Shown here: positions 1 through 64,000 of the stretch, one piece after another
How the letters are laid out: each line of letters opens with the position of its first letter
Position numbering within the stretch: the stretch's first letter is position 1
NCBI GenBank assembly: GCA_944363715.1
Contig: CALVUX010000008.1
Span: 2,928-66,927, forward strand
Length of the DNA stretch: 64,000 nucleotides
Reading direction: 5' to 3'
DNA from: an uncultured Bacilli bacterium
GTDB taxonomy: Bacteria > Bacillota_I > Bacilli_A > RF39 > UBA660
Translations under genes and position numbers: made by a program
Notes under the pieces: model-generated
What the model saw: the letters and a program-made list of their open reading frames with translations, nothing else
What the model was told of the DNA's origin: nothing
Database searches by the model: none

Positions 1-392
1 AGTCTTGTAAAAAGGCAGATATTTATGATGTAATTATGGATCTTGATGATAAATTTAATACTTTTGTTGGTGAAGGGGGAGTGATGTTAAGTGGTGGTGA
101 AAAACAAAGACTTGCTATTGCTAGAACATTACTTACGAAAAGTAATATAATTTTATTTGATGAAGCGACAAGTGCATTAGATAATGTTACTCAAGATAAA
201 GTTCAGAAAGCTATATATGGATTAGATAAAGATAAAACAATACTAATTATTGCTCATAGATTATCTACTGTTAATAAATGTGATAGAATAGTAGTTGTAG
301 ATGATGGGAATATTGTTGATATTGGTACACATAAGGAATTATATAAAAGATGTAGTAAATATAGAGAGTTATATGACTGTGAGGCAGTTTAA
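1..392 (+). CDS. ABC transporter ATP-binding/permease protein, C-terminal fragment (5' end lies outside the window)
   Basis: Frame is open from the window edge. ABC signature LSGGEKQRLAIARTLL, Walker B ILFDEATSALD and H-loop IIAHRL are present. Confidence 0.8.
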   Translation, partial: SCKKADIYDVIMDLDDKFNTFVGEGGVMLSGGEKQRLAIARTLLTKSNIILFDEATSALDNVTQDKVQKAIYGLDKDKTILIIAHRLSTVNKCDRIVVVDDGNIVDIGTHKELYKRCSKYRELYDCEAV

Positions 393-404
393 ATTTTTAT
401 CATA

Positions 405-758
405 AGTGTTTGCATAAATGTAATAATTATGATAAGATGTATATGTAAGAAAAATTTTCATACACTATAAAAGGAACACTTAATATTGTCGTGTTGAGTG
501 TACCTCTAATTATATTTTTGTTAGAGACACCTAATTCAATAGTTGTGAGTTAGGTGACTTTTTCTATATTAAGACTAAAAGTAGTAGCAAATTCTGAAAA
601 AGGATAATAATTACTAAAGATAAAATTAAAAAATCTTTCTTGTTCATTATTTCGACCTCCTTTCTGAGGCCACACCCAACTATTAAATGTTCCTTATAAA
701 TATAGTATCAAATTAATTTCTGTATAGCAAGAGAAAATGTAATAAATTAGTTACAAAT
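405..758 (-). repeat. Copy A of the ~355-bp type I TA-like module (reverse orientation)
   Basis: Near-identical stretches shared with 43237..43590 and 44463..44819, e.g. aaatgtaataaattagtt, ccaactattaaatgttcc, aaaaggaacacttaatatt. Hairpin cacctaa(N15)ttaggtg at 528..556. Confidence 0.8.
564..647 (-). CDS. Small hydrophobic peptide (27 aa, MNKKDFLILSLVIIILFQNLLLLLVLI); candidate type I toxin
   Basis: ATG preceded by the SD aaaggagg. Paralogous to the peptides at 43343 and 44567. Too short for the ORF track. Confidence 0.4.
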   Translation of the reverse strand: MNKKDFLILSLVIIILFQNLLLLLVLI

Positions 759-785
759 TTTCGTAATATTAGATGTGTTAAGGTA

Positions 786-1685
786 GTGATATTTATGATT
801 CTTTTTGTGAGTGGTAGATGTGATATAGTAGCTTTCTATACTCCTTGGTTTATTAATAGATTAAAAGAAGGGTATGTGGATGTTAGAAATCCTTTTTATA
901 AGAAGCAGGTGAGTAGAATATATTTTAATGATGTGGATTTAATTTACTTTTGTACTAAGAATCCTAGACCTATTGTTCCTTACTTAAAAGAGATAGATAA
1001 GCCTATACTATTTAATGTTACGATTACTCCTTATAAAAGAGATATTGAACCTAATGTATTAGATAAAGATAAGATAATTGAAAGTGTTATAGAAATATCT
1101 AAGATTATTGGTAGTGATAATATTTATGTTAGATATGATCCTATATTTTTAAGTGATAAATATAATTTAGATTATCATATTAAAGCATTTGATAGACTTT
1201 GTAGTTTACTTAATGGATATGTTAAACATATTATAGTATCTTTTATAGATGATTATAAAAATGTAAGGAAGAATATGAAAGTTTTAAGAGTCAAACCTTT
1301 TGACTTTAATGACTATAAAACAATTGGAACATCTTTTAGTTCTATTGCAAGTAAATATAATATGACAGTACAAACTTGTTTTGAAAAAGAAAATCTTGTA
1401 GAGTATGGTTTTATTAAAGGTGATTGTTTAGGAGTAGAACTTGCTAAAAGACTTACTGGTAAAGATAGGTTTAAAAAGAGTAAAGTTAGAAAAGGTGGGC
1501 TATGTAATTGTGTAGAAATGGTTGATATAGGGTATTATAATTCTTGTAAACATTTTTGTAAGTATTGTTATGCTAATTATAGTGAGAGTGAAGTTGTTAG
1601 TAACTTTATGAAACATAATGTAAATTCATCTTTACTTATTGGAGAGTTAGAAAAAGATGATATAATAAAGGTAAGAAAAAGTTAA
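786..1685 (+). CDS. DUF1848 family protein
   Basis: N-terminal DIVAFYTPWFINRLKEGYV and a C-terminal Cys cluster CNCVEMVDIGYYNSCKHFCKYCYA, matching the DUF1848 layout as recalled. Confidence 0.5.
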   Translation: MIFMILFVSGRCDIVAFYTPWFINRLKEGYVDVRNPFYKKQVSRIYFNDVDLIYFCTKNPRPIVPYLKEIDKPILFNVTITPYKRDIEPNVLDKDKIIESVIEISKIIGSDNIYVRYDPIFLSDKYNLDYHIKAFDRLCSLLNGYVKHIIVSFIDDYKNVRKNMKVLRVKPFDFNDYKTIGTSFSSIASKYNMTVQTCFEKENLVEYGFIKGDCLGVELAKRLTGKDRFKKSKVRKGGLCNCVEMVDIGYYNSCKHFCKYCYANYSESEVVSNFMKHNVNSSLLIGELEKDDIIKVRKS

Positions 1686-1689
1686 TGAG

Positions 1690-2901
1690 GTGATGCTTCC
1701 TGTGAAGAAGAAAATAATTATAATATCTTCTATTGTTATTGTTGCTATCTTAATTATTTCTTTAATAATTTATTTTAATGTAAGAATAGTTGTTGATAAT
1801 AGTGGCTTTACTTTAAAAGATGATTTGACTGTTAATGTATATAGTAATGTTAAAGTAAAAGATTTTATTAAAGATATAGATGGTAAAATAGTTGATAATA
1901 ATAAAATTAAAACTAATGAGTTAGGTAAAGTAGAAGTAGAGTTTATTTATTTAAATAGTGATGAGAAAAAGAGAAAAGGTGTTTTTGAAGTTGAAGTTAA
2001 AGATTTAGAAGAGCCATTGATATGGTTATCTAATAGTTATAGTGTTAGAGTTGGTGATGATGTTAATTTAGAAGATGAAATACTCTGTGCCGATAATTAT
2101 GATAGTAATCCTAATTGTAAAATTACAGGTGATTATGATTTAAATACAGCAGGGAACTATTCTTTAGTTTATGAAGCAGAAGATAGTAGTGGAAATAAAG
2201 AGAGTGTTGACTTTACTTTATATGTTTATGAACCAAGAGAGGTAACTGGTGGTGGTAGTAATAGTGAAGTTACTTATACTGATTTTAAGGAGATAGTTAC
2301 TAGTCATAAAACTGATGATACTTTAGTTGGTATTGATGTTTCTAAGTGGCAAGGAGCGATAGATTTTTCTAAAGTAAAGGAAGCAGGTGCTGAATTTGTT
2401 ATTATTAGAGTTGGCTCACAAAATGGGGTAGGGGGAGAATATGTTCTTGATCCTTACTTTAAAAGAAATATTAGTGATGCGATAGAGAATGATTTAGATG
2501 TTGGTATATACTTTTATTCCTATGCAGATAGCAAGAAAGAAGCTAGAAAACAAGCAGAATGGGTAATTAAACAGATAAAAGACTATGATATTACTTTACC
2601 TATTGCCTTTGATTTTGAGTCATTTACTTCTTTTAATAGTATGAATCTTAGTTTATATCAGTTAAATGAAGTGGCTGAGTCTTACTTTTCTACTTTAGAA
2701 GATGCTGGTTATGATACTATGCTTTATGGTAGTAAAAATTATTTAAATGCTATTTGGAAATATAATACTAATAAAGTATGGCTTGCTCATTATACAGATA
2801 AAACTGATTATGATAAAGACTATATGATGTGGCAATTATGTCAAGATGGGGTTATTGATGGTATTAATGGTTTTGTTGATATAGATATTTTATATAAATA
2901 G
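1690..2901 (+). CDS. Membrane-anchored GH25 muramidase (lysozyme) with an Ig-like domain
   Basis: N-terminal TM helix. GH25 motifs GIDVSKWQGAIDFSKVKEAGAEFVIIRVG and DPYF...VGIYFYSYA. Confidence 0.8.
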   Translation: MMLPVKKKIIIISSIVIVAILIISLIIYFNVRIVVDNSGFTLKDDLTVNVYSNVKVKDFIKDIDGKIVDNNKIKTNELGKVEVEFIYLNSDEKKRKGVFEVEVKDLEEPLIWLSNSYSVRVGDDVNLEDEILCADNYDSNPNCKITGDYDLNTAGNYSLVYEAEDSSGNKESVDFTLYVYEPREVTGGGSNSEVTYTDFKEIVTSHKTDDTLVGIDVSKWQGAIDFSKVKEAGAEFVIIRVGSQNGVGGEYVLDPYFKRNISDAIENDLDVGIYFYSYADSKKEARKQAEWVIKQIKDYDITLPIAFDFESFTSFNSMNLSLYQLNEVAESYFSTLEDAGYDTMLYGSKNYLNAIWKYNTNKVWLAHYTDKTDYDKDYMMWQLCQDGVIDGINGFVDIDILYK

Positions 2902-3033
2902 TGATATGAGTAAAAAAAGAGGTGATATGTTATGAAAATTGTTGATAATCCATATAAAAAGGAATTTGTATTTGACTTATATAGTTGAATTTATCCTAAA
3001 TTTAAAGAATATGATAAGATAACTAGGAAGAAA

Positions 3034-4476
3034 ATGCTTGAAAAGATTATAGAGTTTTATAGTGACTATAATAATATTATTGATATGTGTACTTATAGAG
3101 ATATTAAGTTTTTAAAAAGAATGGCTAATAGAGAAGAGATTAATTATGATGATGAAAGGTTTAAATTTGAGAAAGCCAGTTTAATTAAAAAAATGTTAGT
3201 TGGTTATAATGAAAAATATGAGTATGATTTTTATGATGAATTAAAAGAGCCTATTTTACTTGCATTATCTAAAGTAAAAATGAGTGAAGTTAAGAAGAAA
3301 ACAGAACTTAATGAATTTTTAATTGGCTTTTATAAAGTAATGGGAAACTTTTTGATTTATCCTTTAATAAATATAACATCATCTTTATTAAAATTAGATG
3401 ATAGAGTAGTATTTGATCATGTATTTAATAATAAATTATTTAACTATTATGTAATGATATATGATAAATATATGGAAGTTTATGATAAAGAAGTTCCTAT
3501 TGGTTTATATATTGGTTATTTTCATTATGAGGAAGAGCTTGATGAGGCGAGAAAAGAATATGCTATTGGTGGTACACAAACTTTTGATTTAGGGGAGTAT
3601 ATAAATATATTTTATGATGATTTTAACTTTGATAATAAAATAGTTAAAAAATTTTATAAAGAATTAATGGACTTACCTTTCTTCGGTTTTACAGTATTAA
3701 AACCAATTAGAATATTTGCATTATTAAATAAAGATAGAGAGTCTTTAAAGGATTCTATTAGGAATGTTCCTGCTTTGAAAAATTATCCTTTAGGTGATTT
3801 CTTTAAATTAATGGATCAAGCGATGGATGAGATGCCTTCAGGGGCTTTAAATGGAATGTGTCCTAGAGAATATAAAGAGAAACTTAAAGAACAAGAAGAA
3901 TATGAATTTAAAAGAGAAATGGAATATACAGGTCAAAAGGATGCTTGCTTAGGTGATGATGTTGCTAAAGGTTTTTACAACTTATATTTTTCATTGTTAG
4001 AGTATGTTAATAATAAGTATCATGTTAATACTAGTGTTAAAAAAATATATAAACAGGAACAGTTAGATCCTAATCAATTAATGCCAATTATAGAGTATCT
4101 ATTTAAAGATAAAGAAAAGATTATAGATGCTTATTTGAAAGATAATCCTCATAATTTTGATAGTGAAGACTTAGAGAAAGTAAGTAAATTTAAACAAGGT
4201 ATTAGAGAAATGTTTACTATTGCTAAATATGAAGAAGATTATACGGCAGTTCTTTCTAGTGATCGTGTTTATATGATTAAGGGGTTAAATTCTAATATAG
4301 ATGAAGTTATTCCTTACCATGATATACCATGTATTGTTACTACTTCTTTATTTCCGTATGATGGGGTAATTGTTTATGATGGGTTACTTTCTACTTATCC
4401 TATTAGTATGGGTACATCTTTTGTTAAGATGGTAGAAAAAGAATATAATGAAGATATGAAATATTATCATTTATAA
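3034..4476 (+). CDS. Hypothetical protein (480 aa)
   Basis: Long ORF with typical codon usage. No motif recognised. Confidence 0.5.
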   Translation: MLEKIIEFYSDYNNIIDMCTYRDIKFLKRMANREEINYDDERFKFEKASLIKKMLVGYNEKYEYDFYDELKEPILLALSKVKMSEVKKKTELNEFLIGFYKVMGNFLIYPLINITSSLLKLDDRVVFDHVFNNKLFNYYVMIYDKYMEVYDKEVPIGLYIGYFHYEEELDEARKEYAIGGTQTFDLGEYINIFYDDFNFDNKIVKKFYKELMDLPFFGFTVLKPIRIFALLNKDRESLKDSIRNVPALKNYPLGDFFKLMDQAMDEMPSGALNGMCPREYKEKLKEQEEYEFKREMEYTGQKDACLGDDVAKGFYNLYFSLLEYVNNKYHVNTSVKKIYKQEQLDPNQLMPIIEYLFKDKEKIIDAYLKDNPHNFDSEDLEKVSKFKQGIREMFTIAKYEEDYTAVLSSDRVYMIKGLNSNIDEVIPYHDIPCIVTTSLFPYDGVIVYDGLLSTYPISMGTSFVKMVEKEYNEDMKYYHL

Positions 4477-4516
4477 ATATAATTGTTTGTTTTGTGTTAT
4501 ACTAAAATAGGAAAGG

Positions 4517-5902
4517 ATGATTATGTTGAAAGAGAATATTTGGAAGAAGTATAATGCAGTAGAAGTTTCTAAAGTGTTTGAGATGGGTGAAGATTATAAG
4601 AAGTTTTTAACTGTTTCAAAGACAGAAAGAGAATGTAATAAAGAGATTATTAGACGTGCTGAAGAGAAAGGATTCCACAATATTGTGGATTATATTAAAG
4701 AAGAGAGATCATTAAAACCAGGAGATAAGATTTATGCTGATAATAGAGGGAAAGCAGTTATATTATTTATAATAGGGAATGACTCTATTACTAATGGTAT
4801 GAATATATTAGGAGCTCATATTGATTCTCCTAGACTTGATTTAAAAGCTAATCCTTTATATGAGGATACTGACTTTGCTTATTTTGATACTCATTATTAT
4901 GGTGGTATTAAGAAGTATCAATGGACTACTATTCCTTTAGCTTTGCACGGTGTTATTGTTAAGAGGGATGGTACTAAGATAGATGTTAATATTGGGGAAA
5001 GTGAAGATGATCCTGTATTTTGTATAACTGATTTACTTCCTCATTTAGCAGGTGAACAGATGAAGAAGGATGCTTCTAAACTAATAGAAGGTGAAGCTTT
5101 AGATATTTTGATTGGTAATATGCCTTTAAAAGGTGAAGATAAAGAAGGAGTTAAAGCTAATGTACTTTCTATATTAAAAGAGAAATATGATATATCTGAA
5201 GATGATTTTTTATCTAGTGAAATAGAAGTTGTTCCTGCAGGTTCTGCTCGTGATATGGGACTTGATAAGAGTATGGTTTTATCTTATGGTCAAGATGATA
5301 GAAGTTGTGCTTATTCATCATTAATGGCTTTTTTAGATGCAGATATTACTGATAAGACTTTATGTTGTATTTTAGTTGATAAGGAAGAAATTGGTAGTGT
5401 TGGTTCTACTGGTATGGGATCTCGTTTCTATGAAAATACTATAGCAGAGGTTTGTCATTTATTAGGTGAAGATAGTTTTGTTAGTGTTAGAAGAGTTTTA
5501 TCTAATTCTCGGATGTTAAGTAGTGATGTTAATGCAGCATATGATCCTTTATATGCTAGTGTTATGGATAAGCGTAATTCATCATATTTAGCTCGTGGTT
5601 TAGTTTTCTGTAAATATACAGGTGCTCGTGGTAAGAGTGGTAGTAATGATGCTGATGCTGAATTTATTGCAGAACTTAGAAATATCTTAGATAGTGATAA
5701 TGTTAGTTATCAAATATCAGAGCTTGGTAAAGTAGATGCCGGTGGTGGTGGTACTATTGCCTATATCCTTGCTAATTATGATGTAAAAGTAATTGATGCT
5801 GGGGTTGGAGTTTTAAATATGCATGCACCTTATGAAGTTACTAGTAAAGTAGATATTTATGAAGCATATAGAGGTTATTTAACATTTTTAATGAAAGCAT
5901 AG
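4517..5902 (+). CDS. M18-family aminopeptidase
   Basis: HIDSPRLDLKANP and NMHAPYE motifs. Length ~460 aa. Confidence 0.8.
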   Translation: MIMLKENIWKKYNAVEVSKVFEMGEDYKKFLTVSKTERECNKEIIRRAEEKGFHNIVDYIKEERSLKPGDKIYADNRGKAVILFIIGNDSITNGMNILGAHIDSPRLDLKANPLYEDTDFAYFDTHYYGGIKKYQWTTIPLALHGVIVKRDGTKIDVNIGESEDDPVFCITDLLPHLAGEQMKKDASKLIEGEALDILIGNMPLKGEDKEGVKANVLSILKEKYDISEDDFLSSEIEVVPAGSARDMGLDKSMVLSYGQDDRSCAYSSLMAFLDADITDKTLCCILVDKEEIGSVGSTGMGSRFYENTIAEVCHLLGEDSFVSVRRVLSNSRMLSSDVNAAYDPLYASVMDKRNSSYLARGLVFCKYTGARGKSGSNDADAEFIAELRNILDSDNVSYQISELGKVDAGGGGTIAYILANYDVKVIDAGVGVLNMHAPYEVTSKVDIYEAYRGYLTFLMKA

Positions 5903-5989
5903 GTAAATAAACTTATGCTTTTTTTAAACTCTACTATTAGTGGGTGTAAATTTTAGATATTATTTTATATTCTTTATGTAAGAAAGAGA

Positions 5990-6778
5990 GTGAAGAATAT
6001 GAATCAAGAAAAAATTGGAAAACTAATTAAGAAAGTAAGAAAGGATAAAGGTCTTACCCAACAAGATTTAGCAGATTTACTTAATCTTAGTCCTAAGACT
6101 ATATCAAAATGGGAATGTGGAAAGGGATGCCCTGATATAAGTATTCTTAATGAATTATGTAATATTTTAGGTATTAGTGTTACAGAATTACTTAATGGAG
6201 AGTTAGGCTTAAAAGATGATAATAATGCTACTATAACTGAATCTATTAAGTACTATAATAATAGATTTAAACGTAAGTTAATTGTTATACTTCTAATTAC
6301 ATTATTAATTTTGTCTCCATTTATTATTTTATCTATTGGAGAGTTAGGAAGATTTAAAAATTTACCATCTTATACGACTATTATTATAGATAATAAGACT
6401 AAGAATTTGTTTTCTCTTTTAGAAAGTTATGATTATAAAGAGATAGAGACTTTATTAAATGACAATGTAGATATTTCTAATAGAGAGTTAGAAAAATATT
6501 CTATTAAAGAATTTATTAAGAGATTAAAAGCATTAGAGGATATAGGTGTTGTATTTGAAGATATTAATTATAATAATTCTAGTTATGGTGATACTGTTTA
6601 TTATAATATTTCTATTTCTTATAAAGATGCTAGTTATGAGATGTATTATAATATGAGATATGATAAAGAAATAGGAAAATATACTTTTTTGATATATGCT
6701 CCTAGTCATGACAGTGATAAAGAAATTTATAAATTAATTGAGAATGTTTTTTGTCCTGGTTCAGAATATTTTAATTGA
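5990..6778 (+). CDS. XRE-family HTH transcriptional regulator with a TM segment
   Basis: N-terminal HTH_3 domain LTQQDLADLLNLSPKTISKWECGK, then a hydrophobic helix. Confidence 0.7.
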   Translation: MKNMNQEKIGKLIKKVRKDKGLTQQDLADLLNLSPKTISKWECGKGCPDISILNELCNILGISVTELLNGELGLKDDNNATITESIKYYNNRFKRKLIVILLITLLILSPFIILSIGELGRFKNLPSYTTIIIDNKTKNLFSLLESYDYKEIETLLNDNVDISNRELEKYSIKEFIKRLKALEDIGVVFEDINYNNSSYGDTVYYNISISYKDASYEMYYNMRYDKEIGKYTFLIYAPSHDSDKEIYKLIENVFCPGSEYFN

Positions 6779-6811
6779 TAAGATAACTTTAATATGTTAT
6801 CTTATTTTTAG

Positions 6812-7318
6812 GTGATGTGTATGAATAAGATATATTTAATAGCAGATACACACTTTAATCATGGTAATATAATTAAATACTGTAATAGACCTTTTAGTGA
6901 TATAGAAGAGATGAATAATACTATTATTAATAATTGGAATAGTGTTGTGGATAAAGGTGATATCGTTTATCATTTAGGAGATTTTATTTTAGGTGATAAT
7001 ATAAGTGACTTTGTTAGTAAACTTAATGGAAAAATCTATTTAGTAAGAGGTAATCATGATGGTAAATCAATAAATTTTTATAATAATATTGGTTTAGAAG
7101 TTGTTCCTACTAAGACTAAGCTAGAAGAATATAAAATTATATTATCTCATAGACCTTTAGAAAATAATCAGATACCTGATGGTTATATTAATATACATGG
7201 ACATATTCATAATGCTAAGTTGGATGATTCTTTTGATTCTAATAAACATAAGTGTGTATCAGTAGAAGTTATTGATTATATGCCAATAGAAATTGAAAAG
7301 GTTAGGAAAGAGGTATAG
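6812..7318 (+). CDS. Metallophosphoesterase (calcineurin-like, YfcE/MJ0936 type)
   Basis: IADTHFNHGN, GDF and GNHD motifs. Confidence 0.75.
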   Translation: MMCMNKIYLIADTHFNHGNIIKYCNRPFSDIEEMNNTIINNWNSVVDKGDIVYHLGDFILGDNISDFVSKLNGKIYLVRGNHDGKSINFYNNIGLEVVPTKTKLEEYKIILSHRPLENNQIPDGYINIHGHIHNAKLDDSFDSNKHKCVSVEVIDYMPIEIEKVRKEV

Positions 7319-7320
7319 TT

Positions 7321-8064
7321 ATGAGTGAAGATGAATTATTTGCAGAAGATATGAGAAATGCAATGCTTAATATGAGGAGATATATTTTAAATAGCAAACC
7401 TCATATTAAGAAATATAATCATTATAGAAAGGTTCATGCTGATATTTTAGAGAGTATGGCTTCATATGTTTTTAATGGTAAATATGATTTTGGTAAATAT
7501 ATAGATGAATTAAATAAGGATAGAGAAGATAGTAGTTTTGAAAATTTAAAGGGCTTTGATCTATCTTCTGATAATCCTGATGATGTATCTATAATTGCTG
7601 AACTATTTGTGTATAAGAATTTAAAAGAAGTGCCTTCAGTTACAGAGATATATTTAGAAAAAAATAAATTTAAAAATGCAGATAAAGTTAAATTGTTAAA
7701 GGCAATGAATGAGTCTTATGTAGGATTATTTAAAGTAACTGACATAGATTTTGATAATGCTTATGTTACTTATGAAGATGTATTTACTCATAAAAAGTTT
7801 AAAGTAATTGATATTTCTATGAGTGCATTTTCTAAAGTTGATGATGATAATCCTATTTACATGTATAATAGAGTTATTACAGTAGATGGGATATCTTTTG
7901 GTACTGGTATTCATTGTAATCTTAGTTATAAGAATAAAGAGTTTAGAAAATTTCTTAAAGAACATGATTATAATGAGAGTACAGATTTTTTTAGATGTCT
8001 TACATTATATGAAATATCTAAAAAAACAAAAGATAAAGGAGTCCGTTATAATACTCAGTTTTAA
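7321..8064 (+). CDS. Hypothetical protein; intact paralogue of the interrupted gene at 9715..10485
   Basis: ~50-60% identity with the two halves of 9715..10485 along its full length. Confidence 0.6.
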   Translation: MSEDELFAEDMRNAMLNMRRYILNSKPHIKKYNHYRKVHADILESMASYVFNGKYDFGKYIDELNKDREDSSFENLKGFDLSSDNPDDVSIIAELFVYKNLKEVPSVTEIYLEKNKFKNADKVKLLKAMNESYVGLFKVTDIDFDNAYVTYEDVFTHKKFKVIDISMSAFSKVDDDNPIYMYNRVITVDGISFGTGIHCNLSYKNKEFRKFLKEHDYNESTDFFRCLTLYEISKKTKDKGVRYNTQF

Positions 8065-8098
8065 TTTTTAATATATATGAAAGTATAGAGGGTTATGC

Positions 8099-8965
8099 AT
8101 GAAAAGAGAATTTAAGGTATTTGTATTTAGTATGATTATAAATTTCTTTATATCTATTTTAAAAATAGGTGGAGGACTTTATTTTAATTTTGCATCTTTA
8201 ATATCAGATGGAATGCAAACATTAAGTGATTTTATTACTGATATTGTTTCTTTTGTTGGAATAAAAGTATCTAAAAAACGTCCTACTAAAAGTCATCCTT
8301 TTGGTTTTGGTAAGATGGAGTATATTATAAATTTAGTAATAGGAGTTATATTATTACTATTATCTATTTTCATAGTAGTTAATGGTTTTATTAGTAAATG
8401 GCATATTCCTTCGCTTTTAGTACTATTTATTTTATTTGTAGCTTTAATACTTAAGATAATAACTTTGTTTTTTCTTTATTCAGTTGGGAAAAAGATAAAT
8501 AGTCAGTTGTTGATTACATCTTATAAAGAATCAAAGATGGATTTATATTCTTCTATAGGAGTTATTGTGGCGACTATTTCATTACAATTTTCAGATGATA
8601 TTGTTATATTTAGATATGTTGATATAGTAGTTGCACTTGTAATGGGATTTATTGTATTTAAAACAGCTTTTAATATTTTAAAAGATAATTCTATGAATTT
8701 AATAGGTAAAGTTGAAGATAATTTAGAGCTTTATAAGAAAATAGAAGAGTTTTTATTAGATATAAAAGGAGTAGAGAAAGTTAAATTCTATTTAATACGT
8801 TATGGTAAATATTATAAGATTCAATTAATGGTAGAGATGGATGCTAATCTTACGCTTAGACAAGTTACAAGATTAGAAGAGAAAATTAAAAAAGAATTAG
8901 TTTCTCATAGAAGCTTTGGAGTTAAGTATCCTACTATATATGTTACATCTAATCTTGATGATTAG
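8099..8965 (+). CDS. Cation diffusion facilitator (CDF) family metal efflux transporter
   Basis: Six TM helices, signature HPFGFGKMEY and a C-terminal cytoplasmic domain. Confidence 0.8.
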   Translation: MKREFKVFVFSMIINFFISILKIGGGLYFNFASLISDGMQTLSDFITDIVSFVGIKVSKKRPTKSHPFGFGKMEYIINLVIGVILLLLSIFIVVNGFISKWHIPSLLVLFILFVALILKIITLFFLYSVGKKINSQLLITSYKESKMDLYSSIGVIVATISLQFSDDIVIFRYVDIVVALVMGFIVFKTAFNILKDNSMNLIGKVEDNLELYKKIEEFLLDIKGVEKVKFYLIRYGKYYKIQLMVEMDANLTLRQVTRLEEKIKKELVSHRSFGVKYPTIYVTSNLDD

Positions 8966-9069
8966 AAATATATAATGATGAGATAAGCTATTTTAAATAC
9001 AATAGTGGAGAAATTTGTTCTATGTCTATTGAATAATTTATTAAAGAAAAATAAGGAGAAGATAGATTT

Positions 9070-9612
9070 ATGAATTATGTTATTGAAAAGTTAAATTTAA
9101 ATAATGTGGAATTTTATGCTAGAGTGAATGCTTTGGCTTGGAAACAATCATATAAGGGAATTGTAGATAATGATTTTTTAGAATTGATAAATCAAGAAGA
9201 TGAAATAGGAAAAGCAATTCAAAATTTAAAAGAAGGATTAAACGATGACAGTAGAAGGTTTTTACTTAAAGTTGATAATGAATATGTAGGAATTTTAAGA
9301 GTTAGAAAAACTAAATATGAAAAATATTTTAGTTGTGGAGAATTGGGTGCCTTATATTTATTAGATAATGTAAAAAATAAAGGTTTCGGAAAAATTCTTT
9401 TTAATAAAGCAATAAAAGAACTAATTGATATGGGGTATAAAGATATGATAATTGGGTGTTTAGTTGATAATCCTTCTAATGGCTTTTACAAACATGTAGG
9501 AGGAAAACTTGTAGATAATAGTCCTTTAAAATTGCCAAATAATCAATGCTTAATTGAAAATATTTATTACTATTCTAATATCAAAGAATTATTAGACAAG
9601 CTACAAGATTAG
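9070..9612 (+). CDS. GNAT family N-acetyltransferase
   Basis: Acetyl-CoA-binding-like motif KGFGKILFNKAI. Confidence 0.65.
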   Translation: MNYVIEKLNLNNVEFYARVNALAWKQSYKGIVDNDFLELINQEDEIGKAIQNLKEGLNDDSRRFLLKVDNEYVGILRVRKTKYEKYFSCGELGALYLLDNVKNKGFGKILFNKAIKELIDMGYKDMIIGCLVDNPSNGFYKHVGGKLVDNSPLKLPNNQCLIENIYYYSNIKELLDKLQD

Positions 9613-9714
9613 AAATAAATAATGGTTTTGAAAAATTTATTTGATAATAAGTTTATTGTATTTTACAATAGTATAAGTATTAGATGAATATAAATAGGAA
9701 AGAGGTAAAAAATT

Positions 9715-10485
9715 ATGGATGATGTTTTAGAAAGAATACTTGCTAATTTTAGTGAAGAAGATAGAGCTAGACTTTTCTTTAATGCAAGACAGTATCAATT
9801 AAATAGAAAGGCTCATATTAAAAAGTATAATAAATTTAGAAAATTACAGAGTGAAGTTATTGATAGTATGGAAAACTATATTTTAGATGGTAAATATGAT
9901 ATAAATAAATATCTTAAAGATATGACTAGTAAAGTTAATTTTGATAAATTAAAAGATAAGAGATTTTTTAATTTCGATTATGATGATCCTGATGATAGAA
10001 CAATATTAGACGAACTATTTATCTATAAAAATATTGAAGGTATACCTTCAGTAACTGAGATATATTTAGAGAAGAATAAACTTAGAAATGAGGATAAAGT
10101 TAAGATGTTAAATGCTATGAATAATTCTTATGTAAGTTTATTTTAAATAGTTGGTGTTGATAGAGAAGATGCTTATGTAATATATGAAGATGTTTTTACT
10201 AAAAAGAGATATAAGATTATAGATATTGCTATGAGTGGATCTGTTATAATAGATAAGAAAAGACCAATATATTATTATAATAGAATAATTACTATTGATG
10301 GTATATCTTATGGTACTGGTATTCATTGTATTATGACTGGTGATAATAAAGAGTTAATTAATTTTATTAAGAAACATGATTATAAAAAGAGTCCTGATTT
10401 TTATAGATGTTTAATGTTATATGCTATATCTAAAAAAGAAGAAAATATGGAAGTTAGTTATAATAATAGGTATGGTTATAGATAG
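9715..10485 (+). pseudogene. Paralogue of 7321..8064 interrupted by a single in-frame TAA at 10144..10146 (or stop read-through)
   Basis: ORFs 9715..10146 and 10231..10485 share one frame. Homology to the intact paralogue runs across the stop (YVGLFKVTDIDFDNAY versus YVSLF*IVGVDREDAY). Confidence 0.6.
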
Positions 10486-10517
10486 AAAGATACATTTTGA
10501 TAAAGTATCTTTTTTTA
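10486..10517 (+). terminator. Rho-independent terminator
   Basis: aaagatac / gtatcttt stem followed by T7. Confidence 0.6.
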
Positions 10518-10742
10518 AAATTTTATAAATAAAAAACCATTGCTTACTGGTGCAACAGTTAAAACCTCTATAAGTCCCAGACTATAAGTAAAGGACTAAG
10601 TTGATAAATATGATATAAGATAAAATTTAGCTTGTCAAGATATTCATAATTATGATATGTTTTCTTTAATAAAAATATACTATATAATAAAAAATGGGTA
10701 ATATTAATATATTAAAATAATACAAGATAGGAGTTGTTATTA

Positions 10743-11819
10743 ATGGCACATTATAATTCTTATGAAAGTTTTAAAACTAAAAAGAGTATGGATAAAAAGA
10801 AAAGAGCAAAGGGAAAAACATTAGGAAAGAAAAATAATAAAACAGATGATTTTGTTATTAAAAGTAGTGATAAATATGGAATAGTAATTGAGGTTAGATA
10901 TAAAGATGCATATGTTTTATATGATGAAGAAGTAGTTTTAGCAAAGCTTAGAAATGATATAAATATGGTATGTAATCAAGTCATTTTTCCTGGTGATAAG
11001 GTTGTATTAAATAAAAATGGTAATACTTATTTTATAATTAATATGTTAGAAAGAACATCTTTATTGTCTCGAGTTAAAAAGGATAGTACAAGACTTGATG
11101 ATGTCGGTTTAATAAAAAATATAGCTGCTAATGTTGATATAGCAGTAATTGTTGTTGCAGCTAAGGAACCACCTCTTCATCCAAAATTTATAGATAGGTA
11201 TTTAATGATTTTACAAAATAGTAATATTAAAGCTTTAATTTGTTTAAATAAATGTGATTTTAAAACTAATAAAGAAGAAAAAATTCTAAATACTTATAGA
11301 GAACTTAATATTCCTGTTATTTATACTTCAACATATCAAAATATTGGTATTGATGATTTAAAAAAATATTTATTTGGTAAGCAAGCTATAATGGTTGGTA
11401 ATAGTGGTGTTGGGAAATCATCACTTACTAATGCAATTATGAATGATGATGAAATTAAAACTGGTCATATTAGTGGTAAAAGTAAACGTGGTCGTCATAC
11501 TACTACATCTTCTAAATATTATATATGGGAGGGAAACTCATCTATTATAGATACTCCAGGTATAAGAAGTCTTGATGTTTCGTCATTTAGTCCAATAGAA
11601 ATTCAAGATTATTTTCCTGAATTTAATAATTTTAAAGAGAAATGTAAGTATCGTGACTGTTTACATTATAATGAACCATATGATTCTTGCATTGTTAAAC
11701 AAGATGTTGCTAGTGGATTAATTAATATTAATAGGTATGAAAGTTATTTGAGAATTATGAGTGATGTTTTAAATGATAATAATTATGAAGATATTTTAGA
11801 TGATATTAAAAGCAGGTAG
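10743..11819 (+). CDS. rsgA: Ribosome small-subunit-dependent GTPase A
   Basis: Circularly permuted GTPase motifs, GNSGVGKSSLTNAI and DTPG, plus a C-terminal Zn finger CKYRDCLH...C. The N-terminal region is K-rich. Confidence 0.85.
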   Translation: MAHYNSYESFKTKKSMDKKKRAKGKTLGKKNNKTDDFVIKSSDKYGIVIEVRYKDAYVLYDEEVVLAKLRNDINMVCNQVIFPGDKVVLNKNGNTYFIINMLERTSLLSRVKKDSTRLDDVGLIKNIAANVDIAVIVVAAKEPPLHPKFIDRYLMILQNSNIKALICLNKCDFKTNKEEKILNTYRELNIPVIYTSTYQNIGIDDLKKYLFGKQAIMVGNSGVGKSSLTNAIMNDDEIKTGHISGKSKRGRHTTTSSKYYIWEGNSSIIDTPGIRSLDVSSFSPIEIQDYFPEFNNFKEKCKYRDCLHYNEPYDSCIVKQDVASGLININRYESYLRIMSDVLNDNNYEDILDDIKSR

Positions 11820-11952
11820 TAGTTCATAATAGACTTTTATTGATGATAGTGTGCTTATTTATAATAGTGATTCTAGTGAATTAGAAATATTTGGTAATGT
11901 TTTAACTTTTGCTCCTAAAGATAAATGATTATGTTTGATATATGGAGGTTAA

Positions 11953-12378
11953 TTGATGGAAAAAAGAGTTAGTGTTAGAGGTATTATTATTGATGGTGAT
12001 AAAGTATATGCTATATTTAGAAGAAGAGTTAATGATGATGGAATTTTTAAAGAATATTATGTTATACCTGGTGGAGGATTAGAAAAAGGGGAAACTTTAG
12101 AAGAAACATTAATACGAGAATTGAAGGAAGAACTATCGATAGATGTTGATATTATTGGTTATTTAGGATTTGATGAGGATGATACTTCTATTGCTCATTT
12201 TTTTAAATGTAAAATACTTAATGGTATTCCTATTCTTGGAGGAGAAGAATTAGAAAGATGTTCTAGTGATAATTATTATGAAATTAGAAAAGTAAATATT
12301 TGTGACTTATATAGTATTGATATACTGGCTAAAGATATGATAATGAAAGCTTATAATGATGAGTTTATAGAATTATAA
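11953..12378 (+). CDS. NUDIX hydrolase
   Basis: Nudix box GGGLEKGETLEETLIRELKEELSI. Confidence 0.75.
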   Translation: MMEKRVSVRGIIIDGDKVYAIFRRRVNDDGIFKEYYVIPGGGLEKGETLEETLIRELKEELSIDVDIIGYLGFDEDDTSIAHFFKCKILNGIPILGGEELERCSSDNYYEIRKVNICDLYSIDILAKDMIMKAYNDEFIEL

Positions 12379-12427
12379 TAGTAGCAAAAAAGGGCTTTTT
12401 ACATATTTTAATGTAGAGGTGAATATT

Positions 12428-14062
12428 ATGAATGAGCGAATAGTGACAGGTGTTGTTGTAGATGCTGGACATGGAGGTGCTGATCCTGGTGCTGTTTCTT
12501 CTGGTTTACAAGAGAAAGATTTTACATTAGATGCATCTTTATATATGTATGAAAGGTTACAACAGTTAGGGATACCTGCTGTTTTAACAAGAGATTCTGA
12601 TGAAAACTTAAGTAGAACGGAAAGACTTAGACGGGCTAATGAGGCTTTTGGAGGTAGTAGTAATGCTATACTTATATCTAATCATATAAATGCTGGAGGT
12701 GGAGAAGGAGCAGAGGTTATTTATGCTTTACGTAATAATTCTACTTTAGCCCAGTCTATCTTAGAAGAGATAGGTAGTGAAGGACAAATTATGCGTAAGT
12801 ATTATCAAAGAAGACTTCCTGAAGATCCATCTAAAGATTATTATTACATCATTAGAGAGACTGCTCCTATGCAATCTTTACTTGTTGAATATGGTTTTAT
12901 TGATAATGCTAATGATAGGGTTAAGTTGCAAAATGATTTATTAAATTATGTAGAAGCAGTTGTTAGAGCGATTGCAGGGTATGCTGGTGTTCCTTATACT
13001 CCTCCCGAAGGAAGTGGTACTAATTTTTATACTGTAGTTAAAGGTGATAGTCTATGGACTATAGCTCGTAAATTCGGTGTTACAGTACAACAGTTAAGAG
13101 ATGCTAATAATTTAACAAGTGATACTCTTACTGTTGGTCAACTTCTTAGAATTCCTACTAGTGGTGGTACTGATAATGGAACTGGAGGAAATGTTACTTA
13201 TACTGTGCAAAGAGGAGATAGTCTTTGGAGTATTGCAAGTCGTTATGGAATAAGTGTTAATGATTTAAGACGTGCAAATAATCTTACAAGTGATACTCTT
13301 AGTATAGGACAAGTTTTAATTATTCCTGGTGTTGGTAATGGTAATGATGATAATGATAATATAACAGGGCCTTCTACTACTTATACAGTACAAAGAGGAG
13401 ATAGTTTATGGAGTATTGCTAACCGTTTTGGAGTTACTGTACAACAATTAAGAGATGCTAATAACTTAACAAGTGATACTTTAAGTATAGGGCAAGTCTT
13501 AACTATACCTGGTGTTAGTGGAGAAGATGATGGTGAGAGTGATAATGATGGTGCAGTGTTCTATTACACAGTTGAACGAGGTGATAGTCTTTGGAGTATA
13601 GCTCGTAAATTTGGTATTACTGTACAAGAGATAAGAGATGCTAATGATTTAGTTAGTGATACTTTAAGTGTAGGACAATCTTTAATAATACCTGGTCTTA
13701 GTGCAGGCGATGATTTAGAAGATGATAATAATAATGAAACTAATCCTTCTACTTATACAGTTCAATCAGGTGACAGTTTATGGAGTATTGCTAATAAATT
13801 TGGTGTTACTGTCAATGATTTAAAGAATGCTAATGGATTAACATCTAATCTTCTTTCTATAGGACAAGTATTAATTATTCCTAGTTCTAGTACTAATAAT
13901 CCAACTAATCCTAGTTATACAACATACACAGTACAAAGAGGAGATAGTCTTTGGAGTATAGCTAATAACTTTGGTGTTACTGTTGATGCTATTAAGACGT
14001 TAAACAATTTGACATCTAATTTACTTTCTGTTGGTCAAGTATTACAAATACCTAATAATTGA
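12428..14062 (+). CDS. N-acetylmuramoyl-L-alanine amidase (Amidase_3) with six C-terminal LysM repeats
   Basis: VVVDAGHGGADPGAVS amidase_3 N-terminus. Six LysM units of the form YTVQRGDSLWSIA...VGQVL.IP. Confidence 0.85.
   Translation: MNERIVTGVVVDAGHGGADPGAVSSGLQEKDFTLDASLYMYERLQQLGIPAVLTRDSDENLSRTERLRRANEAFGGSSNAILISNHINAGGGEGAEVIYALRNNSTLAQSILEEIGSEGQIMRKYYQRRLPEDPSKDYYYIIRETAPMQSLLVEYGFIDNANDRVKLQNDLLNYVEAVVRAIAGYAGVPYTPPEGSGTNFYTVVKGDSLWTIARKFGVTVQQLRDANNLTSDTLTVGQLLRIPTSGGTDNGTGGNVTYTVQRGDSLWSIASRYGISVNDLRRANNLTSDTLSIGQVLIIPGVGNGNDDNDNITGPSTTYTVQRGDSLWSIANRFGVTVQQLRDANNLTSDTLSIGQVLTIPGVSGEDDGESDNDGAVFYYTVERGDSLWSIARKFGITVQEIRDANDLVSDTLSVGQSLIIPGLSAGDDLEDDNNNETNPSTYTVQSGDSLWSIANKFGVTVNDLKNANGLTSNLLSIGQVLIIPSSSTNNPTNPSYTTYTVQRGDSLWSIANNFGVTVDAIKTLNNLTSNLLSVGQVLQIPNN
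13020..14050 (+). repeat. Intragenic tandem LysM-encoding DNA repeats (~6 units)
   Basis: Repeated nucleotide blocks, e.g. caaagaggagatagtctttggagtat... . Local GC is higher than the surroundings. Confidence 0.7.
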
Positions 14063-14159
14063 TGTAAAAATCAGTAAAAACCATTGATTTAGAAAGGCTT
14101 TCATGCTATCCTTAATATGTAAGCAAGATAAATGCTTAATTATATAGGAGGTTTTATAA

Positions 14160-14432
14160 ATGAAAAAAGTAGAATTAGTAGAAGCTGTTGCAGAAAAAGC
14201 TGGATTAACTAAAGCTGATGCAACTCGTGCTATTGATGCATTTTGCGAAACTGTTACTGAAACATTAGCTAAAGGAGATAAAATCCCACTAGTTGGATTT
14301 GGTACATTTAGTGTTTCTAAAAGAGCTGCTCGTGAAGGACGTAATCCTAGAACTGGTGCAACTGTTCAAATCGCAGCAAGAAACGCTGTTTCATTTAAAG
14401 CAGGATCTGCTCTTAAAGATGCAGTAAACTAA
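14160..14432 (+). CDS. hup: DNA-binding protein HU
   Basis: Full-length match to the HU family (GFGTFSVSKRAAREGRNPRTG). A strong terminator follows. Confidence 0.9.
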   Translation: MKKVELVEAVAEKAGLTKADATRAIDAFCETVTETLAKGDKIPLVGFGTFSVSKRAAREGRNPRTGATVQIAARNAVSFKAGSALKDAVN

Positions 14433-14435
14433 AAT

Positions 14436-14457
14436 AAGCCAGCGATGGCTTTTTTTC
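14436..14457 (+). terminator. Rho-independent terminator of hup
   Basis: aagcca / tggctt stem followed by T7. Confidence 0.7.
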
Positions 14458-14460
14458 TTT

Positions 14461-14712
14461 ATGTTAATTTATTTAATTATAATTAATACTCTTACCTTTA
14501 TTATTTATGGAGTAGATAAATTCCTTGCTGTTAAACACTATTATAGGATTAGTGAAAAACTACTATATCTGTTTGGTGTTATTGGAGGAGCGTTAGGAGC
14601 ACTTTTTGGAATGTTTTGTTTTAGACATAAGACCTTAAAATTAAGATTTTATCTTGTTAATAGTATATCTTTGATACTATGGATTATAATATTATTTATA
14701 GATTCTATATAG
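14461..14712 (+). CDS. DUF1294 small membrane protein
   Basis: YGVDKFLAVKHYYRISEKLL motif and two TM helices. Confidence 0.5.
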   Translation: MLIYLIIINTLTFIIYGVDKFLAVKHYYRISEKLLYLFGVIGGALGALFGMFCFRHKTLKLRFYLVNSISLILWIIILFIDSI

Positions 14713-14799
14713 TAAATGAACTTTATGGAGTAATATCATTTACTTTAAAAAAGATTGATTAAATGGTACAATATATGTAGAAAAGGTTGGGATAAAACA

Positions 14800-15939
14800 A
14801 TGTTAGAAACTGCTTTAAAAGTTTTAAATATAATAGAAGATAATTCTTATGAAGCATATATTGTAGGGGGATTTGTTCGGGATTATGTAATGGGTATTAA
14901 ATCTAATGATGTTGATATTACTACTAATGCTAGGCCTAAAGATTTAATTAAAATATTTCCTAATGCTAATATAGATAATGAGGTTTATGGTAGTGTTACT
15001 GTTTATTTAAATAATATTAGATTTGAAATAACTACTTATAGAGACGATGGTAATTATTTAGATAATAGGCATCCTGATACTATTAACTATGTTAATGATT
15101 TAAAGACTGATTTAAAAAGAAGAGATTTTACTATAAATACTATTTGTATGGGTAAAGCTGGTAATATAGTTGATTTACTTAGTTGTAGAAGTGATATAGA
15201 TAATAAAATAATTAAGACTGTTATTAATCCATTAGAGTCTTTTAAAATAGATTGTCTTAGAATATTAAGAGCGATTAGATTTGCAACTACACTTGATTTT
15301 GAACTTGCTAAAGAGGTAAAAGAAGCGATTATACAGTCTAGATATTTACTTAAGGATTTATCTATTAATAGAAAAAAAGAAGAGTTAGATAAGATATTTA
15401 GTAGTCCTAATATAGAAAAGGGAATTATGTTAATAAAAGAGTTAGGATTAATAGATGTGTTATTTTTAGAAAATATTAATAAAGTAATACCATGTAGTCA
15501 AGTAATTGGTATATGGACTATGTTAGAAGTAGATGATATTTATCCTTTTACTAGAAATGAGTTAAATTTAATGAAAGATATAAGAAATGCTATTAAAAAT
15601 AATCCTTTAGCATATACTACTCTTTATTACTATGATTTATATCCATGTATAGTAGCAGGAGAGATTATAGGTATTTCTAAAAAAGAGATTATGGATAACT
15701 ATAATTCTATGCCTATTCATAAGAGAGGTGATATAGTAGTTGATAGTTATGATTTAATTGATTACTTAAATATAGAAGATGGTCCTATTATGAGTAAATT
15801 ATGGAAGGAGTTAGAACTTAATATATTAAATTTAGAAGTCAGTAATACTAAAGAAGACCTTTTAAATCTTGCTAAAAAGATATATACTAGTATTAATTTA
15901 GTTAAGGAGGAGTGTAATGAAACAGAAACAACTGGTTAG
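14800..15939 (+). CDS. cca: CCA tRNA nucleotidyltransferase
   Basis: GGFVRDYVMG...NDVDITT and RRDFTINT motifs. The alternative upstream start is at 14755. Confidence 0.8.
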   Translation: MLETALKVLNIIEDNSYEAYIVGGFVRDYVMGIKSNDVDITTNARPKDLIKIFPNANIDNEVYGSVTVYLNNIRFEITTYRDDGNYLDNRHPDTINYVNDLKTDLKRRDFTINTICMGKAGNIVDLLSCRSDIDNKIIKTVINPLESFKIDCLRILRAIRFATTLDFELAKEVKEAIIQSRYLLKDLSINRKKEELDKIFSSPNIEKGIMLIKELGLIDVLFLENINKVIPCSQVIGIWTMLEVDDIYPFTRNELNLMKDIRNAIKNNPLAYTTLYYYDLYPCIVAGEIIGISKKEIMDNYNSMPIHKRGDIVVDSYDLIDYLNIEDGPIMSKLWKELELNILNLEVSNTKEDLLNLAKKIYTSINLVKEECNETETTG

Positions 15940-16579
15940 GTTATTAGAAAATAAAAGTATAGTAGTACCTCTTCTTTTTTTTAAAGAGTATAAGAAGTTA
16001 AATATAAGTTTAGAAGAGTTTATGTTTTTAATGTATTTAAAAGATAAGGGGAATACTTTTACCTTTGATCCTAAGGAAATGAGTGAAGAGTTAGGTCTTA
16101 GTGTTAAAGATATATTAGTGTTAATTTCTTCTCTTACTGATAAGAAATTACTTATGATAGATACATATAAAAACGATAAAGGAATAGGGGAGGAGAAGGT
16201 AGATATATCTTTATTCTATGAAAAAATAGCTTCTATTATTAGTGATGAGGTTATTAAAGATAATGAAGATGTGCTTGATACTAGTATCTTTTCTACTATT
16301 GAAAAAGAGTTTGGTAGGACTCTTAATTCTAGTGAGATAGAGTTTATTAAAGCTTGGGCTAGTACATTTGATAATGGTGTTATTATTGAGGCTGTTAAGG
16401 AAGCAGTACTTAATGGGGTATCTAGTATTAGATATATAGATAAGATTTTATATGAATGGGATAAGAAGGGAATAAAGACTAGTGAAGATGTTAGACATTT
16501 TCTTAATAGTAAAAATAAAGAGAATAAAGAACCTGTAGAGGTTTTTGATTATGATTGGTTTGATGATGAAGATGAGTAA
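15917..16579 (+). CDS. dnaD: DnaD-domain replication initiation/membrane attachment protein
   Basis: C-terminal DnaD-like domain (FIKAWASTFDNGVIIEAVKEAV...YIDKILYEW). Conserved dnaD-nth adjacency. Confidence 0.7.
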   Translation: MKQKQLVRLLENKSIVVPLLFFKEYKKLNISLEEFMFLMYLKDKGNTFTFDPKEMSEELGLSVKDILVLISSLTDKKLLMIDTYKNDKGIGEEKVDISLFYEKIASIISDEVIKDNEDVLDTSIFSTIEKEFGRTLNSSEIEFIKAWASTFDNGVIIEAVKEAVLNGVSSIRYIDKILYEWDKKGIKTSEDVRHFLNSKNKENKEPVEVFDYDWFDDEDE

Positions 16580-17198
16580 AGTAGAAGTTATAGAAGACTA
16601 TTTAGATGAGTTATTTAAAGAACCTAAATGTGAACTTAATTATAATAATGATTATGAACTTTTAATTGCTATTGTCCTTAGTGCTCAGACTACTGATAAA
16701 AGGGTTAATAGTGTTACTCCTATGTTATTTGGTAAGTATGATAGTATAGAGAAGTTAATGAATGCAGATATTAAAGATATAGAAGATATTTTAAGACCTC
16801 TTGGCTCTTTTAGAAAAAAGGCTCTTTATGTTAAAGAGATTGCAAGAATATTATTCTTAGATTATGGTGGTAAAGTTCCTATTAAAAGGAAAGAATTAGA
16901 GGCAATGCCTGGAGTTGGAAGAAAGACTGTTAATGTGTTTTTAGGTGAGTTTTATAATATTCCTACTATTGCTGTTGATACTCATGTAGAAAGAGTTTCT
17001 AAGAGGCTTGGGCTTGCTAAAGATGAGGATAGTGTTAGGGAAGTAGAAGAGAAGTTAAAAAGAAAGTTTAAAAGAGAGAATTGGGCTAAAAGACATTTAC
17101 AACTTGTTTTATTTGGTAGATATCATTGTAAAGCGATTAGTCCTAATTGTGATGGGTGTAAGTTAAATAGTATTTGTAAGTATAAGAAAAGAAGCTAG
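16563..17198 (+). CDS. nth: Endonuclease III
   Basis: HhH-GPD motif LPGVGRKTVNVFL and the 4Fe-4S cluster C-x6-C-x2-C-x5-C. Confidence 0.9.
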   Translation: MMKMSKVEVIEDYLDELFKEPKCELNYNNDYELLIAIVLSAQTTDKRVNSVTPMLFGKYDSIEKLMNADIKDIEDILRPLGSFRKKALYVKEIARILFLDYGGKVPIKRKELEAMPGVGRKTVNVFLGEFYNIPTIAVDTHVERVSKRLGLAKDEDSVREVEEKLKRKFKRENWAKRHLQLVLFGRYHCKAISPNCDGCKLNSICKYKKRS

Positions 17199-17216
17199 GA
17201 TTTAGCTTCTTTTTAG
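17185..17216. terminator. Bidirectional terminator between convergent nth and ponA
   Basis: agaagcta / tagcttct stem flanked by an A-run and a T-run. Confidence 0.6.
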
Positions 17217-17218
17217 GT

Positions 17219-20089
17219 TTATGGAGTAGGTGTAGTTTCGTTACCACTATCTCCTCCATCTCCATCACCACCTGTATTAGTTCCAGTGACAGTTACGGTA
17301 ATACTACCTGTTTCTTTTGTTTCTCCATCATAGGTAAATCGATATCGTAAGGTGTAAGTTCCTGCTTCTGTTAGAGTGGAGACCGATGTACTAGTAACTG
17401 GTCCTGATATACTTGATAAGGTCCAATTGCTAGTTTTACTTGTTACATCTGTTGAACCACTATAGACGGTTACATAATTTGTTATATCACTTATATTAAA
17501 TGTTGGTACATTAATAGTACTTGCTGTTATTCTTAGATTAGCACTTTGTTTTTCTAATGTGTAAGTAGCAGTTTCACTATTTAAGCCATCATATTTTTTA
17601 AATGTAGCAACAACTTTATAAGTACCATAAGGATTACTTGGATTATTTATCGTATAACTTGTATTAGTTGTGAATCCTAATAAGGTATTGTTAAAATATA
17701 CATTATATCCAAATTCTCCATATGATGAATCTGTATTACCTGGATTAACTGCATTCCATGAAAGTTTAACATTACCATTAGAATATGTAGCGGTTAAGCC
17801 GGTTGGTGTTGCTAAATTACTTGTTTCAGCATTACCTGTTGGTTCATGATCTTTTTTGAAGTATTCGTAAAGTATACTTCCTGAGTATCCTGTTCCAGCA
17901 ACTCTTGCAGTTGAACTTCCAGATACTAATGGTACTCTAACAACACTCTCTGGCATTTTAAATTCTTCTTTATTATCTTCAAAAACTTCATTAGCAATGG
18001 CTGTAAATAATCTATCACGTTGTACTGTTCCAGCTAGGTTGTGACAGTAGTAACCTTGAGCAACAGATTCAGCATTGGTATCTTTATATCCATACCACAT
18101 AGCTATTGTTGTTTTTGTTGTATATCCTACAACCCAAGAGTCTCTAATTGCATCATCAGCCATACCTAATTTTTTACGGTAATTTTCATCAAAGTTAGTA
18201 GTACCAGTTTTCATAGCAACATTATCCATAGCACCACCACCAGTTATACTAGTGTCATCTAACATACTTGTAATCATGTATGCAGTTGAATCTTCCATAG
18301 CTTTAGTTTTTTCACTTTCATGGGTATATTCTTCACCTGTATTAGTAATAATTATTTTATTAACGGAGTATGGTTCATTGTAATATCCTCCATTAGAGAA
18401 AGCAGAGTATGCAGCAGCCATTTGTAAAGGATTTACACCGTCGAATGCTCCTAAAGCATGAGCTTCATGTATTTTTCCGTTATTTATTTCTGGTTCTATA
18501 CCTATTTTTTGAACGAACTCTAATATTTTAGAATTATCTACTTGTTGGAATGCCTTTAATGCTGGAATATTTCTTGATAATGATAATGCTCTTCTTGTTG
18601 TCATATTACCCATAAATTTACCATCCCAGTTATTTATTTCTTGACCTGTGCTATATGAGTAAGGTTCATCTACAAACATTTTGTAATTATCATTACCATC
18701 ATTATATCCAAATGTAGAAGCATTATTATATTCAATTAGTGGTCCATAATCAAATAATGGTTTAGCGGTTGAACCAGGTTGTCTTACCATATCTGTAGCA
18801 TAGTTGAATTGATTAACTCCAGTTTTATTTCTACCTGCACCAATTGCTAGTATTTTTCCTGTTTCACTATCTAGGACAGCTACTCCGCTTTGAATTACAT
18901 CATTAATCCAACTGTAACTTTCTCCATTCATTACTCTATTTAGTCCATCTTGTTTTTCAGTATCTAGATTAGTATATATTTTCATTGGTGTTGTATATGG
19001 GTTTTTTCCTACTTTTTCTTGTACTTCTGCAACAACTGTATCAATATATCCTTGATATTCACTATTTCCACTTGTATCAGCAGAAGCATTGTAATTAACA
19101 AGGCTTTCAATACTGATTGAACTAGCTAGTTCTTTTTCCTCTTCTGTAATATAACCATGACGTTCCATTAGATATAAAACAGTATCACGTCTTTTAGTAA
19201 CAGCTTCTAAGTTTTCTTCTTCTACTGGTCGATAGGCATTAGGTGCTTGGAACATTCCTGCTATGATACTAGCTTCTGCTAAGTTTAAATCTTCTACATC
19301 TTTGTTAAAGTAAACTCTAGCAGCTTGACTAACACCATAGACATTACCACCTAAGTTATGGTTATTAACATAAAACTCTATAATTTGTTCTTTTGTATAA
19401 TTTTTTTCTAGTTTAAATATTGATAAATAAATGTCTTGGAACTTTCTAATAACTCCATCAAGTCCAGTAGCGATACTAGATGTTAAACTATTCTTAACAA
19501 CTTGCATTGATAGAGTAGAAGCTCCACCAGCATCTGAGTTACCAAATACTTGACCAATTGAGGCTCTTAAAAATCTTGGAGCATCAAAACCATTATGTTG
19601 GAAGAATCTTGAATCTTCTGTAGCGATTATAGCATCTACAAGTACTTCTGGTAATTCATCATAAGTTACTTTATCACGCATTTCACTACCTAGTTTAGCG
19701 AATTCTTCACCATTTGCATCATATAAAACAGTTGGTTCACTACTATCTAGCTTTTCGGCATCAAATTTAGGATTAGATGATATTGCTATATAAATCATAA
19801 AGACAATACCTGCTAGCATTACTAATATACCAAGTGATAGTATAATAATTAAAATTGTATTGACTACCTTTTTCTGTTTTGGTTTATTTTTTACACTATC
19901 TACTAATTTAGCAATTCCTGCAATTATTAGGATACCTACTCCCATAAAGACTGTGAATAATAATCCTAGGACAAAATATCCTATAATCATTAAAATAATA
20001 AATAAGCCTGCAAAGATCATAAATAACTTTTTATCTTGTTTGCTTCTTTTTGTCTTTGCTCTAGTTTTTTTAGATTTAGTTTTTGCCAT
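17219..20089 (-). CDS. ponA: Class A penicillin-binding protein 1A (transglycosylase/transpeptidase) with a C-terminal Ig/FN3-like T/S-rich region
   Basis: GT51 motif EDSRFFQHNGFD, transpeptidase S-x-x-K region, N-terminal TM helix. The recU-ponA arrangement is conserved. Confidence 0.9.
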   Translation of the reverse strand: MAKTKSKKTRAKTKRSKQDKKLFMIFAGLFIILMIIGYFVLGLLFTVFMGVGILIIAGIAKLVDSVKNKPKQKKVVNTILIIILSLGILVMLAGIVFMIYIAISSNPKFDAEKLDSSEPTVLYDANGEEFAKLGSEMRDKVTYDELPEVLVDAIIATEDSRFFQHNGFDAPRFLRASIGQVFGNSDAGGASTLSMQVVKNSLTSSIATGLDGVIRKFQDIYLSIFKLEKNYTKEQIIEFYVNNHNLGGNVYGVSQAARVYFNKDVEDLNLAEASIIAGMFQAPNAYRPVEEENLEAVTKRRDTVLYLMERHGYITEEEKELASSISIESLVNYNASADTSGNSEYQGYIDTVVAEVQEKVGKNPYTTPMKIYTNLDTEKQDGLNRVMNGESYSWINDVIQSGVAVLDSETGKILAIGAGRNKTGVNQFNYATDMVRQPGSTAKPLFDYGPLIEYNNASTFGYNDGNDNYKMFVDEPYSYSTGQEINNWDGKFMGNMTTRRALSLSRNIPALKAFQQVDNSKILEFVQKIGIEPEINNGKIHEAHALGAFDGVNPLQMAAAYSAFSNGGYYNEPYSVNKIIITNTGEEYTHESEKTKAMEDSTAYMITSMLDDTSITGGGAMDNVAMKTGTTNFDENYRKKLGMADDAIRDSWVVGYTTKTTIAMWYGYKDTNAESVAQGYYCHNLAGTVQRDRLFTAIANEVFEDNKEEFKMPESVVRVPLVSGSSTARVAGTGYSGSILYEYFKKDHEPTGNAETSNLATPTGLTATYSNGNVKLSWNAVNPGNTDSSYGEFGYNVYFNNTLLGFTTNTSYTINNPSNPYGTYKVVATFKKYDGLNSETATYTLEKQSANLRITASTINVPTFNISDITNYVTVYSGSTDVTSKTSNWTLSSISGPVTSTSVSTLTEAGTYTLRYRFTYDGETKETGSITVTVTGTNTGGDGDGGDSGNETTPTP

Positions 20090-20666
20090 TATCTTTTACC
20101 TCCAAAAATTCATCTACTACGGTTAAGTAGTCAAGCCTAGGACGATACTTTTCTTTTAATAAATATCCTTTCTTATTAAAGAAATCTAAAGGAATAGATT
20201 TTCTTTCATTAGTTTTAGTAAAAGAAAAAAGGTCCTCTGCTTTTAATAGATATGTTTTATTAAGTACACTAAAACGTACAATTATAAAGCCGATTCCCCC
20301 ATGATTTGTAATATTTTCTAAGTGTTTTATTTGGTGTTTATGAATATTAGCTAGTGGGAATGAAGTTTTATTTTTAGTTTCTTTAGCTTCAAAGTCAATA
20401 TAATAACCTTTATAGATACCATTATAGTCTGTTGTTGATGGTTCCATATAGAAAGCTTCTTTAATAGTAGAAGTTCTATCTTTTCTAAAATCAACTTTAG
20501 TGACTTTAATTGGTGTTGGTTTTTTATATATATATGCAATATCTTTATCTCTATAATAACTATTTGTTTCGTTTATATCATCCTCAAGTGTCATACCACG
20601 ATGTGAATAGTTAATTACTTGTTCATGACTTTTTTTTATCCCAGTAGGATAATTCATCTTTATCAC
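20076..20666 (-). CDS. recU: Holliday junction resolvase RecU
   Basis: RecU family length and motifs. It overlaps the ponA start, as in the Bacillus recU-ponA operon. Confidence 0.8.
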   Translation of the reverse strand: MIKMNYPTGIKKSHEQVINYSHRGMTLEDDINETNSYYRDKDIAYIYKKPTPIKVTKVDFRKDRTSTIKEAFYMEPSTTDYNGIYKGYYIDFEAKETKNKTSFPLANIHKHQIKHLENITNHGGIGFIIVRFSVLNKTYLLKAEDLFSFTKTNERKSIPLDFFNKKGYLLKEKYRPRLDYLTVVDEFLEVKDNGKN

Positions 20667-20707
20667 CTATAAACAATTATACTATATCTTTTTAGAAATA
20701 TCTATAA

Positions 20708-21499
20708 TTATTGATTATTTTTCTTTTTAGTGAATTGATATATTTTAGTATCATCTATAGCAGCCTTTTCATAAGGTTTTGTTGTGCTTGTTTTTCTTTT
20801 TATTTCGTATAGTTTTACATTGTCATTAGCTTTTTCATTAATACATGTACTTAAGAATGGAATTCTCTTTGCTATAAAAGATGTTATGCTTATATATGAG
20901 TTTTCTAGTATTACAAATTCTTGTTTGCAAGCATCTTGATATTCTTTACTGTAATCAAGTAATGCTGGTTTATTATCTTTACCTTTAAAGTAAAAGAATT
21001 CTTCAATTATCTTATCATTTTTATTAGATTGTTTTTCTATAAATTTATTATCTTTATTGTTTTTATTATATTCAAATTCTTTAGGTGGTAATGTTTCTTT
21101 TGTTATATGGATACAGTCATCTTTGATGTGATATATGTGTTTTATGTTTTTATTATCAACAAGTTTTACTATAAATTCATTATTGTTATTTTCATCGATA
21201 TTATGTCTCATTATAAAAGTGTATTCATTTTTTTCAACATCACCAATTAATAGGTGGTCTAAGTAAAGTTTATCATTATTATCTCTATTAAGGGAAAAAG
21301 CCCAGTTTTTACCTTTGAAACGAATACGTTTTTCATTATTAATATCTTTAAAGACTCCCATTCTTTCAATTGTGTTGTTTTTAATATTTAATAGTCTAAA
21401 CCATCCTTTTTCTGCTAATGGTCTATAACCTTTTATTTCAAAAAAACTTATTAGTTCTTCACTTTCTAAAAATTCTTTAATATTTTCCATTAAATCCAT
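20708..21499 (-). CDS. Hypothetical protein (263 aa)
   Basis: ORF only. Confidence 0.45.
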   Translation of the reverse strand: MDLMENIKEFLESEELISFFEIKGYRPLAEKGWFRLLNIKNNTIERMGVFKDINNEKRIRFKGKNWAFSLNRDNNDKLYLDHLLIGDVEKNEYTFIMRHNIDENNNNEFIVKLVDNKNIKHIYHIKDDCIHITKETLPPKEFEYNKNNKDNKFIEKQSNKNDKIIEEFFYFKGKDNKPALLDYSKEYQDACKQEFVILENSYISITSFIAKRIPFLSTCINEKANDNVKLYEIKRKTSTTKPYEKAAIDDTKIYQFTKKKNNQ

Positions 21500-21728
21500 A
21501 ATGTGTTCCTCCTCAAAATTAGATATTATTATACTACAATATATTATATTGTCAAAGAAAAACTTGTTTTGTCGAATTTGTTGTTATTTTTTCTTTTTTT
21601 AATTACTATGTAAATAAGGATGGTGATTCTTATGAATAATAATGATGTAATACTTATATTATCTGGTCTTAGTAATAAAATAAGGGAGGCTTTAATGATA
21701 AGAGATGCAGAAGTTCTTCTAGAAAAGA

Positions 21729-21757
21729 TTGACAAAAAGTGATATATTTTCTAAAAT
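21729..21757 (+). promoter_or_regulatory. Sigma-A-type promoter for gpsB (TTGACA-17-TAAAAT)
   Basis: Consensus -35, exact 17-nt spacer, and a near-consensus -10. Confidence 0.55.
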
Positions 21758-21784
21758 AAGAGTGTAAAGGGATTGGTGATTTAG

Positions 21785-22117
21785 ATGTATCAGAATAAAA
21801 TAACTTTAACACCACAGGAAATTTTAGAAAAAGATTTTAAAATTGATACAAGAGGATATCGTCTTAAAGAAGTTGATCAGTTTCTTGATGTTATCATTGG
21901 TGATTATGAGCAGTTTTTTGCAATTATTGATAGTTTAGAAAAAGAAAAAGCTGAATTATTAAGAGAAATTATGGCTTTAAAACAAGATTTAAGAAATGCT
22001 AAGATGAATGTAGAAATTGCTAGAAAGAATACTGATACAACTGAAGTTAGTAATCTTGATATTCTAAGAAGACTTAGTCAACTTGAAAAAGAAGTTTACG
22101 GTAGAGATGATAATTAG
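21785..22117 (+). CDS. gpsB: Cell-cycle protein GpsB (DivIVA domain)
   Basis: LTPQEILEKDFKIDTRGYRLKEVDQFLD DivIVA-domain N-terminus. ~110 aa. Confidence 0.85.
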   Translation: MYQNKITLTPQEILEKDFKIDTRGYRLKEVDQFLDVIIGDYEQFFAIIDSLEKEKAELLREIMALKQDLRNAKMNVEIARKNTDTTEVSNLDILRRLSQLEKEVYGRDDN

Positions 22118-22119
22118 TA

Positions 22120-22458
22120 TTTTAGACAAGTGCTGGGATTAATTCCTAGAGGAAAGTCCATGCTCACACAGTCTGAGATGATTGTAGTGTTCGTGCTTAA
22201 GGAAAAAATAACTTAAGGTAGTGTTTAACACTAACGGCTTAGTCTTTACCTAAGGGTTTTCTATGGTAAAGGCTTATAAAGTGCCACAGAGACGAGTGTC
22301 TAGGAAACTAGATGAGTGAAACGCGGTAAACCCCACGAGTGAGAAACCCAAATTATGGTAGGGGAGCTTTAAGAAAAGAAATGAATTTTCTTAAGGACTA
22401 GAAATAGTAGATAAATACTTGTCACCTAGAAATAGGTACAGAACATGGCTTATTAAAT
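22120..22458 (+). ncRNA. rnpB: RNase P RNA, bacterial type B
   Basis: Conserved blocks GAGGAAAGTCCATGCTCACAC, AGTGCCACAG-GACG, AACGCGGTAAACCCC-CGAG-GAGAAACCCAAAT, GGTAGGGGA and ACAGAACATGGCTTA, all collinear with B. subtilis rnpB. It sits downstream of gpsB as in Bacillus. Confidence 0.85.
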
Positions 22459-22489
22459 ATTAATTATAAGATAGGAGATAGATAAGTCT

Positions 22490-22987
22490 ATGAAAGAGTT
22501 AGGATATTATCTAGAGGATACAAGAAGAAGTAATGGTGTTAGTTTAGAAGAAGCAGCGAGTGATTTAAATGTTGATGTTTCTTATCTTGAAAATATAGAG
22601 AGTGCTAATGTAAGGGCATTTAAAGATGTTTATTATATGAGAGAACTTGTTAGGGAATATGCTAAATATTTAGGACTTAGTGAGGAAAAGATTCAAGATG
22701 AGTTTAATGACTTTTTATTTGAACATACCTCTAAGATTTCTTTAGATGATATTATGGAAGCAAAGAAGAAAAAAGAAGAGGAAGAAAGATTAGAAAATAC
22801 AAAGAAGATTCAGTCCCCTTATACAAAAGAGTATAAAAGAAAAATAAAAAAGTTGCCATTTGTACTAGCTGGTGTTATTTTTTTACTGGCAATTATTATT
22901 TCAATAGTTGTTATTAAAACTATAAATAGAGAGCCTGCTTCTACAAGTGAATTGAAAGGAATAGAAGTTTATGAATACACCTACTAA
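22490..22987 (+). CDS. RodZ-like HTH-domain membrane protein (YmfM-like)
   Basis: N-terminal HTH LEDTRRSNGVSLEEAASDLNVDVSYLENIE plus a TM helix. It lies directly upstream of pgsA as in B. subtilis. Confidence 0.55.
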   Translation: MKELGYYLEDTRRSNGVSLEEAASDLNVDVSYLENIESANVRAFKDVYYMRELVREYAKYLGLSEEKIQDEFNDFLFEHTSKISLDDIMEAKKKKEEEERLENTKKIQSPYTKEYKRKIKKLPFVLAGVIFLLAIIISIVVIKTINREPASTSELKGIEVYEYTY

Positions 22988-23570
22988 ATTAACTGTTTTA
23001 AGAATTATATTATCTATTGTAATGATTATTATTTTAATCTTTCCATTTTATCTTGTAGGATTTAGTTTTCCACAGATTGAAGTTAGCGGTATCTATATAA
23101 AGACAGAATATATAATTGCAGGAGTTATTTTTGTAATAGCAAGTTTAACTGATTTCTTGGATGGGCATTTGGCTAGAAAAAATAATCAAGTTACTGACCT
23201 TGGAAAAATGTTAGATGCTATAGCTGATAAAGTTTTAGTAAATAGTGCTTTAATTATATTAGCTTATAAGGGATTTATTCCTGTTGCTATTCCTGTTATT
23301 ATTATATTTAGAGATACTGTTGTAGATGCTATTAAAATGCAAGCTTCTAGTAAGGGTAAAGTAGTTGCAGCGATTAAATCTGGTAAGATTAAAACTGCTT
23401 CAATGATGGTGGGATTAGTTTTAGTATTCTTTTATAATTTACCATTTGAACTTTGGAATATTAGAGTTGCTGATTTTCTAGTTTATTTTGCGACTATTAT
23501 GTCTATAATTTCTATGATAGAGTACTTTAATCTTAATAAAAAACTTATTTTAGAACCAAAAAATGATTAA
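22971..23570 (+). CDS. pgsA: CDP-diacylglycerol--glycerol-3-phosphate 3-phosphatidyltransferase
   Basis: CDP-alcohol phosphatidyltransferase motif DFLDGHLARKNNQVTDLGKMLDAIADK. Confidence 0.85.
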   Translation: MNTPTKLTVLRIILSIVMIIILIFPFYLVGFSFPQIEVSGIYIKTEYIIAGVIFVIASLTDFLDGHLARKNNQVTDLGKMLDAIADKVLVNSALIILAYKGFIPVAIPVIIIFRDTVVDAIKMQASSKGKVVAAIKSGKIKTASMMVGLVLVFFYNLPFELWNIRVADFLVYFATIMSIISMIEYFNLNKKLILEPKND

Positions 23571-23585
23571 TTTGGTTCTTTTTTT
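23552..23585 (+). terminator. Terminator of pgsA
   Basis: agaaccaaa / tttggttct stem followed by T6. Confidence 0.6.
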
Positions 23586-23634
23586 ATGTGAATTTTGAAA
23601 ATTTGGCCTAAAAATCAACTGAATTTTTAAAATT

Positions 23635-23647
23635 GAACTTTTGTTCG
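23635..23647 (+). promoter_or_regulatory. LexA/DinR SOS (Cheo) box GAACTTTTGTTCG upstream of recA
   Basis: Matches the Bacillota SOS-box consensus CGAAC-N4-GTTCG. It lies 9 bp upstream of the recA -35. Confidence 0.7.
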
Positions 23648-23655
23648 AAAAAAGC

Positions 23656-23684
23656 TTGACAATTTAAATTTTACTTTATACAAT
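23656..23684 (+). promoter_or_regulatory. recA promoter TTGACA-17-TACAAT
   Basis: Consensus -35, 17-nt spacer, good -10. Confidence 0.6.
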
Positions 23685-23715
23685 GGTATTGTAATTATTT
23701 TTTGAGGAGGACATT

Positions 23716-24738
23716 ATGAGTAAAATGACTAGTAAAGTTAATAAAGATAAAAATTTGGAGGCTGTTTTAGCTGATATAGAGAAGCAGTTTGGTAAGGGTG
23801 CTGTTATGAGACTTGGGGATAATCCTCATATGAAGTTAGATGTTGTATCTAGTGGTTGTTTAAGTCTTGATATTGCTTTAGGAATAGGTGGTTATCCTAA
23901 GGGACGTATTATTGAAATATATGGACCTGAATCTAGTGGTAAAACTACTTTTGCTCTTCAAGCGATTGCAGAAGTACAAAAGGCTGGAGGAAGAGCAGCA
24001 TTTATTGATGCAGAACATGCTCTTGATCCTGTTTATGCGAAAAGATTAGGTGTTAATACTAATGAACTTATCTTATCTCAACCTGATACTGGAGAACAAG
24101 CTTTAGAAATATGTGAGGCTTTGGTTAGAAGTGAAGCGGTTAGTATAATTGTAATAGATTCAGTAGCAGCACTTGTTCCTCAAGCAGAGATTGATGGTGA
24201 GATGGGGGATTCTCATGTTGGATTACAGGCTAGACTTATGTCACAGGCTTTACGTAAATTAAGTGGAACTATTAATAAGACTAATACAATTGCAATCTTT
24301 ATTAACCAATTAAGAGAAAAAGTAGGGGTTATGTTTGGTAATCCTGAGACTACTCCTGGTGGTAGAGCTTTAAAGTTCTATTCTACTATTAGACTTGATA
24401 TTAGACGTAATGAACAGTTAAAAATTGGGGATAAAGTTATGGGTAATAAAACGACAGTTAAGGTTGTTAAAAATAAAGTAGCACCTCCATTTAAAACTGC
24501 TGTTGTTGATATTATGTATGGAGAAGGTATATCTAAAGAAGGTGAACTTATTGATTTAGGTAGTGAAGCAGGTATTCTTGAGAAAACTGGTTCTTGGTAT
24601 TCTTATAATGGTGAGAAACTTGGTCAAGGTAAAGAGAATGTTAAGTTATTACTTAAAGATAAACCAGAGTTAAAAGAAGAGATAGAAGAAAAAGTAAGAG
24701 AGTATTATGGTATTAGTTTAGAAAAAACTAATGAATAA
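23716..24738 (+). CDS. recA: Recombinase RecA
   Basis: Walker [10 protein letters not shown], the L1/L2 loops, and full-length RecA similarity. Confidence 0.95.
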
Positions 24739-24835
24739 TTCTTGAATAATGGTGGATTATAAGATATAATTAATAATGATAAAGATAAGAAAGAAGGTAA
24801 AAGTATGAGAAAAATCTGTTTACAATGTGTTACCT

Positions 24836-24846
24836 GGGGGGGGGGG
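24836..24846 (+). repeat. G11 homopolymeric tract
   Basis: Eleven consecutive G in an AT-rich intergenic region. It lies within a 20-codon mini-ORF and is followed by a terminator hairpin (24902..24930). It is 110 bp upstream of the 24956 start codon. Confidence 0.9.
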
Positions 24847-24955
24847 CTTAAATTACCAAAATGGTAGTTTAAACAATACTTTCTTTCATTATGACTTGAA
24901 AGAATAGAGGCAAGTTCTATTCTTTTTATAGTGTAATAATGGAAGGAGTAAGAAA

Positions 24956-26464
24956 ATGAAAAAATTATTATTAGAAACAAGTTTTAGTAAGATATATATG
25001 ATAGTAATGATTATAATAACTCTATTAATATTAGGAGGCTATTTTTCATATGCTATGTTTACAGTGACAAAAGAGAAGAGTAATGCTATAAGTATAGTAA
25101 CAGGGAACTTAGAATATAAAATGACGATAGATGATGAAGAGTCTAATATAATAACAATACCTAAAGGAACTATAAGTGATTATGAAGTAGTTCTAACTAA
25201 CCCAAACAATAGAATAGCAAGATTTAATATAGCATATAAAGAAACAGAAGGAGTAATATTGGGTTATTTAGCAGATAGTGAAAATATACCTCCAACTTCT
25301 GTTGGGATAAATTTAGAGAAAGATGGAACTATAGGCTCTAGTAATATATATAATTTAAGAGTAAGAAATGAAACAAGTGAAGATGTAGAGATAGAACTAG
25401 TAGTAAAAGTAGGACTAGATTATAATGATTTAACTATAGATGAAGATAAAAGAACAATAGGGAAATATGAAGATATATCATTAAAAGATTATATTATGAA
25501 ATTAAGTAATGATGTAGATAATAGAGATTACAGTACAAGTAGTGAGTTCGAAAAGAGTCAGATGTATACCTTTAATCATACTGCTGGTTTACAACAATCT
25601 GGTTGGACTGATTCTGAGTTAATAGATTATAGATATATAGGAAATAACCCTAATAATTATATAAAGTTTAATGATGAGTTATGGTTAATAATCGGAATAT
25701 TTACAGTAGAAAAAAGTGATGGTAGTAAGGAATCACTTATTAAGTTAGTAAGAGATGATGTGATAGGTAATTTTGCATATGATAATAGAAATGAAAGTAC
25801 AGGTGCCACTACTTTTCAAGGTTCAAACGATTGGCCAACTTCTAGATTAATGAAACTACTTAATCCTGGTTATACTGGTGTAGGTGGTAGTCTTTATTAT
25901 AATAGTGGTAATGGTAGATGTTATTCTGGTCAAAATAATGCTACTGTACCTTGTGATTTTACTAATACTGGTATAAAAGATAAATATAAAGATTATATAG
26001 TGGATGTTAAATATTATTTAGCTGGTACAAATCCCAATAGTAATTCTGAATATGCAGATTATGACGGAAATGATTTTTATGAACTAGAAAGAAATAGTGA
26101 AATATATGGAAATAATAGTATATATTGGTATGGAAAGATAGGACTTATTTATCCAAGCGATTATGTTTATACTTTTGCTTATGGAGTTAATGATGAGTGT
26201 TTTAATAGAAATTTCTCTTGTAGTGGTAAAAATAGCTATACTTATTTTTTTAGAATGCCTTATAATTCTTCTGATTGGTATTGGACTTTAACACCTGCAA
26301 CTAATGTTTCTTATTCTAATATTTATGTTCACAGTTATGGTTATTTATATGGAGCGTATTATTCATGGGGAGAAGGTTCGGTTTGGCCAACTTTATATAT
26401 TGATTCCTCTCTTCTTGTTTTAAATGGTAATGGTAGTTATAATAATCCATATATTTTATCATAG
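24956..26464 (+). CDS. Secreted or membrane-anchored aromatic/Asn/Gly-rich protein (502 aa), function unknown
   Basis: N-terminal signal-anchor and a Y/W/N/G-rich C-terminal half. Confidence 0.5.
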   Translation: MKKLLLETSFSKIYMIVMIIITLLILGGYFSYAMFTVTKEKSNAISIVTGNLEYKMTIDDEESNIITIPKGTISDYEVVLTNPNNRIARFNIAYKETEGVILGYLADSENIPPTSVGINLEKDGTIGSSNIYNLRVRNETSEDVEIELVVKVGLDYNDLTIDEDKRTIGKYEDISLKDYIMKLSNDVDNRDYSTSSEFEKSQMYTFNHTAGLQQSGWTDSELIDYRYIGNNPNNYIKFNDELWLIIGIFTVEKSDGSKESLIKLVRDDVIGNFAYDNRNESTGATTFQGSNDWPTSRLMKLLNPGYTGVGGSLYYNSGNGRCYSGQNNATVPCDFTNTGIKDKYKDYIVDVKYYLAGTNPNSNSEYADYDGNDFYELERNSEIYGNNSIYWYGKIGLIYPSDYVYTFAYGVNDECFNRNFSCSGKNSYTYFFRMPYNSSDWYWTLTPATNVSYSNIYVHSYGYLYGAYYSWGEGSVWPTLYIDSSLLVLNGNGSYNNPYILS

Positions 26465-26628
26465 AAGAAATATTATCATAGAAAAAGAGAGTTTTCTTTG
26501 TAAATAAAGGAAATCTCTTTTTATTTTCTATGATAATACTTATAATACTTTCTACTGGCAAAGTGCTAGTAAAGAAAGGAGCGTGTATGAATGAATACAC
26601 TAGATTTTAAAACACAAATAAAAAATAT

Positions 26629-27809
26629 AAATCACTATTTGCACAGTGTGGCTAATTATACTATTAGCCATCTTTTTCTTTAGTTTCAAATAAATCTCTA
26701 TACTTCAAAGTGACTTTAGTATTTAATGCTAACTCTAATAATATGTTTACTTTTTCAAGTTTATTTCTAGGTTTACTATTCATAAAACAATACAAATTTA
26801 AATAGTCTTGTAAATTATCTCTATCAAAACCACTATGTGTATTTAAAAATTGTCTTATTAAATCACATTGATGATTTATAGGTCTAAGAGGATTCTCTTT
26901 GTCCGTTTTTGTCTTTAGCCATGCAGAACTATAACTTTCATCAACAAGTTTAAGTTCTTTAACAAGCTTACGATGAGCTTTTTCATCATCATGTATTAGT
27001 CTTGAATTTTCTTCAATATGATTTATAAAAGTTAATTTAGTTAGGTCGCTTGAAGTTTTTCCAAATCCTTCAACTATGGCTATAATATTAGTACCATCAT
27101 AACCAATACCAATACAATATTGATTACGTGATAATCCCCTTAATTTTTTACCATTTTTCTTTTCTATATCACACTTAATTACTGAGTAAAACATTTCATC
27201 TATATAAACTTTCCCTTTTAATACTATCCCATTTTGATATTCTCTTAAAAGTAAGAAAACTTTATTCAGCCAATAAGTAGAAGTATTAATACTATTTTTG
27301 TTTACTTTTGAAGTTAATGTTGTACTCCCATAATTGAATATATCTAATAGAAATTCTACCCATTCTGTTATAGATATTTTATGGTTTTCAAATATTGTAC
27401 CTGTAGTAGGAGAAAAACTTCTTTTACACTCATAACAGTAATATCTTTGTACTCCGTTTTTAGTAAAGCCATTTTTCTTTATTCTATCGCTATCACAATG
27501 TCTACAATTATTAATAGTAATGCTATTAATAACTTTTACTTCATCTGTATCAATTAATTTAGGATGTTTTAAATTGTAATTATCTTTATATTTATCTTGT
27601 ATAAAGTTTTCGATGATAGTAGTATCTTCTTTATTATCCCAAGGCGTACGTTGCCTTGAAGAATCAATTCTATTTTTCATTTCGGTGTCCTCTCTACATT
27701 AGTGAGTAACTGTATAGAGGACACCACATCACAATTACACAGTTACTCACTAATGTACAATTGTAATATAATTATACATTACTTAGCCGGACTGTGCAAA
27801 TAGTGATTT
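26629..27809 (-). mobile_element. IS1595-family insertion sequence (~1.18 kb)
   Basis: Terminal inverted repeats AAATCACTATTTGCACAGT[GT/CC]GGCTAA at 26629..26655 and 27783..27809. It contains a single transposase ORF. Confidence 0.75.
26664..27680 (-). CDS. IS1595-family transposase (N-terminal Zn-ribbon plus DDE domain)
   Basis: Zn ribbon CRHCDSDRIKKNGFTKNGVQRYYCYECKRSF, and a DDE-type core with YIDEM...HDDEKAH. Confidence 0.75.
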   Translation of the reverse strand: MKNRIDSSRQRTPWDNKEDTTIIENFIQDKYKDNYNLKHPKLIDTDEVKVINSITINNCRHCDSDRIKKNGFTKNGVQRYYCYECKRSFSPTTGTIFENHKISITEWVEFLLDIFNYGSTTLTSKVNKNSINTSTYWLNKVFLLLREYQNGIVLKGKVYIDEMFYSVIKCDIEKKNGKKLRGLSRNQYCIGIGYDGTNIIAIVEGFGKTSSDLTKLTFINHIEENSRLIHDDEKAHRKLVKELKLVDESYSSAWLKTKTDKENPLRPINHQCDLIRQFLNTHSGFDRDNLQDYLNLYCFMNSKPRNKLEKVNILLELALNTKVTLKYRDLFETKEKDG

Positions 27810-27953
27810 TTTTGTTTTAATAGTTCTTCAATATTTACCTTAATCATATATCTTTGTCTCCCATTAATAAAATTTTATATAAAAAGATAAATATAAATAA
27901 GATACTTGCATTACCCTTATATATTTTGTATACTGTGTTTAAGGTGAGTAGTT

Positions 27954-29021
27954 ATGTTTGAAAAGTATAAAGAGTTAGAGTTAAATTATTTAATTAGTAA
28001 AACTGATTTAGAAAATTGTATTAATACATTAGAAAAAAACTTGGTTATGAGTGATGTTGAAAAGAAAAAGGAGATAGATCTTAGAAGAGAACAATTTAAT
28101 CTTGCTAAAACTTCTTTTTTAGAATTTTACAGGATTAATAAGCAACAAATAATTAAGCAAGTGTTAGAAGAAAATATTCCTTTTTCGATTGATATAAAGA
28201 CTAGTAAATTAGAAAAAAATAATGTTTCTACTTTATATAAGAATGATGAAGAGCTAGATAAGATGTTTAATGATACAAAGAAAATTATTGATAACTTAAA
28301 TAATAGTAATAAAATTACTTCTGAATTGTATGAAGATATTATTGCATTTATGGATAATTATAAGAAAAAGTTAAGAGAGGAACGTGATATTGCCATAAAA
28401 GATAATCCAGAATTACTTTCTTCTAATAATGTTAGTGATAATATTATTTCTATTAATGATAAAATGAGTGAATTTAATAATGTTTTCTTTTCTTTGAGTT
28501 TAAAGATTATTTTGATAGATTTGCTTATTATGTTAATCGCTTATTTTGTTAATGGTGGTTCTTTGGCGGCTCTTATTTATAGTCTAAATCTATCATTTAT
28601 TATTTATCTTTTGATAATATTATTGATTTTTTATGCTTTTGAATTTCCTTTTATTTTGTTTTTAACATATAGATTATTATTTTCTAATTCTTTAGTAGAA
28701 GTTTCACAATTAAATAGTTTTTCTCAAAAAATAATTGATAGAAGTATGAAATTTACTAAAATTTGGTTTTTAGTTTTAGCTTTTATTTCAGTTAATTCCT
28801 TTTCTATAAATGTTTTATTTTTAAAATGGTTTGACTATTTAATCAATGAATTTGATATTGATTTGCCATATTTTTTTGTTAGATATATTTTTTATCCTTT
28901 GTCTTATGTTATACCGGTAGCATTAGTATTTGTTATTTTTTACTTGATATTTGGCAGTATTTTAAAAAAGTTTGTACTTAAACATTTATTCTTTTATTTT
29001 GCTAATAAAAGTTATAAATAA
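27954..29021 (+). CDS. Hypothetical membrane protein (coiled-coil N-terminus, polytopic C-terminus)
   Basis: ORF with multiple hydrophobic helices. Confidence 0.45.
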   Translation: MFEKYKELELNYLISKTDLENCINTLEKNLVMSDVEKKKEIDLRREQFNLAKTSFLEFYRINKQQIIKQVLEENIPFSIDIKTSKLEKNNVSTLYKNDEELDKMFNDTKKIIDNLNNSNKITSELYEDIIAFMDNYKKKLREERDIAIKDNPELLSSNNVSDNIISINDKMSEFNNVFFSLSLKIILIDLLIMLIAYFVNGGSLAALIYSLNLSFIIYLLIILLIFYAFEFPFILFLTYRLLFSNSLVEVSQLNSFSQKIIDRSMKFTKIWFLVLAFISVNSFSINVLFLKWFDYLINEFDIDLPYFFVRYIFYPLSYVIPVALVFVIFYLIFGSILKKFVLKHLFFYFANKSYK

Positions 29022-29115
29022 ATTATTCATTGACAACATTAAATTTAAAACTTACAATAGAATTAGATTATAGTTTAGATTTTTATTTAAAGTATATATC
29101 TAATGGAGGTATAAT

Positions 29116-30669
29116 ATGAATGAAATGTTACTCTCCATTTTACTTATAATTTTTGGATTAGTTTGTGGTTTTGGATTAACTTTTTTAGTTGCTTATATAA
29201 GAGAAGGGACAACTTCTAAAAAAATAGATAAAATGTTAAGTGATGCAGAGAAAAATGCTGATAAGATAAAACGCGATGCTGTTATGGAAGCGAAAGAGAA
29301 GAGTTATCAGTTAAAACTTGAAGTAGATAAAGATATTAAAGAGAAGAAATCAGAACTTAAAGATAGTGAGAATAAGCTTTTACAAAGAGAAGCTAGTCTA
29401 GATAAAAGAGATGAACTTTGTCAAAGACGTGAATCTACTTTAGATGAGAGAGAAGAAAAGTTAATTCAAAGACAGAAAGATATTCAAGAAAAAGAAGCAA
29501 AAGTGGAGAAAATTAAGAAAGAACAAATTAATTTGCTTGAAGAAATTTCAGGTTATAGTAAAGAGAAAGCTCATGACTTGATTATGAAAAATGTTAAAGA
29601 GTCTATGAAAAGAGAAATTGCTATTTATATTAGTGAACAAGAAAATGATGCTAAGATGACTGCTGATAAGAAAGCACAGGAAATGATTGTTAGTTCTATG
29701 CAGAAATATGCAGCAGATATTGCTAGTGATCAAACAGTTACTGTTGTTAGTTTGCCTAATGATGAGATGAAAGGTAGATTAATTGGTAGAGAAGGAAGAA
29801 ATATTAGAACTATAGAGGCAGTTACTGGTGTTGATCTTATTATTGATGATACACCTGAGGCTGTTGTATTGTCTAGTTTTGATCCTTTAAGAAGAGAGAT
29901 GGCTAGATTAACTCTTGAAACTTTAATAAAAGATGGAAGAGTTCATCCTACAAGAATTGAAGAAGTTTATGATAAAGTATGTAAGGAGACTAAAGAGAAG
30001 ATACTTGAGTATGGAAATAGTGCTTTGTTTGAACTTGGTATTACTAAGATGGCTCCTGAATTAATAGAAATAATTGGTAGACTTCATTTTAGGACTAGTT
30101 ATGGACAAAATGCTTTACAACATTCAATTGAAGTTGCTAATTTAGCAGGTCTTATGGCAGGGGAGATTGGTGAAGATGTATCTCTTGCTAAAAGAGCTGG
30201 ACTTTTACATGATATTGGTAAAGCAGTTGATCATGAGATTGAAGGAAGTCATGTTAGTATAGGTGTTGAACTTGCTAAAAAATATGGAGAAAATGATGTT
30301 GTAATTAATGCTATAGCATCTCATCATGGAGATAGTGAAGCAACATCTGTTATTTCTACTTTAGTTGCTGTTGCTGATGCTCTTTCTGCTAGTAGGCCTG
30401 GGGCAAGAAATGATTCGTTAGAGAATTATGTTAAGAGATTAACTCAACTAGAAGCAGTTGCTAATGATATAGATGGTGTTTCTAAAGCATATGCTATGCA
30501 AGCAGGAAGAGAGTTAAGAGTTATAGTAGAACCAGATGAGATTGATGACTTAGAAGCTCATAGAGTAGCTCGTGATATTAAAGAAAAAATTGAATCTACT
30601 TTAAACTATCCTGGTACTATTAAGATAACAGTAGTAAGAGAGACTAGGGCAGTTGAAGAAGCAAAATAA
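29116..30669 (+). CDS. rny: Ribonuclease Y
   Basis: N-terminal TM helix, coiled coil, KH domain ([22 protein letters not shown]) and HD domain ([13 protein letters not shown]...LHDIGK). Confidence 0.9.
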
Positions 30670-30690
30670 AAATAGAGTTTTGGTTGAACT

Positions 30691-32364
30691 CTATTTTTTT
30701 ATGTCTAGAATTATTGGTAATATTAATGGTCTTCTTCCAGTTAGATTCATAATAAATGGTATTAAATCTAAACTTAGTTGATTTTTAATATCAGTAAATG
30801 TAGCTTTTTTATCTTTTAATTTCTCATTAATAACATTAGTAGCTTCTTTTTCAATCCTTTTTATTAATTCTTCATTTTCATTTACTAAAACAAATCCTCT
30901 TGTTGTAATATTAGGTTTAGTTAGGAGTGTTCTTTCTTTAGAATTAAGATTGGCAATTACTACCAAAATACCATCGCTAGCCATTATTTTTCTATCTCTT
31001 ATAACGGCACTACCAACTTCACCAATTCTAGAACCATCTACATAAATATCATTGTTAGGATAACTTTCACCTTTAGTTATTTTATGATTCTTTAAGATTA
31101 GACTATCACCATTTTTCAATATGAAAGTATTTTCTTTAGGAATACCACAGTCAATTCCAAGATTAGCATGTTGTTTTAACATTCTATAATCTCCATGGAA
31201 TGGCATTAAGTATTTAGGTTTTAGTAATCTAATCATTAGTTTTAATTCTTCCTGGTTAGCATGACCTGATGTATGTAAGTTATTCATAGTCATGTTTGTA
31301 AAGACTTTAACACCTTTTAAATATAACTTATTAATAGTCTTATGAATACTTAAAGCATTACCAGGAATGGCACTTGATGAAAATATAACAATATCATCTG
31401 GTCTTAATTTAATTTGTTTATGAGTTCCATCTGCTATTCTTGATAGAGCGGCAAGTGGTTCTCCTTGGGAACCAGTACAAAGGATTGTTACTTCTCCAGG
31501 TTTTAAGGTATTGGCAACTTCTGGTGTTACTAATAGTTCTTTATGGTCAATATATCCACCTTTAATAGAGATATCAATATTATTTTCCATACTTCGACCA
31601 AAGACACATATTTTTCTACCATGTTGATAACAAGATTCAAATATATGCTTTATTCTATAAATATTAGAGGCAAAAGTTGCAATTATAATACGATTATATT
31701 TGTATTTATCAAAGATATCAATAATAGCATCATCAACACGTGATTCACTAATTGACATTCCTTCGTTTAGAGCATTAGTACTATCACTTATCAATAAATC
31801 TACTCCTTCTTCACCCATTTTAGCCATTTTATATAAATCTGCCATTGGTCCAATAGGAGTTAGGTCAAATTTAAAATCTCCTGTTGTTACGATTCTTCCA
31901 TTTGGAGTATTTATAGCAATACCGTGAGAATCAGGAATAGAGTGAGTTGTTCTAATAAACTCTACTTCCATATGTTTAAATTTTAATTTTGTATTTTCAT
32001 CGTATGCAAATAAATTATCAAATCTAATATTTTTGTCTTCTAATTTTAATTTAATTAATTCTTTAGCTTGATTAGGTGCATAGATAGCAGGAATATTAAC
32101 ACTTCTTAATAAAAAGGGAATAGCCCCTATGTGGTCTTCATGACCATGAGTAATAAGTAGTGCTTTAATTTTATCTTCGTTTTCTTGTAAAAATGAGTAA
32201 TCTGGAAGGACATAATCTATACCTAAAAGTTCTCCTTCTGCAAAAGATACTCCCGCGTCTATAACAATAATTTCATCTTCATGCATTACACAATACATGT
32301 TTTTTCCTACTTCTCCTAAGCCACCTAAAACAATTATTTTTGTTTCGTCTGACTTTTTATTCAT
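30691..32364 (-). CDS. rnjA: Ribonuclease J
   Basis: MBL motif HGHEDHIGA, beta-CASP fold, ~555 aa. Confidence 0.9.
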   Translation of the reverse strand: MNKKSDETKIIVLGGLGEVGKNMYCVMHEDEIIVIDAGVSFAEGELLGIDYVLPDYSFLQENEDKIKALLITHGHEDHIGAIPFLLRSVNIPAIYAPNQAKELIKLKLEDKNIRFDNLFAYDENTKLKFKHMEVEFIRTTHSIPDSHGIAINTPNGRIVTTGDFKFDLTPIGPMADLYKMAKMGEEGVDLLISDSTNALNEGMSISESRVDDAIIDIFDKYKYNRIIIATFASNIYRIKHIFESCYQHGRKICVFGRSMENNIDISIKGGYIDHKELLVTPEVANTLKPGEVTILCTGSQGEPLAALSRIADGTHKQIKLRPDDIVIFSSSAIPGNALSIHKTINKLYLKGVKVFTNMTMNNLHTSGHANQEELKLMIRLLKPKYLMPFHGDYRMLKQHANLGIDCGIPKENTFILKNGDSLILKNHKITKGESYPNNDIYVDGSRIGEVGSAVIRDRKIMASDGILVVIANLNSKERTLLTKPNITTRGFVLVNENEELIKRIEKEATNVINEKLKDKKATFTDIKNQLSLDLIPFIMNLTGRRPLILPIILDIKK

Positions 32365-32485
32365 TATTTCTCCTTTCTTTTAACCCGAAGAACTAACCGA
32401 TTTAGATTATACACTATTTTTTTTGTTTTGTCTATTGCAATTATTTTAGTATTATTCTATAATATTTAAAAAATGAGGTGAGATT

Positions 32486-33460
32486 ATGAGTTTGTATGAA
32501 GAATTATTTAGGGTGTGTGATGAATATAATAGATTTCAAAAATTAGGGCAAGATTATTCTTTAAGACAAATTGTTGTGATATTTAAAACTTTATTAGAAA
32601 GTTATGAGGATGAAGAATATGATGTTTCTATAAATGAAATTAATAGTTTGATAGCATTACCTAAGGATGAAAAATCTAAATCTTTGAAATTAGAAATAAA
32701 TGATCTTTATAATGGAGATACATTTTATAAGGGTATTAATCGTGTTTTAATATTTCCATATAAAATAGATAAATATATAAAAGCTTCTTCTTTTCAAAAT
32801 GATATGAATGTTAATTATTTAAAAGATTTTTTTATTAGTCTTGTTGTATATAGATATTCTAATAATTTAAAATCTATGGAAGATAATCAATTATTTGATT
32901 TTCTTGATTGCTATTTAGATTTAAAAAAAGATGATATTATAATATATCAAGAACAAAAGAAAAAATGTTTAGATGAGTATATTTTAAGAGAAAAAGAAAG
33001 AAAAATTGAGGCAGGGTTTATGGTTGATAAGTATAATATTATTAATAATGTTAAAGATTTTATTAATGAAAACTATGATACTAACTTAGATATTTTTTGT
33101 GAAGTTAATGAGTCACCTGATGGTCCTTCATGTGATTCTTCACACTATTATCTTGATTATTATAGGACTATAGGTTTAAAAGATAATGATGATATAGTTT
33201 TTAAGATAAAAGAATTATCATATGAAGCAGAAGATGATATAGATGCTTATAGGCCTTGTTTTTCTTATGACGAAAGTAAATGTTTAGATAAAGTTATTAA
33301 TGTATATAGATTAAGAAATAAAATGCAAGATTTAGTAGGGAAATATCCTAAGTTAAATGATTATTTTGATGATCTTAATCAAAAATATAGGATGTTATTA
33401 AAAGATAATGATATTGTTGATAATAAGAAAATAAAAAAATTAGTTGGTAATACCATCTAA
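32486..33460 (+). CDS. Hypothetical protein (324 aa)
   Basis: ORF only. Confidence 0.4.
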   Translation: MSLYEELFRVCDEYNRFQKLGQDYSLRQIVVIFKTLLESYEDEEYDVSINEINSLIALPKDEKSKSLKLEINDLYNGDTFYKGINRVLIFPYKIDKYIKASSFQNDMNVNYLKDFFISLVVYRYSNNLKSMEDNQLFDFLDCYLDLKKDDIIIYQEQKKKCLDEYILREKERKIEAGFMVDKYNIINNVKDFINENYDTNLDIFCEVNESPDGPSCDSSHYYLDYYRTIGLKDNDDIVFKIKELSYEAEDDIDAYRPCFSYDESKCLDKVINVYRLRNKMQDLVGKYPKLNDYFDDLNQKYRMLLKDNDIVDNKKIKKLVGNTI

Positions 33461-33515
33461 TTTTTTACATAGATTTTAAACTTGTGAAATTGACCTATTG
33501 AACCATAATTTTTAG

Positions 33516-34778
33516 TTATGTAATCATATATTTTTTTACTTGATTGATTTTTTGAACCATCTTCTGTTTTTCATAATAAGCATTATTAATAACGATAATA
33601 CTACCATCTTTTATTTCTTTAATCTTTTTAATTAATTCTTCTTCGCCATTATAGCCTAGATTACCTTTTAATGGTAAATCAAATTCATTAATAGGAATAT
33701 TTAATGATAATTTATATAGATAAGAATTCATTAAGATGAAATAGACATTGCTATAATCATCATGAAAATAATTCTTTATGGCTTCTATATCAGACATATA
33801 TTCATTTTGAAGATATCTATACTTAAATAAATTATTATCATATTTTGGATTACAAGTTATATAGTTTATTACTAATGCTAAGATTGGAAGACAGATAAAA
33901 ATAGGCGCTGTTTTGATGATGAGATTATTTATTTTTCTATATTTTTTTAGTAAATAATAAACTAAAGGAATTATTGCCGTTAGAAAATGACTTGGATTAA
34001 ATAAAGGATATGCCATTATCATGAAGACTAGTATATATAAAAGTTCAAAGTTTTTTGTCTTTAGATATTCTCTTATAATATATATTATAATTAATATTGT
34101 AAGGAGTGTTATTATATTGTAGTTACCATTACCATTTCTAAAGTCTAATAATCCTAGGAAGGCAAAGTTTATATAATCAAATAGAGCATTGTTAAGATAG
34201 AAGTATGCTATTACTAGTAGATTTGTTATGATAACTGGTAATATTCTTTTTAATATCTTTTTAGGTTTCTTTATATAATAAAGAGTAGGTAAGGCTAAAA
34301 ATATTCCTATACTTGATTTAGTTAGAAAAGCTAGACTTATTATTAGTCCTATTAAGTAATCACTTTTATTATGTTTTTCTAAATATATTAATAAAAATAT
34401 ATAAAATACTGATAGAGTATTATAACTTGGGGCAGTATCAAAGATAAAGTAAATAAAAAAGGGAAAAATTATTCTTTTATCTAGTTTATATACTATTATT
34501 AATGTAAATAGGGCATAAAGAGCATTTATTAGATAAAATACTATTAAATTATCACTTAATACTTTCATTAATAGTCCTGTTATGGCAGGGTATAATGGTG
34601 TTATTACCATATTAAAATCTTTATACATAATTAGACCATCACTAATGTTTTTACTGAAACCATAATTCCACATTAGGTCCATATCTATTGGTCTTAAAAA
34701 ATTAAAAATGAAAATCATAATGTAGCAAAAGATAAAAAATAATATTGCTTTTTTGTTTCTTTTAATTACTTCTATCAT
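33516..34778 (-). CDS. Polytopic integral membrane protein (possibly a glycosyltransferase/polymerase-like)
   Basis: More than ten predicted TM helices. Confidence 0.45.
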   Translation of the reverse strand: MIEVIKRNKKAILFFIFCYIMIFIFNFLRPIDMDLMWNYGFSKNISDGLIMYKDFNMVITPLYPAITGLLMKVLSDNLIVFYLINALYALFTLIIVYKLDKRIIFPFFIYFIFDTAPSYNTLSVFYIFLLIYLEKHNKSDYLIGLIISLAFLTKSSIGIFLALPTLYYIKKPKKILKRILPVIITNLLVIAYFYLNNALFDYINFAFLGLLDFRNGNGNYNIITLLTILIIIYIIREYLKTKNFELLYILVFMIMAYPLFNPSHFLTAIIPLVYYLLKKYRKINNLIIKTAPIFICLPILALVINYITCNPKYDNNLFKYRYLQNEYMSDIEAIKNYFHDDYSNVYFILMNSYLYKLSLNIPINEFDLPLKGNLGYNGEEELIKKIKEIKDGSIIVINNAYYEKQKMVQKINQVKKYMIT

Positions 34779-34830
34779 AAGTTTAACTCCTTTTTATTAT
34801 TATAATCATAATTTGATGATAAAAAAAGGA

Positions 34831-34859
34831 TTGACTTCTTAAGGGAACACTGCTATAAT
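34831..34859 (+). promoter_or_regulatory. rplM-rpsI promoter TTGACT-17-TATAAT, followed by a structured leader (possible L13-leader-type autoregulatory element)
   Basis: Consensus promoter. The leader 34860..34925 contains a cccac/gtggg hairpin. Confidence 0.5.
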
Positions 34860-34936
34860 TTTAATCGGTACATTTTATATCCCCACTAGAACTTAGGCTG
34901 TGGGAAAGCTTAGGTTATTTAGTAAAGGAGAATATT

Positions 34937-35365
34937 ATGAAAAGTTATATGCAAAAGAAAGAAACAGTAGAGAGAAAATGGTACGTAATTGATGCTGAAG
35001 GTAAACCTTTAGGTCGTGTGGCTAGTAAGGCTGCTCATATCTTACGTGGTAAGCATAAAGCTACTTATACACCTCATATTGATTGTGGTGACTATGTAAT
35101 TATTATTAATGCTTCTAAAGTTTTACTTACTGGTAATAAGTTAGAAGATAAGAAATATTATAGTCATTCTCAGTATCCAGGTGGATTAAGAACTAGAACT
35201 GCAAAAGAAATGATTGAGAAGTATCCTGAAGAAATGGCCCGTAAAGCTGTTAAAGGAATGTTACCAAAGAATCGTTTAGGTAGAGCGATGTATAAGAAAC
35301 TATTTGTTTATGCAGGTAGTGATCATAAACATATGGCTCAAAAACCTAGCGAGATGGATGTATAG
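34937..35365 (+). CDS. rplM: 50S ribosomal protein L13
   Basis: Full-length L13 similarity. Confidence 0.95.
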
Positions 35366-35377
35366 GGAGGTTAAATT

Positions 35378-35800
35378 ATGGCAGATAAGAAAAAAGTATA
35401 TACTGGAACTGGTAGAAGAAAAACTAGTGTTGCAAGAGTAAGACTTACAGCAGGAACTGGTAAGATTACTATCAATGGTCGTGATGTTAATGAATATTTC
35501 CCATATCCAACTTTAGTTATGGATTTAACTCAACCACTTGATGTTACTAATACTCGTGATATGTTTGATGTTGATGCAGATGTAACTGGTGGTGGATTTT
35601 CTGGTCAAACTGGTGCAGTTAGATTAGGAATTACTAGAGCATTATTACAATATGATGCATCTACTCCAGCAGATTCTGAGAATAGTTTCCGTAAAGTATT
35701 AAAAGCTGAAGGATTTATTACTCGTGATGCACGTAAGAAAGAACGTAAAAAACCAGGTCTTAAGAAAGCTAGACGTGCTCCACAATTTAGTAAACGTTAA
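35378..35800 (+). CDS. rpsI: 30S ribosomal protein S9
   Basis: Full-length S9 similarity, ending in the canonical ...KR. Confidence 0.95.
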
Positions 35801-35811
35801 TCTATTGTTTC

Positions 35812-35845
35812 TAAAGAGCATCTTTATAAGATGTTCTTTTTTTGA
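35812..35845 (+). terminator. Terminator of the rplM-rpsI operon
   Basis: agagcatc / gatgttct stem followed by T7. Confidence 0.6.
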
Positions 35846-35858
35846 AAGGAGAAATGAA

Positions 35859-36458
35859 ATGAGATTATTAACTACAGAGAAGATGGATGAATTTGTTCAA
35901 AATGAGTTTATTTATAAATATAAATTAGAACCTGGATTTGATATAAAAAAATTTTGGGATGAAAAATTAGATTTTGAGCTTAGACCAGTTCAAACTTTAA
36001 AAAAAACACCAAATAATAATGAATTTGGTTTTGCTTTTGATTTTGATGATGAAAGAGGTATTTTATATTATCTAGATGAAAGTTTAGGGAAAAATAATTT
36101 AGATAAAAATGATATTATAATGGAAGACAGATATATTAGAGTTAGATTAGCTTCTGCTATTAGTACTTTAATGTGTTATTATTCTAAAATAGAGCAGGAA
36201 AAGAATAATTTAGATTATATTATTTATACTAGTGAAGATTTTAAATATATATATCCTGATAAAAAATTGTATACTACTAATTTGGTACAATATGAAGAAG
36301 ACTTGTTATTTGCAGAGTCTTTGTTATTACCAAGAGATTATTTAGAAGAAGCAGTTTTTTATTATTCAGATTGTCTTTTTGAAGAATTAGAAAATGAGTT
36401 TGATGTTCCTTTTAGTTTTGTTTATAATAGATGTAAAAAGTTGAAACTAATAAAGTGA
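35859..36458 (+). CDS. Hypothetical protein with a degenerate ImmA/IrrE-like C-terminal region (no HExxH)
   Basis: Start is the ATG after the SD aaaggag; the track ORF overlapping rpsI was trimmed. The C-terminal EEDLLFAESLLLPRDYL resembles the ImmA E..AN.FA.ELLMP block. Confidence 0.4.
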   Translation: MRLLTTEKMDEFVQNEFIYKYKLEPGFDIKKFWDEKLDFELRPVQTLKKTPNNNEFGFAFDFDDERGILYYLDESLGKNNLDKNDIIMEDRYIRVRLASAISTLMCYYSKIEQEKNNLDYIIYTSEDFKYIYPDKKLYTTNLVQYEEDLLFAESLLLPRDYLEEAVFYYSDCLFEELENEFDVPFSFVYNRCKKLKLIK

Positions 36459-36667
36459 TAATAATTTTATATTAATATGTTATTACAAAACTTTAGGTTG
36501 TAGAGTTTATACAAACAAGAGTCTAGTTTATAGTTCTTGTTTCTTTTTGGTATAGATTTAGATATTTGTTTGTGATATTATATATACAAGACCTGAGGTA
36601 GGTAGCTAAATGCTAAGCGTATGTTAAGTACGTTGCCCCTCAGGCATTTTTTTGTTATACTTTATTT

Positions 36668-37366
36668 ATGAAAAAGTGTTTGAGTAATTTTGATTTAAAA
36701 CTGATTGCAATTATTACCATGACAATAGATCATATTGGCGTTGTTTTTGGTACACCTTTTTATAATTTGTTGAGAGCAGTGGGGAGACTTTCTTTTCCTA
36801 TCTTTGCCTTTTTATTAACAGAAGGATATGTTCATACTAAAAGCTTTAGTAAATATTTCTTAAGACTTCTAGTACTTGCTTTAATTTCAGAAGTTATTTA
36901 TGATTATGTTTTCTTTGGTAGTTTTATTTATAGAGGTGCAAATAATATTTTCTTTACTCTTGCTTTAGGTCTTTTAACTTTGTTTTTATTAGATAAAAGT
37001 AAAGGTTTAATTAAGAGATATTTTAAAGATAAGGTGGATTTATTTATTATATTACCTATTACATATTTATTAATTATTGTTATTATGGGATTAATGGGAG
37101 AATTTTTAAATTTTAGTTATGGAATGTTAGGTATTCTTGTTATTAGTTTTTTCTACTTATTTAAAGATAATTTTCCTCTTGTTGTTATATCAGTTAGTTT
37201 ATCAACATTAATACTTGGAGAAGGGATGCAATACTTTTTGTTATTTTCTTTAATCTTAATTTATTTTTATAATAAGAAACTTGGTAAAAAGTGTAAGTTA
37301 TTTTTCTATTTATATTATCCATTACATATATTAGTTTTAGGATTTATAAAAATGCTTATGGGCTAA
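36668..37366 (+). CDS. TraX family membrane protein
   Basis: N-terminus FDLKLIAIITMTIDHIG and polytopic topology typical of TraX. Confidence 0.65.
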   Translation: MKKCLSNFDLKLIAIITMTIDHIGVVFGTPFYNLLRAVGRLSFPIFAFLLTEGYVHTKSFSKYFLRLLVLALISEVIYDYVFFGSFIYRGANNIFFTLALGLLTLFLLDKSKGLIKRYFKDKVDLFIILPITYLLIIVIMGLMGEFLNFSYGMLGILVISFFYLFKDNFPLVVISVSLSTLILGEGMQYFLLFSLILIYFYNKKLGKKCKLFFYLYYPLHILVLGFIKMLMG

Positions 37367-37408
37367 CAATGTTTCTTTATTTTTTTTTTCTCATAGACTA
37401 TTTTAGAG

Positions 37409-37759
37409 GTGAAGGAAATGTTAAATTTAACACTATTACAACAGATGTTAGTTGTTGCAATCGCTCTTAGTGTTATAACTTGTGCTTTTATTCAGAAGAC
37501 AAAGAAATATTTTCCATGTTCTAGCTGTTTAGTTATTTATAATTTAGTAGTTAATTTTGTAGTGGGGACACTTTTTTGTATTACTTTTACGAGTGTAGAT
37601 TTTCCTAATAGTCTATGGGTATCTTTCTTTAGTTTTATAGGTGCTGATACACTTTATAAGTCTTTAGATGGTAAACTTAAAGATTATTCTTCTTTAGTTA
37701 ATACTGATTATATTACAGTAAAGAAGTCTAATATTATAAGTACGGAGAGTGATAAGTAA
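37409..37759 (+). CDS. Holin-like small membrane protein
   Basis: ~115 aa with 2-3 TM helices and a charged C-terminus. Its stop overlaps the start of the downstream peptidoglycan hydrolase (taATGg). Confidence 0.5.
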   Translation: MKEMLNLTLLQQMLVVAIALSVITCAFIQKTKKYFPCSSCLVIYNLVVNFVVGTLFCITFTSVDFPNSLWVSFFSFIGADTLYKSLDGKLKDYSSLVNTDYITVKKSNIISTESDK

Positions 37760-38490
37760 TGGAAAAACCAATATATCCTAGTCCTTATATGAGAATAACA
37801 CAAGGGTATATGACTGGTACTCATGCTGATAGTTATGCGATTGATGATGCTGGGAGTGATAGTGGAATTGACTTTATAGTCGCTCCTTTTACTGGTGTTA
37901 TTAGAAAAATTTATACTGGGGATGCTAATGAAGTGTGGCTTGAGAGTAGTGAACCTGTAATTTATCCTGATGGAACAGTTGATTATATGACGATGATGTT
38001 CGCTCATGATAATGATGTTTCAAATCTTTTTGTGGGGAAAGTAATAAATCGTGGAGAAAGGTTTTATGAAGAAGGTACAAAAGGTAATGCTAGTGGTAAT
38101 CATGTTCATATGGAATGTGGTAGAGGTAAGTTTACTGGTAGTGGGTGGCATCAAAATAGTGCTAATTACTGGTCTATTAATAATGGAAAGAATCCTACAG
38201 AGTGTTTATGGATAGATGATAGTATTACAGTTTTGAATAATAATGGTTATACTTTTAAGAAAATAGAGCCTGAGGTTAGTGTTCCAGATACTCCTGTTAC
38301 AGAAGAACCTATAGTTGAAGATCCAGTAGAAGATAATAATTCTTCTGATAATACGACTGATACTGATACAACTGTTGATGATAATAACAGTAATACTGAA
38401 GTAGTTAAACCTAAACTTATATTTACTTGTAAGAGTGATGATATTTATGCAATAGAATTAAAAGCAGGGCAGAAACTTTACTTAGAGTAA
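37759..38490 (+). CDS. M23-family peptidoglycan endopeptidase (lysin-like) with a T/D-rich linker and a small C-terminal domain
   Basis: M23 metal ligands HADSYAIDD (HxxxD) and GNHVHME (HxH). Confidence 0.7.
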   Translation: MEKPIYPSPYMRITQGYMTGTHADSYAIDDAGSDSGIDFIVAPFTGVIRKIYTGDANEVWLESSEPVIYPDGTVDYMTMMFAHDNDVSNLFVGKVINRGERFYEEGTKGNASGNHVHMECGRGKFTGSGWHQNSANYWSINNGKNPTECLWIDDSITVLNNNGYTFKKIEPEVSVPDTPVTEEPIVEDPVEDNNSSDNTTDTDTTVDDNNSNTEVVKPKLIFTCKSDDIYAIELKAGQKLYLE

Positions 38491-38509
38491 AAAAAGAGTC
38501 AAGTGACTC

Positions 38510-39310
38510 TTAACCTAGGGCAACATCTAATATCATCATTACCATAAATCCTAGAATTGTAAATAAGGCCATTAGGTCTTTTTTCTTATTAGTTTGACTT
38601 TCTGGGATTAGTTCTTCTACAACAACATAAATCATGGCTCCTGCTGCGAATGCTAATAAGAATGGTAGTATTAATTGTATTTTTAAGACTAGTAGGGCAC
38701 CTATAACGGCTGCAATTGGTTCTACTACTCCTGATAGTTGTCCATAAAAGAAAGCTTTACCTCTTGTGTAACCTTCCCTTCTTAATGGTAGAGATACAGC
38801 ACTACCTTCTGGAAAGTTTTGTAATCCTATACCAAGGGCAAGAGTTAAAGCACTTGCTAGAGTAGAACCTGTTAGAGAGTAGGCAAGAGAACCAAAGGCT
38901 ACTCCTACTGCCATTCCTTCGGGGATATTATGAAGTGTAATTGATGATATTAACATAAAGCATCTTTTAGCTTTTGAACTATTTTCATCCTTTCTTAATT
39001 TACTCAAATAATCATAGACTTTATCACCGATAAATAGTAAAACTCCTCCTGATAAGAAACCTAGTGATATTACTATCCAACTAGTCATATTTAACTCATT
39101 AGCCATTTCAATCGCAGGAGAAATTAAACTAAAGAAACTAGCTGCTATCATGACACCTGCTGCAAAACCTAATAGAGCATCCATTAGAGTCTTATTCACT
39201 TTCTTAAAAAAGAAAACTATACTTGCGCCTAGTGCCGTTATACTCCAAGTAAAGAGACAGGCAATAAATGCTTGTAAAACTGGTGATAAATTATTAAATG
39301 AATCTAACAT
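38510..39310 (-). CDS. zupT: ZIP family zinc transporter
   Basis: Conserved LHNIPEGMAVG and LQNFPEG motifs in eight TM helices. Confidence 0.85.
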   Translation of the reverse strand: MLDSFNNLSPVLQAFIACLFTWSITALGASIVFFFKKVNKTLMDALLGFAAGVMIAASFFSLISPAIEMANELNMTSWIVISLGFLSGGVLLFIGDKVYDYLSKLRKDENSSKAKRCFMLISSITLHNIPEGMAVGVAFGSLAYSLTGSTLASALTLALGIGLQNFPEGSAVSLPLRREGYTRGKAFFYGQLSGVVEPIAAVIGALLVLKIQLILPFLLAFAAGAMIYVVVEELIPESQTNKKKDLMALFTILGFMVMMILDVALG

Positions 39311-39483
39311 TATAACACCTCTAGTTGTAAGTTATGCAAAATGTGTTAATAGTAGTGGGCTAAAAGTAAAATTTTATTTGCTGTATATAATATAATGAAC
39401 ACTAATTTAATATATAGGGGGTCGTTATGAAAAAAGATATCATTGAAACAGAAATAGTTGTTCAATAGAATAAGATAAGGGTT

Positions 39484-40278
39484 ATGAGTGTGGGGGATAC
39501 TGATTATATTTCTTTAACTGATCTAGCTAGATATGCTAATCCAAGTGAACCTAAAATTCCTATTTATGCTTGGATGAGAAATAAAGATGTTTTAGCTTAT
39601 TTAGGTTTGTGGGAAAAATTAAATAATAAAAATTTCAAAGGTCACGAATTCGAGACCTTTATGAATGAAGCTGGTAAAAATAGTTTTTATATGTCACCAC
39701 AGAAATGGATTAAAGAGACTAATGCAGTTTGAATCATTTCAAAGTCTGGTAATAATGGAGGAACTTATGCTTCTAGTGATATTGCTTTAGAATTTGCTAG
39801 TTGGTTAAGTCCCGAATTTAAACTTTATGTTATTCAGGAATTTCAACATTTAAAAAGAGATGTTGCTTATCAGGAAAAAGTGGAATGGCATGTTAATAGA
39901 ATACTTTAAAAAGTTAATTATTTAGTTCATACTAATGCTGTTAAGAACTATATTGTACCTAATTTAACCGATAAACAAAAAAGATTTGCTTATGCAAATG
40001 AAGCGGACGTTTTAAATGTAGCATTGTTCGGAATGACTGCTAAAGAGTGGAGAGATAAAAATCCTTCACTTGCTCTTGAAGGCAATATTCGAGATTATAC
40101 TGATTTGTTACATTTAGTTATTTTAAGTAATTTGGAAAGTATTAATGCAGAATTTATCGCTAGTAATATTCCTCAAAGCGAAAGACTTGTAAAACTAAAT
40201 AGTATTGCTAGAAAACAAATGGATATTTTAGTTAATAATAAAGGAATTAAAGATTTAGAATTATTAGAAGAAAAATGA
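39484..40278 (+). pseudogene. KilA-N domain protein disrupted by two in-frame stops (TGA at 39730, TAA at ~39907)
   Basis: Three collinear same-frame segments. The middle segment IISKSGNNGGTYASSDIALEFASWLSPEFKLYVIQEF is a KilA-N core. Confidence 0.55.
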
Positions 40279-40321
40279 TATAGATAATATTTTATGCTAT
40301 TAAAAACATATAATTTAATGG

Positions 40322-41005
40322 GTGCTTATAATGATAAGAAAATATAAAGTTCTTTTTTTAATTATGTTTATAGTTTTACTGATGTCTTTACAGTTTGTTG
40401 ATGCTAAGATTAAGCCTAAAAAGACTTTAAATGGAAAAGTGATAACGATAGATAGTGGTCATGGAGGTAGGGACTCAGGTACTAGTTATGGTAAACTTTA
40501 TGAAAAGGATCTTAATTTAGAGATATCTAAAGTGTTAAAGAAAGTGTTGAAGGAAAAAGGTGCGACTGTCTATATGATAAGGGAAGATGATAGTGATTTA
40601 TCTAGTAAATGGGATAGTGCTAAGAAAAGGGGAGATTTATATAGAAGAATATTAAAGATACAAGAGAATAAGAGTGATTTGTATTTATCTATTCATATAA
40701 ATTATCATTATCATAGTAGTGTTAGTGGGGCTGAGGTTTTATATCATCCAATTAATCCTAATAATTTAGTACTTGCTGAATCTATTATGAATGAATTTAA
40801 AAATGATTTAAATACTGATAGAGAAGTTATTAAGACCAATTTATATCTTTATTCTAATACAAGAGTACCTGGTGTTTTAATAGAGTGTGGCTTTATATCT
40901 AATCCTAATGAAAGGTATTTATTACAAAAAGAAAGTTATCAAGAAAAACTTGCTAATTCTATTACTAAAGGGGTAGAAAATTATTTTAAAGAGATAGAGA
41001 TATAA
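40322..41005 (+). CDS. N-acetylmuramoyl-L-alanine amidase (CwlD-like, Amidase_3)
   Basis: ITIDSGHGGRDSGT and the ECGFISNP motif. Signal peptide/TM at the N-terminus. Confidence 0.8.
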   Translation: MLIMIRKYKVLFLIMFIVLLMSLQFVDAKIKPKKTLNGKVITIDSGHGGRDSGTSYGKLYEKDLNLEISKVLKKVLKEKGATVYMIREDDSDLSSKWDSAKKRGDLYRRILKIQENKSDLYLSIHINYHYHSSVSGAEVLYHPINPNNLVLAESIMNEFKNDLNTDREVIKTNLYLYSNTRVPGVLIECGFISNPNERYLLQKESYQEKLANSITKGVENYFKEIEI

Positions 41006-41093
41006 TTTTGTATTTTTTGGAGTTGTACTCCAAATTTGTATAAATAATTTACTTCTTAAGATACGTATGATATACTTTTAGTAGAGGTAGATT

Positions 41094-42266
41094 ATGAGAA
41101 AGATAAGAATTGTATTTTTAACCTGTTTATGTTTATTAGTAGTAGGATGTGCTAATCCTTTTGTAGAAAGTAATGATATGACAAGTGTTTCTACTTTTAG
41201 TGGAGACACTTTAAGAGTTAATTATATTGATGTAGGACAGGGAGATTCTATATTTATACAACTTCCTAATAATGAAACTATGTTAATTGATGCAGGGGAA
41301 GTTTATAAGAGCGAAAATGTTATTAACTATCTTAATAATTTAGGTATTAAAAAGATAGATTATGTTGTTGGTACTCATCCTCATACTGATCATATTGGAG
41401 GATTAGAAGAAGTTATTAATACTTTTGATATAGGTTCTATTTATATGCCTAGAGCTAGTTCTACTAGTAAGACTTATCTTGATTTACTTACTGCTATTAG
41501 TAATAAAGGCCTTAAAGTTAAGACTGCTAAGAGTGGAGTAGTTGTTCTTGATGATGATAATTTAAAACTAGAGTTTATCGCTCCTAATAGTGATAATTAT
41601 AGTGAGTTAAATAATTATTCTGCTGTTTTAAAACTTACTTATTTAGATAATACTTTTCTATTTATGGGTGATGCAGAAACTTTAAGTGAAAACGAAGTAA
41701 CTTGTAATGTTGATGCAGACGTTATTAAAGTAGGTCATCATGGAAGTGATTCTTCATCAGGAATAGAATTTGTTAAGAAGGTAAGTCCAGAGTATGCTAT
41801 TATTATGGTGGGAGAGGGTAACTCTTATAATCATCCTTATCAGTCTATTATAGATAGATATGAAAATGTTGGAGCGAAGGTACTTAGAACTGATTTAGAT
41901 GGTAACATTGTTTGTGATAGTGATGGTGTGGATGTTACTTGTAAAGGCGATAAAGATTCTAGTAGTAATAGTAGTTCTAGTGCTGCTGCTAGTAATATAA
42001 ATCTTGTTAGTTTAACATCTCCTATTAGTAGAGGAAGTGATGTTACTGTTAGTATTAAAGGGCTTCCTAATACTACTTATGATATAGATGTAATCTATTC
42101 TAGTGGAGAGAGTAAAGCAAGTGGCCTTGAAGATAAAACTAGTGATAGTGAAGGTAATGTTAGTTGGACTTTTAAAGTTAGTAGTAATGTTAAGCCTGGT
42201 ACTTATGAAGTTAAAATTACTGATGGAGAAGATAGTGCTAGTTATAGTTTAGAGGTGACTGATTAA
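41094..42266 (+). CDS. ComEC/Rec2-related MBL-fold hydrolase lipoprotein with a C-terminal beta-sandwich domain
   Basis: Lipobox LLVVGC, then YIDVGQGDSIFIQ, HPHTDHIGG and VGHHGSDSSS. Confidence 0.75.
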   Translation: MRKIRIVFLTCLCLLVVGCANPFVESNDMTSVSTFSGDTLRVNYIDVGQGDSIFIQLPNNETMLIDAGEVYKSENVINYLNNLGIKKIDYVVGTHPHTDHIGGLEEVINTFDIGSIYMPRASSTSKTYLDLLTAISNKGLKVKTAKSGVVVLDDDNLKLEFIAPNSDNYSELNNYSAVLKLTYLDNTFLFMGDAETLSENEVTCNVDADVIKVGHHGSDSSSGIEFVKKVSPEYAIIMVGEGNSYNHPYQSIIDRYENVGAKVLRTDLDGNIVCDSDGVDVTCKGDKDSSSNSSSSAAASNINLVSLTSPISRGSDVTVSIKGLPNTTYDIDVIYSSGESKASGLEDKTSDSEGNVSWTFKVSSNVKPGTYEVKITDGEDSASYSLEVTD

Positions 42267-42460
42267 TGGAAGTAATTGTTGATAGAATTGAAGGAGATTA
42301 TGCAGTTGTGGAAATAGATAAAGGTAAGATGTGTAATTTACCAATAGAGGTAGTTCCTAATGTTAAAGAAGGGGACATTGTTACTATAATTATTAATAAA
42401 GATAAAACTGAAGAGAGAAAAAAGACTATAGAAGAGCTTATGAATAGCGTTTTTGAATAA
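42266..42460 (+). CDS. DUF3006 protein
   Basis: VDRIEGDYAVVEID...EGDIV motif. Typically paired with the preceding MBL gene. Confidence 0.6.
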   Translation: MEVIVDRIEGDYAVVEIDKGKMCNLPIEVVPNVKEGDIVTIIINKDKTEERKKTIEELMNSVFE

Positions 42461-42496
42461 AAATGTGTATAATTATAAAAAGAGAGGAGATAGGAA

Positions 42497-43145
42497 ATGG
42501 AATTATATTTATCATCATATAGATTAGGAAATAGTCAAGATAAATTACAGGAATTGGTTATTAAATAATGGTAATAAAATACTTGTTATTCCTAATGCTT
42601 TAGATATGTTTGAAGACAATGAAAGAAAAATGCAGGGAATATTGAATAAGTGTAGTGATTTGCAAAAAATTGGTTTTGAAACTGAAATATTTGATTTAAG
42701 AAAATATTTTGGTAAAAGTGAAGATTTATATAGTGATATAAAAGATTATAAAGCGTTTTATGCATTGGGTGGTAATACTTTTGTACTAAGAACTGCGATG
42801 AAATTGAGTGGCTTTGATGAATATTTGAAAAAGATTTCTACTTTACCTGATTATTTATATTCAGGGTTTAGTGCAGGTATTTGTGTTTTAGCAAAAGATT
42901 TACATGGTATAGACTTTGTTGATGATCCTCATAAAGATCCATATAATTATGGAGAAATAATATGGGATGGAGTTGGTCTTATAGATTATATGCCTGTTCC
43001 ACATTTTGATACACCAAGTCATCCTGAATCATATTTAATGTATGATGTTGTTTCTTATTTAAAAGAAAATAATTTGCCATATATTACTATGAAAGATGGA
43101 GATGTTATTACCGTGAAAATTGATACTAAAGTTAAAAGAGTCTAG
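42497..43145 (+). pseudogene. Peptidase S51 (peptidase E-like), frameshifted near 42545..42555
   Basis: The N-terminal 23 codons (MELYLSSYRLGNSQDKLQELVIK*) are in one frame. The rest (NWLLNNGNKILVIPNA...YSGFSAG) is in another. Both parts match the peptidase E N-terminus/core. Confidence 0.6.
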
Positions 43146-43236
43146 GTATTTAGGCTCTTTTATAATAAAGTTTATATATAACATGATTATTTTCAATAAT
43201 ATAATTAGAAACTATTTTCTATTTGCGGGAATTCGC

Positions 43237-43590
43237 AACTAATTTATTACATTTTTCTTGATATATAGAAATTAATATGATACTATATTTGTAGGAACAT
43301 TTAATAGTTGGGTGGATATCTCCTAGAAAGGAGATTGATATTATGAATAGAAAAGATTTATTAATAGTCTCTTTAATCATAATTATCCTTTTACTTATAA
43401 AGTTATTATTTTTAGCGATATAAATAAAAGCCACCTAACTCACAACTGTTGAATTAGGGGCTAATCCATAATATAAAAATTTGGAGGTCCACTCAACATG
43501 GGAATATTAAGTGTTCCTTTTCATATTGTATGAATTTTTCTTACAAATATACTATATCATAGTTATTACATTTATGCAAATTTATTTTTA
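43237..43590 (+). repeat. Copy B of the ~355-bp type I TA-like module
   Basis: Collinear with copy C (44463..44819) and, as reverse complement, with copy A (405..758). Confidence 0.85.
43343..43423 (+). CDS. Small hydrophobic peptide (26 aa, MNRKDLLIVSLIIIILLLIKLLFLAI); candidate type I toxin
   Basis: SD aaaggag sits in the 3' arm of the hairpin atctcc/ggagat. Two paralogues exist in the window. Confidence 0.4.
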   Translation: MNRKDLLIVSLIIIILLLIKLLFLAI

Positions 43591-43621
43591 CTTACATGAT
43601 ATTATTTAAATAAATATAATG

Positions 43622-44344
43622 TTATGATAGACTTCTATTTGTAATATCTGCTCTTTCTCTTTGATTTAGACCATAACAACTAACTGGTGTTAAATTATTA
43701 TTCTTATCTTTTACAAAAACATCAGTAAATCTATAAAAGTTATCACTTGTATTATCGTAGAATACAAAGTTAATGTCGCCTGTACTTGTAACTAGACATG
43801 CTGTAAGTTCTGCCTGTTTAGTCTTAAACACTTGATTATCTTGATTCATTTAAATATAGCTAGTGAAATCGTCTAGAGAAAAGTTTTCACTAAAACTTCC
43901 TCTTGGGTGGGAATGTCCGTGACAGACAACAAAACCATTATATCGGTTATTATTAAGTTTATTTACTAAATCATTTCTCATATTTTCATCATAATTTGCT
44001 TCTGCTCTTTGTCTATTATCTCTTGAGCTTGATGCAATAAAACTATCAAATTCTATTACATTGTTTTCAACTTCTTTTCCATATAGGAAAAATGGTACTT
44101 CTTTTTTCTCTATATTGGTAACATCTTGTACTCCTAACAAAGATCCATATACTTCTTCACTTAATATTATTTTTGAGTTTGGCATATTATTTATAATATC
44201 AGAATTAATTGGAGTCATTTCTCCATAAGCACTATATGTATTGAAGTTTTGTTGATGGTAAGCTCCGTAAGGATTTTTATGAATCATAATGTCTTTTACT
44301 TTTTGTGAGTATTGTTCTCTAGTCATAATTATTTTTCCTTTCAA
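43622..44344 (-). pseudogene. RadC-like JAB/MPN-domain protein interrupted by an in-frame TAA (ORFs 43850..44344 and 43622..43849 abut as ...TSYI*MNQ...)
   Basis: HGHSHPRGSFSENFSLDD resembles the RadC JAMM motif HNHPSG...S..D. The two ORFs are contiguous in one frame. Confidence 0.4.
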
Positions 44345-44462
44345 TGTTTTATTAATAGTTATATTGTCAATAATTCTATCTAATAATTATTTTAGCATAA
44401 TTCTTTCATTTTCGGTATTGTATATTTAATAATAAAAAAATGATATATTTACGAAAACCTGT

Positions 44463-44819
44463 AACTAATTTATTACATTTTTCCTTGTTATCTAGAAATT
44501 AATATGATACTCTATATGTAGGAACATTTAATAGTTGGGTGGGACCTCAGAAAGGAGGTCTAGCTAATGAACAAGAAAGATTATTTGATTTTTTCTTTAG
44601 TAGTTATGTTGTTTCTTCAAGATATCTTGTTGCTATTTGCCATACTTGCTTTAAAATGAAAGAAACCGCCTAACTTACAACTGTTGGATTAGGTGGCTCT
44701 CGAAAAATAATTAGGGGTCCACTCAACATGCGAATATTAAGTGTTCCTTTTAATATTGTATGAATTTTTCTTACAAATATACTATATCATAATTATTACA
44801 TTTATGCAAATTTATTTTT
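44463..44819 (+). repeat. Copy C of the ~355-bp type I TA-like module
   Basis: See copy B. Confidence 0.85.
44567..44659 (+). CDS. Small hydrophobic peptide (30 aa, MNKKDYLIFSLVVMLFLQDILLLFAILALK); candidate type I toxin
   Basis: SD aaaggagg sits in the 3' arm of the hairpin gacctc/gaggtc. Confidence 0.4.
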   Translation: MNKKDYLIFSLVVMLFLQDILLLFAILALK

Positions 44820-45807
44820 GTATAACTAGTGATACATCTTTAAAGTAATAATTTAATATCTGTTTATAGTTATAACCTAACTCTGATAGATTATCTGCCC
44901 CTATAATACTTAGACCTAGTCCACTACCTATTCCTCTTGTTATGAAAGTAAGATAATCTTTCTTGATAATTATAGTAATGTCTGTTGAAGGTAAATCTAA
45001 ATAGACTGCTAGACTTCTGGCATCTATTTTTCTTTCTCCTAAGTCTAATTCTTTTATTCTGTTAGAGTTACTGATACTAGTAATCTTTATATTAAAATTA
45101 TCACTTTTTAGATTTAATTTTTCTTTAAAATCTTTAATACTGTAGTCTTTTCTTTGTAAATAATTAGGGTATGCTAAATCCCAGAGACTTTCTTTTTTTA
45201 CAGTATAAGGAATACTTTTATCTTCTTCGGTGTAGCCATTACTAACTAAGTGGGTAAAACATTTAATGGGTTTATTATTATTAATTAAATACTCGCCATT
45301 AGTTTCATCTATTACTTTATTAAAAATAGTAAATTTAGATTTATAAGTTTCAGGATAAGTAACTTTATAATAATTATAGTTATGATATGATAAAGATAAT
45401 TTATTTAAGTCTAAATAATTATTCTTTAGATTATAGATTATTTCTCCTCTGTATAAAACTGTTAAAGCTTTTAGAGTTTCTTCTTTTAAAGAGATATTTA
45501 TATTACATAATAATAAACTTAATAGTAGGTCTTTCATAGTCATTTTTTCTTTAGTATTAAGAGTAATTAAATAATCATTTAAGTAAGTCTTGTTATTTTC
45601 GATAGTAATCATTTTAGTACTAATACCATTTACAATAAAAACAATTTTATTACCATTAAATTTAATATCATGAGTAACTAAATAACTTCTAGCTTTCTTT
45701 TCTAAGTCATCTTCCTCTAAATCTTCACCAAATTCATAATCAACATTTAAATATAAGTATAATACTTCTTCATTATTACTTCTTGCAATTTTATAACTTT
45801 CTAACAT
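44812..45807 (-). CDS. SpoIID/LytB-domain protein (putative)
   Basis: The C-terminal RGIGSGLGLSIIGADNLSELGYNYKQILNYYFKDV resembles the SpoIID C-terminal block GHGVGMSQ.GA..MA..G..Y..IL..YY. Confidence 0.45.
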   Translation of the reverse strand: MLESYKIARSNNEEVLYLYLNVDYEFGEDLEEDDLEKKARSYLVTHDIKFNGNKIVFIVNGISTKMITIENNKTYLNDYLITLNTKEKMTMKDLLLSLLLCNINISLKEETLKALTVLYRGEIIYNLKNNYLDLNKLSLSYHNYNYYKVTYPETYKSKFTIFNKVIDETNGEYLINNNKPIKCFTHLVSNGYTEEDKSIPYTVKKESLWDLAYPNYLQRKDYSIKDFKEKLNLKSDNFNIKITSISNSNRIKELDLGERKIDARSLAVYLDLPSTDITIIIKKDYLTFITRGIGSGLGLSIIGADNLSELGYNYKQILNYYFKDVSLVIQK

Positions 45808-45846
45808 ATTATCACCTATTTATATAGTGATATGTTAGATTTAATT

Positions 45847-46821
45847 TTATTCAAAATATTTTAATTTATTTTTGTTATCACAGTTTTTTCCTGTTAGGTA
45901 TGAGTAATTTTTAAAGACATTCTTTAAATTAATCTTTTTAGTGTCTTTTAAATAACTATTAACATCAGTTATCATTTTTTTTGCATCTTTTAGAGCGATA
46001 GAATATAGTTCAATAAAAGATTCATTATGTTTTTCACGTTTTAGACTAGGGTGAGTCCAAGTACTATGATTAGCATTTAAATAGTTAAATTCATCTTTTA
46101 ATGGGGTATGATATGATACTGCTTGTAACTTAAAAGTCTTATCACTAGTAAATTTATCTATAGTTTTATAACAGAACATTTTTATTCCATATTTATCATA
46201 TCTTAAATATTTTAAAGCTTTGTACATATCTTTTAATGATTTGTAATAATATTTAGAAAAGTCATTAAAATTAAAAGTCTCTTTAAAAGCATAATCTATT
46301 ACTTCTATTAACTCTTTTGAGAATGGTTTTAAGTCAAAAGTAAAATCATAGAACTTAAAACTATATGGTGTTATGAATTCTTTTTGTTTAATCATGTAAT
46401 TATCTAGAAAGTTTTCCATATATTCATGTTTATTTCTATATTTGTAAGTATTAGGATTACTTTCGTCTACTATACCTGTTTTATAAATTATATATGGATG
46501 AAGCTTAGAGTCTAGACAGTAATGAGCGATGAAGCCATATAGAAAAGCCATTACTTCACTATTTTGATAATAATTATTATACTTTATATAATTAACTAAA
46601 TTAATAAAAAAATCTCTTGATTTATTTGTATGAAAATATCCTTGAAAGTCTCTTATATGTTTATCTTTCTTCTTAAGTAGATTATAAAAAATAAAAGAAT
46701 CTGTACTTTGGGAGAACATTCTTAATCTCTTTTTTTCATCCATTAATAACTTTTTTAGACCAATAGGAAGTATGTCATAAAGGTCATTTGCAAAGTAAGC
46801 ATGAGTAACAGTTGCAGGCAT
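45847..46821 (-). CDS. Zinc-dependent phospholipase C-like family protein (putative)
   Basis: N-terminus TVTHAYFANDLYDIL and conserved H/D positions recalled for the PF00882-like family. Confidence 0.45.
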   Translation of the reverse strand: MPATVTHAYFANDLYDILPIGLKKLLMDEKKRLRMFSQSTDSFIFYNLLKKKDKHIRDFQGYFHTNKSRDFFINLVNYIKYNNYYQNSEVMAFLYGFIAHYCLDSKLHPYIIYKTGIVDESNPNTYKYRNKHEYMENFLDNYMIKQKEFITPYSFKFYDFTFDLKPFSKELIEVIDYAFKETFNFNDFSKYYYKSLKDMYKALKYLRYDKYGIKMFCYKTIDKFTSDKTFKLQAVSYHTPLKDEFNYLNANHSTWTHPSLKREKHNESFIELYSIALKDAKKMITDVNSYLKDTKKINLKNVFKNYSYLTGKNCDNKNKLKYFE

Positions 46822-46931
46822 AGTCTAAAATCAATCCTTTCTACTTTTTAAAGTATAACATAATTTTTCATTAAATTATCATATTTTTTACATAATTTTT
46901 GTGATATAATCTATTCTAGGTGAGGAAGAAG

Positions 46932-47900
46932 ATGATAGATAAGCAGTTTAAGAATCTTGAAGAACAAATAGAAATACTTAAATATAAGGGTATGACTATT
47001 ACAGATGAAAAATATACTAAGAAGATATTACTAAGAGAAAATTACTTCTTTATATCTGGTTATAGATATCCTTTTATGAGAAGTATGACTGATAAACATT
47101 TCTTAGAAGGGGTTACTTTTGAAGAGATGTATAGTTTGTTTCTATTTGATAGAGCGATTAGAAATGTGTTCTTTAAGTATTTACTTGTTATTGAAAATAA
47201 CTTAAAATCTATATTTTCATATCAGTTATCTAAGAAATATGGATATAAAGAGAAATATTATTTGCGTAATAAAAACTTTACTAATGATAAGAATAAACAA
47301 AAACAAGTAAATGATTTGATTAAAAAGATGAAAAGACAAATTAGGATTAATGGAAGTCAACATACAGCGACTGCACATTATATGTCTAATTATGGTTATG
47401 TTCCACTTTGGATTTTAGTTAAAGTTTTATCTTTTGGAATAGTTGGAGAATTATTTTCAATAATGAAATATGATGATCAAGTAAATATTTGTAAGATTTA
47501 TAATATACCATTAGATGATTTTAGTAATTATTTACCAATACTTTCTAATTATCGTAATTTGTGTGCTCATGAAGATATTTTATATGAAAATAGAACTCAG
47601 AAGAAAATTAAAGGAACGAAGTTTCATGAGTTACTTGGTTTAGAAAAAGATGATGAAGGGTACTATACTAAAGGAACTAATGATTTATTTGCCCTTCTTA
47701 TTATAATGAAGAGAATGTTAAGTTATGATGAATTTAAAGATATGTGTTTAGAGCTTGATAAAAGAATAGATAATCTTGAATATAATTTGCATAGTATTAA
47801 AATAGATAAAATATTAGAAAAAATGGGGTTTCCTAAAAATTATATGGAACTTGCTAATATTGAGAGGAGAGATGTAGATAATGAAGTCAGAGAGAATTAA
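46932..47900 (+). CDS. Abortive-infection protein, Abi_2 (AbiD/AbiF/AbiD1) family
   Basis: Family hallmarks: EQIEILKYKGMTI, YFFISGY, FLFDRAIRN, IENNLKS, YVPLWILVKVLSFG and the invariant YRNLCAHED. An extended -10 TGaTATAAT lies upstream at 46903..46910. Confidence 0.75.
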   Translation: MIDKQFKNLEEQIEILKYKGMTITDEKYTKKILLRENYFFISGYRYPFMRSMTDKHFLEGVTFEEMYSLFLFDRAIRNVFFKYLLVIENNLKSIFSYQLSKKYGYKEKYYLRNKNFTNDKNKQKQVNDLIKKMKRQIRINGSQHTATAHYMSNYGYVPLWILVKVLSFGIVGELFSIMKYDDQVNICKIYNIPLDDFSNYLPILSNYRNLCAHEDILYENRTQKKIKGTKFHELLGLEKDDEGYYTKGTNDLFALLIIMKRMLSYDEFKDMCLELDKRIDNLEYNLHSIKIDKILEKMGFPKNYMELANIERRDVDNEVREN

Positions 47901-49008
47901 AGAAGCGGTACTTATAATTGTATCATTTGTTATAGGTGGAGTTTTGACTTTTGTAATTATAGGGGGAGAAGATTTAATTAATAATAATAGTAGTAGTTCT
48001 TCTACAAATAGTGGCTTAACTTGTAGTGCAGCTGATTGTACAAAAGTAGTTGTAGATGAGTCTGGTATTAGTGAAGCGGTTGAGAAAGTTTATGATGGAG
48101 TTTTGATGGTTAGAAATTATCAAAATGATGAAGTAGCTTCTACAGGTACTGGGTTTGTTTATAAAATAGATGGGGATAATGCTTATGTTATGACTAATCA
48201 ACATGTTGTAGAAGGTGCTGATAGGGTAACTTTAATTACTTCTAATGATGAAGAGGTTGAAGGAGAAGTATTAGGTGGAGATACTTATGTTGATATTGCA
48301 ATTGTTAGAATTAAGAAAGTTGATAGTCTAGTTGCTTTACAACTTGGTAATAGTGAAAATGCTAGTCTAGGAGATTTAGTATTTACAGTTGGTAGTCCTT
48401 TAGGTTATGAATATAGAGGTAGTGTTTCTACTGGCCATTTAGCAGGTAAAGATAGATTAGTTAGTGTTAGTACTGGAAATACTTCTAGTAGTGATTGGGT
48501 TATGAAAGTATTACAAACTGATGCAGCGATTAATCCTGGTAACAGTGGTGGACCTTTAATGAATACTAATGGTGAAGTTATTGGCGTTATTTCTATGAAA
48601 CTTGTTCAAACAGAAGTTGAAGGTATGGGATTTGCTATTCCTATAGAATATATTAATAGTAAGATTGAAACTCTAGAAAAAGGTGAATTTATAGAGTGGC
48701 CATTACTTGGTGTATCTATGATTAATGTTAGTGATGCTAAGGGGTCTTATAGATATAATTTTGATATTCCTAATGATATAGATAGTGGAGTTGTAGTTGC
48801 AGGAATAGAAAGTGGAAGCGGAGCGGCTGATTCTGACCTTAAAGAAGGAGATATTATTACTAAACTTAATGGAGAAGAAGTAGCAGATTCTGCATATTTA
48901 AGATATGAGCTTTACAAATATTCTGTAGGTGATACAATAGAGATAACTTATATAAGAGATGGTAAAGAACATACAACTAAAGTTACTTTAAGTAGTAGTA
49001 ATGATTAG
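47881..49008 (+). CDS. htrA: HtrA/DegP-family serine protease with PDZ domain
   Basis: N-terminal TM helix, catalytic triad regions TNQHVV, D..IAIV and GNSGGPL, C-terminal PDZ. Confidence 0.85.
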   Translation: MKSERIKEAVLIIVSFVIGGVLTFVIIGGEDLINNNSSSSSTNSGLTCSAADCTKVVVDESGISEAVEKVYDGVLMVRNYQNDEVASTGTGFVYKIDGDNAYVMTNQHVVEGADRVTLITSNDEEVEGEVLGGDTYVDIAIVRIKKVDSLVALQLGNSENASLGDLVFTVGSPLGYEYRGSVSTGHLAGKDRLVSVSTGNTSSSDWVMKVLQTDAAINPGNSGGPLMNTNGEVIGVISMKLVQTEVEGMGFAIPIEYINSKIETLEKGEFIEWPLLGVSMINVSDAKGSYRYNFDIPNDIDSGVVVAGIESGSGAADSDLKEGDIITKLNGEEVADSAYLRYELYKYSVGDTIEITYIRDGKEHTTKVTLSSSND

Positions 49009-49031
49009 AAAATAGTAAAGGACGTGTAGTT

Positions 49032-49751
49032 ATGGCAAAATTATTACCTAATATGGTTATTTTAGATAAAGAAGAGAGGGCTTCTATGTCCTCTTTTTGT
49101 GGTTTTATTAATGAGAATAAAGATAGTTTAAGTGATGATCAAAAGGGTATTATTGCAGATTATATTATTAGAAAGGGTTGCAAAGTTAAGAAAGATAAAA
49201 CTAATGAAGGTATTTATAACTTCTTAAAAAGTTATTTAATAGCTAATATAGGCGATATTAGTTTTAGTCTTTATGGTAATTCTATTAAAGAGATAAGTTT
49301 AGGTAATATTACTGCAGGGCCTTTATTTAGTAGTAATTTTAATAATCAAGAGTTATCTGATAGATTTTTAAGTAGTAAAAATAGTAATAGTGTTTTACCT
49401 ACTAAAAGTAATATGAAAAAACTATTTATTGGTTATGGTGATAAGAATTTATTTAGTGATGATATAGGACATGGTGATAGAGATATTAAAAATGTACATA
49501 TAGGTGAATATTACTTTAATAAAGATGATATTTTAAAAGAGAATGATAATCCTTATATATTTAGATTTACTAATCCTTATAAAGATGAATTACAAATAGA
49601 TGTATTAAATTTTGATAAAGATGGTAATTTTATAGATAGTGATATTTATATTGATTATTTGGAAAGTTCTGATGGTATTAATTATAAAGTAGTTAGACAA
49701 ATTCATAATGAGTTGGAAGATATTAATAGTTTACATGGTAGAGGAAAATAA
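49032..49751 (+). CDS. Hypothetical protein (239 aa)
   Basis: ORF only. Confidence 0.4.
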   Translation: MAKLLPNMVILDKEERASMSSFCGFINENKDSLSDDQKGIIADYIIRKGCKVKKDKTNEGIYNFLKSYLIANIGDISFSLYGNSIKEISLGNITAGPLFSSNFNNQELSDRFLSSKNSNSVLPTKSNMKKLFIGYGDKNLFSDDIGHGDRDIKNVHIGEYYFNKDDILKENDNPYIFRFTNPYKDELQIDVLNFDKDGNFIDSDIYIDYLESSDGINYKVVRQIHNELEDINSLHGRGK

Positions 49752-49761
49752 TATTAAGCAA

Positions 49762-50448
49762 TTAGGAGTTAATCTTAATTGTTTTTTCATATCTTTCAAT
49801 TAATCCTTTTTCTTCCATCTTTTTTAATTCTCTCATTAAATTTGCTCTATCTACAAAGAGATATTCTGCAATTGCTTTATAAGATGTTGTGACTTTAAAA
49901 ATATTATTTTCATTCATTCTTTGTTTTAGGAAAAATAATATCTTTTCTTCAACAGTACGTTTTGATAGTAGTTCAATCTTCTCATTTTGTTGTTTGTTAT
50001 CTTCTATTAATAAATCAAATAATGTTAAAACTATGCTGTTATGAAAAGGACAGTTCTGATTACAGTTTTTTATGATATTATAATAATCTATAAAGATAAC
50101 TTTTGTTTCGCCGTTACTAATTATATATATTTCATCTTCTGTGTTTTGAAAGAAAAGATTAGAGAAAATGTCATTTTCTTTTAAATCTCTCATAATAGTA
50201 GTATTTCCTTCTTTATCAGTTTTTACTATGTTTGCTTTTCCTTCTGTAATAAATCCTATTTTCTTTTTGATAGGAGAATAACTTAATATTAATTCTTTAT
50301 TGTAAAATATTTTACTTTTAATGTTGACACAGCTTGACAAATTTTTTTTGAATTGTAAAAGTCTTGTTTCATCTAAAGTTTTCATGGAAAATAACACCTC
50401 TTTAATTTTTATTTTAACAAATTTTTGTAATTGTTGCAAATGCAACAA
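49762..50448 (-). CDS. Crp/Fnr-family transcriptional regulator
   Basis: cNMP-binding beta-barrel and a C-terminal HTH (TSYKAIAEYLFVDRANLMRELKKMEEKGLI). Divergent from nrdD1. Confidence 0.75.
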   Translation of the reverse strand: MLHLQQLQKFVKIKIKEVLFSMKTLDETRLLQFKKNLSSCVNIKSKIFYNKELILSYSPIKKKIGFITEGKANIVKTDKEGNTTIMRDLKENDIFSNLFFQNTEDEIYIISNGETKVIFIDYYNIIKNCNQNCPFHNSIVLTLFDLLIEDNKQQNEKIELLSKRTVEEKILFFLKQRMNENNIFKVTTSYKAIAEYLFVDRANLMRELKKMEEKGLIERYEKTIKINS

Positions 50449-50499
50449 TAATATTTTTAGTTTGTGAGTTAGAATATTTTTTGTAAGATAGAGAGGTAG

Positions 50500-52638
50500 T
50501 TGATGTACATGAAGGATATTATGATTGTAAAAAGAAATGGTAATTTGGAAAAGTTTGATCCTGAACGAGTTAGGAAAGCAGTTAGAAGTAGTGCTGAACG
50601 TGTTATGGTTGATTTAACTGATGATGCTATGAATAAAATTGTTAATAAAGTAGTGGAGCTTTTAGAAACACAGACAAGTAATCCTACTGTTGAACAAGTA
50701 CATAGTTGTTGTGAAGTAGCACTTGAATCTATTAATCCTTTGGTTGCAAAGAGTTATAGAGAGTATAGAGATTATAAGAAAGATATTGTTCATATATTAG
50801 ATGAAGTCTATAAAAAGAGCCAGGTTATTACTTATATAGGTGATAAAGATTGTGCTAATATGGATAGTGCTTTGGTTACGACGCAGAGATGTTTAATATA
50901 TAATAGTCTTAATAAAGAATTATATAAGAAATTCTTTTTAACTAGTGCTGAAATAGAGGCTTGTAAAGATGGTTATATCTATATTCATGATATGAGTGCA
51001 AGACGTGATACGATGAATTGTTGTTTGTTTGATATTGCTAATGTCTTAAAAGATGGGTTTGAGATGAGTAATATTTGGTATACAGAGCCTAAAACATTAC
51101 AAACAGCTTTTAATGTTATAGGGGATGTTACTATTAATACTACTGCAATGCAGTATGGTGGGTTTACTCTTCCAGAGATTGATACTGTATTAAAGAAATA
51201 TGCTAAGAAAAGTTATGATATGTATTATAAAGAGTATTTAAATATTAAAGGTAAAGATTATGCTTCTGAAGCGGAGGATTATGCTTGGAAGAAGACAGTT
51301 AGAGAATGTGAACAGGGTTATCAGGGATTTGAATATAAACTAAATACTGTTTCATCTAGTAGAGGAGATTATCCTTTTGTTACTCTTACTTTTGGAGTAG
51401 ATAAAGATAAGTTTGCAGTTATGATTACTAAGACTATATTAGATGTACATAGAGAAGGTCAAGGTAAGAAAGGGTTTAAGAGACCTACTGTATTTCCTAA
51501 GTTAGTATTTTTATATGATAAGAAAGTGCATGGTGAAGGGGGAGAGTTAAGAGATAGTTTTCTTACTGCTATTAAATGTAGTGAGAAGACAATGTATCCT
51601 GATTATTTATCATTATCAGGAGAAGGTTATGTTCCAGAAATGTATAAGAAATATAAGAGAATTGTTAGTCCTATGGGGTGTCGTGCATTTCTTTCTCCTT
51701 GGTATGAACGTGGGGGAATGGAACCTGTTGATAAAGATGATAAACCTGTTTTTATTGGAAGGTTTAATATAGGGGCAATATCTTTACATTTACCTATGAT
51801 ACTTGCTAAAGCTCGTGAAGAACAGAAAGACTTTTATGAAGTGCTTGATTATTACTTAGAGATGATTCGTAGGATTCATATTCGTACTTATCGATATCTA
51901 TCTAAACGTAAAGCTTCTACTAATCCTTTAGCTTACTGTCAAGGAGGTTTTTATGGAGGTAATTTGAAGCCAGAAGAGCCTATTGAACCTATTTTGAAAA
52001 GTTCTACAGCATCTTTTGGTATTACGGCTTTAAATGAATTACAAGTTCTATATAATGGTAAGAGTATTGTTGAAGATGGATCTTTTGCTCTTGAAGTTAT
52101 GAAATATATTAATAAGAAGACTACTGAGTTTAAAAAAGAAGATAATATTCTTTATGCTATATATGGAACACCAGCTGAGAGTTTATGTGGTCTTCAAATA
52201 AAACAATTCCGTAAAAAATATGGTATTATTCCTGGAGTTAGTTCCCGTGAATATGTTTCTAACAGCTTTCATTGTGGTGTTTGGGAAGATATTAGTGGTA
52301 TAGAAAAACAAGACTTGGAAGATAGATTTTGGGAACTATTTAAAGGGGGTAGAATACAGTATGTTCGTTATAATTTAAGTTATAATACTAAAGCAATGCT
52401 TACTTATGTAGAAAGAGCGATGGACAAAGGCTTTTATGAAGGTGTTAATCTTTCACTTGCTTACTGTAATAACTGTGGCCATGAAGAATTAGATATGGAT
52501 GTTTGTCCTAAGTGTGGAAGTAGTGATTTAACAAAGATAGATAGAATGAATGGATACCTTTCTTACTCAAGAGTTCATGGTGATACAATGCTTGGTAATG
52601 CAAAGATGGTAGAAATTTCAGAAAGGAAATCTATGTGA
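50500..52638 (+). CDS. nrdD: Anaerobic ribonucleoside-triphosphate reductase (class III), copy 1, with fused glycyl-radical C-terminus
   Basis: ATP-cone N-terminus, C-terminal Zn ribbon CNNCG...CPKCG, then RMNGYLS...NAK. Confidence 0.85.
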   Translation: MMYMKDIMIVKRNGNLEKFDPERVRKAVRSSAERVMVDLTDDAMNKIVNKVVELLETQTSNPTVEQVHSCCEVALESINPLVAKSYREYRDYKKDIVHILDEVYKKSQVITYIGDKDCANMDSALVTTQRCLIYNSLNKELYKKFFLTSAEIEACKDGYIYIHDMSARRDTMNCCLFDIANVLKDGFEMSNIWYTEPKTLQTAFNVIGDVTINTTAMQYGGFTLPEIDTVLKKYAKKSYDMYYKEYLNIKGKDYASEAEDYAWKKTVRECEQGYQGFEYKLNTVSSSRGDYPFVTLTFGVDKDKFAVMITKTILDVHREGQGKKGFKRPTVFPKLVFLYDKKVHGEGGELRDSFLTAIKCSEKTMYPDYLSLSGEGYVPEMYKKYKRIVSPMGCRAFLSPWYERGGMEPVDKDDKPVFIGRFNIGAISLHLPMILAKAREEQKDFYEVLDYYLEMIRRIHIRTYRYLSKRKASTNPLAYCQGGFYGGNLKPEEPIEPILKSSTASFGITALNELQVLYNGKSIVEDGSFALEVMKYINKKTTEFKKEDNILYAIYGTPAESLCGLQIKQFRKKYGIIPGVSSREYVSNSFHCGVWEDISGIEKQDLEDRFWELFKGGRIQYVRYNLSYNTKAMLTYVERAMDKGFYEGVNLSLAYCNNCGHEELDMDVCPKCGSSDLTKIDRMNGYLSYSRVHGDTMLGNAKMVEISERKSM

Positions 52639-52639
52639 T

Positions 52640-52909
52640 ATGTATAATTGTGATAAAGTTAAAGATATTTTAGGGGATAAGGTCATAGTTATCGCTATTG
52701 AAGAACTAGCAGAACTTACTCAACAACTTACAAAAGGGTTACGTGGTAAGATGAATAGAGAAGATTTGTTGGAAGAGTATGCTGATTGTTTAATCGTAAT
52801 GGAATGGATTAAGGAGTATTATGATTTAAGTGATGAAGAGATAAAGAGATGGCTTGATAAGAAGAATGAACGTAATAGGAAGAAAATAGAAGAGGGGGTG
52901 TTTAGGTGA
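52640..52909 (+). CDS. MazG-like nucleotide pyrophosphohydrolase (small)
   Basis: EEL.EL...L...R.....EE.aDcLi motif of the MazG/HisE superfamily. Confidence 0.5.
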   Translation: MYNCDKVKDILGDKVIVIAIEELAELTQQLTKGLRGKMNREDLLEEYADCLIVMEWIKEYYDLSDEEIKRWLDKKNERNRKKIEEGVFR

Positions 52910-53451
52910 GATATCATAATATAACAAAAGCAGATATGCTTAATGGAGAAGGACTTAGAGTTGTTTTGTGGGTATCAGGATGTTCTCATCATTGCCATGC
53001 TTGTCAAAATGCTATGACATGGGATCCTAATGATGGGTTAGTCTTTGATGATTCTGCTAAAAAGGAAATCTTTGATGAGTTAGGAAAAGAATGGTGTAGT
53101 GGTATAACTTTATCAGGAGGAGATCCTTTGTTTTTAGGCAATAGATGTGAAATATCTAAATTAGTTAAAGAGATTAGAGAAAAGTTTAGAGATAAAACTA
53201 TCTGGCTTTATACAGGTTATACATGGGAAGAGTTATTAGAACAAAAAGATAATGATAAAAACTTGGATACTATTTTAAATAATATCGATGTATTACTTGA
53301 TGGGAGATTTGTTTTGAAACTAGCTTCAGAGAAAATACATTATGTTGGTAGTAGTAATCAGTGTATTATTGATGTTCCTAAGAGTTTAAAGAAGAATAAA
53401 AAGGTATTATATATAGATAATAGTAAAATATTAGAAGGAGTAGTAGAGTAA
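52906..53451 (+). CDS. nrdG: Anaerobic RNR activating protein (radical SAM), copy 1
   Basis: CSHHCHAC (CxxxCxxC) and LSGGDPL. Confidence 0.85.
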   Translation: MRYHNITKADMLNGEGLRVVLWVSGCSHHCHACQNAMTWDPNDGLVFDDSAKKEIFDELGKEWCSGITLSGGDPLFLGNRCEISKLVKEIREKFRDKTIWLYTGYTWEELLEQKDNDKNLDTILNNIDVLLDGRFVLKLASEKIHYVGSSNQCIIDVPKSLKKNKKVLYIDNSKILEGVVE

Positions 53452-53879
53452 TGGAAGAAAGATTAAGAGAAGGATTTACATTAATTATGAGTGGAGAATA
53501 TGATAGTATTTCTGGAGGATACTTGAAAAAAGGTAAGGATGGTATGATACCAACTTGCTTAATAGGGAATGAGGTAAAAACTTTAGAGGAATTTCCTTTA
53601 GTATTGGAAACTATAGAAAATAGAAAAATATTGCAATTATATTCATCAGGAAATGATGTAGTTGCTATGATTGGGTCTAGGCATTATGATGGTCCTTATA
53701 ATGAATCAGAGTATTTAGAGGTTAAGAACTTTGCTAAAGATGATAATCTTATTTGTGTTTTAAGTGAATTGAATTCGCAACTATCTAAAAACGAGGAAAA
53801 AGAAGATGCTAAGACTTATAGAAAAGCTTATAAATTATATGGTAGTGATAAATATAAATTAAAGGAGGATAATAAATAA
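53451..53879 (+). CDS. Hypothetical protein (142 aa)
   Basis: ORF, translationally coupled within the operon. Confidence 0.4.
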   Translation: MEERLREGFTLIMSGEYDSISGGYLKKGKDGMIPTCLIGNEVKTLEEFPLVLETIENRKILQLYSSGNDVVAMIGSRHYDGPYNESEYLEVKNFAKDDNLICVLSELNSQLSKNEEKEDAKTYRKAYKLYGSDKYKLKEDNK

Positions 53880-54334
53880 TGAGAAAAAGAGGTTTTGAAG
53901 TAGTAAAGGGGTATGAAGATAAGGGGATTAATTTACCAGTTAGGAAGACAAAATATGCAGCGGCATATGATGTAGAAGCAGCGGAGGATATAGTTATTCC
54001 TAAATATTATCCAGGAATTAAACCAACATTAATTCCTACAGGATTAAAAGCATATTGTATGGAGGATGAGTGTTATCTTTTACTTAATAGAAGTAGTGGC
54101 CCTAAAAAAGGTTTTATACTTGCTAATAGTGTAGGATTAGTTGATCATGACTATTATGGAAATGAATCTAATGATGGACATTTTTACTTTGCATATTTTA
54201 ATTGTAGTGATCATGATATTGAAGTTAAAAAGGGAGATGTTATTGGTCAAGTAATGTTTCAAAAATATTTAATAGTTGATAATGATGAAGCAGAAGGAAT
54301 AAGAACTGGAGGATTTGGCTCTACTGATAAATAA
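53879..54334 (+). CDS. dut: dUTP diphosphatase
   Basis: dUTPase motifs RSSGPKKGFILANSVGLVDHDYYG and C-terminal GGFGSTD. ~150 aa. Confidence 0.75.
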   Translation: MRKRGFEVVKGYEDKGINLPVRKTKYAAAYDVEAAEDIVIPKYYPGIKPTLIPTGLKAYCMEDECYLLLNRSSGPKKGFILANSVGLVDHDYYGNESNDGHFYFAYFNCSDHDIEVKKGDVIGQVMFQKYLIVDNDEAEGIRTGGFGSTDK

Positions 54335-54424
54335 TTTGAATAAATATTTCCTCAAAATGTAAAATGAAATTTGCTTTTTTTGTAAAATAATGATATACTT
54401 ATTTTGTAAAAAAAGGAGGATACT

Positions 54425-55684
54425 ATGAAATATTTACCAAGAATTGTGGATAAAGAAATAGATGAACTTATGGAGATTATGGGTGCTATATTAATTGAAG
54501 GTTGTAAATGGTGTGGTAAGTCTACAACTGGTTTATATCATGCTAAGAGTGTTATTGAATTTCAAAATCCAGATAGAAAGCAAGAGTATGATAATATAAG
54601 AAATACTAAACCATCACTATTTCTAAATGGCGAAAAACCAAGGATGTTTGATGAATGGCAAATGTATCCTGTTGTTTGGGATTCTGTTCGTACAGATGTT
54701 GATCATACTGGATTAAAAGGACAATACATACTTACAGGGTCGGCTAAACCTAGTGAAGGAGAAACAATGCATACTGGAACTGGTAGAATTTCAAGAGTAT
54801 TAATGCGTCCTATGAGTTTATTTGAATCAAAAGAATCGACTGGAGAGGTTTCTTTTGGTGATATACTTGCAGGTAAAGATATATCTGGAGTATCAAAATT
54901 ATCACTTGAAGATATAGCAAGTATTATTGTAAGAGGTGGTTGGCCTGCTTCTATTTCCATTAAAAGTGATGCTAAATATAGAATTGCTAAAGAATATGTT
55001 AAATCATTAATACATGAAGAGGTAAGAAGTGTAGATGGTGTAGAAAGAAATACAGAAAAAATGCAGAATGTTTTAAGAAGTCTTGCTAGAAATATATCAA
55101 CACAAGTTTCTAATTCAACTATAGAAGCTGATATTAAAAAAACTAGTGATGATGATATATCTAGGCCTACGTTAACAGATTATTTAAACACTTTAGAGAA
55201 ATTATTTGTTATTGAAGATGTTAATGCTACTAATTTAAATCTTAGAAGTAAGTATGCATTAAGAACAAAACCTAAAAAATATTTTGTAGATCCTTCTATT
55301 GCAACTGCTATTCTTGATTTGAAACCTATGGATTTAATTAATGACTTAAACACATTTGGTTTTATGTTTGAATCACTTTGCATTAGAGATTTAAAAATAT
55401 ATACAGAAAGTTTAGGTGGAGATGTAACATTTTATCGTGATGAAAGAGGGTTTGAAGTGGATGCAATTCTTAGAATGCCTAGTGGTAAGTGGGGAGCAAT
55501 AGAGATAAAACTTGGAGCAGGTTATATTGATGAGGCTGCTAATATTCTTTTAAAATTTAAGGAACATGTTGATATTAAAAAGTGTGGCGAGCCATCTTTC
55601 TTATTGGTATTAACAGGTACTAATTACTCTTATAAACGTGATGATGGTGTTTATGTAGTGTCTATTGGGACTTTAAAAAACTAG
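54425..55684 (+). CDS. AAA-superfamily ATPase with C-terminal DUF4143 (AAA_14/DUF4143 architecture)
   Basis: Walker A GCKWCGKST and the domain order typical of this widespread family. Confidence 0.7.
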   Translation: MKYLPRIVDKEIDELMEIMGAILIEGCKWCGKSTTGLYHAKSVIEFQNPDRKQEYDNIRNTKPSLFLNGEKPRMFDEWQMYPVVWDSVRTDVDHTGLKGQYILTGSAKPSEGETMHTGTGRISRVLMRPMSLFESKESTGEVSFGDILAGKDISGVSKLSLEDIASIIVRGGWPASISIKSDAKYRIAKEYVKSLIHEEVRSVDGVERNTEKMQNVLRSLARNISTQVSNSTIEADIKKTSDDDISRPTLTDYLNTLEKLFVIEDVNATNLNLRSKYALRTKPKKYFVDPSIATAILDLKPMDLINDLNTFGFMFESLCIRDLKIYTESLGGDVTFYRDERGFEVDAILRMPSGKWGAIEIKLGAGYIDEAANILLKFKEHVDIKKCGEPSFLLVLTGTNYSYKRDDGVYVVSIGTLKN

Positions 55685-55703
55685 TTAATTTTTTTGATAT
55701 TTT

Positions 55704-55750
55704 AAATAATCATTTTTTTAAAAAAAATAAAAAATGATTATTTTTTTGTG
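55704..55750. terminator. Perfect 15-bp palindrome aaataatcatttttt/aaaaaatgattattt plus T-run (bidirectional terminator)
   Basis: 15-bp perfect stem, 10-nt loop, T8 downstream. Confidence 0.65.
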
Positions 55751-55999
55751 CATAGTTATTGAAAAATAAGAAAATTGATGCTGTCAAAATTTATATTTTT
55801 TCAAAAAAATCAAAAATGATTTTTAGAAAAAATATAAAAATGTATATAAATGTAAATTGTCGTAAATCGAACAAATTAAATTTTTTTAGGAAAACTATAT
55901 ATATCAATGCTTTTATAAAAAACGTGATTTTTTTCTTAAAATTTCCTATTGATTTTTGAAAATACAGCTCTTACAATTGACTTAAATAGGAGGTAAAAT

Positions 56000-58330
56000 A
56001 TGACAGGAGTAAATGAATTAAATGAAGAATTAGAAGGTGTTACAGTAATTAAAAGAAATGGTAAAAAAGTAGACTTTGATGGAGCGAAAATAGCTTTAGC
56101 CATAAAAAAAGGTTTTGATAGTGTTGAAGTAGATGATGATGAGAGCGAAAAAGAAAAGAAATATAACTTTTCTGATATTCAAAAAGTATATAGTGCAGTT
56201 TTAAAAAAAATAAAGAAAGATGCAGAAGAAAAAAATAATCGCTTTAAAATTGAAGAGATTCAAGACTATATAGAAACAGAATTATCTAGTAAAGGATATG
56301 AAGATGTATATAAATCATTTTCTGAATATAGAGAAAGAAGAAATCAGTCAAGAGAATCTTTCTTTGGAGATAATAAGACTCATAAGTTCTTAAAATCATT
56401 AGAGAATCTTGGGCTTAAGTCTGCTAATGAAGAAGATGCAAAACGTGAAAATGCTAATATTGATGGAAATAGTCCAATGGGTACGATGTTACAATATGGT
56501 GCGACTGTATCTAAAGAATTTTCTAAAGCATACTTAATGAAAAAAGAATATGCAGAAGCTCATGATAATGGAACAATTCATATTCATGATATGGACTTCT
56601 TAGCAATGGGTACTACTACTTGTTGTCAGATAGATTTAGCAAGACTATTTAAAAATGGTTTTGATACAGGACATGGATATGTTAGACCACCTCAAGATAT
56701 TTCAACTTATGCATCACTTGCTTGTATCGTTATTCAAGCTAATCAAAATGATCAACATGGAGGACAAGCAATACCGGCACTTGATTATTATCTTGCACCA
56801 GGTGTACTTAAAACATTTAAAAAACAGTTTAAACAAACAATTTATGATTTTCTTGATTTAGAAGGATTTATTCCAGGTATTAATATAGATAGAATTGTTA
56901 GAGAAATAGATAAACAAGAATCAATTGAATTTGATATTAAAGAATTTAGTGATTATAAGAAAGGCTCTAGTAGAGTTCATGAAATATTTGAAAAGAGTTA
57001 TCTTAAAGCAATGCAAAAAACTGATAGAGCGACTGAACAAGCTATGGAAGCATTTATTCATAATTTAAATACAATGCATTCTAGAGCAGGTGCACAAGTT
57101 CCATTTTCATCAGTTAACTTTGGAACAGATATAACTCCAGAAGGTAGAATGGTAGTTAAGAATTTCTTACTTTCTTTAGATAGAGGTCTTGGAAAAGGAG
57201 AAACACCAATCTTTCCAGTATCAATATTTAAAGTAAAAGAGGGAGTTAATTATAATAAGGAAGATCCTAACTATGATTTATTTAAACTTGCTTGTAAGGT
57301 ATCTGCTAAAAGACTTTTCCCTAACTTTGCTTTTGTAGATGCTCCATTTAATAAGCAATATTATAAAGAAGGAGACTTTAATACAGAGATTGCTTATATG
57401 GGTTGTAGAACAAGAGTAATAGGGGACATTACTAGTCCAGATAATGAGATAGTAACTGGTCGTGGTAATTTATCTTTTACTACTATTAACTTACCAAGAT
57501 TAGGCATTAAATATGGTATAGCTTTAAAAGAAAGAGATAAGGCAGATATGGATGGGTTCTATAAAGAACTTGAGAGTATCATGGATATGGTTAAAGATCA
57601 ATTACTTGAAAGATTTGAAGTTCAGTGTAGTAAACATAGTTATAACTTCCCATTCTTACTTGGACAGGGTATTTGGACTAATGGCGAGAAGTTAAAACCA
57701 ACTGATAGACTTAGAAAAGTATGGAAACATGGTACTTTATCTACAGGATTTATTGGACTTGCAGAATGTTTAAAAGCTTTAACTGGTAAACATCATGGTG
57801 AAAGTGAAGAAAGTGAAAAGTTAGGTTTAGAAATCATTACATTTATGAGAAAACGTTGTGATGAGTATTCTCGTAAATATAACTTAAACTTTACTTGTCT
57901 TGCTACTCCTGCAGAAGGATTAAGTGGTAGATTTACAGGAATTGACAGAGCGATATATGGAAAGATTAAAGGTGTTACTGATAGAGAATATTATACAAAT
58001 TCATTCCATGTACCAGTTTATTATAATATAAGTATTACTGATAAGATTGAGAAAGAGGCACCTTTCCATGGACTTACTAATGGAGGACATATTTCTTATA
58101 TTGAGTTAGATGGTGATGCTGCTTCTAATGTTGAGGCATTTGAGAAAGTAATTCGCGTTATGAAAGAAGCAGGTATTGGATATGGTGCGATTAACCATCC
58201 AGTTGATAGAGATCCTGTTTGTGGATATGTTGGAGTAATTAATGATGTTTGTCCTAAATGTGGACGTCATGAATTTGAAGGGGTTCCAATGGAAGTAATA
58301 ACTTCATTAGATAGTAATTGTTGTGAATAA
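56000..58330 (+). CDS. nrdD: Anaerobic ribonucleoside-triphosphate reductase (class III), copy 2, large subunit lacking the glycyl-radical tail
   Basis: ATP-cone and NrdD core. It ends just after the Zn ribbon (VCGYVGVINDVCPKCG...SNCCE*). Confidence 0.9.
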   Translation: MTGVNELNEELEGVTVIKRNGKKVDFDGAKIALAIKKGFDSVEVDDDESEKEKKYNFSDIQKVYSAVLKKIKKDAEEKNNRFKIEEIQDYIETELSSKGYEDVYKSFSEYRERRNQSRESFFGDNKTHKFLKSLENLGLKSANEEDAKRENANIDGNSPMGTMLQYGATVSKEFSKAYLMKKEYAEAHDNGTIHIHDMDFLAMGTTTCCQIDLARLFKNGFDTGHGYVRPPQDISTYASLACIVIQANQNDQHGGQAIPALDYYLAPGVLKTFKKQFKQTIYDFLDLEGFIPGINIDRIVREIDKQESIEFDIKEFSDYKKGSSRVHEIFEKSYLKAMQKTDRATEQAMEAFIHNLNTMHSRAGAQVPFSSVNFGTDITPEGRMVVKNFLLSLDRGLGKGETPIFPVSIFKVKEGVNYNKEDPNYDLFKLACKVSAKRLFPNFAFVDAPFNKQYYKEGDFNTEIAYMGCRTRVIGDITSPDNEIVTGRGNLSFTTINLPRLGIKYGIALKERDKADMDGFYKELESIMDMVKDQLLERFEVQCSKHSYNFPFLLGQGIWTNGEKLKPTDRLRKVWKHGTLSTGFIGLAECLKALTGKHHGESEESEKLGLEIITFMRKRCDEYSRKYNLNFTCLATPAEGLSGRFTGIDRAIYGKIKGVTDREYYTNSFHVPVYYNISITDKIEKEAPFHGLTNGGHISYIELDGDAASNVEAFEKVIRVMKEAGIGYGAINHPVDRDPVCGYVGVINDVCPKCGRHEFEGVPMEVITSLDSNCCE

Positions 58331-58356
58331 TAAAAAATAAGAAGGAGGAATTATAT

Positions 58357-58527
58357 ATGAAAAAAATAGTTGGAGAAGGACAAAAATTTGAAAGGATTAG
58401 ACGTATTACAGGTTATTTAGTAGGTGATGTTGATAGATTTAATAATGGTAAACGTGCTGAAGAGGCTGACCGTGTTAAACATAGTGGTTTAAATGATGTT
58501 GTAAAAAATAAAAAAGAAGGTAAGTAG
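58357..58527 (+). CDS. Stand-alone NrdD glycyl-radical domain protein (56 aa)
   Basis: Own SD aaggagg 8 nt upstream of the ATG. RRITGYLVGDVDRFNNGKRAEEADRVKH aligns with the NrdD C-terminal RR(V/I)(C/T)GYL...N.GK.EE...RVKH. Different frame from nrdD2. Confidence 0.65.
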   Translation: MKKIVGEGQKFERIRRITGYLVGDVDRFNNGKRAEEADRVKHSGLNDVVKNKKEGK

Positions 58528-58528
58528 G

Positions 58529-59080
58529 ATGAAAATAAGACTAGCGGCATCATTACAACCTGATTCTATTGTAGATGGAGAAGGGGTAAGAACTGTTATT
58601 TGGACACAAGGGTGTCCTCATGCTTGTCCAGGATGTCAAAATCCAGGAACTCATGACTTTGATGGTGGGGCTTTGTTTGATGTTAGTGAAGTAATAGATG
58701 AGTTAAAGACTATTAAAAATCAAGATGGTATTACCTTATCTGGAGGAGATCCTGTATGTCAAGCAGAAGCTTGCTATGAGATTAGTAAAGCTGCACATGA
58801 GATGGGACTTAACGTATGGTGTTATACAGGATATACTTACGAAACGATGTTTAAAAATCCTAAGATGAAGAAGTTACTAAGTGAAGTAGATGTCTTAGTA
58901 GATGGTAAATTTATCTTAGAAGAGAAAAGTTTAAATATTTATTATAGAGGCTCAAGAAATCAAAGAGTTATAGATGTTCCTAAAAGTCTAAAACAAGAAA
59001 GAGTAGTTCTTATAGATAGATATATGAAAGATAAGAGTTATGAGGAAACTTATAAAAAGCCAGATTATATGTTTATATAG
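58529..59080 (+). CDS. nrdG: Anaerobic RNR activating protein (radical SAM), copy 2
   Basis: CPHACPGC (CxxxCxxC) and LSGGDPV. Confidence 0.85.
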   Translation: MKIRLAASLQPDSIVDGEGVRTVIWTQGCPHACPGCQNPGTHDFDGGALFDVSEVIDELKTIKNQDGITLSGGDPVCQAEACYEISKAAHEMGLNVWCYTGYTYETMFKNPKMKKLLSEVDVLVDGKFILEEKSLNIYYRGSRNQRVIDVPKSLKQERVVLIDRYMKDKSYEETYKKPDYMFI

Positions 59081-59140
59081 TCTCGCTTTTTTTCTTTCTT
59101 TATGATAATATATTTATATAAGATAAAAGGAGTTGAAACT

Positions 59141-59383
59141 ATGGAAGAAACTAAATTTAAAATTGAAGTTGATGGTGAAGTTAAGGAAGCAGAAATGTTA
59201 AAGGTTGTTAGTCTTGATGGTAATAACTATGCTATTTATGCAATTGATAAAGGTGATGAGACTAGTGATATCTTAGCTTCTCGTATAATTAAAGATGATG
59301 AAGGTAAAGATACTTTAGTTGATTTAGAGACTGATGAAGAAAGAGCTAAGATAAGAGATATAGTAAATGCAATGTTTTCATAA
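59141..59383 (+). CDS. DUF1292 family small acidic protein
   Basis: SD aaaaggag precedes the ATG at 59141. The E/D-rich YAIYAIDKGDE pattern fits DUF1292. The track ORF starts at 59102. Confidence 0.45.
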   Translation: MEETKFKIEVDGEVKEAEMLKVVSLDGNNYAIYAIDKGDETSDILASRIIKDDEGKDTLVDLETDEERAKIRDIVNAMFS

Positions 59384-59388
59384 GGTGA

Positions 59389-60570
59389 GTGATAAAAATG
59401 GTTATGTCATTAAAAGAGTTAGATGAACAACTTAAGTCTGCTGAAGAGGAAGTAGTTTCTAGCTTAGAGGAGTATAAGAATGCAAAGGCAACGCTTAGAA
59501 AAGCTAGAATTACTTCTATTTCTACTAAACTTCTTGCTCCGTTTAGACGTTTTAGAATAGAACAGGCAATTGCAAAATATGATGCAATGATAGAGAAAAT
59601 AGAGAAGAAACGTGAAAAAGAGATTAGAAGAGCAGAGAAGTTACAAGAGAAAGAAGAAAGATTAGAAAGAAAACAAGCAAAAGCAGACTTTAAGGCTGCT
59701 ATTAGAGATAAAAGAAAAGAAGATATAGTTAACTTTGTTAATGATAAGAAAGATGATATTATTAGTTTTGGTGAAGAAATTGGTAAAGAAGTTAGTGATA
59801 CTTTTTCCTATATAAAAGAAACGAGTATTAGTAGAGTTAGTAGTGTAGCATCATTTGTTATTAATGTTAAGAATTCTGCTATTAAAAAAGTAAAAGAAAA
59901 TACTACTATAGATTTAACTATTAAGAATGCTATAGAAGAAGTTAGGTTAAAGTATGCTACTAATAAACTTAATAGAGCAGTAGAGCAAAAGAGAAAAGAA
60001 GAAGAGAAAGCTAGAGAACAAGAATTAAGCGATGCTATAAAATTTGATGAAGAGATTAAAGCAGATTACAAAGAAAGAGATATTCCTTTTGCTAATATAC
60101 AAGAAAAAATAGATAAAGCACGTAAAGATAAATCTTATATGGGAAAAGCTACTAATAGAGCGATAGATTATTTTAGAAAAAAGAAAGATAGTCTAGATGA
60201 TAAAGTTTTTAATGCTAGAGCTAATATGGCATATGCTAGTTTTGTAGTTGATGGTAAAGTTTCTAGGGCTAAAAGTAAAGTTGTAACAATGTTTAATATT
60301 CAATTAGATCATTTTAAAGATAAATATGATACTATTATGCAAGAAAGGAATATTAAAAAATCTGAAAAAATACAGCTAGCTTCTGATAAAGAACGTCTTA
60401 AACAAAGAAAAAAAGATATGATAGCAGCATTAAGAGAACAAGAAGAAAAAAATATTTCTATTAAAAGAGCTCAGTTAGATAGTATGAGAGAAGCAATTGG
60501 GGCTGTTAATAGTACTGGAGATATTTTTGCAAATGCTCCTGGTCTTGATGTTGGTAGAGCTATGAAGTAA
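59389..60570 (+). CDS. Coiled-coil K/E-rich hypothetical protein
   Basis: ORF with low-complexity KE-rich repeats. Confidence 0.4.
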   Translation: MIKMVMSLKELDEQLKSAEEEVVSSLEEYKNAKATLRKARITSISTKLLAPFRRFRIEQAIAKYDAMIEKIEKKREKEIRRAEKLQEKEERLERKQAKADFKAAIRDKRKEDIVNFVNDKKDDIISFGEEIGKEVSDTFSYIKETSISRVSSVASFVINVKNSAIKKVKENTTIDLTIKNAIEEVRLKYATNKLNRAVEQKRKEEEKAREQELSDAIKFDEEIKADYKERDIPFANIQEKIDKARKDKSYMGKATNRAIDYFRKKKDSLDDKVFNARANMAYASFVVDGKVSRAKSKVVTMFNIQLDHFKDKYDTIMQERNIKKSEKIQLASDKERLKQRKKDMIAALREQEEKNISIKRAQLDSMREAIGAVNSTGDIFANAPGLDVGRAMK

Positions 60571-60699
60571 GAATTAAATTCTTGCTTTTTTCTTTTCTTT
60601 ACCATATAATAGGTCCTAATTGAAGGGAGAAAAGTTTATGATTGCTAGAAATGTTAATTTTGCAGTAGAGAAAGTAAAATTATAGATTGGTATGAGAAT

Positions 60700-61239
60700 G
60701 TGCCTAAAGCTATTGATTATTATGATAGAGGGGATGGAATTACTAGGCTTAATGGTCAGATGGTTTCATTTAGAGATTTTAGGGCTGAATCAGATAGAGA
60801 AGAATTGGAAATAATATTGAGTCAACTTTATTTACTATTAGAAAAGTATCCTAGTGCTTTAGAAAATGAAACTATTTTGAGAAAATCTAGAAATTTGATA
60901 GAGTACGCAAAGAAAAGAAATGTTTCTTTAAATAATTGTTATTCTTATTTTAATAAAGAAACTAGAAATATTGAGTTGCCTGGTCAAGTAAAAACTAAAA
61001 CTTATAGATTAAGAATTTTACCAAGTAATTGGAATAATCGTTATAGTTGCATTACTATTTCTCAGTATGAAAGTATGGCATCTGGAGGAATTTTAAGTAA
61101 AAGTGAATTAAGATTGAAGTTAAATGCGAAAGGATTAGACTATATTAATATGACTTATATGGATGATTCTACTTATCATGTTTATAATTCTGATGCACTA
61201 ACTTATTTAAAACCTAACATTTTAGCAAAACATTTGTAA
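60700..61239 (+). CDS. Hypothetical protein (GTG start?)
   Basis: ORF only. Start codon uncertain. Confidence 0.35.
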   Translation: MPKAIDYYDRGDGITRLNGQMVSFRDFRAESDREELEIILSQLYLLLEKYPSALENETILRKSRNLIEYAKKRNVSLNNCYSYFNKETRNIELPGQVKTKTYRLRILPSNWNNRYSCITISQYESMASGGILSKSELRLKLNAKGLDYINMTYMDDSTYHVYNSDALTYLKPNILAKHL

Positions 61240-61294
61240 AAATAGTTGCATAAACTACATAAACTGTGATATATTTTGTTTAGTTTTATTTAAA

Positions 61295-61510
61295 ACAAGT
61301 GCGAAAGACGGGAATAAGGAAATTTTATAGAGAGTTAATGGTTGGTGGGAATTAACAAATGAACTTATTTCGGATCACTTTCAAGTTGTGCTTTAAGGAT
61401 AAGTTAAAGCCGGGTAAAACCGTTATATTAATAAGATAGATAAAATCTATGAACCAAGGTGGTACAGTGTTATTTTTAACGCCCTTGTGATTCATAGATT
61501 TTTTTGTTTA
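61295..61510 (+). promoter_or_regulatory. T-box riboswitch leader of ileS
   Basis: Stem I AGAGA box (atagagagtt), T-box sequence aaccaaGGTGGtACaGtG at 61452..61469, and a terminator aaatctatgaa...ttcatagattttttttg. Confidence 0.6.
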
Positions 61511-61522
61511 GGAGGAGAGATT

Positions 61523-64000
61523 ATGGCATTTAAAGAACTTGAAAAAGGTAAAACTCATGAAGTCGAGATGAATATTTTAAAGACTTGGGAGAAGATGGAT
61601 ATCTTAAAACAATGTATTGATAATAGAGAAGGTAAGGAAAACTTTGTTTTCTATGATGGACCTGCAACTGCTAACGGTAAACCAGGACTTCATCATATGA
61701 TGGCTAAGTTTTTGAAAGATACTTTCTGTAAATATAAGACTATGCAGGGCTATAGAGTTCTTCGTAAAGTAGGTTGGGATACTCATGGACTTCCTGTAGA
61801 GTTACAAGTAGAAAAGGAACTTGGTTTTAGTAATAAGAAAGATATTGAAGAGTATGGTATAAAAGAGTTTAATCAGAAATGTCGTGAGAGTGTTTGGGAA
61901 AATGAGAAGGCTTTTTCTGATTTAACTAAAGAAATGGGACAGTTTATTGATTTAGAGCATCCTTATGTTACTTATGATAATAACTATATAGAAACAGAAT
62001 GGTGGATTCTTAAAAAATTTTTTGATGAAGGATTATTTTATGAAGGACATAAGATACTTCCATATTGTACTAGATGTGGTACAGGTCTTGCTTCTCATGA
62101 AGTTGCCCAGGGTTATAAAGAAGTAACTGCAAATACAGTTATTGTTCCAATGAAGAAAAAGGATGAAGATGTTTACTTTCTTGTTTGGACTACTACTCCT
62201 TGGACTTTAATTAGTAATGTAGCACTATGTGTTAATCCAAGAGAAGAGTATGTATTAGTAGAATCTCAAGGTAATAAATTTATTGTAGGTAAAAAACTAG
62301 CTTCTAAAGTATTAGGGGATGACTATACAGTATTAGAAGAATATAGTGGTAAGAACTTAGAGTATATGGAATATGAACAGTTAATACCTAGTTTAAAAGT
62401 AGATAAGAAAGCATTTTTCGTTACAGTAGATGACTATGTAACTATGGAAGATGGTACTGGTATTGTTCATATTGCACCTGCTTTTGGACAAGATGATTAT
62501 AATGTAGGAAAGAAATATAATTTACCTGTCTTAAATCCTGTAGGTGAAGATGGTAAATATACTGAAGGATTATGGAAAGGTATGTTTGTTTTCGATGCTG
62601 ATATAGAAGTTATTAAATACTTAAAAGAAAATGGTAAGTTATTTAAGAAAATTAAAATGGCTCATAACTATCCTCATTGTTGGAGATGTGATACACCGCT
62701 TTTATATTATGCTAAACCATCTTATTATTTAGAAGTAACTAAGATAAAAGATGCTGTTGTTAAAAATAATAATGGTGTTAATTGGTATCCTGCTTTTGTT
62801 GGAGAGAAAAGATTTGGTAACTGGTTATTAAATATGAATGACTGGGCTATTTCTCGTAATAGATATTGGGGTACACCACTTCCTCTTTGGAAATGTAGTT
62901 GTGGACATCAGGAGATGATAGGGTCAAGAAAAGAGCTTGTGGAAAAAGCGATTGAAGATATTGATGAGACTATAGAATTACATCGTCCATATGTTGATGA
63001 TATTCATATTAAGTGTCCAGAATGTGGAAAAGAGATGAGTCGTGTTAGTGAAGTAATTGACTGTTGGTTTGATTCTGGTTCTATGCCTTTTGCACAATAT
63101 CATTATCCATTTGAAAATAAAGAGTTATTTGAAGACCAATTTCCTGCAGACTTTATTAGTGAAGGAATTGATCAGACAAGAGGATGGTTCTATACATTAA
63201 TGTTAATTTCTACTTTTGTTACAGGCAAGAGTCCATATAAAAACGTATTAGTTAATGATTTATTACTTGATAAATATGGTAAGAAGATGAGTAAAAGTAA
63301 AGGTAATATCGTTAAACCATTTGATTTAATGAATGAGTTTGGTAGTGATGTTATTAGATTCTATTTACCTTATGTATCTCCTGTATGGACTCCTATTAAG
63401 TTTGATAATGATGGCTTAAAAGAAGTTAATTCTAAGTACTTATCAACTCTTAAGAATGCTTATTCATTCTTTGAGATGTATGCTAATGCTGATAAGATAG
63501 ATCCAAGGGAATATAATGTTCCAGTTAAAGATAGAGATATTACTGATAAGTGGTTACTATCTCGTTTAAATAATACTTTAGATTTAGTTACTAAAGCATA
63601 TGATGAATATGATTTAAATAAAGTAGTTCATTATATTGTAGATTTCTTAAATGATGACTTTTCTAATTGGTATATTAGAAGTAATAGAAAGAGATTCTGG
63701 GATAGTGAACTTACTCTTAGTAAAAAGGCAGTATATCAGACTACTTATGAAGTTTTACTTGCACTTTGTGAGATGGCAGCACCTATTACACCATTTGTTA
63801 CTGAAGAGATTTATCGTAATTTGACTGATGGTAAGAGTGTTCATTTGAGAGATTTCCCTAAAGTAGATGAAACTTTAATATCTAGTGAACTTGAAAATAG
63901 AATGAGTTTAGTTCGTGATATTTGTAGTTTAGGACGTAATGCAAGGGAAGATGTATCTATTAAAGTTAGACAACCTCTTAACTTTATAATAGTTCCTAAA
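61523..64000 (+). CDS. ileS: Isoleucine--tRNA ligase (3' end lies outside the window)
   Basis: WTTTPWTL and KMSKSKGN motifs and an editing domain. Confidence 0.9.
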   Translation, partial: MAFKELEKGKTHEVEMNILKTWEKMDILKQCIDNREGKENFVFYDGPATANGKPGLHHMMAKFLKDTFCKYKTMQGYRVLRKVGWDTHGLPVELQVEKELGFSNKKDIEEYGIKEFNQKCRESVWENEKAFSDLTKEMGQFIDLEHPYVTYDNNYIETEWWILKKFFDEGLFYEGHKILPYCTRCGTGLASHEVAQGYKEVTANTVIVPMKKKDEDVYFLVWTTTPWTLISNVALCVNPREEYVLVESQGNKFIVGKKLASKVLGDDYTVLEEYSGKNLEYMEYEQLIPSLKVDKKAFFVTVDDYVTMEDGTGIVHIAPAFGQDDYNVGKKYNLPVLNPVGEDGKYTEGLWKGMFVFDADIEVIKYLKENGKLFKKIKMAHNYPHCWRCDTPLLYYAKPSYYLEVTKIKDAVVKNNNGVNWYPAFVGEKRFGNWLLNMNDWAISRNRYWGTPLPLWKCSCGHQEMIGSRKELVEKAIEDIDETIELHRPYVDDIHIKCPECGKEMSRVSEVIDCWFDSGSMPFAQYHYPFENKELFEDQFPADFISEGIDQTRGWFYTLMLISTFVTGKSPYKNVLVNDLLLDKYGKKMSKSKGNIVKPFDLMNEFGSDVIRFYLPYVSPVWTPIKFDNDGLKEVNSKYLSTLKNAYSFFEMYANADKIDPREYNVPVKDRDITDKWLLSRLNNTLDLVTKAYDEYDLNKVVHYIVDFLNDDFSNWYIRSNRKRFWDSELTLSKKAVYQTTYEVLLALCEMAAPITPFVTEEIYRNLTDGKSVHLRDFPKVDETLISSELENRMSLVRDICSLGRNAREDVSIKVRQPLNFIIVPK

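Follow-up and report, generated by a model that had tools for sequence, protein, structure and literature searches.

Comparison of the locus with that of related genomes indicated, at a probability of about 0.78, that the interval consisted of two unrelated parts, a recombination hotspot at 42.46-44.82 kb and a core block with vertical inheritance at 44.81-49.0 kb of the 64-kb stretch of DNA analyzed (the window). The sample, collected with htrA as the sole anchor, that is, without selection on the Abi gene, covered Candidatus Onthousia and related uncultured gut Bacilli with 80 genomes at species level. The source organism itself is uncultured and known from metagenomes only. The gene order described in the first-pass annotation (modules, JAB-like, SpoIID-like, PLC-like, Abi_2 and htrA) was real. 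The same annotation had interpreted the region as an accessory islet ending in the Abi gene, and a small variable hotspot was indeed present, but presence/absence polymorphism among close relatives was found at 42.46-44.82 kb only, and 44.81-47.90 kb was not polymorphic. The Abi-containing block was not accessory, because it was found conserved throughout the related genomes examined, and the Abi gene and its neighbours were core across the lineage (80 genomes). Therefore, the proposed “cassette-like accretion” suited the hotspot alone, and not the Abi, PLC-like and SpoIID-like genes.

The features of the core block were as follows.

44812..45807, minus strand: SpoIID/LytB-domain-like gene, core, the first gene beyond the hotspot
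45847..46821, minus strand: Zn-dependent phospholipase C-domain gene, core, co-oriented with the SpoIID-like gene
46852..46910, both strands: compact divergent promoter region
46852-46860, minus strand: promoter element TGTTATACT for the PLC-like and SpoIID-like unit
46902-46910, plus strand: extended -10 element TGATATAAT for abi2-htrA
46932..47900, plus strand: abi2, core, HEPN gene of the Abi_2 (AbiD/AbiF) family
47881..49008, plus strand: htrA, membrane-anchored serine protease with PDZ (Trypsin_2 and PDZ matches)

The identity of Abi_2 was confirmed by PF07751 (142.7 bits against a cut-off of 25.6, profile positions 2-183 of 184), and further matches were obtained with PADLOC AbiD (200 bits), phrog_2158 (234 bits) and PDB entry 8vz6, “Abi family protein” (E 7e-18). 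The gene was located directly upstream of htrA in all 80 loci with Abi_2 identities of 59-97%, and in the most distant genomes Abi_2 was more conserved than HtrA (51-57%). The dN/dS values were 0.127 for Abi2, 0.197 for HtrA and 0.085 for NrdD. The Rx4H motif, which has been assigned to the Abi_2 family (PMC3710099), was scored in the window and in 79 related loci; the window and 77 of these loci had RNLCAH, 78 sequences in all, and the remaining 2 loci had RNTCAH. In the window, the ATG of htrA lay within abi2, with an overlap of 20 nt. The two genes overlapped or nearly adjoined throughout the clade; most loci had an overlap, commonly of 19 or 20 nt according to the way of counting the ends. 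As annotated before, abi2 possessed its own extended -10 promoter, situated 21 nt before the ATG at 46932; this element was detected in 81/81 sequences, in most of them 17-21 nt before the ATG; the leader in the window was about 12 nt long. A start at the GTG at 46920 was rejected in favour of the ATG at 46932. The two divergent promoters were separated by a conserved block, rich in A/T and containing TTCAT repeats.

On the other side of these promoters, the PLC-like assignment was well founded (Zn_dep_PLPC, PF00882, 36.4 bits against 26.8), and the dN/dS of the gene was 0.08. The name “SpoIID-like” was borderline, with scores just below the cut-offs of PF08486 (21.8 against 23 bits) and TIGR02669 (82.5 against 83.3 bits), and 116.7 against 234.75 bits for TIGR02870. 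The SpoIID-like gene was syntenic in most of the 80 genomes with a dN/dS of 0.11, and the pair was present in about 62 of them.

In view of this distribution, it was very improbable that the whole of 43.2-47.9 kb was a horizontally accreted defence islet bounded by toxin-antitoxin (TA) modules with Abi_2 as its payload. The strong scores of Abi_2 in defence and phage libraries, the G+C minimum of 20-25% at 45-47.5 kb and the relatives of the JAB gene on mobile elements would fit such an islet, but the Abi_2, PLC-like and SpoIID-like genes were syntenic in 62-80 of the 80 species and under purifying selection, the Abi_2 proteins of plasmids and phages were only 25-33% identical to that of the window, no tRNA was present in the 64-kb window, and no integrase or recombinase came up near the interval in searches that were not aimed at such genes. 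Nor did modules B and C bracket an islet as first annotated, since the bracket held the JAB pseudogene only and the SpoIID-like, PLC-like and Abi genes lay outside it.

In the two-part reading, the core block would be expressed from two back-to-back promoters, one for the SpoIID-like/Zn-PLC-like unit and the other for abi2-htrA. The latter genes are likely to be co-transcribed as an operon with probable translational coupling, and Abi_2 is a predicted HEPN-type RNase. No abiF RNA motif was detected in the window at Rfam gathering scores, or within 46700-48100 at E values up to 10. Given the universal retention, the slow evolution and the missing abiF RNA antitoxin motif, a resident cellular role of Abi_2 was considered most likely, for instance in stress or in the turnover of RNA, with regulation shared with the quality control of the envelope. 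The core status would also be compatible with an active abortive-infection role. It is quite possible, at less than an even chance, that Abi_2 is a working abortive-infection HEPN RNase which was fixed as a resident immune gene, its linkage to htrA being incidental or a matter of co-expression only. The full-length family membership and the intact Rx4H motif are consistent with this explanation, as are experiments in which the family proved to be an RNase system that is toxic and related to phages (PMC12373285, PMC3710099); the strong conserved promoter also implied that the gene is expressed. Against it stood the lack of defence neighbours and of any patchy, mobile or defence-island distribution among the 80 htrA-anchored species loci, the missing RNA motif, and the slower evolution of Abi_2 than of HtrA at depth, which is unusual for arms-race genes.

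Compared with known systems, the protein resembled the plasmid-encoded AbiD, AbiD1 and AbiF of Lactococcus and AbiF(Cd)-RCd22 from phi027, a prophage of C. difficile, in that one gene codes for a full-length Abi_2 protein of about 320 aa with Rx4H (PMC3710099, PMC12373285). Unlike Lactococcus AbiD/AbiF and C. difficile AbiF(Cd), it was encoded outside any plasmid, prophage or defence island, was found in 80/80 relatives and overlapped htrA, and unlike AbiF(Cd)-RCd22 it had no abiF-motif RNA upstream. The PADLOC AbiD match would attach a defence label to a slowly evolving core gene joined to htrA in every sampled relative, which calls for caution in defence censuses of uncultured gut bacteria. 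The gene is also a specific candidate for an HEPN function that either lies outside defence or is a fixed form of it. A broader proposal, that Abi_2/HEPN is a domesticated essential-like RNase acting with HtrA in a clade-wide stress operon, next to an uncatalogued TA family whose conserved ends make the gap a self-renewing hotspot, is tentative and on balance doubtful. If true, the domesticated Abi_2 would be the first Abi_2 lineage to be described as core and operon-fixed, throughout a clade of reduced-genome gut Bacilli.

The hotspot extended from the DUF3006 gene to the stop codon of the SpoIID-like gene and occupied the gap where the amidase/MBL/DUF3006 unit and the SpoIID-like gene converge, in a genome of 1.5 Mb. 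Its predicted features, together with a third module elsewhere in the window, were as follows.

42497..43145, plus strand: S51 (PepE-like) peptidase pseudogene, frameshift near 42565-42605
43209..43589, plus strand: module B, class-2 type I TA-like unit
43223-43238: insulating hairpin of module B
43258-43286: toxin promoter of module B from the promoter scan, TTGATA-17-TACTAT with upstream TG
43343-43423: toxin ORF of module B, MNRKDLLIVSLIIIILLLIKLLFLAI
43434-43458, minus strand: antisense terminator hairpin of module B, followed by a T-run
43551-43556 (-10) and 43574-43579 (-35), minus strand: antisense promoter of module B
43622..44326, minus strand: JAB/MPN+ (JAMM) metalloprotease-like pseudogene
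44435..44819, plus strand: module C, type I TA-like unit of class 1, anchored at the 3' end of the SpoIID-like gene
44567-44659: toxin ORF of module C, MNKKDYLIFSLVVMLFLQDILLLFAILALK
44666-44697: antisense terminator hairpin of module C
44781-44786 (-10) and 44804-44809 (-35), minus strand: antisense promoter of module C
409..766, minus strand: module A, the third copy, at another site of the chromosome
564-647: toxin ORF of module A, MNKKDFLILSLVIIILFQNLLLLLVLI

Among the relatives, the size of the gap ranged from 11-98 nt when empty up to 3.5 kb, with 0-4 modules per species, which formed tandem direct repeats where present and were always in the same orientation. The cargo varied between species and was subject to decay. 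The S51 gene was carried by no relative at the hotspot and was unique there to the source species. It matched the Peptidase_S51 profile with 46 bits (positions 56-199 of 206), its N-terminus, MELYLSSYRLGN..., was in a different frame, and conceptual repair of the frameshift raised the coverage to positions 20-199 and the score to 52 bits.

The modules had been placed at the 3' ends of the minus-strand units, which was correct: the JAB gene stops at 43622, and the stop of the SpoIID-like gene (44812-44814) is inside module C. The gene between modules B and C had been called an interrupted RadC/JAB-like gene. Its interruption and JAB-like nature were both borne out, the former by a single in-frame TAA and the latter by an intact, 98%-identical member with a JAB/MPN fold. 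The RadC label was not, because PF04002 gave no match and RadC structures were absent from the 50 best fold matches. No Pfam or NCBIfam profile was matched, JAB, Prok-JAB and RadC included, and the PADLOC JAB profile (E 0.003 only) and the PDB profile search (E 0.78) gave little more. The AlphaFold2 model of this intact homologue (P0001) had a pLDDT of 86 and was matched by Foldseek to BubCD, CSN5, Rpn11 and PfJAMM1 with probability 1.00 and E values from 2e-6 to 1e-4, and the model supported an MPN fold for the family. In 27 homologues, the residues E76, H138, H140 and S150 of the zinc-site motif E...HxH...S-x-x-D were invariant and D153 was conserved in at least 90%; the window copy retained the motif (HSHP...SLDD) with the stop 6 codons beyond. 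The family shared the motif and the MPN fold with Rpn11, CSN5, PfJAMM1 and the JAB domain of BubCD. Unlike known JAMM isopeptidases, this family is about 232 aa long with an N-terminal three-helix extension and matches no Pfam JAB or RadC profile; unlike in known JAMM systems, no ubiquitin-like, E1/E2 or CBASS partner adjoined the window gene, and this copy was truncated by a stop. As in the case of the RadC-like JAB proteins of conjugative elements, homologues occurred in mobilizable elements: relatives of 73% identity resided in integrative mobilizable elements with Mob_Pre and a serine recombinase, in line with the earlier remark that such proteins are frequent in mobile islands.

The in-frame TAA at 43850-43852 replaced CAA and left ORFs of 158 and 75 aa. 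Six related species had CAA at this codon, and the nonsense mutation is very recent. The gene was found in 8 lineages only; 5 of them had an intact copy, and in the other 3 it was disrupted in different ways, among them L011 with a frameshift and L101 with a truncation. These different disruptions pointed to decay of the gene. Its homologues, 215 in number, were nearly all single proteins of 230-234 aa. It has to be weighed whether the gene is still alive, with reinitiation at the TAA-ATG junction giving two fragments, a catalytic one of 158 aa and a beta-sheet one of 75 aa, which reassemble as a split enzyme. The conserved Met160 of the family directly follows the stop, the 158-aa form recurred in other samples (P0048, 23 member sequences), and the window copy had no further disabling changes and was 98-100% identical to L009; nevertheless, the break takes away five strands of the MPN core, and more than 200 homologues are single-chain, so that a split enzyme was regarded as improbable.

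Modules B and C were direct repeats of about 380 nt, and module A was an inverted copy; the mean column identity of the three was 83%, and their 26-nt end motif had 3 occurrences in the window, where 0.00 were expected. Judged by their sequences, these repeats appear to represent a family of type I TA-like modules not catalogued before, with at least 4 core classes and at least 40 copies. Among 34 copies, the toxin ORF was intact in 31 and encoded hydrophobic peptides of 25-31 aa with a Shine-Dalgarno (SD) sequence and their own promoter; in the aligned copies, class 1 and class 2 peptides were identical or differed by 1 residue between species. The predicted antisense promoter of module B was scanned as TTTGCA-18-TATAGT with an upstream TG (TTGCAT-17-TATAGT being equally readable), and the same promoter was present in module C. 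This promoter block was almost invariant in 33 of the 34 copies. L024 was the sole copy without it, and there the start codon of the toxin was lost too. Overall, the convergent promoters were conserved more strongly than the toxin ORF.

All classes folded with a closing helix of 14-28 bp and an SD hairpin (z = -3.5 for module C). The outer helix was 97% paired with compensatory changes at 2 positions; in the joint alignment 7 pairs were changed on both sides, which was not above shuffled controls. Covariation of the inner helix was seen by eye and in per-class folds and was poorly captured by the joint alignment. According to the proposed mechanism, the toxin mRNA would be closed by the long 5'-3' helix with its SD buried in the hairpin, and an antisense RNA of about 120 nt, transcribed convergently from the conserved promoter at the opposite module end, would overlap the 3' part of the mRNA and presumably trigger its decay or block its translation. 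No match to Rfam families was found by sequence or covariance model, and none of significance to Pfam. This, together with their position in convergent gaps and their terminator-like hairpins, would also suit structured intergenic terminators or insulators with a chance short ORF instead of TA systems. Such an explanation was unlikely, as every class retained an SD, a start codon and a hydrophobic ORF with peptides near-identical between species, SD sequestration and the 5'-3' helix were kept in every class, the convergent promoters surpassed the ORF in conservation, and the antisense promoter and the start codon were both gone in L024.

The systems txpA/RatA, bsrG/SR4 and bsrE/SR5 are 3'-overlapping type I TA systems of Bacillota, and a 5'-3' closing helix occurs in the hok and aapA1 mRNAs. 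The modules resembled the three Bacillota systems and par/Fst in the hydrophobic peptide and the predicted antisense RNA over the 3' end of the toxin mRNA, and further in the predicted SD sequestration and long-range 5'-3' pairing, the latter as in hok and aapA1, and in the tandem chromosomal copies. A small hydrophobic peptide and a convergent cis-antisense RNA are general features of type I TA systems (PMC2887945). The module peptides differed from Fst in lacking its typical charged C-terminal tail, and the modules differed from known type I TA systems in their near-invariant promoter ends with at least 4 interchangeable cores and no Rfam match. If correctly assigned, the repeats offer a new type I TA-like family with a comparative set, including a natural “toxin dead, antitoxin lost” case.

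The ends of the modules were near-identical and the cores divergent; the similarity of the ends could result from gene conversion rather than constraint. Since the modules are direct repeats with near-identical ends, homologous recombination between them could duplicate, delete or shuffle the DNA in between. In the proposed scenario, the hotspot was colonised by the TA-like modules, recombination would be its driver, and the direct repeats B and C probably drive gain and loss of the JAB gene. The hotspot shared with chromosomal hotspots and integron-like cassette arrays a fixed site between conserved genes, variable cargo and repeats in one orientation. Unlike in integron-like arrays, no attC site, integrase or tRNA was seen, the repeats are self-contained TA-like genes, and turnover would proceed through homologous recombination. 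The locus may thus illustrate how direct TA repeats turn a convergent gap into a site of foreign-gene arrival and decay. In L012, a module was interrupted by an IS110-like insertion, and the site of module A was also occupied in the metagenome contigs L099 and L102.

The gene order read from the sequence in the first-pass annotation was reproduced by ORF listing, Pfam searches and repeat finding, and the features were located as follows. The modules are type I toxin-antitoxin (TA)-like repeats of about 380 nt, whose toxin is a predicted small hydrophobic peptide.

Features of the hotspot and the core block
42606-43145, plus strand, S51 peptidase ORF (ORF listing and Pfam)
43209-43589, module B (repeat finding)
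43622-44344, minus strand, JAB/MPN+ (JAMM)-like gene, two in-frame ORFs of 158/164 aa and 75 aa (ORF listing)
44435-44819, module C (repeat finding)
44812-45807, minus strand, SpoIID-like gene, 331 aa (sub-threshold SpoIID match)
45847-46821, minus strand, Zn_dep_PLPC (PLC-like) gene, 324 aa (Pfam)
46932-47900, plus strand, Abi_2 gene (142.7 bits)
47881-49008, plus strand, htrA

No tRNA gene was present in a tRNA search of the window, and no integrase or recombinase was noticed among the genes identified near this interval. The stretch from module B to the Abi_2 gene had been described as a cassette-like accretion, and this description held for 42.46-44.82 kb, while the Abi, PLC-like and SpoIID-like genes were found to be conserved chromosome backbone.

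By exact protein matches, the window was assigned to a scaffold from a gut metagenome. One genome per species was scanned with HtrA as the sole anchor, and the 80 best htrA matches were taken as 80 loci. Their sources were MAGs of uncultured Bacilli, namely Candidatus Onthousia, 'Clostridium sp. CAG:451' and MAGs of human, chicken, rabbit, mouse and ruminant gut origin. The sample included one closed genome of 1.52 Mb, and HtrA identity to the window protein ranged between 51% and 96%. The core block was compared by tblastn of the window proteins against the 80 loci. An Abi_2 orthologue was detected immediately 5' of htrA in every locus (80/80), with an identity of 59-97% which was above that of HtrA in the distant genomes. 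The ORF length was 297-326 aa, and the HEPN motif was RNLCAH in 78 loci and RNTCAH in 2. The end of abi2 and the start of htrA overlapped in most loci, and the commonest scripted offset, -19 nt, was equal to the 20-nt overlap of the window. The PLC-like and SpoIID-like pair was located upstream of abi2 in divergent orientation in about 62 of the 80 loci, and in most of these the intergenic gap was constant (91-118 nt). Compared with 16 close species, dN/dS was 0.127 for Abi_2, 0.197 for HtrA, 0.083 for the PLC-like, 0.113 for the SpoIID-like and 0.085 for the NrdD protein. Abi_2 genes on mobile DNA (300 plasmid records and 72 phage records) were just 25-33% identical to the window Abi_2. Based on the synteny across related loci, the dN/dS values and the distance of the mobile homologues, the Abi, PLC-like and SpoIID-like genes were therefore assigned to the core genome of the lineage, and their description as an accessory islet was abandoned.

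All 81 sequences had an extended -10 element (TGnTATAAT or TGnTATACT) before the abi2 ATG, in most of them at a distance of 17-21 nt, so the promoter that had been proposed for the Abi gene is both real and ancient. The called start is the ATG at 46932; a GTG-start Abi protein was also considered and was rejected, its exact sequence being absent from the records. Between the back-to-back extended -10 elements (window 46852-46910, likewise in the related loci L006-L085), a conserved A/T-rich block, TTTTCAT-N-AAAAATTCATATTTTTT, was observed, and TTCAY-N6-WYCAT was found in the abi2/PLC-like divergent promoter region of 52 of the 81 genomes. From its sequence, the block at 46852-46910 looks like a candidate direct-repeat regulator site for abi2-htrA or for the divergent unit.

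Membership of the Abi_2 family is solid, and the solved 'Abi family protein' 8vz6 was a sequence relative of the window protein (E 7e-18); the case for behaviour as an accessory defence gene is not solid. The family is predicted to be a HEPN RNase (PMC3710099). The toxicity of AbiF from a C. difficile prophage is neutralised by an RNA that lies upstream and has abiF motifs, and chromosomal copies, of unknown function, are usually patchy (PMC12373285). Unlike C. difficile AbiF, the window abi2 showed no abiF motif at Rfam gathering scores or at E up to 10, and its leader was just about 12 nt. With the window protein and a 59%-identical orthologue as queries, the protein searches for Abi_2 relatives beyond the clade each listed the best 120 matches, which reached down to 68-70% identity. 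A literature search for an Abi_2/HEPN-htrA association found none. As with all functional readings at this locus, the role of the gene is one that we infer: a resident cellular role, in which Abi_2 would be co-expressed with HtrA, is somewhat more likely than an abortive-infection role that has become fixed.

For mapping, the hotspot was taken as the gap from the DUF3006 or amidase gene, whichever was the last core gene on the plus strand, to the SpoIID-like stop. The sites in L026, L028, L049, L032, L033, L038-L040, L048, L050 and further loci were empty (11-98 nt). Exactly one module was present where the gap measured 340-390 nt (L024, L027, L030), and the arrays extended to as many as four modules over 3.5 kb (L036). 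The S51 (PepE-like) peptidase gene (window 42497-43145) had no copy in any related locus, where the equivalent position was occupied by a DinD-like gene or by nothing. It was frameshifted, with the N-terminus in a different frame, and once the frame was conceptually repaired, the Pfam match covered profile positions 20-199 instead of 56-199. The DinD-like gene of 278 aa (L018 5241-6077; L006 4393-5228; L008 1572-2322; L036 888-1364) occurred as an intact copy and, in other species, in split or truncated form, which argues for repeated decay of cargo at the hotspot. In L012 (4932-6963), a 400-aa IS110-like transposase gene was inserted inside a module, separating HMM positions 30-141 from 140-423. 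In distant relatives, the space between the amidase and SpoIID-like genes (about 1500-6900 in L063, L064, L067, L073, L077, L085 and others) contained a conserved ORF, about 1530 aa long, and after it two ORFs of 85 aa and 75 aa.

The JAB gene had been called interrupted, and this was confirmed: the two ORFs, joined as one query, retrieved 215 homologues, nearly all of them single proteins 230-234 aa long that lacked Pfam domains, and the TAA of the window was CAA (Gln) in six related species. In six species the tblastn matches came in two parts exactly 3 nt apart, and the TAA-ATG junction was considered as a conserved two-gene operon; this was rejected on the same single-protein homologues and CAA codons. 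Since the gene was 98-100% identical to that of L009, the interruption is recent. The JAMM residues E76, H138, H140, S150 and D153 were kept in the family alignment. The AlphaFold2 model of an intact, 98%-identical homologue (pLDDT 86) matched BubCD, CSN5, Rpn11 and PfJAMM1 with a probability of 1.00; RadC was not among the 50 best structure matches, and the RadC label was dropped. Judged from this model, the premature stop would strip the C-terminal strands off the fold. JAB was found at the hotspot in eight lineages: five had an intact copy, and each of the other three had a different lesion, namely a nonsense codon (the window), a frameshift (L011) or a truncation (L101). Relatives with 73% identity were carried by integrative mobilizable elements, with a Mob_Pre relaxase on one side and a serine recombinase on the other. 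The compact element of L091-L096 (e.g. L091 3600-11762) contained the Mob_Pre relaxase, an unknown protein of 347 aa, JAB, HTH regulators and the serine recombinase. Its insertion contexts differed, with an nSTAND3 gene or the S subunit of a type I R-M system as the neighbour. Other relatives belonged to a different operon. No TA module was found beside JAB in the mobilizable elements.

Modules B and C and the inverted module A (409-766) aligned at 83% mean column identity, and their 26-nt end motif had three occurrences in the window, where chance would give none. The parts were arranged as follows.

Parts of the module
1, left edge: hairpin and T-run
2: predicted toxin promoter with extended -10
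3: SD within a hairpin
4: hydrophobic ORF, 25-31 aa
5: hairpin, terminator for the opposite strand
6, right edge: convergent promoter, TTGCAT-17-TATAGT or TATGAT

The nhmmer search gave 44 module matches, including the three of the window and a duplicate of its own contig. In related loci the modules had one orientation, and were confined to the hotspot site and to the closer Onthousia species. In a 34-copy alignment both promoter ends were nearly invariant, and the centre fell into at least four classes. In every class, the 5' and 3' ends of the predicted toxin mRNA were joined by a closing helix of 14-28 bp (folding z = -3.5 for module C). The outer helix was 97% paired and had two positions with compensatory changes; the inner one covaried by class but was misaligned, and over the whole alignment the number of pairs in which both partners had changed was not above shuffles. 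The peptide was intact in 31 of the 34 copies, and class 1 and 2 peptides of the aligned copies were identical or differed by one residue across species. The L024 module (6589-6910) alone lacked the antisense promoter, and it had ATA in place of ATG as the toxin start; this joint loss, read from sequence, would match the prediction of toxin-antitoxin dependency. The antisense promoter of all three window copies follows the stop codon of a same-orientation gene, so read-through would add antitoxin-sense RNA only. No Rfam family matched the modules at gathering scores or at E up to 10, no significant Pfam match was obtained for six toxin peptides, and the end motif was absent from viral contigs. 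Its six matches in metagenome contigs were all at two chromosomal sites, the hotspot and the site of module A. The latter is a second conserved site, from the end of an ABC-transporter gene to the 786-1685 gene, and was occupied by a module in related metagenome contigs (L099 2199-2609, L102 52-460).

Modules B and C are direct repeats with the JAB pseudogene alone between them, and recombination between them would delete or duplicate the intervening DNA. Such recombination may account for the patchy distribution of JAB and the differing module classes beside it across species, with which it is consistent. Mosaic divergence from L009, L020 and L036 was observed at window 43200-44400 and 41078-42460: dS of the MBL gene was 0.02-0.06 against L036, L020 and L009, and the flanking genes differed by 8-12%. 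Together with the JAB identity to L009, this pattern suggests recent interspecies recombination around the hotspot.

Elsewhere in the window, a tandem array of 5-6 units (12999-13997; 171-189 nt, 61-75% identity) and a diverged duplicate pair about 2.4 kb apart (7387-7854 and 9799-10266) were observed, both probably within coding sequence. Two paralogues of NrdD (anaerobic ribonucleotide reductase) were located at 50500-52638 and about 56000-58330, each with activase-like genes downstream.

Follow-up and report, generated by a model that had tools for sequence, protein, structure and literature searches.

Two paralogous class III ribonucleotide reductases in uncultured gut Bacilli, one of them probably a two-piece enzyme with its radical glycine on a 56-residue protein

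The window, i.e. the whole stretch of 64,000 nucleotides that was analysed, contains two class III ribonucleotide reductase (RNR) systems, and every gene named in the initial annotation is present at the position where it had been placed. Operon 1 consists of nrdD1 (50500..52638), a MazG-like gene (52640..52909), nrdG1 (52906..53451), hyp142 (53451..53879) and dut (53879..54334), all on the plus strand, and the overlaps that had been read as translational coupling are real (in order, a gap of 1 nt, an overlap of 4 nt and two overlaps of 1 nt). A gene for a Crp/Fnr-family regulator (49762..50448, minus strand) is divergent from nrdD1, and operon 2, i.e. nrdD2 (56000..58330), grd (58357..58527) and nrdG2 (58529..59080), follows on the plus strand. 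The two systems had been described as duplicates. As NrdD1 and NrdD2 are only ~24% identical in pairwise comparison, they are, judged by sequence, distant paralogues rather than duplicates, and their closest solved structures differ, NrdD1 aligning to 9d3x and T4 1h78 and NrdD2 to P. copri NrdD 8p23 (588 bits). Two non-orthologous class III RNRs stand side by side here, each with its own activase and with a dUTPase joining them.

System 1 comprises NrdD1, NrdG1 and Dut, and its RNR is of the usual E. coli/T4 kind, with a single catalytic chain. The catalytic subunit NrdD1 (TIGR02487 539.6 bits, cutoff 326; PF13597, PF03477) contains an ATP-cone, the NCC motif, the finger loop SPMGCRAF, the zinc ribbon CNNC...CPKC and the glycyl loop DRMNGYLSYSRVHG. 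NrdG1, the radical-SAM activase for NrdD1, carries the cluster motif CSHHCHAC (TIGR02491 177.2 bits, cutoff 126), and the dUTPase Dut, encoded by the third conserved gene of operon 1, is recognized by PF00692 (48 bits, cutoff 22). Compared with single-chain class III RNRs NrdD1 is a normal member, but Asn replaces the Cys, Ser or Thr before the radical Gly. The initial annotation had regarded the tail (...CNNCGHEELDMDVCPKCGSSDLTKIDRMNGYLSYSRVHGD...) as unusual and had proposed aligning the glycyl residue; in the alignment the tail is invariant and the glycine intact in 81/81 sequences, which marks the tail as a fixed subfamily signature and not as decay.

As relatives we sampled 80 species loci out of 317 matching stretches; in 65 of them nrdD2 follows, giving 66 arrangements together with the window. 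Within the cluster, conservation is highest for nrdD1-nrdG1-dut, found in 80/80 species loci, with dut excepted in L068 and in loci cut by a contig end. The activase gene nrdG1 is present in all 80 loci, dut in 66/66 arrangements, and NrdD1 is 76-98% identical across the loci. Together with the divergent crp-like regulator, nrdD1-nrdG1-dut is a conserved host core. The initial annotation had instead suggested that operon 1 is a horizontally acquired, phage-derived auxiliary module beside a native, canonical operon 2, a view that conservation in all relatives was to speak against. Phages can indeed combine nrdD, nrdG, mazG and dut, and one phage-like contig (L097) holds NrdD pieces, a glycyl-radical domain (GRD), a dUTPase and a radical-SAM gene. 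Nevertheless, given the conservation of the core, we regard a phage origin of operon 1 as very unlikely. The composition and codon usage of the operon are host-like (GC 0.317, GC3 0.182, both inside the range of the window), the best genuine phage NrdD matches NrdD1 with 47% identity, and Pfam and PHROG profile searches found no phage hallmark gene (integrase, structural) flanking operon 1. A 65% match labelled 'Bacteriophage sp.' was rejected as phage, its contig being a bacterial chromosome (ABC transporter, DapF, MatE; 50% GC). If either operon was imported, operon 2 is the likelier one, as its large subunit has derived characters in common with the split forms of Clostridia and as different second systems take its place in those fetched relatives that are more distant. 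On this point the initial interpretation has to be turned round, with operon 1 as host core and operon 2 as the unusual one.

What does favour a phage contribution concerns the genes around this core, since the MazG-like gene, hyp142 and an AAA/DUF4143 gene are the only ones whose presence varies between relatives. A phage-like character can be confirmed for the MazG-like gene: its 89-residue product has no Pfam or NCBIfam match, yet PHROG 2245, 'nucleoside triphosphate pyrophosphohydrolase', recognizes it (E=2.8e-14), so that the name stands, and the motifs EELAE and EEYAD can be read from its sequence. It occupies the nrdD1/nrdG1 slot in 6/66 arrangements and has the highest GC3 of the window (0.30); the same slot holds an unrelated 106-aa gene in 9 other arrangements and is empty in most. 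In the nrdG1/dut slot hyp142, for which no match was found in Pfam, NCBIfam or PHROG, is present in 21/66 arrangements, at times with a 323-aa unknown gene. The AAA_14 and DUF4143 ATPase gene (54425..55684, plus strand; PF13173, PF13635), inserted between the two RNR operons, is confined to 5 loci and the window, and a thymidine kinase gene follows dut in 16 loci, some of which also have the ATPase gene. Around System 1 there are three slots that accessory genes of nucleotide metabolism, among them MazG-like and Tdk, enter and leave.

The proposal of Fnr-like control of operon 1 is borne out by conservation. The regulator is recognized by HTH_Crp_2 (27.4 bits, cutoff 27), its cNMP_binding domain scoring 22.8, below cutoff, and its true start is likely the ATG at 50385, i.e. 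Met22 of the listed TTG ORF. Divergent orthologues with 56-96% identity occur in loci L001-L067 and L069, and Cys40, Cys129 and Cys133 (CNQNCPFH) are invariant in 64/64 orthologues. A perfect inverted repeat, ATTGTTGCA-AA-TGCAACAAT (50430..50449, no strand assigned), is a candidate operator. Its core is a 16-bp Crp-type palindrome of the 5-6-5 form, TGTTG-CAAATG-CAACA (50432-50447), and this core (GTTGCAAATGCAAC) is invariant 5' of nrdD1 in essentially every regulator-bearing locus, with TGTTG-N6-TCACA in more distant loci. As read from the sequence, ~42 bp separate the centre of the candidate operator from a TAGAAT-like -10 box downstream of it, which supports a putative Crp/Fnr-type control of operon 1 via a palindrome at about -42. 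In E. coli, FNR activates nrdDG through a palindrome located near -41.5 in front of nrdD, so that both the protein family and the position of the palindrome are alike. The half-site differs, however (TGTTG here, TTGAT in E. coli), and unlike E. coli FNR the regulator has no N-terminal Cys cluster, its three invariant Cys residues following another pattern.

The spacer between the operons contains a terminator-like hairpin (~55704..55750, plus strand), reported initially as a strong palindromic terminator. The hairpin is there, with a perfect 15-bp stem followed by a U-run, but as the stem consists of A-U pairs only and the fold has a deltaG of -11.3 kcal/mol (z -1.96), 'strong' says too much. 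Further downstream on the plus strand, in an AT-rich spacer that is otherwise unalignable, the box TGTAAATTGTCGTAAATCGAACAA (55851..55874) has >90% column conservation in 27 species and lies upstream of the likely nrdD2 promoter, TTGATT and TACAAT separated by 17 nt (55949..55977). This candidate comes from a consensus scan, which by itself gave no enrichment over shuffles, and its hexamers match the conserved columns TaTTGatTTTT...TA.AAT of the 27-species alignment.

Operon 2 had been called canonical although a separate grd ORF was listed, i.e. the split of its RNR gene, the most unusual feature of the locus, was overlooked. NrdD2 (776 residues; NF005497 1010.5 bits, positions 4-715 of 746) contains an ATP-cone, the catalytic barrel, TTCC and the finger loop YMGCRTR, with intact catalytic residues, and a zinc ribbon that has lost one Cys (DRDPVCGY...CPKCG). 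The alignment to 8p23 stops at the zinc ribbon, after which the protein ends with ...EGVPMEVITSLDSNCCE followed by TAA TAA, and it has no glycyl-radical loop. The intergenic spacer (58331..58356, plus strand) carries a ribosome-binding site, AGAAGGAGGA (GGAGG), read from the sequence, and then grd encodes a stand-alone glycyl-radical domain protein of 56 residues (GEGQKFERIRRITGYLVGDVDRFNNGKRAEEADRVKH) with the loop RRITGYLVG (NF011292 positions 583-617 of 618). The coverage of PF13597 (NRDD) is complementary, NrdD2 matching positions 1-533 of 562 and the small ORF 531-562. The radical-SAM activase gene nrdG2 (TIGR02491 150.9 bits, cutoff 126; CPHACPGC) directly follows grd in the related loci that reach that far, as it does in split operons of Clostridia.

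The split is kept in 59/59 complete related loci with the NrdD2 stop at an unchanged position, whereas the spacer varies between 20 and 46 nt and takes all three relative frames; stop, GGAGG-like site and ATG are always there. grd is 68-100% identical among relatives, with a median dN/dS of 0.094 (875 pairs), and the large subunit shows 82-98% conservation and keeps every catalytic motif. The split is therefore, on comparative grounds, real and under purifying selection. The two ORFs lie next to each other on one strand, separated by just 26 nt, and could in principle be joined by stop-codon readthrough or frameshifting to yield a normal single chain; yet the two consecutive TAA codons, further stops within the spacer, the variable frame, the strong SD site and ATG of every small ORF and the lack of a conserved slippery or recoding motif make this next to impossible. 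Alternatively, nrdD2 might be a decaying pseudogene whose tail was lost by a nonsense mutation, with the downstream ORF as a leftover and NrdD1 doing all the work. A complete NrdD1/NrdG1 system adjoins, one zinc-ribbon Cys is lost, and some relatives contain a clearly degenerate NrdD2-like protein without the catalytic loop (L070). The persistence of the split with intact translation signals in 59 species, the low dN/dS, the conserved large subunit and the retention of nrdG2 render such decay extremely improbable, as do Butyricicoccus and Agathobaculum, in which the split layout is the sole nrdD locus within the 10-20 kb fetched around the genes. As the lineage of the window also keeps the single-chain NrdD1, NrdD2 is not demonstrably essential.

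The nrdD-grd-nrdG layout extends to other phyla, occurring in Clostridia, i.e. a MAG (L083), Butyricicoccus porcorum (L092; its protein has index entries in 720 blocks of the collection) and the isolate Agathobaculum sp. Marseille-P7918 (L094), as well as in Desulfovibrionaceae-like contigs; the loci with this layout include L096 and the diderm contig L098. All split large subunits share DRDPVCGY, whereas a fused relative (65-69% identical) has DRDPCCGY. The large subunits from Clostridia and the Desulfovibrionaceae-like contigs retain, beyond the zinc ribbon, a radical domain in degenerate form: in comparisons of this tail with the lineage's own GRD, the score was reached by 0-5 of 2000 shuffles in three lineages and by 42/2000 in a fourth. 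The 21-residue tail of the window's NrdD2 has no GRD similarity (1302/2000 shuffles reach the score). The split thus appears to have arisen via duplication of the radical domain and subsequent decay of the cis copy.

Stand-alone GRDs are not limited to split operons. A search gave 1973 clusters at E<1e-3, with small proteins on hundreds of contigs; the best 150 of these clusters all have 54-175 residues and a Met start, and in 149/150 the zinc-ribbon-like CxxC before the Gly motif is absent. Lone grd genes were found in the late or lysis regions of four unrelated prophages and in one oxidative-stress context, a dfx-rubredoxin-GRD-rubredoxin-flavodiiron-cydAB operon, contexts that would fit a role in radical supply or oxygen repair.

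Based on these findings, operon 2 most likely encodes a class III RNR made of two subunits, of which the one with the radical can be replaced, and we propose Grd as the radical-bearing small subunit of NrdD2 and NrdG2 as its activase. It is quite likely that the whole region is a conserved anaerobic dNTP-supply cluster of uncultured low-GC gut Bacilli (Candidatus Onthousia / 'Mycoplasma sp. CAG:877' group), with NrdD2 in two pieces and the radical glycine on the 56-residue protein. The 776-residue subunit provides the ATP-cone and the barrel, together with the thiyl-radical loop and the zinc ribbon, and the separately translated small protein provides the glycine that has to carry the radical. 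From the precedent of pyruvate formate-lyase and GrcA, we infer that NrdG2 may install the radical on the free 56-residue protein, which may then place its Gly loop in trans within the large subunit's barrel, much as GrcA/YfiD acts on pyruvate formate-lyase that oxygen has cleaved. A glycyl radical is lost to oxygen because the chain is cleaved at that very glycine, so that after exposure only the 6-kDa piece and not the 89-kDa enzyme would have to be replaced; we hypothesize that this is the advantage of the split.

The split might also be functional yet selectively neutral, i.e. a case of genes in pieces with no link to oxygen, the prophage and stress-operon copies being unrelated hitch-hikers. 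Working split RNR genes are known in classes I and II (PMC3045599; PMC9669993; PMC3653736), and the stress-operon context is a single one. However, the cut falls exactly before the oxygen-labile glycine loop, the split apparently stems from loop duplication and cis-copy decay, and the recurrent contexts of the lone copies, beside lysis cassettes and in the dfx operon, would be difficult to account for unless the protein acts in trans, so that we find neutrality unlikely.

The proposed radical subunit most closely resembles two autonomous glycyl-radical cofactors that serve pyruvate formate-lyase, GrcA/YfiD from E. coli and Y06I from phage T4 (PMC8683613; PMC13450708). They, too, are small stand-alone proteins with a glycyl-radical loop, the phage-encoded version paralleling the prophage-borne NrdD-type copies, and Grd, like GrcA/YfiD, would be activated by the radical-SAM activase of the parent enzyme and inserted into a large subunit without a usable loop. 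Yet Grd matches the NrdD profile only, not PF01228 or GrcA models, and is half the size (56 versus ~127 residues). Moreover, as NrdD2 has no loop of its own, Grd would be an obligate subunit and not, like GrcA, a repair part. According to a 2026 review, spare parts are known for formate lyases only (PMC13450708), and neither a paper in the library searched nor a curated family was found that describes an NrdD split in this way; the split NrdD bears on whether small radical parts that can be replaced also serve enzymes besides pyruvate formate-lyase.

All characterised class III RNRs have the radical loop as the C-terminus of the catalytic chain itself (PMC11226230; PMC9669993). System 2 shares with the single-chain NrdDs (8p23, 1h78, 9d3x, E. 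coli) the ATP-cone, the ten-stranded barrel, the Cys finger loop with Met (the MGC motif is associated with formate as reductant; PMC9669993), the zinc ribbon, the RxxGY radical loop and a dedicated NrdG, and NrdD2 and Grd together cover the profile. It differs in that the radical loop is a separate gene product and that NrdD2 lacks one zinc-ribbon Cys and has a terminal CC. Where split nrdD genes have been reported from phages, the interruption is due to introns, inteins or endonucleases (PMC3653736). RNR catalytic subunits encoded by two adjacent ORFs and assembled non-covalently are represented by class II NrdJa/NrdJb (Pseudomonas aeruginosa, a Thermus phage) and NrdA-a/NrdA-b of phage Aeh1 (PMC9669993; PMC3045599; PMC3653736); these belong to other RNR classes, with other cut points and causes (a homing-endonuclease insertion in Aeh1), and neither puts the radical-storing residue on the small piece.

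The genes between 49.7 and 59.1 kb of the window follow the order divergent Crp-like regulator, nrdD1 (712 aa), an 89-aa gene, nrdG1, a 142-aa gene (hyp142), dut, an AAA_14/DUF4143 gene, nrdD2 (776 aa), a 56-aa ORF (grd) and nrdG2. The same ORFs had been listed in the initial annotation, and profile searches agree with each of its assignments. The window has a GC content of ~28% and carries a class B RNase P RNA, which places it in Bacillota, and its best protein matches come from MAGs named Candidatus Onthousia, 'uncultured Bacilli/Tenericutes' and 'Mycoplasma sp. CAG:877'. The notable feature of the region is a conserved two-piece NrdD, encoded in operon 2 (nrdD2-grd-nrdG2) and tied to an open question on glycyl-radical enzymes.

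Operon 2 had been regarded as canonical, a label that does not hold, as NrdD2 lacks the radical loop and a separate 56-aa ORF encodes it. NrdD2 spans positions 1-533 of the 562-position NRDD profile and ends past the zinc ribbon with ...CPKCGRHEFEGVPMEVITSLDSNCCE, followed by TAA TAA. The RxxGY loop is not found on this polypeptide; instead, RRITGYLVG is located on the 56-aa ORF, which corresponds to profile positions 531-562 and whose ATG lies 26 nt after the NrdD2 stop, behind AGAAGGAGGA. For comparison, one genome per GTDB species was scanned, giving 317 stretches with a NrdD1 relative, of which the best 80 (76-98% identity) were kept. In all related loci that are long enough (59/59) the split is preserved in the same form, i.e. 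a stop codon, a 20-46-nt spacer, a GGAGG-type site, an ATG and an ORF of 53-59 aa, and the six loci without a grd match are ended by a contig edge. The core of the small ORF evolves under constraint (median dN/dS 0.094 over 875 sequence pairs). A radical loop might also be separated from its enzyme by a sequencing error or in a fresh pseudogene, and one long-read assembly among the related loci does contain scattered frameshifts; the recurrence in 59/59 loci, the ORF's own Shine-Dalgarno (SD) sequence and ATG, and the low dN/dS rule out both explanations for the split. Recoding across nrdD2-grd by readthrough or frameshifting is excluded as well, because spacers vary, the relative frame of the two genes takes all three values among the 59 loci, and multiple stops intervene. 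An NrdD that is intact except for its truncation, a separately translated radical-loop protein under strong constraint and a dedicated activase occur together (in an Avidesulfovibrio MAG nrdG is not adjacent), and we are highly confident that the NrdD2/grd split is real and functional.

The split is accompanied by changes in the zinc ribbon. In NrdD2 the ribbon has three Cys residues, VC...CPKC, plus a conserved C-terminal CC, as compared to CC...CPKC in a fused relative. The large subunits of this clade end in this conserved CC (..NCCE or ..ECCGR; 58310-58330 in the window), and a CC or CxxC also occurs in the C-terminal tail of many stand-alone radical-domain proteins outside the clade. One ribbon Cys has been lost and a CC gained, which the Bacilli have at the C-terminus of the large subunit and many Clostridia in the small-protein tail; more speculatively, the two chains may be tethered by a zinc ligand that is relocated or inter-subunit.

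The small protein is widespread. A search with the 56-aa protein against 1.84 billion cluster representatives returned 1973 clusters at E<1e-3, and the best 150 of these all are proteins of 54-175 aa that start with Met and share the core GEGxxFERIRRITGYLVG..RFNxxKRAEExDRVKH. In 149 of these 150 best-ranked proteins no zinc-ribbon-like CxxC precedes the core, and the leaders and tails of the 150 imply very different base compositions. A profile search listed small proteins alone, with Butyricicoccus porcorum, Agathobaculum and Candidatus Avidesulfovibrio among the named sources. Those of the small ORFs that were seen with a name are annotated as 'hypothetical protein' or, misleadingly, as 'anaerobic ribonucleoside-triphosphate reductase'. 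Neither Pfam nor NCBIfam contains a model dedicated to the small protein; at E<=0.01 the 56-aa protein matches NrdD models alone in these databases, and neither PF01228 (Gly_radical) nor GrcA is hit.

Outside the window lineage the layout nrdD (763-784 aa)-grd-nrdG is present in a Clostridia MAG, in B. porcorum, in the isolate Agathobaculum sp. Marseille-P7918, in another contig and in a diderm contig, and the Avidesulfovibrio MAG has nrdD-grd. All split large subunits share DRDPVCGY, which reads DRDPCCGY in the fused relative, whose identity to the Clostridia split forms is 65-69%. Past the zinc ribbon, the large subunits of the Clostridia and Desulfovibrionaceae-like forms still carry a degenerate radical-domain copy (e.g. 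GEGIPLETLRKIKGYIKD... beside GEGVRFERIRRITGYLVG...). When these tails were aligned with their own small protein, the score was reached by 0-5 of 2000 shuffles in three lineages and by 42 of 2000 in a fourth. About 20 residues of the remnant are left in the window lineage, where it is no longer recognisable. The simplest history suggested by these sequences would be a duplication of the radical domain, after which the copy in cis decayed and the downstream copy was kept as a separate gene. A 13-lineage sample of the small gene comprises seven split operons, four prophages, one stress operon and one intein-bearing element. Candidate split grd genes in phage records were rejected, as the matches lie under or directly after an annotated nrdD, and those in two unannotated records are in-frame with the NrdD match, i.e. 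these are fused proteins.

Several copies of the small gene are not located beside nrdD at all. Four unrelated prophages contain a lone copy that encodes 54-70 aa with RRITGYLVG intact; its immediate neighbour is a holin or endolysin gene in three of the four, and an integrase gene lies within a few kb in three of the four. On contig L089 (5001-5213) the neighbours are baseplate and tail genes, a reverse transcriptase and an integrase; on L090 (2808-2972) the gene directly precedes a holin and a CHAP endolysin, followed by an integrase; on L091 (5001-5168) it directly follows a Dp-1-type holin; and on L099/L100 (8001-8213) it lies between a GH108 endolysin and terminase genes (L099). These prophage-borne NrdD-type genes parallel Y06I, the spare part for pyruvate formate-lyase (PFL) in phage T4. 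Another lone copy (61 aa; L086-L088, 6001-6186 on L086) is part of a stress operon with desulfoferrodoxin, rubredoxin, GRD, rubredoxin, flavodiiron protein and cytochrome bd I/II, a context that recurs on 64 contigs, the longest of 334 kb. Together, the stress-operon and prophage copies are suggestive, though only that, of a trans-acting or oxygen-repair role. A further arrangement occurs on the phage-like contig L097 (1-5180), in which NrdD is distributed over three ORFs with intein/HINT domains, followed by a 59-aa radical-domain gene, a dUTPase gene and a radical-SAM gene; according to the literature, introns, inteins or endonucleases can interrupt phage nrdD genes.

Glycyl-radical enzymes are destroyed by oxygen, which cuts the chain at the radical Gly. 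The sole known remedy is the spare part GrcA/YfiD for PFL, and reviews to June 2026 leave open whether other glycyl-radical enzymes have spare parts (PMC13450708, PMC8683613). By analogy with GrcA/YfiD and PFL (PMC8683613, PMC13450708), we propose that NrdG2 would abstract the glycine hydrogen on the small protein, which would then dock its loop in the barrel of the large subunit beside the finger-loop Cys, so that NrdD2 and the small protein could reduce NTPs via the glycyl radical. If oxygen cleaved the chain at the radical Gly, only the 6-kDa piece would have to be re-made, again as in the PFL system, and we put forward this oxygen-repair rationale for the split with moderate confidence. 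Operon 2 may thus be described, as a proposal, as a class III ribonucleotide reductase (RNR) that works like PFL plus GrcA with a small protein from outside the GrcA family. Like GrcA, the 56-aa protein is small, stands alone, has its own SD sequence and ATG and consists essentially of just the glycyl-radical loop. Unlike GrcA, whose parent enzyme normally has its own loop, it has a partner, NrdD2, that in the window has none, and it falls outside the PFL-type Gly_radical/GrcA models.

Full-text literature searches turned up no account of a class III RNR whose radical domain forms a polypeptide of its own, or of any spare part of the NrdD type; split RNRs as such are already known, namely class II NrdJa/b and NrdA of phage Aeh1. 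It is possible, if somewhat doubtful, that NrdD-type autonomous glycyl-radical proteins (~55-70 aa) constitute a large unrecognised family that supplies class III RNR with a plug-in radical subunit or a spare part in three settings: as obligate partner of a truncated NrdD (window, Butyricicoccus, Agathobaculum, Desulfovibrionaceae-like contigs), as an additional copy expressed together with enzymes of oxygen detoxification, and as a 165-bp gene in the late/lysis region of temperate phages, where it would perhaps re-arm the host RNR during infection. If true, this would be the first spare-part system of a glycyl-radical enzyme besides PFL. A naturally occurring class III RNR that has its radical Gly on a 6-kDa chain of its own makes the spare-part question directly testable, and conservation of the two-piece NrdD extends over many gut anaerobes, the cultured genera Butyricicoccus and Agathobaculum among them. 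The two-piece form would moreover give a minimal substrate for NrdG recognition and radical transfer in trans, and it is a candidate reason why strict anaerobes sustain DNA synthesis through transient oxygen in the gut. The small radical gene may also represent a very small phage auxiliary gene, and where the radical loop is absent, an NrdD gene may be wrongly counted as complete or as a pseudogene.

The two RNR systems had been described as tandem duplicates, a term that does not apply, as NrdD1 and NrdD2 are just 24% identical and differ in their nearest solved structures, which are 9d3x and phage T4 NrdD for NrdD1 and Prevotella copri NrdD (588 bits) for NrdD2. Both score above the curated cutoffs of their models (NrdD1, TIGR02487, 539.6 bits, cutoff 326.35; NrdD2 large subunit, NF005497, 1010.5 bits, cutoff 764). 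The activases are ~40% identical, exceed the TIGR02491 cutoff of 126.1 (NrdG1 177.2 bits, NrdG2 150.9 bits) and have the CxxxCxxC cluster in the forms CSHHCHAC (NrdG1) and CPHACPGC (NrdG2), each nrdG being part of the operon of its own nrdD. In NrdD1 the N-terminal Cys pair MNCCL and the finger loop SPMGCRAF align with NCCL and SPMGCRSF of the T4 enzyme, and in NrdD2 the corresponding TTCCQ and YMGCRTR align with P. copri NrdD. NrdD1 has a complete zinc ribbon (CNNC...CPKC), and its glycyl-radical loop, DRMNGYLS, is C-terminal on the same polypeptide. As class III enzymes make dUTP directly from UTP, the placement of dut with the reductases makes sense. The Met of the finger-loop Met-Gly-Cys motif, which is kept in both NrdD1 and NrdD2, has been tied to formate use (PMC9669993).

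Operon 1 (nrdD1, 89-aa gene, nrdG1, hyp142, dut) is part of the host core and no recent phage import, and NrdD1 is a regular NrdD-family protein whose radical loop is specific to its subfamily. The initial annotation had suggested that the operon may be horizontally acquired, with a gene combination typical of phage modules; this is not supported, given the near-universal presence of its core in the related loci, its host-like composition, the low identity to phage NrdD and the lack of flanking phage genes. Among the best 80 of the 317 loci nrdG1 lies directly downstream of nrdD1 in 80/80, and dut follows nrdG1 in all except L068 and loci ended by a contig edge; the patchiness expected of an acquired module is thus not seen for nrdD1-nrdG1 and concerns the MazG-like gene, hyp142 and AAA/DUF4143. 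Nor is the base composition or codon usage deviant, as nrdD1 (GC 0.317, GC3 0.182) falls inside the range of the other window genes (GC3 0.08-0.20), nrdD2 having a GC of 0.309 and a GC3 of 0.131; the sole GC3 outlier is the MazG-like gene (0.30 over 90 codons). In a tblastn search of 50,697 phage records, identity between NrdD1 and a genuine phage NrdD peaks at 47%, and the best genuine phage matches to NrdD2 reach 43-51%. One record labelled as phage, MT835545, matches NrdD1 at 65% and could speak for a phage origin; this is rejected, as the record is a bacterial contig of 50% GC and genuine phages do not exceed 47%. Of the ORFs scanned at 49.0-61.2 kb, none has a phage or integrase domain. 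The tail of NrdD1, DRMNGYLSYSRVHGDT.L..AKM.EI.ERKSM, had been considered unusual; it is invariant in 81/81 sequences, including that of the distant bacterium MT835545, and the suggested check on the glycyl residue shows the radical Gly and the next Tyr intact in all of them. As judged from this alignment, the tail is a subfamily signature with Asn at Gly-1 and not a sign of decay.

Two of the records carry the title 'UNVERIFIED: Bacteriophage sp.' and stem from a human faecal virome. L081 (GenBank MT835545.1), a scaffold, encodes an ABC transporter, DapF and a MatE pump, and L082 (MT837933.1) encodes a fused NrdD, 53.6% identical to NrdD2, with adjoining ORFs that do not look phage-like. Both look like bacterial chromosomal fragments under phage labels, which raise the apparent phage similarity.

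The cargo of operon 1 varies while its core stays. In 66 arrangements (the 65 loci in which nrdD2 follows and the window) the minimal form is nrdD1-nrdG1-dut-nrdD2-grd-nrdG2. Behind nrdD1 there is either nothing, the MazG-like gene (6/66) or an unrelated 106-aa gene (9/66), the slot after nrdG1 holds hyp142 in 21/66, with or without a 323-aa gene (10), and the slot after dut holds a thymidine kinase gene (16) and/or AAA/DUF4143 (6/66, i.e. five loci and the window). Small genes are swapped at these insertion slots between close relatives, e.g. at 12141-12461, 13415-14386 and 14871-15449 of the related locus L002 and at 52639, 53451 and 54335-54424 of the window. The slot genes are often translationally coupled to their neighbours, and the coupling reported for operon 1 is confirmed, its genes abutting or sharing 1-4 nt. 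The 89-aa protein has no Pfam or NCBIfam match; 'MazG-like' is nevertheless a fair name, since it matches PHROG 2245, a phage NTP-pyrophosphohydrolase family (E=2.8e-14), and has EExxE/EExxD motifs, so this label stands. Pfam, NCBIfam and PHROG gave no informative match for hyp142 or for the 106-aa and 323-aa slot genes. The notion of a phage-like nrdDG-mazG-dut module therefore fits accessory genes such as the MazG-like gene at most, but not the core nrdD1-nrdG1-dut.

A second NrdD-type gene recurs in the relatives inspected and its identity changes, so that NrdD1, and not NrdD2, is the stable core. In L068 (10394-13845), from a further species of this order, NrdD1 is paired with a second system consisting of its own Crp-like gene, a fused, T4-like NrdD of 722 aa (RRTCGYIG) and NrdG. 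In L070, a more distant relative in which NrdD1 is 76% identical, a divergent NrdD2-like protein of 653 aa (7591-9552, minus strand) takes the place of the Crp-like gene, and this protein is also found in L071, L073, L076-L078 and L080. It has an ATP-cone and covers NRDD positions 3-479; finger-loop Cys, zinc ribbon and radical loop are all missing, so that it may be a catalytically dead paralogue.

The Crp-like regulator just exceeds the HTH_Crp_2 cutoff (27.4 bits, cutoff 27) and stays below that of cNMP_binding (22.8 bits, cutoff 27.5). Upstream of nrdD1 a perfect inverted repeat (50430-50449) has the 16-bp core TGTTG-CAAATG-CAACA, arranged 5-6-5 as in Crp/Fnr sites. This candidate operator, GTTGCAAATGCAAC, is unchanged in essentially every locus that carries the divergent regulator, and more distant relatives have TGTTG-N6-TCACA at its place. 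Its centre lies ~42 bp upstream of a TAGAAT-like -10 box of nrdD1, a position typical of class II Crp/Fnr activation. The suggestion of Fnr-like control thus gains support in the form of a predicted, invariant Crp/Fnr-family operator. The regulator contains just three Cys residues (C40; C129-x3-C133), invariant in 64/64 orthologues. The [4Fe-4S] cluster of FNR is bound by an N-terminal Cx2Cx5C and C122 in E. coli and by a C-terminal Cx2Cx4C in Bacillus Fnr, and the pattern of the Crp-like regulator fits neither. The signal of this Crp/Fnr-type control is possibly redox.

Upstream of nrdD2 the sequence signature is different. An invariant 24-nt box, TGTAAATTGTCGTAAATCGAACAA (55851-55874), is found in 27 species in otherwise unalignable AT-rich DNA, as is a conserved CT(A/T)TATATATCAA motif upstream of the conserved nrdD2 promoter candidate TTGATT-17-TACAAT. 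NrdR boxes were considered and rejected, as neither the conserved CTATATATATCAA nor the 24-nt box fits the palindromic NrdR consensus. The two RNR systems are probably regulated independently.

A strong palindromic terminator had been placed between the operons; the hairpin exists, but its stem consists of A-U pairs only, with a deltaG of -11.3 kcal/mol and a z of -1.96. Scanning the AT-rich 49.7-59.4 kb for sigma-70 promoters and terminators gave 49 matches as compared to 56 expected from shuffles, i.e. no enrichment, and such matches were used only where they coincide with cross-species conservation. In Rfam the whole window matches RNase P alone, with no riboswitch or known RNA near operon 1 or 2. 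Finally, the stretch 61240-64000 (plus strand) is not free of ORFs: it contains an ordinary ORF of at least 826 aa (MAFKELEKGKTHEVEMNILKTWEK...), which is missing from the ORF list because it runs past the window end and which looks like an aminoacyl-tRNA synthetase.
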